Of a stretch of 64,000 nt of DNA, positions 1-64,000 are shown one piece after another. The stretch is from Hyphochytrium catenoides (Eukaryota > Protista > Hyphochytriomycota). Within the stretch, counting starts at the first letter, position 1, and every line of letters starts with the position of its first letter. The translations under genes and the position numbers were made by a program. The stretch spans positions 1 to 64,000 of the forward strand of contig FLMG01004242.1 in NCBI GenBank assembly GCA_900088475.1, given 5' to 3'. Under the pieces are notes generated by a model. That model worked only from the letters and a program-made list of their open reading frames with translations, had not been told where the DNA came from and ran no database searches.

Positions 1-291
1 GAGAGGCAGGGAAGGCGTTCAGGGCTAAGAGAGTCGAGGCCAAACGGACGGAACCCGTCCACGACAAGCACCCTATAGTCTCCAGCGCAGCCACCTCGAC
101 TGGGCCAGTCCGGACTGAGAGAGAGATTAAGACCCAAGGACTGGAACCTTCTTCCTCTCAAAAAAGCCAAGACACTCATAGAAAAAAAGCAGAGACGAAG
201 TAGCGCAAGATAGAACAGGAGGAAGCGATATAAACGCCAGGAAGGGGAGGGTAGCAGCGGAGAACAAGCAGTGCACAGGCACAGCGCCAAC

Positions 292-3200
292 ATGCCTCCT
301 AAAAAGGATGCGAAGAAGGGCAAGGCTAAGGTAGTGCAAGGGTGTTGAGCGTCTCCTCCTTCAACTTCAATCCTCTCCTCTTCTTTCCTTTCTCAATGTC
401 TCCATGCTGCTTCAACCTCATCATATATCCCTATAACAATCCCGGCATATGTCCCCTGACTTGAGACTAGTCTCTCCTTCCCATCTGTCCATGCATTTCT
501 CTCTTCTGCTGGGGTGGGGTTCTTCTCGGTCCAACTTAAGCAAATCTTCTGTAGGCTTCGGCCGACGAGCCCAGTGGGGACTTTATCACCTCAGGTGGGC
601 GACCATTTACTCGCCGCTGTTATAGTCCATCCCTGTTCTTAACTAGTTGTTCCTGTCGCGGTCTGTCTGGGCCCATGGAATCCTTTTCTCTCTCCCCTGG
701 TCTTTCTCACATCTGTGTCCTCCGCTATTGTCTCCTCTCCCTGTTCTCTTCCTCTTACTTCCTCTCTCTACTCTCATTCCTTCTTCTCTCTCTCTCGCTT
801 TCTCTTTCCTGTGTGTGTGTATCTCTGATCTCTCCTGCCGGACTCGTTTCCATGCGTGTCTCTCTCTCTCTTCTCGTTTCTTTTTCCTCGTTCTTCACCT
901 TTCTTATCAACTTTGGCGGTCCCACCGTAGAGTATGATAACATGTCCGTGGAGATGCTGAGAGAAGTGGTGGAGATGCTGAGGCAGCAGCTGGAGAAGGC
1001 ACAGCTTGAACGGAACTACGTCCAGCTGGAGAGAGTAAGTGTATAACCTCGTCCCCTTTCGCCTTTCCAGACACCACTCTGCTACGACATCACGTTCTTC
1101 CTGAACCCTTCTCACTTCCGACCCGCCATATACAGCGAATGACTTGTCCTTTTGCCTCGAGGGAGCCTTCACATGTTCCCTCTCCCATAGAGAGCGCTCT
1201 CTCTTTTCTTATGTCCATGGTCTGATTAGAGGGTGCAACGTGAAATACTTTCCAATTACTCCGTGTCAGTAGCCTCCATTTCCTAGGTTCTGCATTGTTT
1301 GCTCTCTATTCCTTTATGTGCCTGGTATTTTAATGCAGTCTTCTCTTTACGTTCGTCGCCCCATCCTTGGTCTGCAGGATGCTGTGCAGACGTATTCAGA
1401 GATCACGCACAAGGAGGTAGAGGACATAAAGCAGCAGATTCTGCTGAAGGATCAAGAGATGGAACAGATCCTAGAGAATCACAAAGTAGAAGTTAAGGTG
1501 AGCTAGCGATAGACAGAAAGACTAGGTTTTCTCTCTCGTCCGTTCGCCTTGTTGCTCTTTGTGCTTTCTCCTGGTTGCCCGTTGTCTCTTTTACTTCTTT
1601 CCCCCTGTCATCATCATTTCCAATCATCACTGCTCTTTCACATGCAACCTGACTTCGTTTTGGTTTGGTGCCTCCGTTTAGCCTCAGTAACCTCGTACTT
1701 TTCCTTCCCCAATGGTCGTCAGGTGTACATCCAGAAAGTGAAGCACCTGGAGTATGAGCATAAGAACCGGTTGCAACAGCTGAAGGAGCAAAGTAATGGT
1801 GTGCTAGAGGATGAAAAGGACATCCACTCCAAGAGAGAACGCGATCTGAAGGTACAGAAGAGAGCACTCAAGGACGACCTCGCGGAGAGAAGGAAAGCCT
1901 ACGAAGAAGAGGTAAGCAGCTTTAGTTCTCTCTTTCTTACTCTCCGTCGGTTTCTTCAATCTCCTTGTCCCGTACGCGGTATTCTTCGACTTTCTTTTCT
2001 CGATGTATTTGCTTCCTTTGCGTCTTCTACCGTGCCTTTCCCTGATCAGCCGGTGTATACCGATGTTTGAGGCTCTGGGGCTTATGGTTCTTTTCGTTTG
2101 ATGAGTCGAATGCCATAAACCATGTGTGTGGATCGACTTTGCCTGCATGTGATCCTAGGGTGGGACTTGTACCCCTTGTCTGTGGAAGCTCATCAGCCCC
2201 TCTTCCTGCAATCTTTCCTCTGTTGCCGTAGATCACACAGCTGAAAGAGCTCCATGAGAAGAACATCTCAAAGCTTAGAGAAGAGTTTTCTCGATCTCTC
2301 TCTGCGATGCAAGACAAATGTGATAGCCGTCTCTCACAGCTACGAAGAGACCTTGAGCTAAGAGGGAAGGTAGACATCCACGAGATTGAAGAGAGGAAAA
2401 ATCTGCATATAAACGACCTAGTCAAGAACCACGAGGAAGCCTTCAAGCAGATAAAAACGTATTACAATGGGATCACGCATGACAATCTTAAGCTGATTAA
2501 GGCTCTCAAGGTAAGAAGGAACACTCAGGGAGCCGGAGTCAACTACATGTCAGCAGCGGAGAGAGAGAGAGCCAGGGAGAGAAGAAGAAACCCATGGAGG
2601 CAGACAGAGGGAAAGAAGGTTGATTAGAGATATCTGTGGGGCACAATATGTATTATACGTAGGTGTACTCGGTTCTTCTTATGCGGCTCTCGACCGTTTG
2701 TCCAACACGTTCCATTCCCTTCGGAGACATCCTGACGCGACCTGCCCAACATGCTTCTCGGCTCCTCTTCATTCTGCCTCTTTCCTATCATGTCTCTTCC
2801 CTTCCTGCAGGAGGAGATCTCCGACATGAAACGAAAGAAGACACAGAATGAGAAGCTCATGTATGAGATTGCTCTGGAGAACAAACGTCTCTCTGAGCCT
2901 CTGCAAGCTGCACTGGCCCAGGTGGAGCGCCTCAAGTACGAGCTGAAGGACGAAGTACGTACTTTCTCTATCTCTTCTCTTTCTTTCCCCATATCTTTTC
3001 TTGTGAAGTCCACCGCTCCTGCCCGCTAGCTGCTTCTTCTTTCTGTCCCGCATCACCTTCCCCGCAGACGGACTGACTCTAAGCGTTTGTTAACCACTTC
3101 CTTTGGCTTTATAGGAGAAGGATCGTCTTTGTCTTCGCAACGCCAAGGCTCGATATCAAGCGTTGGAAGAGAATCTCAGAAAGCTCAAAGGAGACCGCTT

Positions 3201-3908
3201 ACGATTAGAAGAAGCCTTTGCTGGGGTGGAGAGAGAGAGAGATGAGATGTATATGACGTTTGAGGAGACGATCAGGACAATCCAGCAGAAGACGGACTTC
3301 AAGAATCTCATTTTAGAGAGGAAGGTGGACCAGCAAATGGCTGACTTTGAAGCTAGAGATTCACAGATTAAGGAGGTACTATGCACCGATACTCTTCTCA
3401 TATCCCTCTTCTGTGGTTCGATAACTCTTCTTTACCTCTCTTCATATGTTCTCTGCAGGTATGCTTCTCTGTCCGTCGGCTCTTACTTTCTTCTGTGGGC
3501 GTCCTATAACGAGTCCCCTATGTATCGACCAAGACTGTCGTTCACCTCTCTAAAGAGATTTGGCCCCTTAGCATTATATCTCATCGTTCCTCTCAGCTAC
3601 TTCTGAAACATCCTTGGCGCTTTATGTGGCTCTGTTTCTTCTAGGTTCTGGCAACCGCGAATCTCGACCCCGTGGAGATGAACAAGATCTCTATGGAGCT
3701 GAAGACTATGATTGGAGAGCGGAACAAGCTAATTCGAGGCCTGCAGTACGAGGTCCTAAAGTCAGGGAAGGCCTTCAACGACACGCTGGGGACGTACAAG
3801 TCCAAGCTGATGAAGCTCGGCATCCCCGAGGAGGAGATAGATCAGCTTGGGTTCCGGCCTATAGCCATACAAGCAGGCGCAGGACCGGCCAACCTTGTCT
3901 CAGGATGA
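292..3908 (+). CDS. GAS8: Dynein regulatory complex subunit 4 (GAS8/trypanin), multi-exon
   Basis: Spliced exons read MPPKKDAKKGKAK...ERNYVQLER|DAVQTYSEIT...ENHKVEVK|VYIQKVKHLEYEHKN...IHEIEERKNLHINDLVKNHEEAFKQIKTYYNGITHDNLKLIKALK...ENKRLSEPL...IQQKTDFKNLILERK...KLGIPEEEIDQLGFRP. These are typical GAS8/DRC4 motifs, joined by GT-AG introns. Confidence 0.95.
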
Positions 3909-4224
3909 AAGAAAGAGTATACTATGGGTCATAAAAAGAATCAGAAGTCTAATCAATGGGTCATGCTGAAGCGAACTAACAGCGCAGAGAGGAGAATATG
4001 AAGTCCATCGGCTGTCATCGTCGTGTCTGATGAATTGTTTGGCTATACGCTGGAGCTTCTCACGCTAACTCACCTGCCCTCGTCGCGCAGTGCTCTAATA
4101 TTATCAATGGGGGAAGGGGAGTAAAACATCAGTAAAATGGGGAGGAAGAGCAGCCTGTGTGGCCGTTTGCGGCTACCTCCGTAACGGACCATATGTGAAG
4201 ATGCGACAGAAGCAAGCAAGCGCT

Positions 4225-4250
4225 GCTCTTCCCTTCTCTCTCTCTTTCTA

Positions 4251-4297
<47 letters not shown>

Positions 4298-4306
4298 CTC
4301 TCTATC

Positions 4307-4368
<62 letters not shown>

Positions 4369-4410
4369 CTCTCTCTTTCTCTCTCTTTCCGCTCTCTCTT
4401 TCTCTCTCCT
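4225..4410. repeat. Compound (CT)n/(CTAT)n/(CTTT)n microsatellite
   Basis: Directly visible upstream of the EutBC start codon. Confidence 0.95.
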
Positions 4411-4703
4411 CAGATTCTGATCAATCTCTGGCTCAATAGTCCTGTCTCCGCTTAATCTCCTGACGTGCTTCTCGTCGCTTTTCTCTTGCTTCTTTCCGAA
4501 CGTCCAGTTTCAGTTCCCAAGCATATGATACCGCACGCTAGTAGTGACGTACTCTGTAGCAAAGGACGGAACCGCAAGAGAGTAAGCTACTCTCTCTGTC
4601 TCTCTGTCCGTCACTTTGAGTTATTGAGACTTCAGATAGCCGGGGGGCAAGAGTTCTTGCTTTACACTCTCTCTGACACTTGATCTGACCCTTGTGAAGC
4701 AGT

Positions 4704-7700
4704 ATGGCGCAACCTCTCACTCCTGAAGCCGCCCGCAAGCTCTTCGGGTATGCAAATGACTTCAAGGAAGGTGATGCTACCATACACGTTGCAGCCCCTA
4801 CAGACGGGGAGAGAGAGAAAGCCCGGGCTCTTCTCTCTTCACTTCGGCTTGGGGACATCAAGAGTGAAGATTTTGTTGAGGATGAAGTGACCATGCTCTC
4901 TAAGAAGGGCCTGGATGACGAGGCTCATCGACGCACCCTTGGTTGGACGGTTGGAGAGCTAAGAGCCTTTCTCCTTCGTGCGCCTGAAGAAGAGATCAAG
5001 GCTGTTGCTGCTGGGCTGACGAGTGAGGTCATTGCTGCTGTGTGCAAGCTCATGACCAACGCAGGTGAGCGAGCAGGGAGAGAAATGAAGTCAGAGAGAG
5101 TATGGATCTTGTGATGGAACCCCACATACAAAGTTAGGATGAAAGAGACAGAAGCGAGAGACGAGAGAGTGAGAGAAAGAAAGAGAATGACCGGGAAAGA
5201 GAGGGATTTAAAGGACAGAGAGAGAAAGAGTAGATAGACAGAGCGAGGAAGAGCGAGAGAGACAGAAAGAGAGCGGAGAAAGAAGGAAAGGGGGAGAGAG
5301 GAGAACAGAGCACAAACGAGTGGCGGTCAACGCGAACTAATAGAGATGAAGGAATGAGAAACTAGGACGGACAAAGGGAAGAGCGTCACATGAGATGTAC
5401 TAGAGAGGAGAGAGAAATCCAGGAGAGAGAAAACCGTGGAAACCCATTGAGCCGCAGGCACACTACTTATCGGTTCTCCTAACAACAGAGCTCAAGACCG
5501 TCTCAAGCAAGATCTACAATCCACTCCCCAATTCGACTGTGGGTGCCAAGGGCTACTTTGGCTCCAGGCTGCAGCCCAACAGTCCCACTGATGGTTAGTG
5601 AAGTCAAGAGAACTAAAAGAGCTAAAGAGAAGTCGGAAAGAGAGAAATAGAGCGAGCGAGAGGACAAGCGAGAGAGAGAGAGACAGGAAGAGAGACAGAA
5701 GAGAGATCGGGGAGGACAAGAGCGAGAGAGAGCGAGAGAGCAAGGGAGACAGTGAGAGAGAAAGAAAGAGAGAGAGGACGTTGAGAAGCCAATCGTGCAA
5801 TCTCTCGCCTTAGTTCAGCGCATTTATCAGTTTCCCTTCGTGTTCTGTCTGTTCCTTAACTACTTTAGAGACTCGTATAGTTATCCTCTTTCTCTCAGCT
5901 GTGATTAAGCCTAATCTTGCGGCCCTTTTGCAGACCCTGAAGAGATACTGTTCGCCACACTAGAAGGCCTTTCATACGGCTGTGGAGACGTGATCCTGGG
6001 CATTAACCCTGTGGCCAGTGATCACCCTAGCGTCACAGCCCTAGAGAAGTGTATGAGGAGGGTCTGGGAAGCCTTCAAGCTGCAGGACAAGACGACCTAC
6101 TGCGTGCTGGTAAGATTAAGGCACATTGTCATACTTCTCTCTACGTTATTCTTCACTGCTCAAGTTCTGGCTTGGGCCTGAGCTTAGCCCGTAACATCGC
6201 GTGTGAACGACCTTTCCGTCTCTTTCCAGGCGCACATTGACGATCAGGCAGCTGTTGATGATGGACAAGGACTTGTGCAATGCCTCTTCCAGAGTATNNN
6301 NNNNNNNNNNNNNNNNNNNNNNNNNNNNNNNNNNNNNNNNNNNNNNNNNNNNNNNNNNNNNNNNNNNNNNNNNNNNNNNNNNNNNNNNNNNNNNNNNCGA
6401 GCATACGGTCTGGCTCGAGCGCTAAAGAAAATGACAGGTTAGGAAAAAAGCAGCAAGGAGGATGATGAGAAAGAGAGAGAGATGAGACGGTTGACCGTGA
6501 AAGTCCCTCTTAATGTGCTCGCAAGAGATTCTCTCTCTCTCTCTTCTCCTTATCTTGGCACATGCAAAGCACTTCCCTGATGTTGTTGGCCTCTGGGTGT
6601 TCCATTCCTGGTTAAGTAACTGTCTTTCTCCTTCCTTCTGCTCCCTCTTCCATCAACTAGGGTCTTGGACCATTGTCAACGATGTAGCGGGATTCATTGG
6701 CCCAGAGGTTTTCCGCTCTCCTGCTCAGCTGACCCGCGCTTGTTTGGAAGATCTGTTCATGGGCAAACTACACGGACTAACAATGGGACTGGATATTTGT
6801 TCCACGTACCACATGGGCGTATCAATAGAGGAGATTGAAAGAGTGCAGGAGGAGGTGATGGAGGCCGGTACGGCTTATTATATGGCTGTTCCAGGACGAA
6901 ACGACCCGATGCTAAGCTATATCACGACGGGCTTTAGAGACCATCCACGGCTGAGGAAAAAGTTTGGAAGGCAAGTGTCGAAGGAGATGAAGAGCTTCTT
7001 TGAGGAGGTTGGGATCATGACTGGCGATGGGGAACTCACGCAGAATGTAAGAAAAATGATGGGAGTACCTCTTCTCGGTGTCTACTTCTAGATTGGCACG
7101 GATTGTTCCTTCAGTGAGGCTATTATATGAGGCTCTATAGCTTGGCTTCGTTCATATCCCCGCCATCACATCTCTTTACGGCGTGCCTGTCATAGGTTCT
7201 GGATCTGCATCTATGGAGCTCATGGCCACTGACCATTTCTTAGACTTACTGCTATTCGCTCTAACCTTGTTGCATACATTATTGCTTCCTTCCAATCTTC
7301 TGATTCCTTTATGATGGATCAGGGAGGAAACACAGCCTATATGTACATGAAGTTAAGACAGGCTGAAGGAGACTCCAGACCTCCTGCTCTTCTTATTGAA
7401 GAGGCAGACAGGACGCTCAAGAAACTCCAAGCCCGAGGTCTAGATCTAGGCTATGGCCACGATGGCACCTACGGAATGCCGTCTCACATTGAAGAGAAGC
7501 TTTTCAAGCTATATAACAACGCCAAAGAGGTCATTTACCTCTCCCTTTCGGAGGGCTTTGAAGAGGTGAGAATGAGAGCTTTAGGTGGTTCATATTTACT
7601 CTCATCACGATTCTCTCAACTTATCTAGCCTAGCTGCCTTCGTTATCTGTCCTATCTGCCTTGATCTCTTTGCTAAAGGCAGACCCTCAATAGTCATTTC

Positions 7701-8915
7701 CCTGCTGTGTCAGCTTTCCCTGTTTTCTCGCACTCTTACCCCCTACACGGCGCCACAACTTCCTACTTCAGTGCCGCAGGAAGCCACTGGTGGTCTCTAC
7801 CGTTGCGACAAACAGGGAAGAGTACGTACTTCGACCGGTCTCGGGAGAGCAGCTTAGCAATCCTTCTATTCTGTCTCTAAAAAGATTCAGAGTAGAAGAG
7901 ATCGAAGCCAATCACTGCAACGCGGTCATTATCTTCAGTGACGGTCTCAACGCTCACTCCCTAGAGAGGCCCGACCAGGTAAGGTCCATCTTGGTTTATC
8001 TCTCGTCGGCCCTAGAGTCAGGATAATCCTGCTCGCTATAATCGTGCGATATAATGCTCTACTTTGTTCTTGCTATTGGATGCTATTCAAATGCTCCTGC
8101 GTCCACTTACCTGCTCTTCCCCTTTCTATTACTTTCTTCTTCCTTGGCCCGCAACGCTTACCCTAGGTGTCGGAACTCGTGAAAGTGTTGGAGGCAGGCT
8201 GCGCAGAGAGAGGTCTGAAGCTAGCGAGGGAGATCGTGTTGAGAAATGGAAGAGTCCGCGCTGGCTACGCAATCGGTAAGGTAACAGGAGAACAAGAAGA
8301 TAGATCAGAGCAATGCATACGGAGCGACCTAGAGCCATCTTGCATCTACTGCAAATGAGGGCCATTGATGATCCTGGGAGGTAGAGAGAAGGGGAGGGAT
8401 GAAAACAGAAGGAATCTAAAAGGACAACAAGGGTTAGAGACAAGCTTGGGAGAGCCTCTACTTTTGAACAAGGAGAACCTTAGAGCAAAACCGAGGTTTC
8501 TCATTGCGCTCGATTAATAGGCCAGCTACTCTTTGGAGGCGCCCCACTGACGACGAAGTATGGCAGCGCCGGAGAAGAGAAGAAAAGAGAAGAGGTGAAG
8601 GAGCGGGCTACCGTCTTTCATATCATCGGAGAGAGGCCGGGCAATGGTAACAACACGTATTCTGTCTACATCTCGTCTGTGGACCGAAAAGCCTGGGAGC
8701 TCGGCATCACGCACGACGTGGTCAAGGTAGTCTGCGGGATATCCTATAGTGCGTTGCACCCCAAGCGGGCCGGAGCTGACTGTCTAGATGTGGTGGATGA
8801 GCTACTCAAGAGGCCTTCTTCACGTCATCTCCCAACCCCTCCTCAGCTGACGCCGTCTACCTCAAAGCGGAGCGTCACTTGGAGCAAGAGCTGCAGTTCC
8901 AAGAGTCTCACCTAA
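4704..8915 (+). CDS. eutBC: Ethanolamine ammonia-lyase, fused large (EutB) and small (EutC) subunits; at least 8 introns; interrupted by an assembly gap
   Basis: Exons approx. 4704-5064, 5489-5593, 5934-6109, 6230-(gap)-6437, 6661-7046, 7323-7565, 7772-7978, 8167-8280, 8526-8915. EutB motifs: ANDFKEGD, GLTSEVIAAVCKLM, SRLQPNSPTD, EGLSYGCGDVILGINP, CVLAHI, LFQS, VNDVAGFIGPE, LEDLFMGKLHGLTMGLDIC, NDPMLSY. EutC motifs: REEYVLRPVSG, IIFSDGLNAHS, NGRVRAG, IIGERPG, YSVYI. Confidence 0.92.
6298..6397. other. Assembly gap (100 N) inside the EutB coding region
   Basis: Run of N. The conserved EutB YFETGQG segment is expected to fall here. Confidence 0.99.
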
Positions 8916-9583
8916 GCCGTATTCTTCCAATTACTGTGCGAGTTGCCTCGACAACCCCTTCACTAGATAGGATAGAGCTTAGGGCAGCCGAGCAGCGACT
9001 GGTGTCATGAAGGCCAGATATATACGACCTGTAAAGCAGAGTAATGAAGAGGATAAATATACCTCTCGCTCAATGATCTCCAATAGGAAGTTAGCCACCA
9101 AACGCCCAAAGCCTTTCCCTTGTACATCATGATAGTGCAATGCAGGTCGGAAGTAGCCCAATATCAAGGCTCGTGATAGACGCCGGGCACCAAGTCATCC
9201 CGGCAATCCAGATGAATAAACTGGTATGGTGGTAGAATGTTGCCACACCGCAGGCTCAACGTACAGAGGATCGGCGGGAGCAGCTGCCGTCCAAATCATA
9301 ATAAACCAAGGGGGAGCGGACAGAGAGATTTTGTGAAGCAGTTTAGAGTAGGTGCGGTGCTTTCTGCGCAGAAAGAAGGAGTGGTAGAATCTTACCCTAC
9401 GTGCAGCTGCATGAATGGGAACTACATGGCTTGGCTTGTAGGGTCAGAAAACTACTGGTCGATTCTGAAGGCAGCAAGAAAGATTGTATGATGATGCAAC
9501 AATACTTGGGCCTTTCATTAATGTTGGACATGAGGTTATTATCGCCTTGCTGGGCCTCTCAGAATGGCCTTTGCGGTGATTAA

Positions 9584-10675
9584 TCAGCAGCAGGCTCCGC
9601 TCGATGTTGCCGGGAGCGGCATGCTCGACTTACTGTCATCGCAAGGGAAGAGGCCAAAGTGCTTAGAACGGTCGCCACTTACGGTGAAGTGATCCTTGAG
9701 ATATGTCTCTGAAAGCATGCTAGCGGTATTGCCACAGACTAGAAGAGGCTTATGAGCCTCAAAGCTGTGCTTCTCATCAAGGACGTAAAGTTGCTCATGA
9801 CCGCGAATTGTTCCCTTGTAGACCGCGACTTGACCATAGTCTTCACAGGTGGTCTCCAAGGTATCAAGTTTAAAAAGCCTGAAAGTCATTGAGTAGAAGG
9901 TCACGGCCGGCCCTACAAGCTGACTCAGCTCCTCGTCGATAATGTCAATAGGCGTACAAGATACCCGGCGAGGGTCGGTGAACCCAACTTGATGACATAG
10001 TCGATAGAAGTCTTGCACGTACAGAGCACCCCCAAGACATTCCCCAAGCATAACTTCATGACTTTTGAGCTCCTCTGAAAGCCGCCTGGATGCAAAACAG
10101 TCAGAGAAGAAGAACTCTCCTCCCGGCTTCAGGAGGTCGTACACTCCTTTCAGCACGAGGTCTTTTCGAGGCGACAGGTTGAGCACACAATTGGAGATAC
10201 AAAGATCAATAGTTTCTGCTTCCAGGCCAGTCTGAGAGAGAAACTCGATAAGTCCTTTCTGAAAACTGAGGTTTGGCTCCCAGCCTAGGTTAGCAGCGAA
10301 GGCCTTGATACTTTGCCTTGCTGTAAGGAGCTGTTCATCGGTCATATCGACGCCAATCACCTTGCCCTTCGGACCCACAAGCGCTGCGGCTACATAACAA
10401 TCTTGACCCGATCCTGAGCCTAGGTCGAGAACTGTGAGCCCTTCAATGCCGCCAGGTAAGACGGAGCCGCAACCATAGTACTTGGCCTTCACCTCCTTCG
10501 GAACGAGCTGAAGAAGTTCAAGGATCTGTCTGGTTGGTTTAGTCTTGTTGGTGCATGCACTCGTCTTCAGATCGCTGGTTGAGCTCAACACTCGTCCGTA
10601 GTACTTTTGGACTGCTTCGTGCTGCTGATCCGATGTTGCATCTTCCTGGATAGAGCCGCCTTTTTGCTCGACCAT
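9584..10675 (-). CDS. arsM: Arsenite S-adenosylmethionine methyltransferase (ArsM/AS3MT), 363 aa, no intron in the CDS
   Basis: VQKYYG..LKTSAC, YYGCG, LDLGSGSGQDCY (SAM-binding motif I), GVDMTDEQL, ISNCVLNL, LKPGGEFFFSD, GECLGGALY, FRLFKL, CEDYGQVAVYKGTI, VCGNTA, HFGLF and a C-terminal CC. The As-binding cysteines typical of the family are present. Confidence 0.96.
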   Translation of the reverse strand: MVEQKGGSIQEDATSDQQHEAVQKYYGRVLSSTSDLKTSACTNKTKPTRQILELLQLVPKEVKAKYYGCGSVLPGGIEGLTVLDLGSGSGQDCYVAAALVGPKGKVIGVDMTDEQLLTARQSIKAFAANLGWEPNLSFQKGLIEFLSQTGLEAETIDLCISNCVLNLSPRKDLVLKGVYDLLKPGGEFFFSDCFASRRLSEELKSHEVMLGECLGGALYVQDFYRLCHQVGFTDPRRVSCTPIDIIDEELSQLVGPAVTFYSMTFRLFKLDTLETTCEDYGQVAVYKGTIRGHEQLYVLDEKHSFEAHKPLLVCGNTASMLSETYLKDHFTVSGDRSKHFGLFPCDDSKSSMPLPATSSGACC

Positions 10676-11174
10676 CCTTTCTACCTTGTTGTTGAAGGGT
10701 TCTGTTCTGGAAGGATGCTACTGGGGCTCGCCGCGTCCTAACACCTTGGTATTTCAAGGCTGGGAAAACGCGAGAAGAAGGTCCGATGTTCTTGTTGGCG
10801 GATGCCTGCTGGTAGCCTGCTGGTGGGGAAGCTGATCTCACACGGACACGCGCAGGGAGAGGAAGACCGAGCCAATACTCCGCCGTGCTCGTACTACCTG
10901 GAAAGAGGATTAAATCAGAAACTCACTTCGCGCAGCAGACATTGGGAAAGAGAGTCTCTCTCATCATCAAATATTATCATTGGTCACTGCCTTCTACTCT
11001 CGTTCTCCACACCATTAGCAGCTTCAGGACCATCCTCTTCCCTCTTCAACTGGTGCCATTGATCACCGCTGCTGTGCTGCTGCTTCAGGACTCCTCGCTC
11101 CCTTCAAAGATATGTCTTGAAGATGTTGGAAACTCTATGAACGAAACCTCCTCCTTAGCCCCACCTCGTCCCCC

Positions 11175-11510
11175 TCATATAAATCTATAGGGGAAGGTTT
11201 CAATGAAAGGTTTCGATAAAAGAATGTGCAAAGTATATTTCCTCCCTACCGCAGAGCGGTAATGAAGCTTTCAGTCCATTCCATAGTTACCTGGAAAGAT
11301 TCTTCCAACAGGAGGAGGTTATTCTTCCGCCCTCATCTCCTGTGAACTTGCGTAGTATCTCTTCGTCTTTGGAATGTGCGACGGCCCATCGTCGCTGAAG
11401 AAAAGATTCTCACTTTCTAGGATGCTCATCATTGTTCTTTGCTCATTCTCTGCCATCCTGGTGGCCGAGTCTTTGGTCTGGTCGGCTCTCTGGGCTGGCT
11501 CATCACTCAT
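11175..11510 (-). CDS. Candidate small spliced protein (51-60 aa) between arsM and arsS
   Basis: ATG at 11510 in ccaccaATG context. Donor gtgaga at 11413 with acceptor at 11367 (aag) or 11340 (cag), both giving the same frame. Second intron 11290-11185 (gtaact...cccctatag). Product MSDEPAQRADQTKDSATRMAENEQRTMMSILE(NEEILRKFTG or R)DEGGRITSSCWKNLSRFI*. No family recognised. Confidence 0.45.
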
Positions 11511-11913
11511 TGGTGGTCGCCTGTTGCAGCAGGAACTTACTCCCTGACGAGTGTAGGTGGTAGCAAATAGAAGTACTAAGGCGGTTCCTCGTCGGAAGCA
11601 GGCAGCACGAGGTCCTTCTCGCGCAGGTGGCGAGTGGAAGAGGTCCAATCGCTATGACGGCGAAGAATGCTAAAGATAAGAGCAAGCTTTGACGCGACGG
11701 TGATCTAGGAAAGATCCTCTCGCTGAGACGACAACAGCATCAGGCACACAGCTTGAAGCCTCTTCCTCCACCTTGAAGGGAGAGTGGTGTGGGCAGGAGC
11801 CGGAAAAAGTGGAGCTGAGGATTGCCTGGAAAAGATTTATTTGACTGCGAAAGGCTAATAAAGGGCAAAAGCTAGGACTGCTTCCTACTCTGAATACACC
11901 CGACTTGTTAACG

Positions 11914-13597
11914 ATGTCCAGCCTCAGCTTGCGGCTCGCTGTCCTACGAGGAGGTGGTTACTACGCCCCTGCCTCTGTGCCGCTGCCAACAATGCTGTCC
12001 ATGAGTTGTGCGACAAGGAATAGCCATCCCCGTCTCGGCTGGGGGCAACCTCTTCGCCCACTGTCCACAGCCACAACCCTCGCCTCCACAGAGCTTCAAG
12101 CAAAGCGTGAAGAGAGAAAGCAAAGACGGCGCTCTCTTGAGCAGCACACTAACAATATTCCGCCGTTCAAGGACTTTCTAATGCAAAGCCACGCCTCATT
12201 GACGCGGCGAGCTACTGAGGTTTTTCAGATGAACATCGGACTCTATTGCAACCAAACGTGCAGTCACTGCCATGTGGAGGCCTCACCACAGAGAAAGGAG
12301 ATGATGAACAGGGCTGTGGCGGAAAAATGCTTGGACATAATCTCCAACAGTAAGACCGTTAAAACCCTTGACATCACAGGGGGAGCGCCAGAGCTCAACT
12401 CGCAGTTTCACTTTCTGGTTACTGAGGGAAGGAAAATGGGACTGGAGGTGATCGACCGATGCAACCTCACAGTACTCTTCGAAGAAGGTCAAGAGGTACG
12501 TGCATGAGAGAGCTTTCAATGTTCCACACTCGTTCTCCTCCTGTTCACGCCTCAGATTGTTAATGAATGCCTTCCTTCGCCTTGTTGTCTCTTCCTCACC
12601 ACCTCAGAACCTCAAAGATTTTCTTGCTGAGAACGGCGTCCGAATTGTGGCCTCGCTGCCTTGTTATTCGTCGGAGAACGTGGATAAGCAGCGAGGGAAA
12701 GGTGTTTTTGATAAAAGCATCAAGGCATTGCAGCTATTGAATAGCTACGGGTGGGTGTCGGCGGCTAGAAGTGGTTAAAAGGATGTTGGTCCGTAGGCCT
12801 ACACTGGGCTAACGCTCGCCCCTGATCGTCCGCAGCTACGGGAAGGCAAACACTGGGCTCATCCTCGACCTTGTTTACAATCCAGGAGGAGCTTTTCTAC
12901 CTGGCAACCAAGAGTCGCTAGAGCAGCAGTATAAGGTAATAATATTGCTTTGAGAATCTATGGGAGGGGGGGAGGAGAGAGAGGGAGGCTCCGAGACTCT
13001 AACAACACCCCTGCCTGTCTTCTTGATTTTTTGATCCTCATTAGAGCTTCCTGCAAAGTCATTTTGGCATTGAGTTCAACACATTGTTCACCCTGGCCAA
13101 CATGCCTATCAAGAGGTTCGCGGACTATCTTCGGCGAAGAAACGAGCTGAGCTCCTATATGAAGCTCCTGGCGGAGAGTTTTAATCCAGCCACGGTGCCT
13201 CACCTGATGTGCACCAACTACGTTAGCGTGCGATGGTGAGTTCTTGTCGCTTGTGTTTCTCGCTATTGTGAACCATAACAACACGGCGATAATAACGTGT
13301 TCGATTGAAGGGACGGGTCTGTGTATGACTGTGACTTCAACCAGCAGCTTGATTTGCCAGTGATGGCCAACTCTAGCACAAGAAGACCACTCAGCGTGTT
13401 TGATGTATGCTGTACGGATGACATCCTTGAGCAGAAAATCAGAGTCGCCTCACATTGTCTGGGGTAGGTGTGGCTTTTCATTTACCGTTGAATGGCGACT
13501 CACTTCTTCCTTTGCCTTTGGTCTTTCTCTTATCAGATGCACTGCCGGGAGTGGGTCTAGTTGCCAGGGGGCAGCTGTGAAGCAGGCTGCCATCTGA
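11914..13597 (+). CDS. arsS: Arsenosugar biosynthesis radical SAM protein ArsS, 6 exons
   Basis: Exons 11914-12495, 12608-12750, 12836-12935, 13045-13235, 13311-13463, 13537-13597. Motifs: QMNIGLYCNQTCSHCHVEASP (CxxxCxxC), LDITGGAPELN, IDRCNLTVL, VASLPCY, NVDKQRGKGVF, LDLVYNPGGAFLP, FGIEFNTL..NMPIKRF, LMCTNYVSVRWDGSVYDCDFNQQL, HCLGCTAGSGSSCQG. Confidence 0.95.
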
Positions 13598-14991
13598 GTC
13601 TAGACGACTTCATCCGTTTGCCGGCGACAACGACCGAGAAGCATTGCAAGATCATCAGCATCTTTTTTTGGAGTCGAGTATTTGACAAAGATCAGACAAT
13701 CTTGTTGTACTTCATCTCAACAAGGGGAAGGACATCAGCTTTATTTTCAGGATCACCTAGCACAGGCCCAAGGCGGGATCATGGATAGAGGAAGACGGGG
13801 GTTACCAATCGTTGTACAAAATTCGGAGCGCCGTGGTGTTGATCGTATCGCCTCTAGAGCTCCAAGACCGACGCATGGGAGCCCATGGTTTTCCCAGGAT
13901 GGTGAGCTTCCAACAGTCTTCTACATCCGCCGTAGCCGCAAAGAAGATATAAGCTAGCCTCCGTTCGCTGAACGAAAGTTTGCTCAAAATGGCGCTAATA
14001 ATCGTCTTTTTATTATCTCTGCAGTGAACCACGGATAAGAACTCATATACGCTGTCCCTGAGAATCAATAAAACTTTGCTGCGGACTTTGCTGCGTCTCC
14101 CAAGCGTAGCGTTTTTGTGGGTGACACGACCGATCAGCCTCGACAGGGCTCCCTGCGTGCCCCTTCTCAATCAAACTCCGCACCACCTCCTCTTCATTCT
14201 TAATAGCTTAAGCATGTCGGCGGGTAGTCAAGTCCATTCGTCAGACGAGAGTAGGAGTCAATATGCTGCATAGGTCATTGTTCGAAAGTGGGTGGAATTC
14301 CGCTTCTGGTGGCCGGCCAACATTCTCAAGCTCCTCCATTCCTCCTATAGGCTCTTACCTGAAGAGTACTACCACTATTGTCATGCATGCCACCAAAAAA
14401 ATCAAGAGAATCTAGAGACCATCGCCATGATATTTGTTGCAAGCGCACTAAGACAGCTTTTGACAACAGCATTCAGGTGACGGTGTGGCGGCGGGTAGTG
14501 ACTCAGCTTGCTGAGACGACATGATGGTAGGAAGCTGATCCCGGCACGACGAGGGGCTGCGTTAGTAGGGTAGGGAAGTAGTCGGAGAAAAGAGAGGAGG
14601 CAGGAGAAGCAGCAGCGGGTTGAGGAGGTACCGGCGGTCAATGGCGCCTGAAGAGGAGAAAACGACAAGCTGAGGATGACGAGCCGTGGTCCCCAGACCG
14701 ATCCTTCAATATGCTGGTGGTGGTTGGCTGTTGTTGTGGGCACAACCTTTGGAGGAACACAGAAGAAGAAGAGGGAGGATGCCTCCTTCTAGGCTTCTGG
14801 TCTGCTACATACTTCCTTGCCGCCTATGGGCGCCTATGCTGCTGCTTTCCACGACCAAGACAGGGACCAACCCAGAAGGAGGGCGGGGCTCCTTGTTGGG
14901 TGCCGCCGCAAGCTTCTTGCTGCTCAATCATCCATCATCCACGCCGCTGCTTCATTCTGTTGCTTCGGCCACACTAATCAATTTAAAACGC

Positions 14992-15031
14992 NNNNNNNNN
15001 NNNNNNNNNNNNNNNNNNNNNNNNNNNNNNN
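14992..15031. other. Assembly gap (40 N)
   Basis: Run of N. Confidence 0.99.
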
Positions 15032-15438
15032 GCAACCAATCTACCGTTAGCGGCTATTCTGGACAGCCGCAGCCTTGATTTTGAAAGAGCTAGCCGTTGG
15101 GTTGGTTGCTCCTTGCTGTGGGACAAACCTTGCAATCCTCTTGTCTCTGCACTGCTCGGGCTCCAGCCGCCACAACCCCAGTCCGCTGCTTCCTGTCCCG
15201 CTCAGTTGCTTCGTGTCTTCGGCTTCCCTGGCTCCAGTTTCCGAAGCTTTGCTGGCAGCGTGCGTGCAGGCCGGAGATGGATCAGCGCTGACAATAATTG
15301 AGACTGAGAACCGGGATTACTAGAAGTGCTACAGAGGAGGAATCGTTCCGGGACAGTCATCTTGTCCCTGATCCCGCCCTCTAGGCCCGGATCCGCCTCG
15401 CTAACAGGTTTAAAGATTATTGAGCGACGCGCCACAAG

Positions 15439-18400
15439 ATGGCAATGAAATGGATCTCAATCGGTGGGGATGCAGGGACAGGGGAGTCAAGTGTCATGAG
15501 GGTGCACGAGTAAGTTCAAGGTCTAACTCTACATGCTTTGTGAGACCATATAGCTAACAAGCGTCGTTTAATTCTTTGTCTTTGCCATTTGCCATGTGAA
15601 GAGAGACATCTCGCACCATTTTGTCGAAGCTGGATCCATCACAACCGATGAATCTTATCGCGATTTTTGGCGCTGCTCGGCAGGGCAAATCTTTTCTAAT
15701 GAATCTTCTCTCGGGGCAAGAGGTAACGTCAGGCACACCTGAGAGGCGATAGCGCTAGAGCGCGAAGTATCTGCCATGATAGCATTTGTCCCAGGGGTAG
15801 GGGCGATGTGATAACTTGTTTAGTCCGTGACTCTGCTCCATTTATGGGCCGAGACTGACGAATGACGACGTGGTTTAATGTTCTTCTAAACAGGGCCTCT
15901 TCAAGATCTCAAACTCCAGAGAGCCCTGCACTCAGGGTGTGGACTTGTCAGGGTTCACAATGAATCTTGAGGAATTTAGTGCCCTTAACAACTGCATGCC
16001 GGTGAAGAAAACCAACATGAGGATTGGCTTCGTAGATGCGGAGGGACAGGGTGACCGTGATATCACTTGTATGTGCCCAAAATTTGTCAGTCCCATGCTT
16101 AAGGATCAGGCATTCCTGCCACATCTTACCACTTGTCCATTCTTCTCAAGAGAGACGGTCTTTCATCTGTTCTCTCTCTACCTGTTCTCTCTACCTATTG
16201 TGCTCTTCACTGTCGTCATTGGTATCATTAATCGCTCTCAACTGCGATACGCTTTATAGTCCTCTTTCTCTGACGTTTATATGACCTTCGCAGACGACTC
16301 TCGTCTGGTTACCCCGATTCTACTGGCCTCCAAGGCTGTCATATTTAACTGGAAAGATTCTCTTCAAGTGGACCGAATTCTCAACCTCCTGGCAGTTCTG
16401 GCTCGAGCCGCGCATGGCGTTGACGTTGGAGATGAGGGCAAGCCTTTTGGGCACCTTCACATGTACGAGTAGCCGGCCAAACCTGACAGCAAAGGGAGGA
16501 GGGTAACTAAAGAGTTGGGCACGCCAGGAGCAGAGGTGGTAGGGTTAGTAGGTGACGTACGTCGTGACGATGAGGCGATAGAGCGAAAAGTTACGAGATC
16601 GTTGTGAAAGGTAAAGGATGGAATAGGGAGAGTGGGGTCAGCCGAGACCTCCAATTGAAAAATCGTATCGCGGCCTCCACCTAAGCCCCGCCCATCTCCC
16701 GTTAAGTCTCATGCTTTCTCTTATCCCTTATCATTAGAATCTTTCGTGACTGGAACTTCGTAGATGGAACGCCGGATTCTGTCTTTGAGGACCTCTTTCG
16801 AAAGGAAAAGGGGAGAGGCTCTGAAGTTGCGGTTCGGAATCAAGCACGAGCAACCCTGCAAGAGTCGTTCCAGTCAATTACTGTCTGGCTTTTCCCTCCT
16901 CCCGTAGCTTCAACTAGGCAGTTGACAGAGAAGATATCATTTTCCATGCTACAGCCTCCTTTCCTCGCAAAATTGAAGGAACTCCGAGGATGCCTCTCAT
17001 CTCAGCTGAGGGAGCCAACACTCTTTAATGGCAAAAGGCTTACGGGAAAGAGATTGAGGTAGATCCTCATTCCACGTTTGCTAGGTTTGATTTAATATCC
17101 ACCTTCTGCGACATATCCACTCCTTGGCTACGGTGCCAATCATTTTTAGCTGCCGTTGGAGATTCCGTAACACTGACAACTGGACTCCACTGCCTCCTTG
17201 CTTTTGCGCTTGCTTCTAGTCAACTGCTTCCCGCTCTAGTGGACGTCCTAAACAGCGACCAGGTCATTCTGCCCGAGCCCATCTTTGCTTCCATGCTAAA
17301 GGCAGAAGCAGACGGGCTTAGGCGCCAGATGATAGAGGCTATTGAAAAAGAATGCCGCAGGCTGGAGAGAGATGGCCCACATGCAGATGCATACCTTAAG
17401 GAGGTTCTGGGAGCAATGTAAGGAGCAGCCACGCCAGCTTTGGACAGGTTTTTCGCTCTTCCCAGCTGCCGTCCACATAAAAGTCCCTACTTTGCTCATA
17501 TAGAATCTACTTACGCACTTGCGATTCCATCGAATCTACCTTGAACGTTTTGCTTCTCGCCGGCAGAGCCCTCGAACTTCCTTGTCTGATGGCACTTTTT
17601 AGGCTAGCTGCTGCGTTATCCAAGCTCAAAGAACAGCTGCAAGACTCCAATGTCGCGGACTCAGCAGACAAGATACTCACAGAACTTCAGAGTGACTGTG
17701 AGAGAGAAATTTCTGCGACTGTAAGAGCTAATGCGCTTGCTCTTTCCGAAAAACTTCAACAGAAATCGGCTGAGGCTTCTAAGCTGATCGAAAGAGAACT
17801 TTCTTCCCTCGAAACACAACTTCCTCTTTCTCCAGATCGCCTTGAAAGCCTGGCCTCTACCGCATTAAGGAAAGGACTGGATCAGCTTGCAGAAGTCCCA
17901 GCGTCAGAGAGAGAGTTAAGGGACAGACAAAGCTCTCTTCGCTCAATGTTTGAAGAGAGACACTCTCGGTTGGTAGCACTGAACGAGAAGGCGCTCCAGG
18001 CGAAAAAGTATGAGCTCGAAAAGAGATTGAGGAAGGAGGAAAACGAGATGCGAAAGCTCAGCAAGAAAGTAGTTGAAGAAGAACTCTCTGCTGGCTCCCC
18101 ACTTCTCCTTTCTTCTTTAGAAAAGAGGATCAAAGGCACCTTGGAGGAGAGAGTTGAAAGAGCCATAGAAGAAGCCGAGACAAGGAGTGAAGCAGGCTAC
18201 CTTCAGGAGCAGCTCCGAGAGGTACTCAGCGCCATATTGTTGGACTGTCAAGAAAAGTATCTGGAGAGGGGGAGGGAAGCTGCTCTCTCCTCCGTGAGGG
18301 AGATGAAGAAGCACTTTGACGACAAGATCCGGAGAGAGATGGATCCTCTTCTCCCCATGTCCAAAGACGATTTGCAGAGGAAAACAGAGCAATACGAGAG

Positions 18401-20413
18401 AGATGTGAAGGGGTGGATGAAAGAGAAGCTTGAAGGCTGGAGTGTGGCAGAAAAGGACGTGCACGAGGTATTGGCTGCTGTCAGAGAGTACCTTGAGCAG
18501 GTAAGTAAGAGAAGAAGGAAAATGTAGGAGGATTGGGATAGCGACTACTCTGATCACTCTTGGTCCATAACAAGGGAACAATCCTGGAGAATAGATGTCA
18601 AAAAGGGCTTAGAAGAAAAGGATGTTTCAGGGGAAGCATGAACTATGAGAGTCAGGAGTTCCTCTATTGTCTTTAGACCTCCTTGGCCATATCTGACTCC
18701 TCTAAATGACAGAAAAAGGAACATTACATTGAGAAGAACCAGCGGCTCTCGTCAGACTCCGCCCGCAGCAGAGACCAGAAGTTCTACGATGACTACGTGA
18801 AGCTCTTAAAGGGAAGGGTGGAAAGAGATCTCTTCCCGCTGCTGCCTGTGGGAGAGGAAGAGCTAAAAGGCTCTTATCAGGAAATATTTGAGGAGGGGTT
18901 CTCTTCCATCTCCCGCACGTTATCCCCATCATCCTTCCTGCGCCAACCAAGCCTGCAGGACAGACTAAAGCAGGACATGGAGTCTACCTATATTCATCTT
19001 TTATTGAAGAACAGGTTGGCCTTCTCTTATCTACTCCGCTTCCCGCTCCAATTAGGCTGTTTACCCCTTGCTCTGTCTCGGTTCAGCTTAACTCTCTGTT
19101 ATCTGGGATATCTTGATCGCTCTCATCGTGAATGTTATCCAACCCTGGGGGATGGGAGCATGAACTGATGCGTTTAACCCTGCTATCCAGGAACATTATG
19201 GAGGAGCTCAAGGTGGCAGAATTGGCAGAAAGAGAGAAGCATCTTATAAGGGAACAAGAGAGGATCTCTCGCCTCTACAAGAAGGAGCAGGATGGTATGT
19301 TACTCATCGCTATCCTCACGCCTTGTTGGCCGCCTCTCTCGTCTAACGTCCCTTCTTTTCCCTACGTCTCTTCAATCATGGCGGGGAACAAGATTTGCAG
19401 CGCGTTGCTGGAACTCACATACAAGAAGCTCAAGCACTAACACAAGAGGTGGAGAGGCTCCGGCGTCAAATAGAATCTGAAAGATTAGAAAAAGAGGCGC
19501 TTATGCACAGAGCGGGAATAGAAAGAGAGAATTTGAGACTCGCTGCAGAGAGAGAAAAGGCAGAACTTAGGGAGAGAGCGGAGAAGGAAAGGGAAAAGAG
19601 GAGCATAGCTGAGAAGGCTGCTAGAGACGCAGCAGAAGCGGCAGCACTCGCTGCGGCAGCGGCAGAGCAGGCCGTCCAGGACGCTATTCAGCCGCTCCCA
19701 GCCACAGAGGACATGGATGTGGAAGGTGCGATGCCGCCTAAGAATGCCAAGCTTGATCGCTGCTCCATCAGAGAGCTACGGCCTTTCTTGAATCAAGCTC
19801 TCTGTATTGCTCTCCTTCTCAGTCGTCCTCTGTCCCCCTTTGTGACGCGTTTATCAGGTCCAGTTGCTTCGCAGTTGGTGGCTCATCACTCTTCCTTTCT
19901 CACGTTCCTGATGATAACCTTCTGTGTCATGTACAGAGAGCACCGAGTCTGAGTCTGGGAGACGCATTACAAAGAAGAGGAAGCCATTGACAAAGGTTGA
20001 CCAGGCAGAGAACATTCCTCAGGCGCAACCCAAGGAAGATACGTCAGCCAAAAGGCAGACTTCAGCGAAGAAGAGAGGCCCTCCTGCAGCAGGTCCCATC
20101 TCTCTCTTCCACAATCTATGAGTGCTTCTGCCACCCGAGGCCTATTGTCTCGGGCATTATCTTACTTGCTAGCACTCACTCGCTACTCACGTCCTCTTCT
20201 GAAGCTTGCATCTAAAATGTGCCAAACACTGACCTCTGTGCCCCTTCTTCAGCTGCAAAGCCCACTGCTAGGTCGTCGCGCCGCTCATTAGCTGCATCAA
20301 AGGAAGGCCCTAGCCCTGTGAAGCAGACTCTGGAAGAAGCTAGGGCAGCCGCCAAGGCGCTGATGGAAGAGAGAATCGCAGCTAGGGCGGCTTCTCTCAA
20401 GAAAAAGAAGTGA
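15439..20413 (+). CDS. Guanylate-binding protein (GBP/atlastin GB1-RHD3 family) large GTPase with a long coiled-coil tail, multi-exon
   Basis: Spliced reading MAMKWISIGG...MNLIAIFGAARQGKSFLMNLL (P-loop), EPCTQGVD (G2), FVDAEGQGD (G3), IFRDW (G4), WLFPPP. Followed by long helical/coiled-coil exons (about 17560-19730) and a basic tail ending SLKKKK. Confidence 0.88.
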
Positions 20414-20694
20414 GGAAGCAAGCAAAGCTTAGGTACATCGAGGAGGAGGGCTATGGGTAATGAGAGAATGAGAGGATGTTCTATTTAGCAGCCCTAAGAG
20501 GTGCAAAGAGCAGATGATAGACCGAAGAGCTAGATCGTCTAGGGTTTATGTGTAACAGGAGGAAGAGAGAGGTCTCTTTCTCCTTTGTTACCTTTATACA
20601 CGTCTTTGCCAGCCAGGATCGGTCTATCAACTCGATGTCTATACTACAGAGGTCGTGCTGACACTCTCTTCTATAACCTATGCACATCGACTCT

Positions 20695-23600
20695 CTATAA
20701 CTTCTTTCCTTTAATGATCTCATTTTTGCCTTCCTTTCTTCGTCTTTCTTCATCCCAATCCCTTCGTCTCGCTCTTGAACTCTGGGAAGCTTTCTGGAGG
20801 AGAACGGATTGCTCCTGGAGCTTTCTTAAAAGGAGCTGTTTTTCCCTCGAGAATGCCATTTCCTTCTCCTTGAGAAGCTCCTCTGCCCGTTTCCGTCGTA
20901 GCGCTTCCTCATCTTTGCACCTCCTCAATTCGTCCTTGAGCACTCTGCACTCCGCTTGCGCCACCAGCAGGGAGTCCGGCTGAAAGGGAACATAGAAAGT
21001 GAGAAACGATTCGCGTTGTGAGGAAGATTCAAGAGTGGAGATGAGGGAGGACATGCGTAAGTAACAGGCACAGTATTTCCTAGATGGGCTGCAGTTCTCA
21101 ATACAGAGGAGCTGCTCCTAAGTCAGTCAGGGGCGGACCATACTTGCGTATCTAACTGCTTTCGTAGAGCCGCATTTTCCCTCCGTAAAGCCTGGAGATC
21201 GTCTGTTTCCTCTCTCGCTACCTCTCTACTGTGCAAAGTGAAAGAGAGCGATGAAGATACAGCGCCTGGGGCACCATCAGACTCTTCGTCAGAAGTGAGT
21301 AACCAAGGGTTCGACGCTTCCAGCTCGATCTTCTGCTTAGCCTTTCCTCCTCTCTTATCCTCTGCTAAGATACGGCCAGGCTTCCGTTTGCGTCCTCTTA
21401 GTGGAGAGGAAAGGAGAAAGCTGCTCTCGGACTCAACTATCCGATCTGGTCGCGATTCTCCAGGCTTCTAAACGAGAGGAAAGAACGCATGAAGAATGTT
21501 AGAGAGATAAACAGCATCCCCAAACAGGTACACTGGGTATTGCGCTTACCGGCTCCTCACTGATGCTTCTGATGGCGCTCACCAGCTCCTTCTTCTCTTC
21601 TTGGAGCTGCTCAATTATCTGTTCCTTCTCTCTTACTAGCTGCCTGCAGCTCTGGAGCTCAACCTAGCAGAGTCCCACAAGCACATGACATAAACATTCC
21701 ATACGGTGGGTATACCACTGAAGAACCGAAGGGGAGCGAGAACGGGAAGAAGCGATTGAAAGAAAGACAGATATGAGCAATGGCCTTGAGCTGATTGTGG
21801 AAGAGGAAGAGGCGAGCAAGAAAACGGTGAAGCCTTTACACCTACAGCTATGGCATTCCTCTCCTGCAGAGCCTCTGAGGAGGTAGCATAGGCCGCCCCA
21901 CATTCCTGCGCCAAGCTCTCATAGGATTTCATAACCAATCTGCGATCGTTCTCTGCTCTCTCTAATTGCCCTTTCCATCCCTGCATCTCCTTGAGCTCTT
22001 CCTCCCACTGCCTCCTTTGCAGCTCATCTTCCTCTTTCTCTCTTAGCAGCTTTGTAACTGCTTCCATCAGCAAGTGGTTATCGCTTCGGAGTTCCTTGAT
22101 AGTAGTCCAGAGCAACGTTTCTTTAGTTCTGTCTTCGAGGGTCGGTCTGTCTGAAACTTCTTGTCTTCTTTTGTCTACATGCAAAAGCAGAGGAGATAGG
22201 GGTTGATGGGGTGATGTTCCAGTTGTCCGGTGCGTCGGAGGTGATGGGTGACGATCTGTCGAAGCCTTCTTAGGAGAGAGAGCTCTTGAAGAAGTTATTT
22301 GAGTCCTAGGACTAAGCCACCCATAGACCGTTGGAAGGCTTTGGCGATAGGAAGGAGATAGAGAGGGAGAGAGGACTACAGGAGAAGACAGCCTGGGGAT
22401 TTCCCTTTTCTCGTGGCTGATTGTAGGTGTAGCTGACGTTCCGGAAGGCGTGGGTGAGGATTGCCATCTTGAGAAGTTGTGGACACCTTCGCTAGAGTCG
22501 GGACCATTGGTGACCCTTAATTCTCGCGCGGAATAGGTGGAGGGTGCTGTCTGTTGAGAGATGGATCTCTCCTCTCCATCGACCCTCAATCTAGCCTTTT
22601 CTTGAACCGCTAGTGCATGCGACGACAGGGCTGTAGAAAGAGAGCGAGATGAAGAAGCGGCGGAGCTTGTAGATTGCTTTGTATCGACTGATATCTTGTC
22701 GGGGTTTCCTTGCTGAATACAAATTTTAGGAGAGGCCGGTGGTGATCGTGGCATGTGCGAGCTCTCTCTAGACTTATCGTCTACCAGGGGCACTACCATG
22801 CAGATGGAAAGCGATTAAAAACAATAGAACCAGAGATGGCGAACACACACATTGTTCTGACCTGCAACCCCTCCTACCAATGGACTATCCCTGCAGAAGG
22901 GAGAAGGCACAGACCGGGCTAGGGATGTGCGCCTAGGACTAAGGCTACGAGCTCTTCGGGTGCCGCCTAAGTCAAAAGATGCTCTTTTTGTAGACTGCTT
23001 CTTGGCCCCTCTGCTCTCTCCTTGGGCAGGCTCGAAAAGGGGTCTGGCTGTATTGGAAGGTCCAGGAACTCCCTGCTCCTCAGATAGCTGTTCATCACCA
23101 TGACTTGAGCTCCCTTCATAGAGATTGGGTCCCTTGCCCTGCCATATACTACTTAGTTAGACAGCCAGGCTTTCAGATACGCTTAAATGTCAGCAAGTGT
23201 TCTTCCAAAGAAGGTGCCTCTACACTAGGCGAATTCTGGTTGTTGAAAGCTTTACGATGTACTATAACACACCCTTGGCGTCGCCGAACATGAATGACCA
23301 CACCTTACCTGATCAATCGCAAGTCGCTGGTCGTGCTCTTCAGCCATCTGCTCATTCCTAATACTACTTTGCGATAGTCCCTTGAACTTGATCGCATAAG
23401 TCATGACGTTCTGAGCCGCCTTACGACGGAAGTTGGCGAGCTTTTCTTACCTCTTGTGGGGACGAAGGAGAACAGTCTAGAGGAGCATCAGAGTGAGGAA
23501 CAGGGTGCTCTGTATGGCTCACACTGATAGGTTCAGCACTTGGCCTCTCGGTCCTTTCAAGGTTCTCCATCTCTGAACTCTCTGTGGAACGGTCATCTGC

Positions 23601-26128
23601 TGTCTTCTTCTCCTCAATCACCTCCGCCTCTTCGTGGTGTTCGACTTCTACTCGCCCAATCTTGACGACCTTGCAGAAATTCACTGGGTACTTCGCCAGA
23701 CAGGTGAGGACAAGTTAACAAACTTACGTCAGGCTCTACCAACTGGGCCACTTGAGTACCCTCTTCTGCTCCTGAGAATGGGATCTCCCCTGCGGAGAAG
23801 AACCGAACCTGTGGTTGGCTCAACCCTAGAAATAGTAGTGTGAGTACTTGCGAACGATAGTGGCATAAGCAAAATTTATAAGGAAGGGCGAGTCTTCGAA
23901 GGCCCTTATTCTGATGGGAAGAGCGTCACAGAGCAGAGAGTTATCTTACGGGAGGGAGAGGGTGCGTTAGAAGGAGAGTACGGGTTCTGGGATGATATCA
24001 GTGACACAAAGAGATACTGCATAGCATAACGTGACGCTCTGACGATATTTGGTTCAAGCATTAACCTGAATATATGACTGGCTTCAAGGTGACTGGGAAA
24101 GGCAGACCCTCTTTCCGTGCTTCGCCTTCAGCTAGTCGCCCATCTAAAGGGCTTGCAATAGAGTGTAAGCTCTGTAGCCTGGATGACATTGTTGGGGATA
24201 ACGCTTGCGGCCATGGCGCTGTCGATCTAAGTCCAAGGTACAGAATCAGTTATGTATGCAGATGCGGAGATACAAACCTGAGGGCAGTCAGCTCTGTGAG
24301 GAGGGTTAGATAAAGGCGATGGTTCGTACATCGGTTCCCTGGGTCTTGGCGACAGAGCCATTTCCTCATCACTAGACTCATCAAGTTGCATCGGCTCAGT
24401 TCCCTGTACGAGAGTAGACAGAGAGAATGAGTTAGACCAAATTCAAATGTAGCACAGCCAAAAGTAGAGCAAAGATGAAGGGTTACGGAACAACGTCTCC
24501 GTAAGGAACGGTGAGAAACGCACAGAAGATCCGGCGGTTTCAACCCTGCAGGAGAACCTGAAGGCTTGGTAAGTCCAAAGCCCCACTGTGCGACCACTCC
24601 TCCCCATCAAGTGTCAAATCTGACGGAGTGTCTGCGCTCTCGGTCTGTGTCTGCTCACATCTACAACCGTTAAGAAGTGCCACGTTGTAAGGAATTGAGA
24701 AACAGAGAGGGAACACCTATCAAAGACCAAAGAATGGATCTACTGACCGTCGTATGGGGTCAAGCGATGAAGAGAGAGACATGGGTGCCGTGCTGACACT
24801 GCCAGTCTGAGATATTTCCGTGCCATCGGCAGTAGTTCTAAACTGAGCCCTACCCAATCAGCAGAGAACCCTGTGAGCTTCACATGGAGTCGAATGGCAG
24901 CAAAGATCGCATGGAAGCAAGAGAATGAAGACAGAAGACGCATGCAACATACAGGATAACAGTCCTTCCCCAGAGCGCCAATATCGCCTTTTAAGTAAGG
25001 CTGAAAAAGTGCATCAGTATGAGACGGGCATTGCTGCCAAAGGTACCTGATGGCATCATTCTCTTGCTCCAGTTGCGCCAGACGTTCGGTCAACTCCTTT
25101 ACGGCTTGACGGTAACCTTCTTGCTCCCCACTTGTCTCCTCTTTGGTGGCCGCCAGAGATGCTTGAAGCTCGGTGATGACGCCAGTCAGGAATGCAATCT
25201 TCTTCTCTTTCTCGTCAATGCGTTCTCTAGCCCGTCCCGTAGGCGCTCTTTCTACCTGTCTTCTTTCAGCTTTATCTTTTCTATATAATGCGTTATATTT
25301 GTCCTTGAGCTCCGCCAGAGCGATTCGATCTCTCTCTTGCTGTTGTGCCACAATCTTAAGGTGCCTCTCGTACTCTTGGGCCTTCTCTTCTGAGCGTCGA
25401 TAGGCTTCTTCTTTCTCTCTCACCTTCTTCTCAAGCTTTCTAAGTCCCCTAAATGGAGGAAGGATCCATTTTATTCAAGAGGCGATTGTACGACGACATA
25501 CTAATGGTATGTCTTGATCCATAGACGAGCTTAACTTCAACAATAAAGGCAGCACGGAATGTGATCTTGGGCGAGTCCACAAAATAACATGTAGCAATGA
25601 GCCGTCACAAAGGTTTAGGCTTGCCGAAGCAAGGATGAGTGCACACCGGTCGCTAAACTTACGTTTCTAGCTGCCTTCTTCTCTCCTCCGCTCTTGCTAG
25701 ATTCTTGGCACTTTCAACTTCCTTCTTGGTAAGGATTGAGTCAAGGGTTGAGAGATCTCTAAGATATACCTTCCGCTCCTAAGATCGTAAGGAGTAGGCG
25801 TGGACACGAGTAAGGATGTAAGATGGCGGTACGACGAGAAGGACAGAGGGCGTGACGTCGTCGCAAGGATACGCCAGCACACCAAAGAGGTAAAAGTAAC
25901 TAGAACGACCGCAGAAGCTTAAACAAATATCCCTGGTCTCCATTGAGGTAAAAGCACTTCATAGGGCCAGTGGTGAAGTCTGTCAAGAGATAGATATGCC
26001 GCTTGCCTCACGTGTACCTCTTCAAAGCACCTCTGAATGGCCCCAACAGCAGTCCTGGGGCTCCCTGGGTGAGGTCGGACCACCAGACTCCGGCTGTTAA
26101 TAGAAGACTTCTGTCTCGTTGACAACAT
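20695..26128 (-). CDS. Large protein with N- and C-terminal coiled coils and an S/P-rich disordered middle; function unknown; multi-exon
   Basis: Minus-strand ORFs flanked by GT-AG signals (e.g. 25423-24740 coiled coil, 22799-21636 S/P-rich plus coiled coil, 21054-20695 terminal). Start and several junctions are approximate. Confidence 0.7.
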
Positions 26129-26548
26129 AGTACTCAGAGTTGGTCAGCCCAGCCCTTCCTCGGCACAGCCCACACTACCAGGCATACTGTGCTCTTTGAG
26201 AGGCAATTGGCCATCGAATGATGACCGGTTCTCTTTCAGTCGGACTTGCTGGTACTAGAGCCGGAGTCCTCCCCCATTACTCCTAAAGAGAAGTGGCATG
26301 AAATCCTGGCTGTGTCGACAAAAGGTCAGTTGCCATATCCCTTTAACAGGTCTTAGAACTATTGTTTAGATGCGCGACGGTTGAGAAGAGGGACACGCTC
26401 TCGGAAAGAATCGAGGGGCCGAAAGAATAAAGATGCATCTCAAGTCACTCTAAGATAGAAGAAGCTAATAGAAGTACCGCCAAAGGACGGACAGCAATGC
26501 CTGATACCCGTTGACTAGTGCCTTATGGCCGATGACTAGTGCCCGATG

Positions 26549-26588
26549 GCCGATGAGCCGATGAGCCGATGAGCCGATGAGCCGATGA
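26549..26588. repeat. Five perfect copies of the 8-bp unit GCCGATGA, with degenerate copies from about 26510
   Basis: Directly visible between the divergent coiled-coil and Nup85 genes. Confidence 0.95.
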
Positions 26589-26836
26589 GGCTGAAGCTTG
26601 GAGGTTTCGATCAACAGATGAGAACAACAAAAGTTTGTAATCCCGCGCAAGGTAGCGGCTAACGTTTAGAATCACGCTCACTCTTGTAGTTATCATACTT
26701 TAAGATCCAAGGGCTTTATGTCGCTTGGGTCCCTTTAGGTATATTTTCAAACACAAGGACTTGAAGGCCCTCAGTATCAATCAGAGTTTGAGAGGATGGA
26801 GGTGGAGCTGCGATGACGAAGATTTTCTGAAGATTA

Positions 26837-29800
26837 TTGGATTCGTTGCTCTTCATCAATGTTAATGAGGAGGAAGGAGGAAGGGATCAAGTGCCAGCTA
26901 TAGAAGAGTATTATCGTCTATTGACTCCACTTTGGAAGTATTCGCGTGCCTCATCTCCTAGCTCCATCGCTCCTAGTTCAGGAGCTTCCAATCTCACAGC
27001 AATGCTGGTGTCCTACAAGGGCGTAGAGGCCGAGCCGGTGTATGCAGAAGAATCAACAAGAGTGGCTGTCGGCTCAGAACTAAAGGTCTTGAGCATAAAC
27101 TTGCCTTCAGCATTTCTTTGTACTAGCCCTTGCGCCTGCCTCCAGCGTTTCTCTACATCAGCCCTTTTTCTCACCTACGAAGAGGACACTGTCCGGGTTC
27201 TGAGCTCTCCTTTCTTTCTCTTTCATGTAGGGCTTTGAGTATGTAGGTCCTGAGCGGCTGCCCTTACGAACCGTTGGCTTGAAAAAGAAAGGGACACTGT
27301 CTTTCTCTTGGGGCTCAACAAGTGATGATATTACAGTTTTCGCTACAAGGTGAGTGCCAAGATTCCCTTACGTCGCTTCCGTTCAGTCGGCTGTCCACCG
27401 ATCCTGTTTATTAACTATATCCTTTATTGGGGGCATGTCTGGTCGTCATACAGTTCGGAAGGAGAACCAGCCATCCCATTATCTAGAAGTCGTGAGCCTC
27501 AAGAAGTCAATGCGGTCGTCCAGCTTAAGCGCGTGAACGTGAAGCAGAAGAGAAAGGTGCAGATACCTCCCTTCACCTCGACGCCATAGACCCGGTTTTG
27601 AAGGAGGACTCAGTCCTGAGCTTTACATCTCTCGCCCTCGTGGATACCCATGCGCTATCGCTCGCACTATTCATCGCATGCTGCCAGACTAACTCCCTCC
27701 TCTTGGCAGCTGTATAACAAGTTCTTAGGGATATGGACAGGTCTGGAGAATCGAATGGAGCTTTTGAAAGGTACATACCCTGTAGGATGGGGCCCGACGA
27801 CGTCACGACCAATCACTTAGAAAAAGGGGATTAAGACTGCAAGATTCTCACCACAGAGAGGGAAGAGTGAGAAGCTGTGGGAGGAAAGGGAAAGCAGCTA
27901 TATTCCTACGGGATTTTTGGATGGTCAAACACTGGCTAAGTGGACGTATATGCAGGGGAAGGTGTCGGGAACATCCAGCCTGAGCTTCTGCGGACCAGTA
28001 GAAAGTACAGGGAGACACTAGAAGAGTGCGTGATGGACATGGAGACCTATTTAGACGAGTAAGTTCGCCTTCCCCTCCTAGTTTCGTCTTTCTTCGCTTG
28101 CTTACCTTCAATATAGGGAGCACATGGGAGAGGACATCGATCTGGATGAGTTTCAAAATCAACTAGAATTCCTTAAGGTCTAGAAGTACAATGCAATGCA
28201 TGAATGCCTTCTGCTGTCACTTTTATTTCGAATGGCCAGTCAAACCTTCGGCGGCACAAACGAGAATTCTCATCTCGTCCCAGTCTTTTTGGTCCTCTCT
28301 GGTTTGTTAAACTGCTTGTTGCTTCGTGTGTACAGCACGGTATCAATGATACTACTTCTCTACTGCCTTACCCTGGCCTAAGTGGACCTGATTCCGAACT
28401 TCCATGCAGATTGGGAGTGCCTTATGGCACCTCTGTGAGATATTTTTCATCTCAGAAAAGGAGGTGATCACTCCAGACATGGTAGACTGGATAGAGGTAA
28501 GCAGATAGAGCGTGCCGTAGTGCTGTAAGCTTCTATTCTAAAGTTAAGCTGCAATCTCTCTCTTCTGGTACTTTGCTCTGCTTCTGTCTTTATCTCTTTC
28601 ACCATTCTAGCGGCACTTCATGGATGATCCAGATCCCGAGGTTTTGACTGTGCTAGAGAGCTCTCCACAGCCAGAGCAGCACGAGAGTTACTGGTCCATT
28701 CTCTATAGACAGACCATTAGGGGACAGGTGAGAACTCCATGAATGAAGGATGGATAGCGCTTCTCCAGATATTCTCCGTCTACAGCTTGACCTACTCAAC
28801 TGTCGAAATCCCACGGCAGTGGGGTCCATGTCTTGCTCACCTTCCGTACCACAGATCTGCGGATCTCTATGTCCCGCTTCTCGCTTCTCCTCACTAAAGG
28901 AACCAAAGTATGCTGCTTACCTTGACTTATCATGTGGCCCTGGCGCGACTTTGGTGCTGTTCTCTGTCGCTGTTTCTATTCGCCTTCTCTTGCCGACTGT
29001 TAGCTTACATACCCATCTTGCAGATGGATATGGTACTCAATCTTCTGCAACATCATACGGAAAGGAGTCGTGTTATCAACAGCCTTCCATCTACGCAGCG
29101 CGAACTGGCTTTGCGAGAATTTTTCATGAAGGTCGATTAAAAACTCTTCTCCTCCTTCGCGTCGCCTCATTGACCATCCCGCCTCTTGCTGCTGTACTCC
29201 AGCTGGAGCATGTCATCAAAGCAATGCCCTCGTTTTCTCCTCATAACGGGCAGTCACCTCTGCAGTTCGTGCAAGGATGGGAACTATGGCACAGGGTGAG
29301 AGTGTAAAGATCGGCCGGTATTCGACGATCTTTCTGTTCTCAATCAAATTGTCGCACTTGTTTCCTATAGGAATGCCTCAGTTTATCAGAGCATCCCTTC
29401 CTGCACAACGACACAGCTCTGAAGACTTTGGTCCAGATCCTCTGCGGCGATCGGTCAGCGATCTTGCCTCATACGCAGCAATGGTAGGACTTCATGCGTC
29501 CTCGCTACGGAAACCACTTCCTTTTAATCGTTCTGATACTTCAAGCTCATGCCGGAAGCGCTTCTGCCTATTCCGTTCCTTCGTTATCGCATGTCAGCCG
29601 TAACCTGGGTATTTTAGGAAGGCAGCCTTTCCTCACGTTAGAGCTTCCTTACCTTTTGCGATGCTCATAATTCTTTACCACTCCTTTCCCTTGCATTGCT
29701 GAGGTCCTTTGTTTTCCTGCCCTTCTTTCTTCAGGTATGAGCTTCTAGTGGCTGAGCTGCTTTTTTCTCAACCGGCGAGACGTCGCAATGACTTCAAGGG

Positions 29801-32392
29801 CTTGATGTTCGACTGCATTAGAGAGCTAGGAGGTGAGCTAGATAGTTCACTGTGACAATACAGCTCCACGCACTATAAGGCGAGGTCAATATGAGATCTC
29901 CAGTCAACCTCATATCTATCTCTCTTTTGCTCTTGTTTCCCAGGAGGTGACGCAGTCGGTATGACTGGGATTGACATTACCATGATGAAGATCATGAACC
30001 TTGAGGTTCTAGAAGCATTGAAAGGCATAGGAGAGCTAGGAGTCCCAGCCCTTACGGCTCATATTGCTGACATTTTGGAAAAGAGGGAGATGGTAAGGAG
30101 GTCACAATCTGGAAAAAGAAAGAGTAGTGAATTCGTCTTGAACCTCTGCTGCGTCCTCTGCGGCTTGGTCTATTGAAACATGCTGCTTCTCAGTTTTGCG
30201 TTAAGAATGGAAAAGCACACTCTTCGTCTACTCTATCGTCATACTTCACCCTAGCACCCGTTCCCTTGCCTTTTCATCTGACGTCACCAACAATCTCCAA
30301 CCTCGTATGTGCTCTCGTTTTTGGTACCCTGCCCTCTCCCCTTCTGTCCTTCCATAAGAACGAGCCCGTGCCAGAGCTGGGCTGCTCTGTCCGAGAGTAT
30401 TTCTTGCTGGAATATTGCCGGGAGTTGGAATCGACTTCTGGAGCATGGCAGATTGCAGCGAGGTAACAAGCGGAAGTGGTAACTTGACTTTTGGACCAAG
30501 TCATCACAACGATCCTTAGGTATTTGGAAGGCTGTCCTGTCTCGGGTCACGTTATGTTACAGCGCCTGCTAGAGAGAGAGAGACCTGATTCAGACGCTAA
30601 GGCGCTTCGGCTTTTGGAAGCGTCCAACAGGTTAGGTCATCAATCGTAACCGGTTTGGGAAAATATGAAAGGAAAACTAAGAGAACCTGCCGTATCACCG
30701 TTCCTCTCTGCGTAGAAACAACCTCCCGGAGGTTGCACAGTCAATACGGAGAGTCCGTGGAATGGCGTGGAAGAACAAGGGACGAGCAGGTGCAGCTGCA
30801 AGATGGCTAGTGGAGGGACAGGTGGGCTGTGATCTCATTATCTAAATAGGGGGTTGAAGGACTAGGACGGAGAGGCGGAACTGGGTGTTTTGGCCAAGGT
30901 TGGCGGACGCAGCGGGAGTGAGAGGCGGATATGTCCATCTTGCGCTTTGGCACCTTTATATACTGCCTTTCTCTCATCTTCGCCAGAAGGCCCGCCCCTC
31001 AACCTCTATAGATGAATCCCTTTTATTCCATGTGTCCATATCTGGCCCTTCGTGTACCTGTTCCCTATCTAGCTCGTCCTTTCCTTCTGATTATGCTCTG
31101 GGCTGATCCCTGCATTTTACTCTGCAGTTCAAGCAAGAATGCAACCAGCTCCTTCAGAGCTGCCTAGCAAGAGGTAATCCTTCGTCTCATCAGCCCTTTT
31201 ATGGGTGACAGGGGAAAGAGAGAAGGAGGGGGATGGGCGACGGGACACGATCAACCTCTTTTGCTTGTGGTTCCATATCCATCTCCTAGTGCTCTTGAGG
31301 CTGCTATGCTGTCCCTTAGTTTATTTATCCACACATGCGTCTTGTCTGTGCTCAGTCCATTCTTCCTCCCTCGCTTTCTCGTCTGCTGTTAGGCAATGCG
31401 AAGGAAATTTGCGAGGTGGTCGACAGCTTGGCGGCAGCAAACTCTCACCTTTCAGAGGATCGGATCGCGTTTCTCCTGGAATACATATCCTTCTCACTCA
31501 TAGAGTCTTCGTTGGTTCTCCCTAGTTGAAGTTAGGCTTGATTAACTCTTTGCTTAAGGATAAGTCTGTAGCATCCTTAACCGTTCCCACCGCATCCTTC
31601 TCCTGGCGCTTGAACGGCGGAAAGCCCTACTCTCTCGAGCGGTTGCCAAGAATAGTGAGGACAGGCAAGAGCTCCTCGAAGTTGAAAGTCAGGCTGCGAA
31701 TATCATTCAGAGGCTATTGGCAGGGAACTCATTGCCGAAAAGGTGACGAACGAGTGCAATGATGTTGCTGTTCTTATCCTTTCTAATAGGTGCTTCTGTT
31801 GCCTTTTCTTACGCTGAGAAGAGGCTAACAGCCCATGGAGCCATCTCTGCCGATACCTCTACTAACGACCCTGACGTCCTGCTGTTATTTGCTTTCCCTC
31901 CCTCCCGCTTGGCAGCTTCTGGCCCCTACTCTTGAAGGAGTGTATAGGACTACTAGAGGCGGAAGCTGTTTTGTTTGACTTTGAGGCTTCCAATCTTCTG
32001 CTTCAGCGCCTAACTGAGCTGGAGCTTGCGTACAATAAGGATATATATATGTCAGCGTTCAAGGCAGACGAGGTGAGTCAAGGTCCAAATTCGTGAGAAG
32101 TAAACAAGAACAGACAACCAGGGCCAAATAAGCCATAAATGGGTGAGGGGGAAAGAGAGACAGAGAGAGAGAGAGAAAAAGGAGCAGGCAAGAAGGACGA
32201 AATACTACGATGAGATAGCTAGTTGACAAGCCCTCTTACTCTTTCTAACTGGACTGTATCCGTTTCCCTATTCTTCAGGTCTCCTCTTTGCACCTTCTTC
32301 TGACTCGGAACATCAGTAGAGCAATAGTTCTAGCTTCTCGTGGCCAGAAGGCGGCTCAAGCAAAACGGAGAATTGCCAGTGTCATCTACTGA
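26837..32392 (+). CDS. NUP85: Nucleoporin Nup85, multi-exon; 5' end unresolved
   Basis: Spliced motifs WHLCEIFFI, MVDWIE, ESYWSILYRQTIRGQ, VQILCGD, WYELLVAELLF, ALTAHIADIL, VREYFLLEYCREL...WQIAARYLEGCP, and C-terminal LLLTRNISRAIV. Confidence 0.85.
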
Positions 32393-32885
32393 CGACATCA
32401 CTAGTAATAATCATACCTCTCTGTTCTATACATGTTCCCAGTAGTGCTCTCCCGTCCTATAATTTTTCCTCTTTGTCCTATGTGACCACTGAATAACCGA
32501 AAAGTGGCAGACAGAGCACACGGAATAGCGAGATCTAGCGAGACAAAGAGCAGGTCCTTCAATGTAGGATCGGAGAAGGATAGGTCTCCCTGTGACCGGG
32601 GGAGGACTCTTAACCTGCGGACTGTGGGTTCTATGGCATAATATCCATTCACCCCTAATCCCTCCTTTAAGAAGACAGACTGCTGTTAAGTGGGAAGAGC
32701 TGGTTGTTATCTAAGACTTCACGAGATACGCAGCTAGGAAAGGGAGAAAGAGAGTATGCCACGGGTCGCAAGAAGGAAAAGGATAGGACAATATATTTGT
32801 ACATCTTTTAGAGTCATGACAACTTGTGACCACATCTCTTCCGTTGCTCTGTCTCTTTGTTCTTGTAGGGGATCTTTCCCGTTTG

Positions 32886-35808
32886 CTATCGAAGCTTTCT
32901 GCTCTTGACCACTGTGGCCTTGATACCTGAGGTCTCTCCTCCGTATCTCGAGGCCTCTCCCGTCCGGACCTCCCGCACTTGTCCTTTTCTTCTGATCTCT
33001 GCCTTTTTGAACTGCACTCTCTTCTTCTTCCTCGGATTCCGGTTGAGCTTGTTCTTGTGAGGCGTGAGGCCCCTGTTTGACAAGATCTGATAGTTGATTC
33101 CTCTCTTCTCCCCGTCTCCGATATCATCCTGAAGGTTGAAGGACGTCTGCAGAGTGCGTGTGTACTGTTCCTTCTTCTTCTCCTTGAGTTCCTTCTTACT
33201 GTCCAAAACAGAAGAGAGAAACTGCTCAGCTTCTTCTATCTCGTCACTTCTCACGCCAGGTATGGAAGAGCTCTTCTTTCTCTTAGCCTCTTTCTTCTCT
33301 GTCTTTCTCTTCTTCTTCCCTGGACCAATGTCGTCCCCTTCATTCAGGCCGAAGAAGTCATCCAGCTCATCATCGAAAAAGTCATCTTCATCGGCTTCCG
33401 CATCGTTCTGCATATTTTGGAGGATACTCTCCATCTTCGCTTTGCTCTTGGCGTCTCCTTTCCCATATTCCTTCCGCACTCTCTTCTTCTTCTCTATGTT
33501 GCTGATGGTTTCCTGCAGGACAGTCGAAGTTACTCGCTTCTTCCTTCTGGCTTCTCTCTCTTCTTCCTCATCCTGATCGTTGTCTTCCTCTTCAGCAACC
33601 TCAGGGTCGAAATCTTTGACCTTCTTAGCCTGAGATTTCTTCTTGGTAGGAAGATTCATAAATTTGTCTTCATGTTCTTGGTCTCCCTCGCTGTCTTCCT
33701 CTCTTTCCATTTCCCCGTCTTCTCCCTCCTCCGCTGGGTCTAAGTCCGCCACGCTAGACTCGTCGGTATCCTAACATACCCATCAGGTGCAGGAAAGTAC
33801 ATTGAGAAGAGTTCGTCTTGTTAATGAGCCCGGAAGGAGCAGAGCAAAGAAAGCAATCAACGCATTCCTTACCTCATCTTCCATCTCCTCTTCATGTGGC
33901 TCCTTCATTACTATTGCTGAGCGGTGCGCTTGAGCTTCTTTCCCGTCACTGCTCTCTTCTGTGTCATCGCTCTTCTCCAGATCCTCTTGAAAAGCTTTTC
34001 TGGAAGCTAATATCCTCTTTTCGAACGGTCGGAGGAGTGGAGTAAGCTTCTCTAACTGCATGCGTAGCTGCAAACATACCGAGACAGATGTTAGTAAAGG
34101 ACTAGAAAGCAATCTAGAGCATCAGGTCGATGGATAGCGAGACGCACAGAGAGAGCTCTATAGAGAGGCGGTGGACTGCGTCGAGTGAGAAGTGAGAATG
34201 TGGGAGATTGGCTGGATCTCCATAGTCGACCTCCAAATTGAGAAGCATCAGGAGAATCAAGGTGCTAACCTGAAGGATTCTTTCTATGACGGGATGCGTC
34301 CTGGTCTCAGTGCCCTAAGGCGAGAGAGGGAGAGAGAGTGTCAACCGGAGTGTTTTTAGACGAGAGAGTTACTTTCTCTGTTGCCCTCTCGTCCTTCGTT
34401 CTTCTTGCTATTTTCTCTCATTCTACTCCGGTAACTCCTATCCTCTCTCATTCGACCTCGGTAAGGCCTCTTATTATCTGTACCTGGACTTTAGCATAAA
34501 GGTAGAAGAGGATGTTAGCAGAGTAGCCTAAGAGTAGATGGTCCTTCAGCTGGAAGAGAGAAAGGACATCGCCGTGTAGACGTTCCGCCGCGGCAGCCTC
34601 TAATGAAGGCTGAAGTCCTGTGCGCTCTTCTCTCCAGCTCCTCTTTAGCTCTTCCAGAAGCCCAAGGAGTTCTGGGTTTTCTCTAAACGAGATTTCGAGG
34701 ACAAGAAAGAGGTAAAGTCAGATCCATCTCCTGACTCAAATTCGTCCAGTGGCTATTGCCTACCGTGCCAGAAGCTCTAGCTTCTCCTTCTTAGAGAGCT
34801 TAGAGAGGTCTCTTTCTACCCGCTCTACTTGGATGTCCTCTTCCTCATCTCCAACGCCGACGTCATTAAGGTCCACTACATCCTCCTCTCCTAATAAAGC
34901 GGCCTTCTTGCTTCTTCTACTGTCTTCCTTCTTATTCTTCTTCTCTTTGCCATCACCATCCAGCTGAGACATCGCACCGTCCTCAAAGAAGTCAGTCGCG
35001 TCGAGGTCCAAGAGCTGCTTTTTCTGGAGCTCGATCGCCTCTTCTTCCTCCTCTCTCGCCTCATCTTCATCGATATCTACACCTACTACGTCTGTGTCAT
35101 AGTACATTCTCTTCCTCTTGCCCCATTTAGATGAGAGTTGGTCAATCTTTTGTCTCTCCTCTTCATAGTCACTTTCTTCCTCTTCGTCTCTGACCACCTG
35201 GCCCTTTACGCGGACAGGGGCGTGCCCAGGAATGAAGTCATCGTGCTCTTCCTGGTCTTCCTCCTCATCTTCCTCATCCTCGTCTGGTGTCAGTAGGAGA
35301 AAGGTGATGAAGTCAGCCAGTGCCGTGGCAAGAGCAAGCAAGTCATGTCGCACCAGGGGCAAGCGAGTAGATGGCAAAGAAGAAAGGAAACCAAAGGAGA
35401 CGCACCAAAGAAGCGGGCGAGGAAGAGAGAGAGAGGCTATGAAAGAGCCAAAGCCCTGCCCATACTTCCCCTCTCTCACAACTTTGATACCAAGCAAGAA
35501 GGAAAATTGAGAGGAAGAGAGCAACAGATATGGCAAGTAACCTTACCGCTATCCTCTTCATCGACGTCCAGGTCCATCACCGCTTCCTCCTCATCTCCAT
35601 CCTCCTCACTATCTGCTCCGCCGTTGGACTCATCTCCGAACCTGACTTTGTCTCTCTTCATGATAAACTGATCAACCTCGTCGTACATGTCGTCTCCTTC
35701 ATCTTCGTCTCTGCCTTTCGACTTGCTCTCCTGTTGTCTTCTCCTCTCCATCATTCGCCTCATCCCCTGCCCTTCTCCGGTCTTCGCTGACCCTCGTCTC
35801 TTGCCCAT
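32886..35808 (-). CDS. SAS10: SSU processome component Sas10/Utp3, multi-exon
   Basis: Acidic N-terminus (YDEVDQF, WGKRKRMYY, EEEEAIELQ), central ENPELLGLL...THPVIERIL, and the Sas10 C-terminal domain KRGINYQILSNRGLTPHKNKLNRNPRKKKR...YGGETSGIKATVVKSRKL. Confidence 0.95.
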
Positions 35809-35954
35809 CTTCAACTGCCTGTACCAGACTGGGGCTGGCGGACGTGAGCTGCTTGTCTATATGGTGCCACACTGAGAGCTTTTCACCACGATGGCCCTAT
35901 CGGAGTCGAGTCCAGAGCTTTGGGTCCTTTCTCCTCTCCTCCAATTCTCCCTCT

Positions 35955-36022
35955 GTAGCCTCTCTCTCCTTCTCTCTCTCCTCCTCTCTGTGTCTCTCTG
36001 TGTCTCTCTGTGTCTCTCTGTC

Positions 36023-36065
<43 letters not shown>
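35955..36065. repeat. (CT)n/(CTGT)n microsatellite
   Basis: Directly visible. Confidence 0.95.
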
Positions 36066-36066
<1 letters not shown>

Positions 36067-36569
36067 CTTTCCCTTCTCTTGTTCTCCCTCTCTCTTCTCG
36101 GTGAAGCTCCATCAGCATCTCTTCTTCCTCTGCAGATGCGCTCCTCCTCCTTACTCCTCGCTCTCTGTTGAATGGCCTGTAGAAAGTCCCAGGGGAGCTC
36201 TGAGAAGTCCCAGGGGTAGCCTGGCTGGGGCAAAAGACCACATCGGAATGGATCCCTCTTATTCTAAATCCAGATGCTCAGAGGCTAGCTTTATTAGGTA
36301 TACCAGCAACCCTATGCCGCTTCAGAATACACGTGAAATCGAGGTTACGAGCCTGTTGTGAGGTGTAAGTCATAGTTCTATCAACTTGATGATGAAGAGA
36401 AACAAGGGCAGCACTTCTGATTTGTAGAGGGAGACAGAGCACGTCCTCCAGTTAGACAGAGTAGAGAGAGTAAGGGGTTGAGAGATAACCTGACACAAGG
36501 AGATGTGGCACGAAGACGCAAGATACAAAGCTGGAAACAAGAGCAAGGACAGAGGAGGAGAAAGCCCGC

Positions 36570-36736
36570 GAGAGAGAGAATCAGAGTGAGCGAGCGAGAG
36601 AGGGGAGAGAGAGAGAGGGGAGAGAGAGCGAGAGAGAGAAGAAGAGCGAGAGCGAGAGAGTGAGAGACTGAGAGAGAGAGAGAGCGAGAGCNNNNNNNNN
36701 NNNNNNNNNNNNNNNNNNNNNNNNNNNNNNNAGAGC

Positions 36737-36767
<31 letters not shown>

Positions 36768-36965
36768 ATCCTGAGAGAGAGAGAGTAGAGCGAGAGCGAG
36801 CGCGCGCGAGAGAGAGAGAGAGTGAGAGGCTGAGAGCGAGAGAGCGAGAGAGAGAGAGAGAGCGAGAGCGAGAGAGAGCGAGAGCGAGAGAGCGAGAGAG
36901 AGAGAGAGAAAGAGAGATAGAGAGAACGAGAGAGAGAGAAAGAGAGAGAGGGAGAAAGAGAAAGG
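36570..36965. repeat. (AG)n/(AGCG)n microsatellite containing a 40-N gap at 36692-36731
   Basis: Directly visible. Confidence 0.95.
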
Positions 36966-37218
36966 AGAGTGAAGAGGGTGAAGAGAAAAAACAAGGCCTC
37001 ATCATTCTCTATTGAATATCTTTCTCACGTCTGTAACATCCTCAGAACCCATCCCAGAGAGTACGCTTTCCCATTTCCCCTCTTGCCATCATTTCCTCTC
37101 TTGCCATCACCCTCATCTGCCGCTTCCGCTCATCCCCTTTCAAGGCAACGATCGGGCAGGAGGCGAAGATATCAGCAGACACTGTCAATAAAGAGTAAGG
37201 AGGAGGAAGAGAGAAACG

Positions 37219-38609
37219 ATGCGGGCAGTACTGGTCAAGCAGCATGGTCCTCCCTCCGCACTCGTCATAGAGGAAGTCCCCTCTCCTCCTGTGGGATCCG
37301 GGCAGGTCCTCGTGGACGTCTACTCCTGCGGCATCAACTTCCCGGACACTCTGATAATCCAGGGCAAATACCAGTTCCAGCCTCCTCTTCCTTTCTCCCC
37401 CGGGGGAGAGATAGCAGGAGTTGTCAGAAAAGTAGGAGAAGGAGTATCCGCTGTCTCTCCTGGTGATAGGGTGATCGCACTTCTCGGTTGGGGAGGATTT
37501 GCTGAGCAAGTGGTAGCAGAGGAGGAGAAAGTTATCAAGATTCCCTCTTTTGTGCCCTTCCACGAAGCTGCAGCCTTCCTGATGACTTATGGTAGGTAAC
37601 CGCGGAAGGAGAGAGGAGGTACTAGGACAGGGGAGACAAGGAGAAAAGGACAAAGCAAGGACGTGTTGGAAGCAGTGAATAGAGCAAGATGCTTAACGAC
37701 AGCGAACTCACAGCAGAAAGTTCTGTCTCAACTCTTTCTTATTGCCCCTAGCGCACTCACTTCTCGACCTCATTCTGTCTGGCATCTTAGGCACGTCTCT
37801 TTACGCTCTGAAGGACAGAGGTCATTTGAAGGCTGGAGAGTCAGTGCTAATACTGGGCGCATCTGGTGGAGTGGGGCTCTCCGCCATTCAGCTGTCAAAG
37901 GCTCTGGGAGCAACAGTGATAGCCGCGGCATCTTCGGATGAAAAACTTCAAACCTGCAGGGAGGCTGGTGCGGACTTCGTAATCAATTATGAGAAGGAAG
38001 ATTTGAGGAAGAGTGTGATGAAGGTCACGAAGGTAGGTTCAGAGGCTCTGAAGCTCATCACCTTTCTGCCTTTATCCTAACTGATCTGTTTAGCGTTTGT
38101 AAAGACACAAGAGGTTCTTCGTGTCTGTTGCTTTTGCCATTCTGTCACGATCTCCTCCTATATTTGACGCACGTCTTAAGCTTCTGTCGCTATCAAAAGG
38201 TTCACCGTTCCCCTTGCGTGTACTATAGGGAGCTGGTGTAGATGTTGTCTATGATCCAGTAGGGGACAAGTACGCTGAGCCCTGCGTTCGGTCTATGGCT
38301 TGGGGCGGCCGATACCTTGTGATCGGCTTCGCAGGAGGGAAGATCCCCAAGATCCCTCTAAATCTTCCGCTTCTTAAGGGCTGTGCCCTCGTAGGCGTCT
38401 TCTGGGGTGCTCACACCGCCCGAGAGGGAGATAAACACAGAGAAAATGTCCGCCAGTTGTTCTCCTTGTGGCAGGAGGGAAAAATCAAGCCTTTGGTCTC
38501 CAAGGTCTACTCCTTAGAGCAGGCTCCGCAGGCATTGGAGGATATGATGGGAAGAAGAGTTCGAGGGAAGGCTGTGATAGCTACCAGACCCTCCCCATCA
38601 AAGCTATAG
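37219..38609 (+). CDS. NADPH:quinone oxidoreductase (zeta-crystallin/MDR family) with C-terminal SKL, 3 exons
   Basis: GINFPDTLIIQGKYQFQPPLPFSPGGEIAG, AAAFLMTYGTS, LILGASGGVGLSAIQL, VDVVYDPVG, MAWGGRYLVIGFAGGKIP...LPLLKG..GVFWG; the protein ends PSKL*. Confidence 0.95.
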
Positions 38610-38916
38610 ATAGACAGCATCCGTACAAGAGTTCTCATCGAAGGCTAGTCTTAGGTCTACCTCTTCTCTTGCTCCCGTGGTAGTCCTCACAATGAAAGAG
38701 CTATTGATGTGTCTTTTTTGCTCAAATCTTGGACTGGACTTAGTCACTCGCTCTGTTCGATATGGATTTGAGTTGCGTGGTCAAGTTTTAATAGTAGGAT
38801 AGGAGACAAAGCCAGAGGACATGTAGCCCTCCGACGCACTAATATACAGGGCTCATAAGAGTCGCAGAGCAAGCGCCACAATGATCCCGCTCTTCACCTT
38901 CTTCACCCGTATATGT

Positions 38917-41900
38917 TCACTGGAGAACCTGGAAGGCGTCGAGATTGACCTCTTTGTTTTGCGACTGATCAGTAGACGCAAGAGCCTGGGGAGGAGGTAA
39001 AATGTCCTTGGAGCCTATCGGAGTGCTCTTCATGCTCACTGATGTAGCCGGACTAAGTATAGTTCCAGCGGCAGGCATTATACTAGCGCCCAACTGTTGC
39101 GGCGAGTGAGTGGATGTTGGGGGGAGGGTTGTCGAAGTACTCTTGGCCTGATAACCCATGGCGCCATACCCAAGCGGACCCCACACGGGGCTCTGCCTGA
39201 CTGGCAAAGGGCCGCTATGAAAGCTGGATGAACAAACAGAGCGAAGATGCAGAGTAGGCGAACACCGTATTGCAGAGGGCGTTAGTACTTGAGGTACTAC
39301 CGTTGCTCATCACCAGAATGCAATAATCGTTCACATGCGATAATCTATCCGAGGCTCATGAAAGATAAGCCTCACCTGCTCTGTTGCTTCTGAGACGTGA
39401 AGGAAGTCCCCATAGCCCAGCTATCCTGCAGAAGCGTCAGGTTAAGTGCCACAAATTGCGATTCATGTGAATGGGAGTAGCCAATATATCCCGAGAGCAC
39501 CACCAGCAAGATCAGTAAAATCAAATCGGACGGCGACGGACATACACAAGGGATGAGGTAGGAGGATAAGAGACCACGGCTAATGGAACTCTGAAAAGAG
39601 CTGTTGTGAAACTTAGGGCTAAGAATGATGGGTATCTGCAGACCAGCAGGAGCGTATCCAAAGTATTCGGAAAGTAAGCAGAAGTTGAGAGGTTTACCTT
39701 AGCTCCTATAGTACCTTGATCAGGAAGGGGATGGATCTGTGGTGCAGGGCTTACTGATAGAGGAACAGGGGGAGGAGAGGCTGACACTTCTAGCTGCTGT
39801 AACGGTGCCTGCGGCATAGAGAAGCTCACTCCTGACAAGTCAGCAGTGATAGCCGCGACCTGAGGAAGCACGAGACATAGTAACGACGAGTCAGATACTA
39901 TGATGGTATTCTCTTAGCTCTATCGTCTCCTTACCGGTTCTGAAGCAGTCTGGGGTGCCCCTCTACCTGCTTGGCTGACTTGCCTCTGAACAAACATTGA
40001 ACACAGAGCGAGAGCGATAGATCAAGAACGTCCAGAGAGACTGATATTAGTACGTCCGACTAAGAAGTCGCAAGCTGTGGCGGTACCTCAGTGGTAACAA
40101 TGAAGGGAAGAGACTGAAAGATTTGGGATTGGTAGTGACAATGAAGGATAACGAAGTACACACTTCATAAGAGAGCTGCGAGCAACAGCGAGTCATTAGA
40201 AGAGACAAGATACCGAAAGCGGGAGAGAGACACAGAAACTCACAGAGAGGAAGAGAAAATAAGAATGCTTGCAGATTTAGAATCTAACCTACCTGGACGA
40301 TAGGGTCAAACGCTACCGCCGATTGCTCTGTCGTAACCTCGGATCCAAACCCTAAGAGGTCCACTGGAGCATTGGACGATGATGGTTGTGCTTGATTCAG
40401 AGGAGGTTTGGAGTCTGAGACTGTTCTTCTGTGACCATTTTCCGTCCCGCTATCCGGTCTTTTTCTCTGCTGTCTCACGGAGACTGACTTTTTTAGCTCG
40501 TTCGTGGTGAGGTTGACGCCAGAGGGAGGACAGTAGGAGGAGCTGGCAGCTGTAGAGTACGCAGGTAGAGACGAGGAAGTCGCAGGCGGGGCCGAAGGTG
40601 CCGGGTTCGGTTGATAGCCATCGGGCCCCCAACGGCCCTGTGAAGCAGGTCCCTTTCTTGCTCCAGACTGTCCTTGGTTGCCGTGGGGGTTGTACGAAGT
40701 GTCTAGCACGACGCGGAGTGATGAACATGGACATTTAGTGATGGAACAGACAGGGGTTCTTCGGAAGATTTAGGCTCAACTCAAACCATGGAGAGGAAGG
40801 GACCAAGATAAGAGAGATGCCGTGAGGCCAACAACAGAACTGAAGGTATGATACTGCACTCACCGACAGAGTTCCGAATGGTACCCATTCCTGGGGAATA
40901 CATATAGCCGCCACTAGGAGTACCTCGCCCAAGGTCCAGCCGCCGGAAAGGGATTCGATCAATGAAAAGATCTGTGACAATCACCCACTTTTGAGAACAT
41001 AGAAGAGCTACATAGAGTAGATCTGCCGACACTCCCAGGCGTAAGATAGAGTTAAATTAGGAAGAGTGATATTAAGAAGAGTGATATACGCCGCTTGAGA
41101 AAGGATAAGAAGAGAAGTACCGAGGGCATATTATAACCCAGGCGCCGCAAGAAATTCACATAGCAGTAGACAAAGCATTCCGCAGAGAGGCTGCGCTAAA
41201 AAGGAAAGGCGTAGTGATCATCTGGAAGTTATTGCGAGGCGAAGAGTGAGAGGGAAAGGTCTGACTGACCGTATTTCGGTTCCTGCTTGTTCCTGACCTC
41301 GTTAATCACCACCTCCAGCAAATGCTGGCTGTCCATCAGGTCTAGCATAAACGACCATCGGCCCAATTTGTGCTGAGAAAGGGAAAAGCCCAGTCAGTAG
41401 CATAGGATGCCTATGCCCAGGGACAGTCTGCCTCCCTCGCCGCTCGTCAATTTCTCTCACGGTTCGCTCACGTCTCTCTCCCTCACTGGTTTGTTCTGAC
41501 CTCTACGCCTTCGTTCTCTCGTTCTCGTACACCATCTGTTTTGCTGTTCTTCTTTCCTGTCTGCCATATTGTTGTCTACTCTGCCTCACCCACTTATACC
41601 CTACCTTGCCCTCTGTATGTTCTCTTCGACCATCAAGCTCCACCACCTGTCCATGTGGAGGTTAGCAGCCGTATTCAAGTTCTTTTAAGCCGATAGAAGA
41701 AGAGACCGATATAGAGGCCATCAAAGCCCGGACGAGTGACGAAGAAGAGAAAGCCGTACCTTCTTGGCGGTTATAAGGGAGTGAATAAGAACGAGTTTGT
41801 GCTTGCGCTCTGAGTCGCCAAAGGCAAACTTCCAAACGCATTCCATCTTAGACGCAACCACTCTCTCTCCTATCTGGTGCTCTTCATAGGAGATTCTCTT

Positions 41901-41939
41901 TGCAATGCCCTTTTCAAGCGGGTCAGGCTGGCGAGACAT
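38917..41939 (-). CDS. Protein with an N-terminal FAIM-like beta domain and a disordered P/S-rich tail, multi-exon
   Basis: Spliced N-terminus CVWKFAFGDSERKHKLVLIHSLITAKK|VVELDGRREHTEGK|HKLGRWSFML...HLLEVVI...KYDLFIDRIPF matches the W..H.V...H...GK..I.VDG...Y.L.IDG pattern of FAIM-type domains. Downstream exons are low-complexity. Confidence 0.6.
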
Positions 41940-42589
41940 AGATTGTTAGAGCGCGGGGAAAGGCTGGGTCCAGAGCGTGGAGTGTGAATGTGAGGCCGAC
42001 AGAGCACACCTCTAGCATGACCGGTTAGGAAGAGAGACCACTTAAGGGAGGTACATGGAATAGAGAGAGCAAGGGGGATATGCAGGCAGCTCTCGATGTT
42101 CTCTTACATTGAAGTCTCTTATTGAGCGCATCATCTTTCCTTCCAGGTTCAACGGCGCGACCTAAACGGCCCGCTTGCCTACTGTTCTCTACTCTATCTG
42201 GAAAAAGGGTTGCTTCTGGAGTCCTCTTCCTACGATTGCAGATTCTCTCTCTCTCTTTCTCTCTGTCTGCGGGCGGTCTCTGAAAGAGCTTGGGCTTGTA
42301 CGCAATCCTCGTCTTTATAACTGCTGAGCTTGATGGAGGCTGTCCCTGGTCAAAGTAGATCTGGCTGAGCGCTGACTCTGGCGGCTCAAGCGACATGACA
42401 ACGGCAGATGAGGAAGTTTCTTTCCACGAAGCGACAATGAGAGAGAGAGGATGAGATGAAGAACAGAAACTGTAATTGACCAGAAGACAGAGTGCCAAGC
42501 AAGGAAGGGGGAAATCAACCAGAGATGCGAGGACGAAAAAGACTGAAGAGTTAGAGTGAGCAGTTAAGAGAAAGAGTGAGGCAGAGAGA

Positions 42590-42870
42590 GGGAGAAATGA
42601 GGGAGAACCGAGAGAAAGCGGGGGGAGAGAGAGAGAGAGTGAAAGAGAAGAGAGAGAAATAGGGAGAGAGAGAGAAAGAGAGAGGTAAGAAACTGAGACA
42701 ATCGAGAGAAAGAGGAGAGACAGTGTGAGAGAGAAGAAGGGGAGAGAAGATGGAGAAAGAGAGAGACAGAAAGAGAGACAAGGAGAGAGACAGAGAGAGA
42801 GAGAGACCAAGAGAGAGAAAGAGAGAGACCGAGAGAGAGAGGGGAAAGAGATAGACAGAGAGAGAGAGAG
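42590..42870. repeat. AG-rich microsatellite (CT-rich on the minus strand)
   Basis: Directly visible. It produces the spurious SLSL-type ORF 42025-42933. Confidence 0.9.
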
Positions 42871-43595
42871 TAGAAGATTTACCTTTGCCTGTCCATTTAT
42901 ACCAGAAGCTACCTGTTTATGTCGGTGAGACACAACCCCTTACTTGCACCCTTGTTCGATAGTAATAGCCATGAGCTTGAGACTATAAGAATCCACACCT
43001 CAGAGGTAGTAGTAATACGCGAACTGGTCTTGATGTTTCCACCTCTTGTAACGCCCCGTTTCTCATGCTTCTCCTTCAGAATCCCTACCGTTAACGGCTA
43101 CGCTTCAGAAGTTTGACTTTACACGACAATTTAAGGATAGATTGTACGGGCAATGGCCTGTTTATTGGAGCTTCACAGCTAGCTAACAAAGTCTTAGATC
43201 TAATCTCGAGGCTAAAGGTAAGACAAAATACAAAAGGGGCGATATGAGGATACCCTTTTGTCAGGATCGCCGTCTACAGAAGTGCAGAGGCACTTTCCAC
43301 TGACTCGATCCGCGCAACCTCATCAGTGACATTTCCTGTTTCATCGCATGATGCCAATGACTAATGCATTATTACATTGCCTAGGTGTCTATGAAGTGTG
43401 AAGCAGCAGCTATACTTCCCTAAAGTGCGGGGCGTGGCTGGTCAGATGGCGTTGCCTGGAAAGATTTGGCGGAAGAAGATGCATAGAGCTATAAGGTGAG
43501 AAAGTGACACGATATGGATGTGAGACACCATACTGGCCGGGATGCTTTATATACTTAGACTTTTGTTATATTTTGAAGGCATGAAGGCCAATAGC

Positions 43596-45730
43596 TTAGT
43601 TGTTGAACTTGAAGAAGATAATGTCGCCGTCTTTGACCTGACACAACAGAAGAAGCAGGCATTAGCATGGTCCTACTACATTAGCAGCAACAACAAACTG
43701 TTGCTTACCTCATACTTCTTCCCTTCCATACGTAGCTTTCCGGCCTTTTTCACCGCTTCCTCGCTACCAACTGAAGTAGGGCGCAATTAGCCGAGAGTTC
43801 GACGTTATGTATGGAACGTATAAGGCCAAAAAACAGAGCAGGATGGTCATAAGCAACGGGAAGAGAGGTCAAAGTAGAGACAGCCACTTACGCTCTTTAA
43901 GGTCTTCATAGGACTGCACCTCGGCCATAATAAATCCCTTCTCGAAATCCGTGTGAATGACGCCAGCGGCTTGGGGTGCCAGCCTACCCTTTCTAATAGT
44001 CCAAGCCCTGACCTCCTGTTTGCCGACAGTAAAGTAATGGATAAGACCCAGACACTGGTATCCGGCTTTCAGCACCCGAGGCATGGTTGAACGAGACTCT
44101 GGGTTATCTTTCTTGAACTGCTCCAGCTGTCCTGAGGCTTCCAGATCCATCCACTATACAAGGGACAATACCACCGGTGACGCAGAGCAAGTGCAGATGT
44201 GTGAGTCGATGTGTGAGTCGTAGTGAGAGCTACCCTGCTGGCAATTTGACTATCAAATCATAGCGTGCTCACCTCTAACTCAAACTCGCAACTAATTGGA
44301 AGGATCGGCTCATCCATGCCGCGGGCCTTCACAGCCTCGGCAATTTTGGGAAGCCACTTGTTCTTCTTACGCAAATAATCTATGCGTCGCCACCCCATCG
44401 CCGCATGGGAACGAGAGATAACAAGGATGTTAAGACCAACAATATGTTCGAGAAAGTTTGGACTGGACCCCAAACACTTCTTAAAGGAAAGAAGCGCCAA
44501 AGCAAGCACGGAGAAGATGGCCAACGAAGCAGGGACACAGGGAGCTAGTTACCTTTTTTGCTTAGATTGACAAGGTATACCATGGGCTTGGCAGTAAGAA
44601 GCTGATAAGTATTAAGTACGTCCACCTGCATAAAGCAAGGATAACAGCATATTGAGCAAGCCTAAAGATACTAAATTTCCCTTTCTATAGGCGCCTGGCG
44701 CGAGCTTACCTCATACGCTGTCCAGTCCCCTGTCCTGACATCCTTGCCGTCATCCTTAATGTGCTTGAGAACCTTGCATAGAGCTTCAAACTCCTGCTTC
44801 TTCTCCTTCCCACCTACACCTCTCTCAACATTCTTTCTCATGCCATCGACGGTGTTCTGGATGAGCTCGATGTCCTAAGGAGGGCGTGTAACACAAAGAG
44901 AGGGAATAGAGAAACAAGCCAATACAAGTAAGGGGGAGTCATTCGTTCATACTTGAGCATGCTGCTCTACATAAGCTCTTGAGCTCCAGTTACCTTCAAT
45001 AATAGCTCTTGATGGATGATCTCGATATCACGAATGGGGTCAACGCCTCCTATGGGACAATAAGCTGTGTCAGCACTAACACTTGGCAGAATATGAGCCT
45101 GATGAAGCTTGCCTTCTACGTGAGTGATGTCGTCACTGTCGAAGGCGCGGAGCATATGGTAGATACCATCCACTGCGCGAATATCTGCCAGAAACGCGTT
45201 ACCTAGACCAGCGCCCTCGCTGGCGCCTTTCACAAGTCCTGCAATATCAGTCGTCGTGATGACTGGAGGAACCCTATTACAGGAAAGAGTTGCTTTATCG
45301 TTAACATGCTGATAGCCGATATTCCATGCAGCGTTGGACAAACCTGCTCAACGGCTGGTACTTCTCACAGAGCCAGTTGAAGCGCTGGTCCTGTACGTGT
45401 AATCAAAGGTCAATACCGCATCTCACATCGCTTAAACACCTTACGTTGCATGATCACCTACCGGTACGGGAACTTGTGCCACATGAGGATCAATTGTGCA
45501 GAAAGGGAAGTTCTCAGCGGGTATGTTCAGCTTGGTCAAAATGTTAAAGAAGGTGCTCTTTCCAACGTTAGGCAATCCTACAATTCCCATCTTCACGTTG
45601 TTGCCGGGTCGGCCGAGGTAGGCCCTCTTGACGGGTGCATCCTGCAAGAAGTTTCAGCACGCGTCTTATCTCCTTTGTTTGGTTTCAACACCGGTAAAGA
45701 GGATGGACCAACCTTCTTCTTAGGCGGCAT
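43596..45730 (-). CDS. OLA1: Obg-like ATPase 1 (OLA1/YchF), multi-exon
   Basis: MPPKKK|[33 protein letters not shown]...[92 protein letters not shown]. Confidence 0.97.
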
Positions 45731-46683
45731 TGCTGATTACGGGGAGTCCTCTGTGTTCACAACCCGAAGCTAGATCTGTGTCAAGCTATTGTTGCAGGCA
45801 AGCTCAAAAGTATCGTGGGCAGAAGCTCTGCCAGCAGCAATGAATCCTCGACTATGAGCAACGTGAACAACGAAGCTGATGCCCGAAGCCGTCGACCATA
45901 CAATTGCCGCAATGATGAATCTTCATTTCCTACATGTACGACTGTAGTGCCATCATCACTCCTCCTCAATTCTAGCCATTCCAAACATAACAGGCACTAT
46001 TCTCGAGCCGACCAGGTGTAGAGAATATGATCAGAGATTTTAGAGTGTGGTCAAGAGCACGAACAATCAAGTCCAGCCTAATTATACTTAGTTCTATACA
46101 AGTACTTGACCAACCTCAACTGCTCTTTCGTATATTACGGTTTCATAATAGCCGGTGACGTATCCAATACTACTTATCCTCTTTTTGGCGTCTCGCCTAA
46201 ACATGTAAGCTCCCTATAAACCTGATATCTGCACAGACTCCAAAATCAAAATCCCATCGCAGTATAGCGGAGGCGACAAGTCCACCCTTTTCACATGAAA
46301 GCTTCACTGTTCAGAAAGCTTCGAAGGCAAGAGCCTAGGCTTGTATTGAGGAGAAAGGAGCTGAGAAGAACCCCGTATTTTATAGTTATCTGGAGAGCCT
46401 TTCGTTGTTGTTGTATGACGCTGTGTTTGAAATTGTAATCTTGCAGTTCGAGCATGCAAAATTAACTTTTAGCTTCCTGCGGCTGCGGGCTTGGGTTTGG
46501 TTGGAACCTCTTACAGTTGAGAGATTGCAGACAAACTACGTGGCATCATCTACCATTGTATTTACCTTGAGATCTGCAGATTGATAGCCAGTTCAAGAGC
46601 TTTGTCATCGCCAGACTTTCCGTTTCAACCATAGACGCTGGATTTCAGGACCTATCTACGACTTACGTTCTGGGAAACATACA

Positions 46684-47004
46684 ATGGTAAGGAAGTGACG
46701 GTGAGCCTTATCGGTTGAAGGGTTAAAGGACTGACGAACAAGTGCAGGCAAAAGGCGCATCATCTAGTCAGGCAGGACAGGCAGGTCGGGGAGCTGCTGC
46801 TGCACCCACTTCAGGACCTGCCGCAGCAGCTGCCGCTGGTANNNNNNNNNNNNNNNNNNNNNNNNNNNNNNNNNNNNNNNNCTAAAATTCTATACGGATG
46901 ATGCTCCTGGGCTAAAGATTGGGCCTAACACGGTCCTTGTCACAAGCTTGGTGTTCATCGCCTTTGTCGTGCTTCTACACGTTCTTGGCAAACTCCAGAA
47001 GTAA
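46684..47004 (+). CDS. SEC61B: Protein transport protein Sec61 subunit beta; first coding exon is ATG only; 40-N gap at 46842-46881
   Basis: ATG|gtaagg...cag|[10 protein letters not shown]... then [40 protein letters not shown], the Sec61beta signature. Not listed in the ORF track. Confidence 0.93.
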
Positions 47005-48313
47005 CCAGCGGATCAGCACAGGTGATTGAGAATTCAATGGCTGGGGAAGTACCATTGCCTACTAACTCGCTCCTTGTGGTGCTCAGGACTTACTTGTTAG
47101 ACGTCCACACTTAGACCCTCCCGTCCGCTTTTCAAGGCGAAGTTCAGATGCACATCACATTGCCACATGCTAAGGTTATCTGGCAGGGTAGCTAGAGACC
47201 GTGGCCCATCACTCAGTATTCTTGCCACAAAGCATTTTCATAACACGAGTTCGTGAGCTACCCCAGATGTACTGAGAAAGATGATAATGAATTGACCATT
47301 GGGGGGAACTCGCTAACGACGCATTTCTAGAGTGACCATAGAACAATACCCCTCCCATGCTGTCTTTGGACGTGTTGATTCTCACGTCGAAGTGCTCATC
47401 TAAGCTTGGCCAGCTTCTGGTGTCCTTATTATATGTCAAGATAGCAAGTACGGGCTCCATTCTCCTTCCTGGTGGTCGTCGGTCGGTCTAGCGCCAAGCA
47501 CGGTCTAGATCTGTCCCTTAAAGGAGAAAAGGAGTAGCCCTGGTGGCTGGTACGCACATTAGACAAATTTCTCCAGCTGAGATGTCTCTAAGCTTGCTTT
47601 ACCTGAGTTGAGGGCTTAAGTTTAAGATGTTGAGATCACACAGGGACTAGGTTGTCAAGCAATTTTCTCATCAACAGCGCCTCCGACTGAGGACATAGCC
47701 GCCACCTCTAATATGTGTCCAAGATCTCCGACCAGAGGACGAAGGTGACATCCCTTCGTCAAGGCCGTCAAAAGTGAACATTTGTCAGCGCTATCATGGC
47801 TTCACAGAGCTCTTGCTCATGTCTCTTGGCGACCTAGGAGAATACATAGGTCCACACAGCCAGATCGCGCCAACTATAGCGCCCCATGACCGCTAACGGT
47901 TAGATTAATCTTTGAGTGAATGAGAAAAGCTTTTTGTCTCAAGTGAAGGAGCAGCGTCTGTGTGAAGGACTCTGTGGAAAGCCCTCACTACATTTCTTTC
48001 TCAACGAGAAACGCCAAACAGCTAGTGTCTTTGAAGGCCACTAGTAAGTACTAGAAGACTCTCACGGGGCCAGATAGCTTTGCTTTTAAGTCTAGTTCCC
48101 CTCCCCGCTATGGTCCGATGGTGCCATGTGTCATGAGAGACCACCCCTGAAGGTGCTGTTAACCTGCTTTCTTCATGTGGTTCCGCTGTTAAGGTCCGCC
48201 TTTGGGGCCAAGGAGCAGTTCTGCTAACTGACCAGTGGCACCCAGGTGGTCTCCCCCACAACAGCTTGCGGCTCACTCGTTTGGTCTGGAGCCGGGAGAG
48301 GCGAACCAAGAAG

Positions 48314-51015
48314 ATGCAGAAAAGAAGCCAATTTGTGACTACGTTTCACGTCAAGCACCAACGACCAGTCCACTCAGAACAGGAAGAAGGGGACGAAAGC
48401 AGAGAGCGCAAGAAGCTAAAGACAACCTCTACAGCCGAAAAGTTCTCCGCGCACTTTATAGAGACGTCTACTCCGGCTCACATTCGTCGATATGCCTCCC
48501 ATTGGAGAGCCTGCACAGTTTGGAATGCTGAGGAGCTTTCGAGCCTGGCAGTTTTCAGCCATTACAGATTCCATCGTAAGCCTTAGAGCACTGTGTTTGC
48601 CTGGCATTGTGAGTTATGGACCCTTCGCTTCTGCCTGAGCGACAGGTCCAAAAACAAGTTTCTATGGCCCGTGGCTGCCCTTCTGCACTGGTCCCCACTC
48701 GTGTCATTTCTGTGATGCCTGCTGTGGGCGCGTAACCGACTTAGCTACCCTTGTACTCTCGGACATATACTCTTGGATCTTCATCGCTGACCTCAACTAT
48801 CGCGTCCACCTCATCTTTATTTTTCCGTATCTGTCCATGGCTGTTCTTAGTCCATCTCACGCCGTCCTCTTTCTCTTTCCCTTTCTATATAAAGCTATTG
48901 ATTGTCTCCCTCTTTCTTTTCTTGATTCCTCTTGCTCTGTTTGTCTGTCGTTGACTGCCCTTCTCAACCTCTTCGTAGGAGTAGAAGTTAGCAGTAAGTC
49001 CAAGCATGAGAAAGTTTTCTTTGGGGATATTTTGAAGAAGTCTGTTGTGCGGTTCGGCTTCGGACATTTTCTAAGTATCTTCGATGCTCAGAATAAAGGG
49101 CAACTCCACTGGGCCTCGGACCTAGATTTAGACTTTTACCTCTGCCAGTGCTCGCTCTTCTCTGCTGAAGAGGAAGGAGGGCAAAGGGCTGCCTATTTGC
49201 CAAATTTGATGGCAGATATTGAAATGTCAGTTTGCTGCTTTAGGTGCTCAGCTCAGCTTTTCTTGCAATTGCACTGATTCCTTATTCCCAAGAATTTCAT
49301 GAGCGTCGAGAAGCGTGCAGTTCTTGACGACTTCTAGAGCTAATAGACCCTTCGCCTTTCTGGCCCTATGATGTATGTTGCTTCTAGAAAAGGAATAGCC
49401 CTTCTGCCTGCATTGATCTCTCTTTTTTGGACGTTGACGTGAATGTGTTTTACTCTATCAACTTTTTCCTTAACTAGGATATCTCTTGCCTTTCTTTAAT
49501 TTATCAGTCCCAAGGAACTTCTTGGAGACCGCAAGCTTCTTCAGGTTAATCTCTGGATGAATCCAGCCCCAAGCAGGTCTAACCTTCACTATGACGCTTA
49601 CAACAACCTCCTCACTGTGCTCCGGGGTAAAAAGACGGTGCGGCTGCATCCGCCATCGGAGACGGCTAACCTCTACGCCTTCCCTGTGTACTCGAAATCT
49701 TGCAACCATAGCGGCGTAGATGCATGGGGCACCGAGGAGGAAAGGCTTGCCCATTGCCCTCGTTTTACCCCATCTAGGTCTTTAGTCTGTGAGGTGTTAC
49801 CTGGCGGTCAGTCGTTTCTCTCAATTAACAGTAGCATGTTAGCCCCAGGACATTACCAGACAGCCCCTACGCCTGACAATATCGTCTTCTCTTTTCGTTA
49901 TCACATTTCTCTCTATTTCGTGTCCCTCGGACGTCCTTTCCTCTCTCTCTGTCTTTCTCCCTCACTTTTTGTGCTTCTCTGCGTTCCGACTAATAGCTCT
50001 GTAACTGCTTTCCATGAGTCTCAGCCTTTTCTGCCAGCTTACAGCTCTAACCCTTGCCATCACAGATATTCTTTTTATTCCGGAAGGTTGGTGGCATCAG
50101 GTAACAACGATCACCTACAGCAGCTGATCTTCCACTCCATTTTGTCCCTCTTCAGCACTAAGAGTCCTCTAGGTGGATTCTGATGAGTGCACGATAGCGG
50201 TCAACTTCTGGTTTGAAGGCTTGCGTCATAAGGTCGCCGCGCCAAAGATTTCTCCATATATTCTAAGAGCGGTCATGGAAAGTACTATCAACAAGAAGAA
50301 GCAAGAGGAGATCCAAGGGGCAACGGCGAACGCGAAGGCTAAATGTTCGTAGCATCACGGTTCTGTGCCCTTCTTCTGAGAGTGCCTAACGCTCAACTCT
50401 GTCTCGATCTCGCGATGCCGCGATCCGTACCTGTCACTCTTCCTGGGAACGCAGTTGCAGCCATGGGGAGGTTGTCAAGGTGTGTCTCGGTTCATCGCTA
50501 TTGAGTAACTATTCTGTATCAGCTTTTGTCATGGACCAAGTGATTGGTAAATCCTATATTAGCTTCTTATCTTGCCTTCTCGACACTTCTTTTTAGAGGC
50601 TGAGCCTGATTACATGCGGTGTATCCGTAGAGAGGACGTCCTCGAGCATATGGATAAAATTCTTACACCGAAGCAATGGCCAGAGATCCTTCTTGCTCTT
50701 CCCTTCAGAGAGCACGTGGCTGTCCTCTTAAGACTAGCTTCGAGCTGTCCTGACAGGCTAAGAGAAATGTTTGCTGATTGGACTCCTCTCTTTGCTGAGG
50801 CACTCTCCGAGATGTGGGAACAAAACGAGAGCTCCAGTTCCCTCCAGGACGAAATGACAGTGACGAACCCCTCAGGGAAAGACTTCCTTGAACGGATTTT
50901 CGGCATCTACAGCGAAGAGGAGCAGAGTGGGATACACCGCGCAGTGGTACAGAAACGAGAGGCATTCATGAAGGAAATAGCTCAAAAGGTCCTGAAAGAA
51001 GTGCTCGGACTTTGA
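48314..51015 (+). CDS. JmjC/cupin-8 family 2-oxoglutarate Fe(II) oxygenase, multi-exon
   Basis: TPAHIRRYASHWRACTVW, FYLCQCSL, VNLWMN...SNLHYDAYNNLLTVLRGKKTVRLHPP (HxD), PGDILFIPEGWWHQVDS...IAVNFWF (distal His), plus a helical C-terminal extension. Confidence 0.9.
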
Positions 51016-51142
51016 TTGGGACTAGACAAGGTTATTGCCCCTGATGCATCCCAAGATTGCTGGACACTTCGTCCCTCGGCTAGAGCTCTGGGGCTGAACA
51101 GAAGGGTGACGGAAGAGAAAGAGAAGAGACTCGAGGAGGAAA

Positions 51143-52018
51143 TTATCGGCCGCAATGCGGGCACCAGCTCTGGACGGGCTCTAGCTGTCTCTTGAGACTA
51201 TGCTCAAGTTGCTTCAATGCTTTCACCTTTTCACTCCATTCCAGAACAGCTTGATAGTTTTTCTCTTTCTTGGCCCTCTCCTTCATATTCCCGGACGTGT
51301 TTATTTGAGTGCGGAGTTCCGCTAGCTGCTCCTTTTTCTTCTCTCTGCCACCCTCGGTAGACAAAGATGCGGACGTATTCTGCACTCTGTATGATCGAAG
51401 ACACTGACCACAAAGTCCATACAGAGAGAAGAGAGATATAGCTTCATCCCTGTTCTGGACACCAAGAAGCTTGCACTGTTCTTTCACTTTGTTGCTTGGC
51501 ACCTTTACTTGCTCAAGAGAGTATAGACTCTTCTTTCTAATGTCCTCTATTGCTTCGTGGTTTGGTTCCAAAGACTTCGGCCGTTCTCCATCTTCTTTCC
51601 CTATGTTAGCCTCGTCTTTCGTTGGTCCATCGCGTTCTGCCTCTTGCCGATGGAGGAGAAGCAGAGTAAGATGTTGGTTAAGAATGTCTATACTTGTGAC
51701 AATAGCCCAAGGGAAGGTGGATGTTTTCAGGCCGCCGTTCCGGCTGGCGGACGCGGATAGTGGGGCAGCATATTCCATAAGGGTTCCTAAGCTAATAGGG
51801 GAGCTCTTGGAGTCTTCGAGAAAGAGCCAGTCCGGAGTGCGAGGTCGCTTGCAGGTTGAACAAAGTGCTGTCCACGAGGTGGCAGCAGGTCCATTCTTCC
51901 TTCCACAAAGATAACAGATCCACCAGTCCTCGGCTTTCTCCTTGCCAGGCAATATCCCCAAACTGGTGGAAGATGCTAAGAGGTAACTCGATAACGGACC
52001 TGAAAGAACTCTGGCCAT
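51143..52018 (-). CDS. Hypothetical 291-aa protein with a RanBP2-like zinc finger and a C-terminal coiled coil
   Basis: Long non-repetitive ORF containing WICYLCGRKN...CSTCKRPR (WxCxxC...N...CxxC), plus LCGQC and terminal WCPHCGR. Confidence 0.6.
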   Translation of the reverse strand: MARVLSGPLSSYLLASSTSLGILPGKEKAEDWWICYLCGRKNGPAATSWTALCSTCKRPRTPDWLFLEDSKSSPISLGTLMEYAAPLSASASRNGGLKTSTFPWAIVTSIDILNQHLTLLLLHRQEAERDGPTKDEANIGKEDGERPKSLEPNHEAIEDIRKKSLYSLEQVKVPSNKVKEQCKLLGVQNRDEAISLFSLYGLCGQCLRSYRVQNTSASLSTEGGREKKKEQLAELRTQINTSGNMKERAKKEKNYQAVLEWSEKVKALKQLEHSLKRQLEPVQSWCPHCGR

Positions 52019-55000
52019 AGCGTTGCAATGGTGGTCTCATAGAGACCCAGCTCAAGATAATTTGCGCTGCATACACTCTAAGTGCTGCTTTGTCGACGAC
52101 AGAGCTGAAAAGAGACGAATCGAAGAAACGATCGACGACGGCTCCGGACTCTGTTACAATGAATTGTCTTCTGATTGATGACGACTATACTGGCTACATG
52201 CACAGACCTAGGCGCCTCGACTGCTTGGACAGACTAGTAGTATCGAACCTCAGCTCTGACGATAGAAGAATGAGCAGACTGCCAACAGCGGATCTGCTAA
52301 ATGATTGTATGGGCAGACGAGGCCCTCGCCATTCCCCTGCATGGTGGTGGTGCCGCTGCGTTCGAGTTCAGCGTCAACAACAAGGTGATGATGCTTGAGC
52401 TTTGGGTCTGCGGCAACCCAATGTGGCCGTTAGCGGTCTCACTTCCGTTACTACCTGTACCCTTCTGGCTATAGCCCTAAAAAACCTTATCGTTAGTACT
52501 TGTACTGTTTCGTCGTCATGACTGAAAAAAATTAGGTCTTTATGGTGACGGACGTAGGGAAAGAGGGCAATAGTAGTTGTTCTTAGGCGTAGCCGCACTT
52601 GCCTTATGCTTCTATCTCCGAGAGTTGCAGGTTGGATGAGGGATCTTTCCTCCTCCAGCTGTACTATGGTATAATTGCACGTCGTAGTGAGAATGGTAGT
52701 AGAGGAAGACGAAGATGATTATTCCTCTTCTTCTTGGCAATCAGGACGACGATGCGACAACATGGAGCAGCGACGACGACGTGGACGCGTACTTTGCATT
52801 GTTCTAGAGAGCGTTAGGGACCGATAATGGTAGAGACCTACGAGACAACATGCAGTGGTGGTAGGCGCTAAACGTTGGCTAGAATCGTCCTCCGTCATCA
52901 TGCTGCAATGATGGGCCCTACTGTACCTTCTACTCGTATTATGCTTTGTTGTTGGACGTCTAACACCACTGTACCGTGAAGGAGGATTGCGTGAGAAAAG
53001 CGGATTGACTTGAGCGTGGGAGACGTCGTGAAGCTTCAATTTGCCGGGAGCGAGCCACCAGCAGCAGGAGGAGACTTGAAGACTGCAAAAGAATTTGTGG
53101 ACTACATTCAGAACCACAAAAATGCCGGAAAGTCATCAGTTGTGCGACCCAGTAGGCGGCAACAACAACCACGCCCTTTGGTGGGAACTTTTTCCCTCCT
53201 TTATCGCAGCGAATAATAGATGCCTTCAATAATAAGTGTTACACTAGCAACAGCTTACCCGCCTCTTGTTTGGGCTATCTCCTGTTGCTGCGCCTCATCT
53301 TTTTCTTTCTCTCTCTAACATTAGTGATGCTGTCGGGCGTTTTCCTTTCTCTTGCTGCCTGTGATCTTCGTTGACAAGAGAGCAGACACCACCTGGAATG
53401 ATTAAATGATAACAAATGATCGCGCTACTATTTCTTCTCGATATATCGGAAGCTTTGATTCTTTATTATCTATAACTGCCGTTCTAGTCAAAGCAAGGGA
53501 CATCGTTGTTGTTGCCTCTCATCTGGTGGGGCAATGCCGGCCGCCGCCGTCAGTGATTTTGGCAATGCCGCCGTCGCTCAGTGATATCTTATGAGTCTCC
53601 GGTCCAGGTGACGGTGACGAATAAGCTCTTCTTCTATAAATGACCTTAAAGGAGGTATCGCCACGCCTCTAAACGCCGCAGAAACTCTATGTAACCATCA
53701 TTCATCATTCTTCTTTATTAGCTCCAGGGAGACGAATGATGGTGGCTGAACGGAACAAAGCGTCTTCGGGCCGGTGCACAGATTGACAAGCGGCATAGCC
53801 TGCCATAAAAGGCGGAGACTGATGCACGTCGTTCAGCCACAAAACTCCTTCTAATAATGCCAGTCTCCCCACCAACAATGTCCGCAGCTATATAAAAATA
53901 GTTCAATAAATCTGCCTCTGTAGGAAGAGCGAGGAGGTCTCTCGAACTACCTGTGGACCTCGGTAGTCCTACCATATCACATCTGAAGGAAAGGCTACTC
54001 GCTCAATCCTGATACGATGGTGGAGAGGGACTTGCTGCCTTCTCTGAGCAGCAGTATCTGTAGAGGGCGTTCCACACACGCGAAGTCGTCTATCTTAGAC
54101 ATCAACTTTCTGGAGCCCTATCTCTTTCTATCGCTTGTTCCACCGTTCTTCTTTACAATGACATCGTCCCTCCCTCTCTTTCTTGCTCTCCTGTTTATGC
54201 TGATCATTCGTTCTTTAGTGGCGTACAGTCTGGACGGAGACGGTACAGAACTGTAAGTGTGCCTCATAGTCCGGAGTAGTAGTATTTTATAAAGTGTTTA
54301 TGCGGAAGATGGTAACGGGGTAATTTGTAGATAGTATTAACCATTATTACTACTACTCTTTCACGCACTCTCCCCGACCCTTCCACCAAAGCCTCTATAG
54401 TCTCCGAGCGATATTATGGAAATGTAGTGTTAGAGTATGACCGGCTCAGCCCTCACCACCAAACACAAATAGCTCAGTCATCATACGTAGTCGAACGAAT
54501 GGAACCGGGCAGGAGACAGGCGTCAGAAAGCTTTCCCAGTCTGGGCTTGAAGAGCTTCTGGGCAACGACATTATAGAAGAGGCACGCGTCACTGCCAACA
54601 GTTGGTGGTGGTCGCCCCAATCGGTGGTGTTTATGAGCTTGAATAATGACTTGGTTCTGTCCCCTCTTCTAACACCCTTGCACTAACTCCAGCAGGTTGC
54701 TACAACGGTGTACGCAAGAGCCTGCTACTACCTTCAACTACTCAGAGGAGTATCAATTTTGTGTGATACAAGAGCTGGTGCATGGTTCCTCCTCTTCTAA
54801 GTACAACATTTACCTTACCTACGAGGTCTACATCACAAGCCCCTCGATGCCTTGTGGTCTCGTGGTGGTGTTGACTAGAGGAGGACGGAGGGGCCGTCGT
54901 ACCAGTACCGTAGTAGGATAGAAGATTCGATCGATACGGAGATTCGAGACGGCTGCATAAAGAATAACCGGCCTAAAAATAATAAGCTTATTACTGATCG

Positions 55001-56627
55001 GAGTACGAGTACTATGTCTTTACACAGTAGGAACTAGTACAGTAGGTGTACTAGCGCAGCCTCGGACTGCGCATGAGTGAAGCCCTGGTACAAGTGAGAC
55101 GGCAGTGTATCACCGTTGACCGTTGCCGTACGTGCTATTGCTGCCCGTATTTTTTTTTATTGAATGAGAGGCGGTCCACGGTCGACGGTCCTTGAACGAT
55201 CCACCATCCACCGCTTTTCCAAGCTTGTTCTCTTCCTCTTCCTTATCGCAAAACGGTAGTACAGGTTACATGCCTGTGTTAGTACTCGTATACCGTGATT
55301 TATGTTGGTTTTCAACGAACTCTCTCTACGAGGCATAGGGGATACTCTTTCTCTGGCTCATCCAACCACAATAAGTTGACAGCTGCATAAGAGACAGAGA
55401 GACCCTGCCTTTCCCTTTTTGGTCCTCCTCCCCGCTGTTCCATGTCTCATGTCATTCAGTGGTAGTGTCGTTCCATTCTTTCTTTTCGGCACTCTGTCTG
55501 AATGTCTACCACATAACTTCAAGAGATAACTACCAAGAGCTGCACCTCGTGGCTCTTTGGAGTATGGCGGCTGCCCTACCCACCCCTGGATGTTTCTCTT
55601 CATTCCTGTTGAGACAGGCCAAAGAACTATCAATAAAGAGTGGGAGACAGAGGAAGAGTCCTTTATGAATGTGAGAATGTGAGAACACAGCTTACAAACA
55701 GGGATGTGGTGCGATGGGTGGGAATATACGTTTCACCAGTTCGTTAACTCTTTCGAACTCTTTCATAGCCTTTCAGATACTGTACTACCGACCGTAATGA
55801 GTTACGAGGTCGGTCACACGGCCCAAAACCTGTCTGAAATCGTAAATTCTCGAAAACCTTTTGTGGCCGACAAGGTGGAGTGAGGGGCATTCCCAATGAA
55901 CAGATTCATAATCTACCATATTGTAGATCGCATGATACGGAATAAAGATGTGCATATTTCTCTTTCTGCGCCTCATTGTTCCCTTTTTGTTGCGATGAAG
56001 AGGAAAAAGAACAGGCATCGAGCAGAACATTACCGCAGGGATGGCGAAAATGCGATACAAAGGCTGGCGCAAAAGCACGGCTTTCCAGAAAAGCTGATCT
56101 CACTCGCTTTTGACGGAGATTCTGGGCACTTCAGACGAGGAAATCTAGAGATTTTGGTGGTTGTCTGCTGAACATTGCTGAATCTAGTCTCAAGTCGTTT
56201 CTCGCCGCAGCATCTGGAAGGATCACCGTCTGTCTTGTTTTCTGTACCTGTTGAGGCTTTGCCATTGGCTAAAACGCTTAAATCGAAAGTAGAGGGCAGA
56301 AAGCTAGGTCAGGCACCGTGCGTCTCTCCTACGGTGAATGTGCATCTACCGGAGATCGAAGGAAAGTAGTGTTTTATCGCTGTCCCATTTGAATTTTGCA
56401 AAGTCTGGGCGGATTAGAAGACCTTAATCAGCAAGCTGGGAGAGGTGCTGGGACTGACATAACCGAACGGTCTTACGTAAGAGTATCGAGGCGAGAGTAC
56501 CTGTCATTATTCCTGTTAAACTGCTTCGAGGATGAAAGAGAGTCCCCATTCTGACGGATCAGCGCACATTGCATTACCCGAGGACTAAGACATACATCGC
56601 ACCGAGTACGAGCTTGTGGGCTGGCCA

Positions 56628-57962
56628 ATGGCTCTTCCACGTGGTGGTTCGATGGAGGGCACTATGCAGTCAGAAACCAATGCCCAAGTAGTTGAATTTC
56701 GGCATCGTTGGAAGATAACCAACTTTGCCTGGCTCGACAGTGAGCCTTCCACAGCTACGAGGAGTCCGCCGTTCCGTAGTGCCGGTAAGCAGTAGCGCTT
56801 TATCAGTTGATGCCAGGCTTCTCTGGGCTGCTGCTCTTGTTGGTCCTTCATGGCACTGCGTGTCACCGTCTTCATTGCTAACCTAATAACTGTCCTCGGG
56901 CCCCTCCTTCCCTTCTCTACAGGCCATGAATGGCAGCTACATGTTTATCCCAATGGAATGCGGGCGGAAGACAAGGGCTTCGTCGGCATCTTTTTGGCCA
57001 GCGTGTCCTGTCATGAACACGATGGCTTACGTGCACGTTTCAAGTCCACAATTCTTAATAAGTGTCCGGAGCTGAACTTCGAGAGAGAGGACAAGCTTAT
57101 CAAGTGTTATGGTATGCCTTTGAAGAATTGGCTCCTCATCTGTAGCCAAAAGAGTTAACCTCCCTACTTCCGATTTACAGGAACTTGGGGTTGGAATCGC
57201 TTTGTTGATCGCGAGCGGTTGCTTAAGACGGAAAATGGCTATGTAACCAACGACACCGTGACTATTGAGGTGGTGGTCTGGGTACGGTCGGGCATCGTTT
57301 CCACAACCCACCCCATAGAAACACCCCTTTTGGTTATAAGTCCGCCGACAATTGCAGCGGAAATGGGAGAGCTACTTCGCTCTGCTGATCACAGTGACAT
57401 GACCATCAGTTGCGCGGGAGAGGAGATCCCGGTCCATAAGTGCATTTTGGCATTGCGATCCAAGGTTTTCCGGGCTATGCTGACTCACAACATGCAAGAA
57501 AATAGGGACAATACGCTGATTATATCAGACACAGATCCAGATGTCCTGAAGGAGCTTGTCAGCTTCATCTACACAGATGAGTGCAGCCCTGAAGTGGTGG
57601 AAAAGTGTGGGGTGGAGCTGATGAAGATGGCAGACAAATATGAGTTGGCCAGACTTCGTACCATTTGCGAGCATCACCTCAGCAAGAGCCTTACAGTTGA
57701 AAATGTGGTCGACAGGCTTACACAGGCGGATATGTGTCAAGCGGCAGGGCTGAAGGCAAAGTGCGTGGCGTTTTTATGCTCAAATTTGGCTGAAGTCTCG
57801 GACACAGAACAGTATAAGAATCTTTGCCAGATGCGGCCAGACCTATTGGTTGACGTAGTCGACTACCAGGCACAAAGGGCCATACAAACATCTACAGTAG
57901 CACCCAATCAGACCACCCAACGGAAGCGGAGACGGGCTGAATCGGGTCAGCCGAGTAGTTGA
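56628..57962 (+). CDS. MATH-BTB (SPOP/BPM-like) Cullin3 substrate adaptor, 3 exons
   Basis: MATH: HRWKITNF..SPPF, WQLHVYPNG..GFVGIFL, WGWNRFV. BTB: SDMTISCAGEEIPVHKCILALRSKVFRAML..FIYTD..ADKYELARLRTICE. Basic tail QRKRRR. Confidence 0.93.
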
Positions 57963-58692
57963 GGCCATCATCATGACCCTGGGTGGCTCAAGAGGACGGT
58001 TGATCCCATGCTGAGTCGGCGGTCTAGGGCACTCTCGGGATGCCACTAAGTTTGTCTCTTGTCTCTCTGTAATGGGGTGTAAGCTGACAGTCAGGCCATC
58101 AATCGCTCCTATACCGTTGCATGCCGACCCCGTGCGACAATTCCACATTCATTTATCTATTTTCCCTACCTAATAACTATTCGCCTTCACCTGTTGCTAA
58201 TGACATAGTCGTTGGTGCAACCAGTGGAGCGGCAGGGCTTTGTGCTTTAGATAATCCAAAATGAACCCTTAGATCTCACCATCCGTCGTGATGGCACTGG
58301 TTCCCATAGTTCTGCCCTTCCCTCAGAGCACTGGTCTGCGCAGTTTCCGTCCTCTTGATCCTCGCTTCTTTAGAAAGACTCTCTCACCATCAGTGGATAG
58401 CTGTTATGAGCTCCGCCTCAATTGATATCTTCTCGGAACATTGCCTTTGGCAGCGTTCCATACTCAAATCTATCAATCCGTCCACCAGTCCTCAGGTCTG
58501 ACACGCTAAGAAAGGGACCATCTCAGCCACAGCTATTCACTCAACTGTCGCCATTAATGATATGCTACCTGGACCTCGTTCTCTTATGAACATCTAGAAA
58601 GCGCTAGATCTGAGAGATATCTTCATATAGTTTCCTAATACTATTACTCTACTCATCTCCACGCTTAACCCTGCACCGCTCTCAGTGCTTCT

Positions 58693-61600
58693 CTAATCAT
58701 CTTCCTGGAATATAATGGCTGCTCCGGCCAGGATCCACCTATACTTAGGCGCCACGGTCCGCAGAGTGGCCAGCATCACGTAGGTTGGCCCCCTGAAGGT
58801 TGTCATGTACATCGGACACTCATAGATAGAGGACGAGTGACGGAGGTAGCCCACACTGCTGGGCTCCCACTCGGGCTGAACCCGAACAGCTCGGACGAAA
58901 GCGACTGGAAGAGATGGGAGAAGCTCCTTAAGACGGCTATCAGTCAAATGTCCACCACATGGAACTCCTCCTATCATCTCCGTCTCCTCTATTTCCTCCT
59001 TGGACTGCCATCGTGCACCTAGAGAAAGAGAAAGAAACAGACAAACTAGCGTTAGTTCCTCGTCGACATCAGATGTCTTACTATCGAGTCCTGTTGATGT
59101 TTCCTACTTCACCTCCGCCCATCTCCCTTTCCGTATATAGATACGTTTCTTTTCTCCACTGCAGCTTTTACTTTTAAAGTCCACTTCGGTCCTACCTTCA
59201 ATATAGAGTCCATGCACAAAGACACCATCCTGCGGGTGGGCAGGCACCTCGTCCGGTGAAGCGTACATCGTGATGTGCGTCTCTGTGGTCATCTGGTCGA
59301 GAGGGAACTGATTCTTACGAGCAGTCACCTGGTAGTGAGGTACGTTCAGCGTATGTCAGGATAGGGTGATAAGGTAGGTTGAGGAACAGAACTGGAAGGG
59401 GAGCTGTAGGACATATGAACGAAAAGAGGTCGAGGAGGTTGAGAAGAGTCTCAAGCGTAAGGAGGGAGAGAGAACAGAGAGACTAAAGCAGGAGTAGCGA
59501 TCCAAACACAAACCTGCAGACAAGCGGTAGTGTAAGAAGTAGGATTGAAGAGGCCGGAGAGCCACATTGACTTGGGTCTCTGCAATTCTTCTGTCCACTT
59601 CCCAAGCTGCTCGACTCGAAGCAGCAAGTTAGAGAACCAGCTGACAAGAGACTTTTTGGAGGGCCACGCGAGCTTCTCCCACGTGCATTGGGAGAAAACG
59701 TTGCGGCCTGGGACCTAGGTGGAAGGGAGAAGAAGGGTAAGCGAGACGATTCATAAGCGCGGTGTCGAATGGAGACGAGAGCAATGGCAATCATCAGAGG
59801 AGAAGAGAAGAGAGGTACGGAGATCTTGACGTACCTGGTTGATTGAGAGCGCCTTGGCGAGGTCCTCCATCGCTTGAGACATGTTTAATTGCCCTTTAAG
59901 GCCCTTCTGCAGCTCTGTTAAGGACCGCTTAATCTCCCCAAGCAGTGTGTTCATTCTGGTGCACTCCTGCATAGCTACTACTACATACGGCCCCTCTTCG
60001 CCAGAGAGAAGAGGAGTCGCCTTCTCTCTCAACGTCATGAGGTCAAAGGTGGGAGGGCAGCGGGCCATCAGGTCCTCCATCGTCTGCTGCACAATGGATC
60101 CCTTTCCACCACCTGCATCCTCTCCCCCGCCGCCAGTTCCGCCACCAGAGATGGCGAGGATGGTGCTAAAGAGATTCTCTGTGGTGTTGGTAAGATATCC
60201 AATTTCTGCGTTAGGATGCAGCCCGAAGAGCTGAGGAGACTCAGGCGGCATTGATGACTCGATGTACTGGATAAATTGACAAGGTGGCGTAGGGGGACAA
60301 AAGTATGCGGTCAGATATGTATAGAATCTTCAGTCACGGTAACCGAGACAAGTAGGGGAGAGAGAAGGAGGAGAGAGGAAGATTGGACAGACAGAGACGG
60401 AAGGACGGGAAGCGAAGGAGCTAGGTTCTTCTTGGCTAAAGTTCTCGTCCTTCACCCTAGAAGATCAGTCATCCTTGTTACCTTAGCGTAGCCTTGGAAG
60501 TCAAGCTCATTAGGATCCGGGGACTTGAAGCCAGGACCTAGCTCCATCTTTTCAAACAGTCCAGTTTGCATGTAAACCTGAGATAGGCCACGAAGGAGGA
60601 CCAGGAGAAGGAGGGAGTCAGCTTGTGGACACCAGCCATCAACGAACAGCGAAAATACATGACTTTGACGAGAGGAAAGGCAGAAGATGGCGACAGCGAG
60701 AGGCGCAAGTAGCACACCTGTAGATACGTGTTGTTGGTCCTTCGATCCCAAGCGTCGGTGATATGACCTCCATACATAATCTCGCCAAAAATGTACCGGA
60801 GATCATCCCACGGAACAGTAGGATTGGCCTCCAAATAGTTGAAGAGCACATCTGCGATAGGTTATATGTTAGCCCATCGAGTAGCCGTCCAAAGCTCTTG
60901 GATCGAGGCACCGGATAAATAGACGGATTGGAAACCGGAATTAGAAGCGGAGGCTTCACAGAGGGAGAAGCCAGGACAGAGGGTTAACATCGTAGCTCCC
61001 ACTCACCTCCACAGATTGTCAGATCGCCAGTATTGAAGCTATACGCCCTGCTCCAGCCTTGCTGACCGAATCTTCTTCTGCCCAGCACGATTGCATGGAA
61101 CCAAGATAGAGCGAAGAGACAAGACTTCAGCTCTTTGCTCTTCGTGCTGCCGGATACTCTGTCTTCACTGAAATTGGCCCATGCTCTCCTCAGATTGCTT
61201 TGGATGTCAGATGGAGCCTCATTCGCCACCTTGATGCAGCTTTGCATCAAACTTTCGGGCATGTTCCTCATTGTAGGAATTGGCGGAGGCTCGGCCGAGA
61301 TGAAACAGCGGAAGTTCTCATGAGCACCTTCGCTGGCAATCTATGGAGGAAACCCGCATCGTTAGAATCTGCTATCAACCATCATGCTAGACTTCCATCT
61401 TCTCTTTAAACGTGTGTTGCCCCTCTCTCTCTCTAGCCCCATAAGAGAAACTCTTCCGAGCTTTTCCGCCTTTTCCTCAGCTCTACGGTCACGTCTTACC
61501 TCCAGCAGTCTCTCCAGTGCCGGAGTCCAAGTCTGCATCAGATGAACGTTTTGTAGCATGACCCATCCTCCTTCCTTGGCAAACCTTCTCACAACCTCCT

Positions 61601-64000
61601 CTGCTGGCGCCTCCTGCCCTTGACCCATGGAGATGTTGAAGAAGTTCCCTCGCTCTCCGGAGATATTGAGTTTTTTTCCAAGTTTCTCTACCCAAGGAGT
61701 GGGATCTACTCCTGGGAAGAGAACAAAGAAGATGGGAGTGCCAGGACTTGTCTCTTCGTAGGTCGCAGCCATGTCAAACGGTGGCTGAGAAACATACTCC
61801 ATGCCTGTGAGGAGCAGAGAGCGAGATGGCGTTTTAGAGCTTAAGCGTCTTAAGTGATGTGATTGCCAACGAAGATACTGTCTAGGACTTTTCCATCCAC
61901 TCTGCGCATCATTGTAGTCGCTCATCAGTCATCTTGCCACGTTTGGCACTAGGTTAAACCAACCTTACCGAGGTTGTCAGCGACAAACGTCCTTAGAGCT
62001 GTAGTGACTCTGTCTGGCCTCATCGCTCTAAGGAGGATCAGCTGATGGAAATGGCTCAACTTAGCGAAGTCGCCTGGGATCTTAGTGGTCTCAGGGCTCT
62101 CAGAGTCAAACCAGGCACGCCAGTCATCGCTGTCGCTCTGCATGGCATCCCCAATCCCTTGGAAGGCCTACGAAGATCGTAAGAAAAGATAGAGAAAGCC
62201 TTTAACATTTTGATCTTTATCAAACAAAGATCGAGATGGTATAGGCAACCAGGAGTCAAGATACACACGGAATCTGTCTACCTTCAGGCCTTCAAGTGCC
62301 TTGACCTTCGCCCAAACGGTCTCCGTCATCCACTCGGACAGCGGTCCCATGTTTCCTGGGTCTGTCGATTGCTTGCCGACAACCAGATACTCCACTTCTT
62401 CTCCCTGTTATGAAAAAGCCAAGAGCGGTAACCACCATGTAACTTAGTGAAGGCAGACTCCTCTGCTAGGTGAGAGACCCGGAAAGAGATGAGGTAGAGC
62501 CGTTCTTTGAAAATAAGAGAAGAAGTGGGAGAGTGATAAAGATCAGAAAGGAAGGAACGGCAAAAGTTGGCAGGGAGGTTGCGCACTTACGGGCAGGATG
62601 CCGTCCTTCACTAAGATTTTGAGACACAGCTGAGTCGCCACTGTAAGCTTGTCGCGTTCAAACAGGCCTCGACGGATATAGTTGAATACTGTGTGGGAAG
62701 GTAAGAGTAGGTGGATATACGGGAAAGAGATGCTAAGATATATAAAAGAGGTAAACGTCGATAGGAATGAAGTCCTTACCGGTCCTAGTAATGCTAGAAC
62801 TCAGCACTCTAGAACGCTCTGCCAACTCAGCGTCCGTGGCCTCTCTCGTTTCTTCTCCTGCATCATCTTGCGCAACTGGTTCTCCTGCTCCCTCAGTTCC
62901 AGCACCCTCTGGTCCACCAGCTCCTCCTGCGTTCCCTCCCTCCTGTCCCTTCTCTTTCTTTTTCACAGAGACCAAGTCAATGCCCCTGATGAAGACGGAC
63001 TGGAATGCAGAGAGAGAGTAGATGTAGTAGGTGTGCATCTTGGCCATGTCGTTCATTAGGAAGAACAAGAGACTGCCTCGCGCAGCAGCCGGTCGATACT
63101 TCTCGCTGGTGTTAGCAATGCTGGCCTGTACATGGGAATTGACGGTTAGGTAAGACCGCACTTGACAAGAGTAAAGGAGATTTACGTTCCCTATCAATGG
63201 TTCACTAACTAGGCATTGTGTCCTTCATCGGTTAGTCTAGTGTCTCTTCTCTTGAATAGATGATAGATTCTTAGCTCGTTACCTGTGTGATCTTGGCCAT
63301 TTCAACTTTCTGGTTAATGTCGTTCGAGATCCTCTTGGTCTCCTCGAGACCCTCGATCAGCTCCACATCCTCGGTGATGTCTCCTTGTGCTGTCGCTAGC
63401 TTGTATAGGATATTGTCTTCCAGCTCTTTCACCTATACCAAGGACGGGTTGAACGAGAATACGTCATGAGTTAGATGAGGACGTGAACGAATCCAGATCC
63501 AGAGGAAGAAAAGCACACCTTAATCTTGAACAAGTTTTGTTGCTGTACAAGCTCCTCCGCCATCGCCGCGAGATCTATACATAAGAAGAAGGGATTATCG
63601 TAAGCATGTTCCGCCTTTCTAGAGCTTCTCAAAGATCTCAGCCCTTCTTACCAGGCCGTTCTTTGCGGACAACGAGTGAGAGTAGCTGATCTTCGAGTCC
63701 CAGGCTTGTAACCGTGAAGTTAATCAGCGTGCACTCCGCCTGGAGCTCTGGTGGGAAGTGCGGGTTTGACAGCTTGGTGTGGAGGAAGAGGCTAGAGGAA
63801 TGTACCGACAATGATTGCCATTAAGTCAAGCGGCCAAGGGCGAAAGTAAGACGGGAGCTACCTACCGGAAGTTTGGATGGAACTCGACCTCCTTATCTCC
63901 CAGCTTGATGTACATACGATGACCCTTCTTGGTAGTTGCACGCTACGAGATGCAGGAGAAGGCAGCAGAGGCGCTTAGGTGTGACGATGAGGAGTGAAAA
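58693..64000 (-). CDS. Axonemal outer-arm dynein heavy chain (alpha/beta class), 3' portion; runs off the window end
   Basis: [146 protein letters not shown]...WILAGAAII. Confidence 0.96.

Follow-up and report, generated by a model that had tools for sequence, protein, structure and literature searches.

Analysis of the window (the whole 64,000-nucleotide stretch of DNA) revealed a fused, intron-split gene for ethanolamine ammonia-lyase (EAL; EC 4.3.1.7) at 4704-8915 on the forward strand. We put the probability at roughly three in four that this is a genuine stramenopile nuclear gene for a predicted single-chain, AdoCbl-dependent EAL. The spliced frame comprises 695 visible codons in nine exons with no stop, running through EutB first and EutC after, and is colinear with both. 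All eight visible introns (424, 340, 120, 223, 276, 206, 188 and 245 nt) begin with GT and end with AG, with donors of the GTRAG type, and alignment to relatives shows that the register with homologues is regained at every splice junction without indels. A preliminary description of this DNA had reported EutB and EutC motifs in one frame over at least eight GT-AG introns, together with a gap-free EutB-EutC junction; the stop-free frame agrees with the former, and 7046-7772 contains no N. The gene is made up as follows.

4704-5064, + strand: exon 1, the N-terminal part of EutB, from the ATG at 4704; 120 codons and 1 nt, followed by a GT donor at 5065
5489-5593, + strand: exon 2, with an AG acceptor and a GT donor; contains RLQPN, corresponding to E. 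coli R160 and Q162
5934-6109, + strand: exon 3; contains GINPV, corresponding to N193 (E. coli numbering)
6230-6297, + strand: left visible part of exon 4, in the same frame as exons 1-3; ends in ...CLFQS and AT at the gap
6298-6397, no strand: assembly gap of 100 N, a nominal length
6398-6437, + strand: right visible part of exon 4, RAYGLARALKKMTG; in phase 0 from 6398, with the frame open to the stop, and starting at the equivalent of E. coli R310
6661-7046, + strand: exon 5, the C-terminal third of EutB; MGLDIC corresponds to D362 and MLSYITT to Y404
7323-7565, + strand: exon 6, linking EutB to the EutC core, with the family motif LQxRGLDLGYGHDG
7772-7978, + strand: exon 7, the EutC core, with SDGLNA; 7772 is the sole frame-keeping acceptor
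8167-8275, + strand: exon 8, EutC, with GRVRAGY (invariant R, V, R, G and Y present); 8275 is the sole frame-keeping donor
8521-8915, + strand: exon 9, the C-terminal part of EutC, with IGERPGNG, a low-complexity tail and the TAA at 8913-8915

Alternative splice sites at 7780 and 8280 were discarded since each disrupts the reading frame. From exon 5 through exons 6-9 there is one spliced frame without a stop, spanning the EutB-EutC join, and the spliced protein aligns end to end with bacterial single ORFs of ~700 aa and with fungal proteins.

Both domains were recognized by profile searches (PF06751 and NF011649 for EutB, PF05985 for EutC). The Pfam EutB profile is matched by exon 1 (2.7e-25, profile positions 7-120, with the alignment to E. 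coli EutB starting from residue 18), exon 2 (2.3e-4, 125-157), exon 3 (1.4e-11, 160-214) and exon 5 (2.1e-46, 310-434). Positions 7-214 and 310-434 are thereby matched at 1e-4 to 1e-46, and positions 215-237 are colinear in alignments. Exon 5 also matches PDB entries 2qez/3abo at 6e-24 and 8.5e-21, and its look-alikes in the ESM Atlas are generic bacterial EutB clusters only. The EutC domain is present, with exon 7 (5.8e-7, 29.5 bits, profile 62-117) and exon 9 (6e-6, 26.2 bits, profile 161-229) both above the Pfam cut-off of 25.8 bits, and BLASTP against E. coli EutC residues 121-244 gave 1e-7. Exon 6 scanned alone returned no Pfam match; it is colinear with all fused relatives, and its place in the fold is that of the helices at the N-terminal end of the beta subunit. 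The LQxRGLDLGxG joining segment conserved in the fused family is present in the protein.

Equivalents of the substrate-binding residues had previously been read from short motifs, and pairwise alignment with E. coli EutB bears this out: R160, Q162, N193, D362 and Y404 are all identical. Of the 66 residues that are invariant in the family and visible outside the gap, the protein retains 64, the two departures being L to M and P to T. Among the 114 visible columns with a conservation of at least 90%, it agrees with the family in 111; a His takes the place of one Gly that at least 90% of members share. The family-invariant G, E, R, P, G, S, Y, W and H of exon 9 are all present.

The assembly gap probably sits within a single exon, formed by 6230-6297 and 6398-6437. 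The left flank stops at the equivalent of E. coli S247 (...CLFQS) with two further bases, AT, which together with the first hidden base would encode Ile or Met, where relatives read FQS-I/L. The right flank opens in phase 0 at RAYG, the equivalent of R310, so that the two sides belong, in colinear order, to a single gene on the same strand. Between these points, 53-54 residues (~160-163 nt) are present in the fused relatives, so the true gap should be at least ~160 nt rather than 100; that the nominal stretch keeps the frame (2+100 = 102) is meaningless, as 100 N is too short. EutB profile positions ~238-295 fall within the gap, and with them eight positions that are invariant in the family, among them the catalytic Glu (E. 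coli E287) of the active-site motif YFETGQG. With relatives as tblastn queries, the hidden segment did not turn up in any other part of the window, and an exact 35-mer from the left flank had no match in metagenome contigs.

It might be argued that the gene was transferred and intronised but is now a decaying or inactive relic, killed by a deletion, stop or frameshift in the gap that removed the active-site loop. The gap does cover exactly the YFETGQG region and is nominally ~60 nt shorter than homologues require, such that a real gap of ~100 nt would amount to a deletion of ~20 residues; however, 100 N is a conventional placeholder and no measured length. Decay is also at odds with nine exons free of stops, with the near-complete retention of visible invariant residues and with ameliorated codon use, and we consider it unlikely.

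The two-subunit EAL of E. coli, Salmonella and Listeria (PDB 3ABO, 2QEZ) has the same two domains in the same order as the window protein, which retains the beta-subunit motifs GERPG and RVR. Identity to this enzyme is 34-39% for EutB and 27% for EutC. The two-subunit form is encoded by two genes, whereas here a single polypeptide is encoded by a spliced nuclear gene; the fusion lacks the N-terminal EutC segment that targets the two-subunit form to microcompartments, and has an internal join instead. The shell genes (EutK/L/M/N/S), EutA reactivase and eut operon of the two-subunit systems are likewise without counterpart among 30 unspliced ORFs scanned across the window, where Pfam gave no BMC or EutA match and no eut partner was seen, in agreement with the earlier statement that neither microcompartment genes nor eutA lie nearby. 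The same description had seen no obvious targeting peptide, and the N-terminus indeed begins at the conserved core; since no N-terminal extension is visible, the protein is probably cytosolic.

The fold was assessed on an AlphaFold model of the closest full-length relative (pLDDT 93.4). This model superposes on the alpha subunit of E. coli EAL with a TM score of 0.89 (rmsd 1.9 Å) and on the beta subunit with TM 0.74-0.78, its ~243 C-terminal residues lying over EutC, while comparison with diol or glycerol dehydratase gives a TM score of 0.50. These values bear on the proposal that the protein is an active AdoCbl enzyme with another main substrate or role, acting on vicinal amino alcohols such as 2-amino-1-propanol, or detoxifying rather than nutritional. 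The 34-39% identity of the fused family to the characterised two-subunit enzymes and the stand-alone position of the bacterial fused gene leave room for such a role, and the title of PDB entry 5ysr indicates that E. coli EAL accepts 2-amino-1-propanol. Against this, every visible ethanolamine-contacting residue (five of five) is identical to that of E. coli, and the fold of the relative is far nearer to EAL than to the dehydratases. A different main substrate or role appears rather improbable to us.

The surroundings and composition of the gene are those of its host. GC3 is 0.585, codon use correlates with that of the host (r = 0.81), and the introns have 46.5% GC and host-type microsatellites. 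A flagellar GAS8/DRC4 gene lies upstream and arsM on the other side, and the same contig also bears Sas10, BTB/SPOP and dynein heavy chain genes. The best matches of Sas10 are oomycetes (~50% identity), and the host is a stramenopile related to the oomycetes. Owing to the introns, the host-like GC3 and codon use and the eukaryotic neighbours, the locus is best regarded as a domesticated nuclear gene, as had been proposed. Bacterial contamination, or a scaffold chimera at the gap, might be suspected from the mostly bacterial distribution of the EAL family and from an assembly gap inside the gene, but is rejected as highly improbable because eight spliceosomal introns with host-type microsatellites lie within the gene and eukaryotic genes on either side of it on the same contig, the two sides of the gap moreover holding successive portions of this gene, both read in one direction.

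EutBC proteins encoded as single ORFs of ~700-730 aa were found in Acidobacteriota, Gemmatimonadota, Binatia and other MAGs, with an uncultured high-GC soil bacterial group reaching 52-55% overall identity to the window protein. The bacterial single chains of Acidobacteriota, Gemmatimonadota, Myxococcota, Planctomycetota and the high-GC group (~700-780 aa; e.g. P0172-P0177, loci L002-L052) are colinear over their full length, including the LQxRGLDLGYG joining segment, and their identity to the window protein reaches 55.5% overall and, over exon 5, 69%. Their genes are intronless with 56-70% GC, in contrast to the spliced window gene, whose protein further has a short insertion within EutC and ends in a tail rich in Ser, Thr and Pro. 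Among 10 neighbours at seven loci no EutA, permease or aldehyde dehydrogenase partner is conserved, and the bacterial fused EutBC is a stand-alone gene without eut partners. Since a single chain of this kind, likewise ~700 aa long, is already encoded in soil bacteria, the EutB-EutC fusion was not invented by eukaryotes; it probably arrived ready-made from bacteria.

Other eukaryotes, too, have annotated homologues (Blastocladiomycota, Gonapodya, Andalucia, Paratrimastix and Anaeramoeba); the window gene is, on these annotations, neither unique among eukaryotes nor a eukaryotic first. The initial view of EAL as an enzyme of prokaryotes thus stands in so far as the family is otherwise bacterial, but does not extend to the zoosporic fungi, Andalucia, Paratrimastix and Anaeramoeba. 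The suggestion of a horizontal transfer fits, given a bacterial family with a patchy spread in eukaryotes.

A phylogeny against fused bacterial EutBC, which the preliminary description had recommended, places the window gene within the half of the tree that holds the zoosporic fungi. Their nuclear EutBC genes (Blastocladiella emersonii KAI9183326.1, B. britannica, Catenaria, Allomyces (AMAG_03000), Sorochytrium and Gonapodya prolifera) resemble it in being eukaryotic, spliced and single-chain. They lie in genuine nuclear context with introns, flanked by TAP42/actin in Blastocladiella and by EB1/MCM2 in Allomyces. The hosts differ, being fungi rather than a stramenopile; identity is 45-50%, and the fungal proteins possess 45-75 extra N-terminal residues. 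A clade of the window gene and the zoosporic fungi is compatible with the topology test (p-AU 0.43). As a test of eukaryote-to-eukaryote descent, intron positions were compared, and none of the eight in the window gene is common to the fungal genes, which have two to seven. The likewise annotated single-chain EAL of Andalucia godoyi (ANDGO_00096), Paratrimastix pyriformis (KAJ4458855.1) and Anaeramoeba flamelloides (KAJ3445225.1), with 34-38% identity to the window protein, is placed among sequences of Myxococcota and Acidobacteriota, in the opposite half of the tree (split support 100/100). A single clade of all named eukaryotes was rejected (p-AU 1e-44), and on this topology the eukaryotic homologues derive from at least two separate transfers.

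Under the favoured reading of a functional nuclear EAL gene, the ready-fused gene would have been acquired by horizontal transfer, with bacteria resembling the high-GC soil group as direct donors or else in a transfer shared with the zoosporic-fungal clade, and would then have gained its own spliceosomal introns. AdoCbl would be bound between the EutB TIM barrel and the EutC-like domain, where homolysis of the Co-C bond may lead to abstraction of hydrogen from C1 of ethanolamine, migration of the amino group and release of acetaldehyde and ammonia. Ethanolamine from phosphatidylethanolamine could thus provide nitrogen and, via aldehyde dehydrogenase, C2 units, on condition that the organism takes up and adenosylates corrinoids.

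No discussion of a eukaryotic EAL was found in the searchable literature, including papers on Andalucia, Preaxostyla, Hyphochytrium, fungal B12 and horizontal transfer in osmotrophs, and the enzyme goes unmentioned in a survey of how early-diverging fungi use B12 (PMC8085122). A biochemically characterised fused EutBC was likewise not found in the literature. Reviews omit EAL for eukaryotes, yet several published fungal and protist genomes carry unremarked copies. It seems to us an evenly balanced question whether EAL is an overlooked fourth family of eukaryotic B12-dependent enzymes, its ready-fused gene taken up at least twice and being active and intron-bearing in this stramenopile, zoosporic fungi, a jakobid and metamonads; in the present organism it would act alongside corrinoid-handling genes and allow nitrogen and carbon to be drawn from ethanolamine in a B12-dependent manner. 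The simple single-polypeptide EAL also offers itself for biochemical work. If the gene is intact, it would, along with the homologues in fungal and protist genomes, give eukaryotes a fourth B12-dependent enzyme and osmotrophic and zoosporic microbes a new reason for B12 dependence. It would also provide a clean case of a bacterial pathway module entering eukaryotes more than once as a single gene, since a second gene for a partner subunit is unnecessary once the two are fused.

Three-frame translation of positions 4600-9000, together with splice-site inspection, produced a gene model in which the two parts of ethanolamine ammonia-lyase (EAL), EutB and EutC, are encoded in a single spliced frame. 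Its components are given below, with the matches obtained when the Pfam and NCBIfam scans were run exon by exon.

Components of the EAL gene
4704-5064, + strand: exon 1, from frame and splice sites; EutB match, 2.7e-25 (Pfam/NCBIfam)
5489-5593, + strand: exon 2, from frame and splice sites; EutB match, 2.3e-4
5934-6109, + strand: exon 3, from frame and splice sites; EutB match, 1.4e-11
6230-6297, + strand: left piece of exon 4, from frame, ending at the N gap
6298-6397: gap of 100 N
6398-6437, + strand: right piece of exon 4, frame open from the first base past the gap
6661-7046, + strand: exon 5, from frame and splice sites; EutB match, 2.1e-46
7323-7565, + strand: exon 6, from frame and splice sites; no Pfam match when scanned alone
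7772-7978, + strand: exon 7, from frame and splice sites; EutC match, 5.8e-7
8167-8275, + strand: exon 8, from frame and splice sites
8521-8915, + strand: exon 9; EutC match, 6e-6; TAA stop at 8913-8915

The preliminary description had counted at least eight GT-AG introns, and indeed each of the eight visible introns (424, 340, 120, 223, 276, 206, 188 and 245 nt) begins with GT and ends with AG. Alternative splice sites at 7780 and 8280 were ruled out, as they break the frame. The EutB matches of exons 1, 2, 3 and 5 span profile positions 7-214 and 310-434, and exon 5 is similar to the EAL heavy-chain structures solved for Listeria and E. coli. The reading frame comprises 236 codons and two bases to the left of the gap, and 459 codons, from the first base to the stop, to its right.

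The translated pieces were aligned to E. coli EutB (from NC_000913.3) to examine the gap. The left flank ends in FQS, equivalent to E. coli residues 245-247, followed by AT, the start of an Ile or Met codon; Ile or Leu follows FQS in E. coli and the fused relatives. The right flank opens at E. coli R310 (RAYG versus RNYG). The two sides thus continue one another within one gene and on one strand, and this alignment supports the scaffold join across 6298-6397. Between these two points lie 53-54 residues in the fused relatives and 62 in E. coli; by the relatives' measure, the hidden stretch must be at least approximately 160 nt long. The run of 100 N is only a placeholder, and the divisibility by three of 2 + 100 is uninformative. 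Unless an intron lies in the gap, 6230-6437 forms one exon of about 270 nt, an ordinary length for this gene. By alignment, eight family-invariant positions would fall in the gap, among them that of the catalytic Glu of Y-x-E-T-G-Q-G; the missing segment is absent from the remainder of the window, and an exact search of metagenome contigs with the gap flank gave no match.

All five substrate-binding residues considered (the equivalents of E. coli R160, Q162, N193, D362 and Y404) are present in the alignment to E. coli EutB, as the preliminary description had read from the sequence. Compared with 47 family members, the window protein keeps 111 of the 114 visible columns with conservation of 90% or more and, in a 37-member alignment, 64 of 66 invariant visible columns, the exceptions being L to M and P to T. 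Furthermore, the register with homologues is restored at every exon junction without insertion or deletion. In these features the visible part of the gene resembles neither a chance run of motifs nor a decaying pseudogene.

The gene also resembles its surroundings. Its coding GC3 is 0.585, against 0.47-0.60 in the other ORFs of the window, with which its synonymous codon use correlates at r = 0.81; its introns, at 46.5% GC, contain GA/CT microsatellites like those of the DNA around the gene. Repeats occupy 4300-4410, 5080-5440 and 5600-5790: microsatellites of the (CTAT)n and (CT)n type lie 5' of the start codon, and introns 1 and 2 are filled by long, low-complexity GA-rich tracts whose translation gives spurious Arg/Glu-rich ORFs. 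The other features of the window are as follows.

Neighbouring features in the window
2307-3931, + strand: spliced gene for GAS8/DRC4, a subunit of the nexin-dynein regulatory complex; three ORF pieces match PF13851
9584-10675, - strand: intronless arsM-like SAM methyltransferase, tail-to-tail with the EAL gene; Methyltransf_31 match at 8e-29
11905-12507, + strand: radical-SAM ORF beyond arsM, giving an arsM-arsS pair
32886-33752, - strand: exon-sized Sas10/Utp3 ORF
49557-50183, + strand: exon-sized JmjC/Cupin_8 ORF
57219-57962, + strand: exon-sized BTB-BACK (SPOP-like) ORF
59751-61925, - strand: exon-sized ORF, dynein heavy chain C-terminal region
14992-15031, 36692-36731 and 46842-46881: further assembly gaps of 40 N each

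The GAS8/DRC4 gene just upstream of EAL implies a flagellated host, and the Sas10, JmjC/cupin, BTB/SPOP and dynein heavy chain ORFs are ordinary eukaryotic gene content. The Sas10 ORF is most similar to oomycete sequences (Phytophthora, Aphanomyces and Achlya; about 50%), with those of brown algae and other ochrophytes next. EAL belongs to the host's own genome, and this host is a stramenopile.

A prokaryote scan with one genome per species returned 51 loci with an EAL match, nearly all in one ORF of approximately 700-730 residues, which can be aligned to the EutB half of the window protein and to its EutC half alike. The loci come from Acidobacteriota (Vicinamibacterales, Blastocatellia, Pyrinomonadaceae), Gemmatimonadales, Binatia, Planctomycetota and deltaproteobacterial MAGs. 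The fusion noted in the preliminary description for some bacteria is common in soil bacteria. No recurring EutA, shell, permease or aldehyde dehydrogenase gene was found beside the bacterial fused genes at seven loci (L004, L006, L010, L013, L019, L020, L036), where EutBC looks like a stand-alone gene; the fused enzyme is hence a one-gene module, which suits transfer. Among the adjoining genes are those for a GDSL lipase, a SnoaL-like protein, a histidine kinase and an MFS-spermidine synthase fusion. At full length, the window protein is most similar to a group of database sequences, P0172-P0177 (52-55.5% identity, 69% over exon 5), from contigs of 67-70% GC; the two layouts inspected (L057, L062) show tightly packed intronless genes. 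Judged by gene spacing, GC content and neighbouring domains, this group is probably bacterial.

The EAL family and its chemistry are textbook knowledge. An AlphaFold model of P0172, the closest full-length relative and not the window protein itself (pLDDT 93.4, pTM 0.91), superposes on the E. coli EAL alpha subunit 3abo_A (TM 0.89, rmsd 1.9 Å, 443 columns) and on the beta subunit 3abo_B/D (TM 0.74-0.78, about 240 columns), and far more poorly on diol/glycerol dehydratase (TM 0.50). The single chain therefore most likely rebuilds an alpha-beta protomer, in which the exon 6 segment is predicted to correspond to the helical N-terminal portion of the beta subunit rather than to a loose linker. Cobalamin would sit where the TIM barrel meets the EutC-like domain, and the reaction would be the classical AdoCbl radical 1,2-amino shift yielding acetaldehyde and ammonia. 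Ten residues precede the conserved core of the window protein, as in bacterial proteins, and a cytosolic enzyme would be the simplest reading of this N-terminus, although an unseen 5' exon is possible.

An exhaustive profile search with exon 5, cluster look-ups and a word search started from the top match showed that single-chain homologues from eukaryotes are present in public databases. They come from the fungi Blastocladiella emersonii (KAI9183326.1), B. britannica, Catenaria anguillulae, three Allomyces species, Sorochytrium milnesiophthora and Gonapodya prolifera, and from the protists Paratrimastix pyriformis, Anaeramoeba flamelloides and Andalucia godoyi; several eukaryotic entries are labelled "ethanolamine ammonia-lyase heavy chain" or "EutB-domain-containing protein". 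In the fungi these are true nuclear genes: they contain two introns in B. emersonii (L059), two in Allomyces macrogynus (L061) and seven in G. prolifera (L060), one position being common to Blastocladiella and Allomyces, and they are flanked by TAP42 and actin in Blastocladiella and by EB1 and MCM2 in Allomyces. These three fungal proteins carry 45-75 extra N-terminal residues, whereas the window and bacterial proteins do not. Of the partial sequences, P0003 (JGI metagenome 3300059473; 57% over 436 columns) is the one most similar to the window protein; it lies on a contig with a 529-aa EutB ORF, a spacing of 265 nt and a separate 238-aa EutC ORF, a pattern that would fit an intron in an uncultured eukaryote. 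In addition, Logan contigs of approximately 3.4 kb from four runs (L053-L056; SRR28981369, SRR28981378, SRR28981380, SRR28981381) each bear only one ORF, encoding the same 778-aa EutBC (P0002). These look like transcripts from an organism of the fungal-type clade, which suggests that EutBC is expressed there.

In a maximum-likelihood tree (48 rows, 718 columns, LG+C20 PMSF), the fused family splits into two halves with support of 100/100. One half unites Andalucia, Anaeramoeba and Paratrimastix with Myxococcota, Acidobacteriota, Planctomycetota and Ensifer. The comparison with fused bacterial EutBC proposed in the preliminary description places the window sequence in the other half, among fused bacterial and zoosporic-fungal sequences, in a four-way split between the window, the high-GC bacterial group with a small further group, the zoosporic-fungal clade (which takes in partly eukaryote-like database sequences) and an Acidobacteriota-type bacterial clade (100/100). 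A single clade of all named eukaryotes, a constraint defined after the tree had been seen, is rejected by the very large margin of 430 log-likelihood units (p-AU 1e-44); the gene must therefore have entered eukaryotes at least twice. The stramenopile gene may share its origin with the fungal copy or may have come separately from bacteria, and the tree fits either: constraining the window sequence with the fungal clade costs 0.5 log-likelihood units (p-AU 0.43). The stramenopile gene shares no intron position with its homologues in Blastocladiella, Allomyces or Gonapodya, so introns lend no support to descent from a common intron-bearing ancestor.

MetH, MCM and RNR II, which the preliminary description had listed as the usual eukaryotic B12 enzymes, are likewise the only ones known in eukaryotes according to a 2009 comparative survey (PMC2667541). 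In a table of a 2020 review, EAL is given for prokaryotes alone (PMC7435645), and it goes unmentioned in a study of how early-diverging fungi use cobalamin (PMC8085122). Nor is EAL mentioned in the Andalucia and Preaxostyla genome papers, and a literature search combining EAL with Blastocladiomycota, stramenopiles or metamonads, with most subscription journals outside its scope, returned nothing relevant. What is already known is that fused EAL is common in soil bacteria and that eukaryotic copies have been deposited under automatic names. The stramenopile gene adds a member to this known kind, and EAL in eukaryotes generally appears under-reported.

What the first reader, a model, noticed from the sequence alone, without database searches (positions are those of the whole stretch)
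9584..13597. Eukaryotic head-to-head arsM-arsS arsenosugar biosynthesis cluster
Seen: arsM (minus strand) and a 6-exon arsS (plus strand) are divergent, with start codons about 1.24 kb apart. Established: in cyanobacteria such as Synechocystis, arsM and arsS are adjacent. ArsM makes dimethylarsenic, and ArsS adds the SAM-derived 5'-deoxyadenosyl group to give dimethylarsinoyl-adenosine (DDMAA), the arsenosugar precursor. Inference: this eukaryote keeps consecutive pathway steps as a co-regulated metabolic cluster. The spliceosomal introns in arsS and the eukaryotic flanking genes argue against bacterial contamination.
Basis: partly seen in the sequence, partly recalled or inferred. Interest (0 to 1): 0.85.

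Follow-up and report, generated by a model that had tools for sequence, protein, structure and literature searches.

The report
Head-to-head arsM–arsS gene pair
A protist genome carries its arsenic-methylating enzyme gene and the intron-split gene for the next enzyme of arsenic-sugar synthesis back to back, 1.24 kb apart; bacteria keep these genes in one operon, but none of twelve other eukaryotic loci examined shows them together.

Summary
An intronless 363-aa arsenite methyltransferase gene (minus strand, 9584-10675) faces a six-exon, 409-aa ArsS radical-SAM gene (plus strand, 11914-13597). Their start codons are 1,239 nt apart, with no assembly gap between them.

Both proteins carry their family hallmarks. 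ArsM has the four catalytic cysteines. ArsS has the CX3CX2C motif, the DUF3641 domain and the C-terminal CTAGSGSSC motif.

In quick trees each falls inside a eukaryote-only clade (SH-aLRT 99). Codon usage matches neighbouring genes. Contamination and recent operon transfer are therefore excluded.

Pathway logic and the low chance odds of adjacency (about 1e-4) favour a functional pair. However, 12 other eukaryotic loci show no partner within 10 kb. All 40 linked prokaryotic pairs but one are co-directional and none is divergent. So this layout is not simply "kept" from bacteria.

Co-regulation could not be tested, because no RNA run was listed. ArsS has a presequence-like N-terminus and ArsM has none, so the two steps may run in different compartments.

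I found no description of a eukaryotic arsM-arsS pair in the searchable literature. This is a new variant of a known linkage and is of moderate interest.

The parts
9584..10675 (-). arsM: intronless gene for an AS3MT-type arsenite S-adenosylmethionine methyltransferase, 363 aa plus stop
   Evidence: ORF. Pfam Methyltransf_31, 8.4e-29. NCBIfam arsenite methyltransferase models are the best hits. PDB 5evj Chlamydomonas ArsM at E 1.6e-109 over residues 16-354, and CmArsM 4fr0 at 2e-83. Cys41, Cys69, Cys163 and Cys213 are conserved.
10676..11913 (.). 1,238-nt divergent intergenic region; presumed shared or back-to-back promoters (inferred)
   Evidence: No Pfam family in its ORFs. The 63-aa minus-strand ORF 11322-11510 was not recognised by the Atlas. 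Only short, chance-level repeats. No oomycete-type INR/FPR match.
11914..12495 (+). arsS exon 1: presequence-like N-terminus (aa 1-59) and the radical-SAM core with C112-x3-C116-x2-C119
   Evidence: TIGR04167, 128.1 bits over model positions 2-99. Pfam Radical_SAM. Gene model.
12608..12750 (+). arsS exon 2
   Evidence: TIGR04167, 68.5 bits over model positions 94-150. GT-AG borders.
12836..12935 (+). arsS exon 3
   Evidence: TIGR04167, 33.1 bits over model positions 148-180.
13045..13235 (+). arsS exon 4 (start of DUF3641)
   Evidence: DUF3641, 7.7e-17. TIGR04167, 59.4 bits over model positions 194-244.
13311..13463 (+). arsS exon 5 (DUF3641, CDFNQ motif)
   Evidence: DUF3641, 1.6e-06. TIGR04167, 29.2 bits over model positions 248-290.
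13537..13597 (+). arsS exon 6: C-terminal CTAGSGSSCQG motif (Cys, not selenocysteine) and stop codon
   Evidence: Sequence. Matches the invariant columns C319 T320 A321 G322 S325 S326 C327 of alignment A1.

Best explanation
This is a genuine, functionally coupled divergent gene pair of a eukaryote.

Proposed mechanism:
- ArsM, with no targeting extension and so probably cytosolic, methylates arsenite with SAM. It uses its four cysteines and works through methylarsenite to dimethylarsenite.
- ArsS, a [4Fe-4S] radical-SAM enzyme with a presequence-like N-terminus, then attaches the SAM-derived 5'-deoxyadenosyl group to dimethylarsenite. The product is 5'-deoxy-5'-dimethylarsinoyl-adenosine, the first committed arsenosugar intermediate.
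- The two genes are transcribed outwards from a 1.24-kb shared intergenic region. This would allow common, probably arsenic-responsive, control.

Both genes are old eukaryotic genes, not a fresh bacterial import. The head-to-head layout is specific to this lineage. It arose either by secondary juxtaposition or as a rearranged remnant of an ancestral operon.

Shown here: gene structures, family membership, catalytic motifs, eukaryotic ancestry and adjacency. Inferred: enzyme activities, compartments, shared promoter and selection for adjacency.
For: - Gene models and motifs.
- ArsS exon pieces sum to about 318 bits on TIGR04167 (cut-off 300). Clade mates score 410-440 bits.
- The spliced ArsS is 54% identical to P0228, which NCBI names ArsS.
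- In the ArsS tree, the window, 30 named eukaryotes and 7 unnamed sequences form one clade against 39 bacteria (SH-aLRT 99).
- In the ArsM tree, the window lies inside a eukaryote-type clade (SH-aLRT 99).
- Prokaryotes link the same two families. 17 of 80 metagenome loci with the closest ArsM-type genes carry ArsS. 24 of 80 genomes with ArsS carry an ArsM-like gene within 6 kb.
- Biochemistry and co-transcription in Synechocystis: PMC13598754 and bioRxiv 10.1101/2022.09.23.509062.
- Immediate adjacency of two named genes among roughly 15-20 thousand has chance odds near 1e-4 (my estimate).
- There is no assembly gap between the genes, and GC3 and codon usage resemble those of four other ORFs of the window.
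Against: - No expression or co-induction data: no RNA run was listed.
- None of 12 other eukaryotic loci has the partner within 10 kb, so there is no evidence that selection maintains the linkage.
- The presequence-like ArsS N-terminus against a bare ArsM suggests different compartments.
- No shared regulatory motif was found in the spacer.
- No eukaryotic ArsS has been assayed, as far as the searchable literature shows.
Confidence: 0.6

Rival explanations
1. The adjacency is incidental. Both genes are functional eukaryotic arsenic genes, but they came to lie side by side by neutral rearrangement. They have independent promoters and no selective or regulatory coupling.
For: No linkage in 12 other eukaryotic loci spanning green and brown algae, a xanthophyte, a diatom, a cryptophyte, a chlorarachniophyte, a plasmodiophorid and three uncultured eukaryotes. 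The orientation differs from every prokaryotic pair seen. A 1.24-kb spacer is long enough for two separate promoters. Foflonker & Blaby-Haas (PMC7826186) found ArsM outside the arsenic neighbourhoods of nine green algae.
Against: The prior probability of two consecutive pathway genes being immediate neighbours is about 1e-4. Earlier, unchecked notes report two more arsenic-related gene pairs in the same genome, which suggests a non-random pattern.
Confidence: 0.25
2. The eukaryotic ArsS-clade enzyme does something other than arsenosugar synthesis, such as another radical adenosylation. In that case the neighbourhood with ArsM says nothing about a pathway.
For: The clade is conserved in animals and many protists. 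It carries N-terminal modules absent from bacteria. No eukaryotic member has been assayed in the literature searched.
Against: Clade members score 410-440 bits on the equivalog model TIGR04167, against a cut-off of 300. All invariant motif columns of alignment A1 are kept in the window protein. The adjacency to ArsM repeats the bacterial association.
Confidence: 0.08
3. The locus is a bacterial contaminant, a recently transferred bacterial arsS-arsM operon, or an assembly chimera.
For: Both families are mainly prokaryotic, and their closest bacterial relatives are often operon partners.
Against: arsS has five GT-AG introns. Both proteins nest in eukaryote-only clades at 55-63% identity to many eukaryotes, against 45-55% to bacteria. 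Codon usage and GC match the host. The orientation is not operon-like. There are no N gaps between 6398 and 14991.
Confidence: 0.04

Closest known systems
Cyanobacterial/bacterial arsM-arsS (arsS-arsM) operon, e.g. Synechocystis sp. PCC 6803
   Same: The same two enzyme families are encoded side by side, and they catalyse consecutive steps: As(III) to DMAs(III) to DDMAA. ArsS keeps the CX3CX2C motif, DUF3641 and the C-terminal Cys motif.
   Different: Here the genes are divergent, not co-directional or co-transcribed. arsS has five spliceosomal introns and a 59-aa presequence-like extension. ArsM is the long AS3MT type of the eukaryotic clade, not the NF038099 'arsenosugar ArsM' type that accompanies many bacterial ArsS genes at 25-36% identity.
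Eukaryotic ArsS-clade proteins (annotated 'Fe-S oxidoreductase' or 'DUF3641 domain-containing protein' in Ectocarpus, Guillardia, Tribonema, diatoms, green algae, amphioxus, echinoderms)
   Same: 55-63% identity and the same clade. They share the N-terminal extension habit.
   Different: In the ten such loci examined, no ArsM gene lies within 10 kb. The window protein lacks the 'TPDFNT' N-terminal motif that many of them share. It sits on a long branch (0.78).
Eukaryotic arsenic gene neighbourhoods of green algae (arsBHC-like and ArsJ-GAPDH-PGK; Foflonker & Blaby-Haas 2020, PMC7826186) and the yeast ACR1-3 cluster
   Same: Physically linked arsenic-handling genes in a eukaryote, with bacterial-type ancestry of the components.
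   Different: Those clusters are about efflux and reduction. ArsM was explicitly outside them, and none contains ArsS.
Chlamydomonas reinhardtii ArsM (PDB 5evj) and Cyanidioschyzon CmArsM (4fr0)
   Same: Full-length alignment (E 1.6e-109 and 2e-83). The SAM-binding domain, the C-terminal domain and all four cysteines are present.
   Different: Sequence identity to the nearest database relatives is only 58-62%. The window protein ends in a short Cys-Cys tail.

Membership tests
ArsS, arsenosugar biosynthesis radical SAM (seleno)protein (NCBIfam TIGR04167 / Pfam DUF3641) | Radical-SAM CX3CX2C cluster-binding motif | tested here: met
   C112-NQT-C116-SH-C119 in exon 1. Aligns to the invariant C49, C53 and C56 of alignment A1.
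ArsS, arsenosugar biosynthesis radical SAM (seleno)protein (NCBIfam TIGR04167 / Pfam DUF3641) | C-terminal DUF3641 domain with the DCDFNQ motif and the HC-x-GCTAG-x-GSS-[C/U] motif | tested here: met
   DUF3641 hits on exons 4 and 5. YDCDFNQ and HCLGCTAGSGSSC are present, with Cys at the Sec/Cys position.
ArsS, arsenosugar biosynthesis radical SAM (seleno)protein (NCBIfam TIGR04167 / Pfam DUF3641) | Score at or above the curated equivalog cut-off (300 bits) | tested here: inconclusive
   The spliced protein could not be submitted by reference. The exon pieces give 128.1+68.5+33.1+59.4+29.2 = 318 bits as a rough sum, without exon 6. Clade mates P0167, P0241, P0276 and P0348 score 425, 440, 421 and 410 bits.
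ArsS, arsenosugar biosynthesis radical SAM (seleno)protein (NCBIfam TIGR04167 / Pfam DUF3641) | Groups with ArsS proteins in a tree and not with other radical-SAM families | tested here: met
   54% identity to P0228, which NCBI names ArsS. Nested in the ArsS tree. The next-best NCBIfam family on exon 1 scores 29.7 bits against 128.1. No non-ArsS outgroup was included in the tree.
ArsS, arsenosugar biosynthesis radical SAM (seleno)protein (NCBIfam TIGR04167 / Pfam DUF3641) | Catalyses 5'-deoxyadenosylation of DMAs(III) to DDMAA | not testable with these tools
   Activity is known for the bacterial enzyme (PMC13598754). No eukaryotic assay was found.
ArsM/AS3MT arsenite S-adenosylmethionine methyltransferase (EC 2.1.1.137) | Class I SAM-binding Rossmann domain | tested here: met
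   Pfam Methyltransf_31, 8.4e-29, residues 79-227.
ArsM/AS3MT arsenite S-adenosylmethionine methyltransferase (EC 2.1.1.137) | Four conserved cysteines (CmArsM C44, C72, C174, C224) for As(III) binding and the disulfide cascade | tested here: met
   TSAC41, YYGC69GS, SNC163V and GEC213LGGALY align with the CmArsM and CrArsM motifs. The residue numbering of CmArsM is from my own knowledge.
ArsM/AS3MT arsenite S-adenosylmethionine methyltransferase (EC 2.1.1.137) | Full-length three-domain architecture, including the C-terminal domain | tested here: met
   Aligned over residues 16-354 to residues 21-361 of 5evj.
Bacterial ArsM subfamily models (NCBIfam NF008823; NF038099 'arsenosugar biosynthesis ArsM') | Score above the curated cut-off | tested here: not met
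   155.7 bits against a cut-off of 263 for NF008823, and 89.9 against 400 for NF038099. I therefore do not file it under these bacterial subfamilies. It belongs to the eukaryotic AS3MT-type clade.
Prokaryotic arsS-arsM operon | Genes co-directional and co-transcribed | tested here: not met
   The window pair is divergent. 40 of 41 prokaryotic pairs are co-directional, one is convergent and none is divergent.
Eukaryotic metabolic gene cluster | Adjacent non-homologous genes for consecutive steps of one pathway | tested here: met
   The two genes are immediate neighbours as far as can be told. Nothing recognisable lies in the 1,238-nt spacer. There are only two genes, and no third pathway gene lies in the window.
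Eukaryotic metabolic gene cluster | Co-regulation of the members | not testable with these tools
   No RNA run was listed for this stretch, so read laying could not be used.
Eukaryotic metabolic gene cluster | Linkage conserved in related genomes | tested here: inconclusive
   Absent from 12 distantly related eukaryotic loci. No close relative of this organism was available: the best ArsM hit is 62% identical and the best ArsS hit 63%.

The most novel reading that the evidence does not exclude
The pair is a rearranged relic of a bacterial arsS-arsM operon that entered an early eukaryote. It survives as neighbours only in this lineage, which earlier notes call an oomycete-like, probably non-photosynthetic stramenopile. 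Together with the TIGR04282/TIGR04283 transferase pair reported elsewhere in the genome, it would give a heterotroph a complete, arsenic-inducible arsenosugar pathway driven from a bidirectional promoter.
Probability: 0.15. Interest if true: 0.7.

Novelty: new variant of a known kind. Interest (0 to 1): 0.45.

Why it matters
Arsenosugars and arsenolipids dominate arsenic speciation in marine food webs. Yet only the bacterial ArsM and ArsS steps have been shown biochemically, and the eukaryotic genes are unstudied. In databases they are labelled 'Fe-S oxidoreductase' or 'DUF3641'.

A physical arsM-arsS pair in a eukaryote is independent genomic support that the eukaryotic ArsS clade works with ArsM. 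It also offers a compact 4-kb unit, with both genes and the spacer, for expression and promoter tests.

It adds a case to the small list of eukaryotic arsenic gene neighbourhoods. The value is limited, because the linkage was seen in one genome only and nothing is known about its expression.

Tried and rejected
- RNA evidence: the look-up of sequencing runs listed no RNA run for 9400-13800, so read laying was never used.
- Close relatives: the metagenome scan with ArsM gave at most 57% identity. The protein searches gave at most 62% for ArsM and 63% for ArsS. Synteny in sister taxa could therefore not be tested.
- Rfam on the whole window: no match.
- Spacer content: its ORFs have no Pfam family. 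I found no support for it, but could not exclude it.
- Oomycete-type INR/FPR core-promoter pattern, recalled from memory: no match in the spacer. Repeats in the spacer are short and at chance level.
- Shared intron positions with eight other eukaryotic arsS genes: mapping by tblastn was approximate and incomplete. At most one position (about aa 390, shared with Guillardia) may coincide. Inconclusive.
- Viral origin: only one partial ArsS-like hit in 2.9 million viral contigs. Rejected.
- Other ars-neighbourhood genes in the window: all ORFs of 90 aa or more from the ~165 metagenome, bacterial-genome and viral loci then held were searched against the window with tblastn. Only arsM, arsS and an unrelated YchF/OLA1 gene matched.
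- Xue et al. 2019 (PMC6467767) is not held. I could not check what it says about eukaryotic orthologues.
- A solved ArsS structure: none in the PDB copy.
- I did not run the search of protein representatives or structure prediction. The spliced ArsS has no reference, and neither step would change the verdict.
Full report
**What is there**

The minus strand holds one uninterrupted 363-codon ORF at 9584-10675. Its product has a Methyltransf_31 domain (8.4e-29). Its best NCBIfam hits are all arsenite methyltransferase models. It aligns over residues 16-354 with the crystal-structure sequence of Chlamydomonas ArsM (5evj, E 1.6e-109), and with Cyanidioschyzon CmArsM (4fr0, 2e-83). The four cysteines that define these enzymes are present at positions 41, 69, 163 and 213. 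It has no N-terminal extension.

On the plus strand I rebuilt arsS from the sequence. There are six exons: 11914-12495, 12608-12750, 12836-12935, 13045-13235, 13311-13463 and 13537-13597. The five GT-AG introns are 112, 85, 109, 75 and 73 nt long. Together the exons give an in-frame 409-codon reading frame.

The exons hit NCBIfam TIGR04167 (ArsS) in order along the model. The bit scores are 128.1, 68.5, 33.1, 59.4 and 29.2, and Pfam DUF3641 is also hit. The spliced product is colinear, without indels at any junction, with a 12-sequence ArsS alignment. It keeps the invariant CX3CX2C, DCDFNQ and HC-x-GCTAG-x-GSSC columns.

The start codons are separated by 10676-11913, which is 1,238 nt. The nearest assembly gaps are at 6298-6397 and 14992-15031, so the pair lies in one continuous stretch.

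**Is it eukaryotic, and how old?**

The ArsM protein is 58-62% identical to a wide range of eukaryotic proteins. These include Plasmodiophora, Chlorokybus, chlorarachniophytes, Blastocladiella and a bicosoecid. The spliced ArsS is 55-63% identical to proteins of brown algae, diatoms, cryptophytes, chlorarachniophytes, green algae and also animals. It is 45-55% identical to bacterial ArsS.

In a 77-row quick maximum-likelihood tree, the window, all 30 named eukaryotes and 7 unnamed sequences form one clade against 39 bacterial rows (SH-aLRT 99). The window sits on a long branch (0.78) at the unresolved base of that clade. In a 92-row ArsM tree the window lies inside a eukaryote-type clade (SH-aLRT 99), again unresolved within it.

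GC3 and codon usage of both genes resemble four other ORFs of the window. Members of the eukaryotic ArsS clade score 410-440 bits on TIGR04167, against a cut-off of 300. Contamination, a recent operon transfer and a viral origin are therefore excluded. Both genes are long-resident eukaryotic genes.

**Is the linkage inherited or conserved?**

In prokaryotes the two families are often linked.
- 17 of the 80 metagenome loci with the closest ArsM-type genes carry a full ArsS. 16 of these are co-directional, usually with arsS 16-130 nt upstream of arsM, and one is convergent.
- 24 of 80 bacterial genomes with ArsS have an ArsM-like gene within 6 kb, and all are co-directional.
- None is head to head.
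- In Synechocystis the genes are co-transcribed (bioRxiv 10.1101/2022.09.23.509062).

In eukaryotes I examined ten ArsS-centred and two ArsM-centred loci. They come from Apatococcus, Dunaliella, Sphacelaria, Ectocarpus, Tribonema, Nitzschia, Guillardia, Amorphochlora, Plasmodiophora and three uncultured eukaryotes. None has the partner within 10 kb, or within the available contig, by annotation or by tblastn. In [Myrmecia] bisecta the two proteins sit on contigs of different length. Foflonker and Blaby-Haas likewise found ArsM outside the arsenic neighbourhoods of nine green algae (PMC7826186).

So the layout is lineage-specific and not a simple retention. No close relative of this organism was in any collection, so conservation among sister taxa is untested.

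**Why the pair still looks meaningful**

ArsM supplies dimethylarsenite. ArsS adenosylates it to DDMAA (PMC13598754). Immediate adjacency of two specified genes among some 15-20 thousand has a chance probability of about 1e-4. This is my estimate, and it stays small after allowing for a few dozen arsenic-related pairs that a reader might have flagged.

Earlier, unchecked notes on this genome report two more arsenic-related pairs on other scaffolds. One is TIGR04282 with TIGR04283, and the other is an aquaglyceroporin with ArsC. I could confirm only that TIGR04283 and TIGR04282 genes follow ArsS in bacterial loci L107 and L135.

The spacer shows no recognisable gene and no informative motif. 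No other bacterial ars-neighbourhood gene lies in the window.

**A complication**

The first 59 residues of ArsS contain several arginines and no acidic residue. They precede the conserved region, so they look like an organellar, probably mitochondrial, presequence. Many eukaryotic ArsS proteins, animal ones included, have comparable extensions. ArsM has none. The consecutive steps may thus run in different compartments. This is inference only.

**Verdict**

The functional reading is plausible. 'Kept' and 'co-regulated' are not shown. The searchable literature holds no description of a eukaryotic arsM-arsS pair, or of eukaryotic ArsS at all. The key paper, Xue et al. 2019, was not available. 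I rate this a new variant of a known linkage, of moderate interest. The scan had noted this same stretch only as the present finding.

Noticed in passing
Proteins P0287, P0316, P0319, P0331, P0348, P0349, P0356; tree: ArsS-clade proteins are annotated in animal genomes: Acanthaster, Antedon, Sycon, Apostichopus, Branchiostoma and Mya. The Branchiostoma protein scores 410 bits on TIGR04167, against a cut-off of 300. The animal sequences group together (SH-aLRT 96), along with one uncultured-eukaryote sequence (P0134), inside the eukaryotic clade. This bears on whether marine animals can make organoarsenicals themselves rather than only taking them up from food.
   Followed up: partly
Eukaryotic ArsS N-termini: Many eukaryotic ArsS proteins share a motif like 'TPDFNT-V-V' ahead of a conserved basic helix (LT-EER--RRR-L). 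Bacterial ArsS has no N-terminal region of this kind (bacterial proteins align to the window protein only from about residue 80-96). The window protein has the basic helix but not the motif. The diatom N-termini look like signal peptides with an ASAFAP-like cleavage site, which suggests plastid targeting there.
   Followed up: no
L094:6996-7841; L107:3821-8490; L135:6746-10577; L097:7743-9278: Genes next to bacterial ArsS include an MTAP-like 5'-thioadenosine phosphorylase, which could remove adenine from DDMAA. They also include a MerA-like FAD oxidoreductase (NF004991) and the TIGR04283 and TIGR04282 'arsenosugar glycosyltransferases'. None of these has a homologue in this window.
   Followed up: partly
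P0001 / L005:10001-13353: The best ArsM hit, from Plasmodiophora brassicae, is a 587-aa protein with two methyltransferase domains in tandem.
   Followed up: no
P0091: A 519-aa transcriptome protein ('Hpha') combines a low-molecular-weight phosphatase/ArsC-type domain (PF01451) with ArsM. This looks like an arsenate reductase-methyltransferase fusion.
   Followed up: no
window 6513-7091 (+): An EutB (ethanolamine ammonia-lyase large subunit) C-terminal exon (4.9e-46) lies in the same gap-free stretch. It is convergent with arsM and is the subject of another note on this window.
   Followed up: no
window 43899-45599 (-): A multi-exon YchF/OLA1-type GTPase gene.
   Followed up: partly
whole window: The oomycete-type INR/FPR pattern (up to 3 mismatches) occurs 53 times, against 36 expected. 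Only 1 of 100 shuffles reached 53. None of the matches falls in the arsM-arsS spacer.
   Followed up: no
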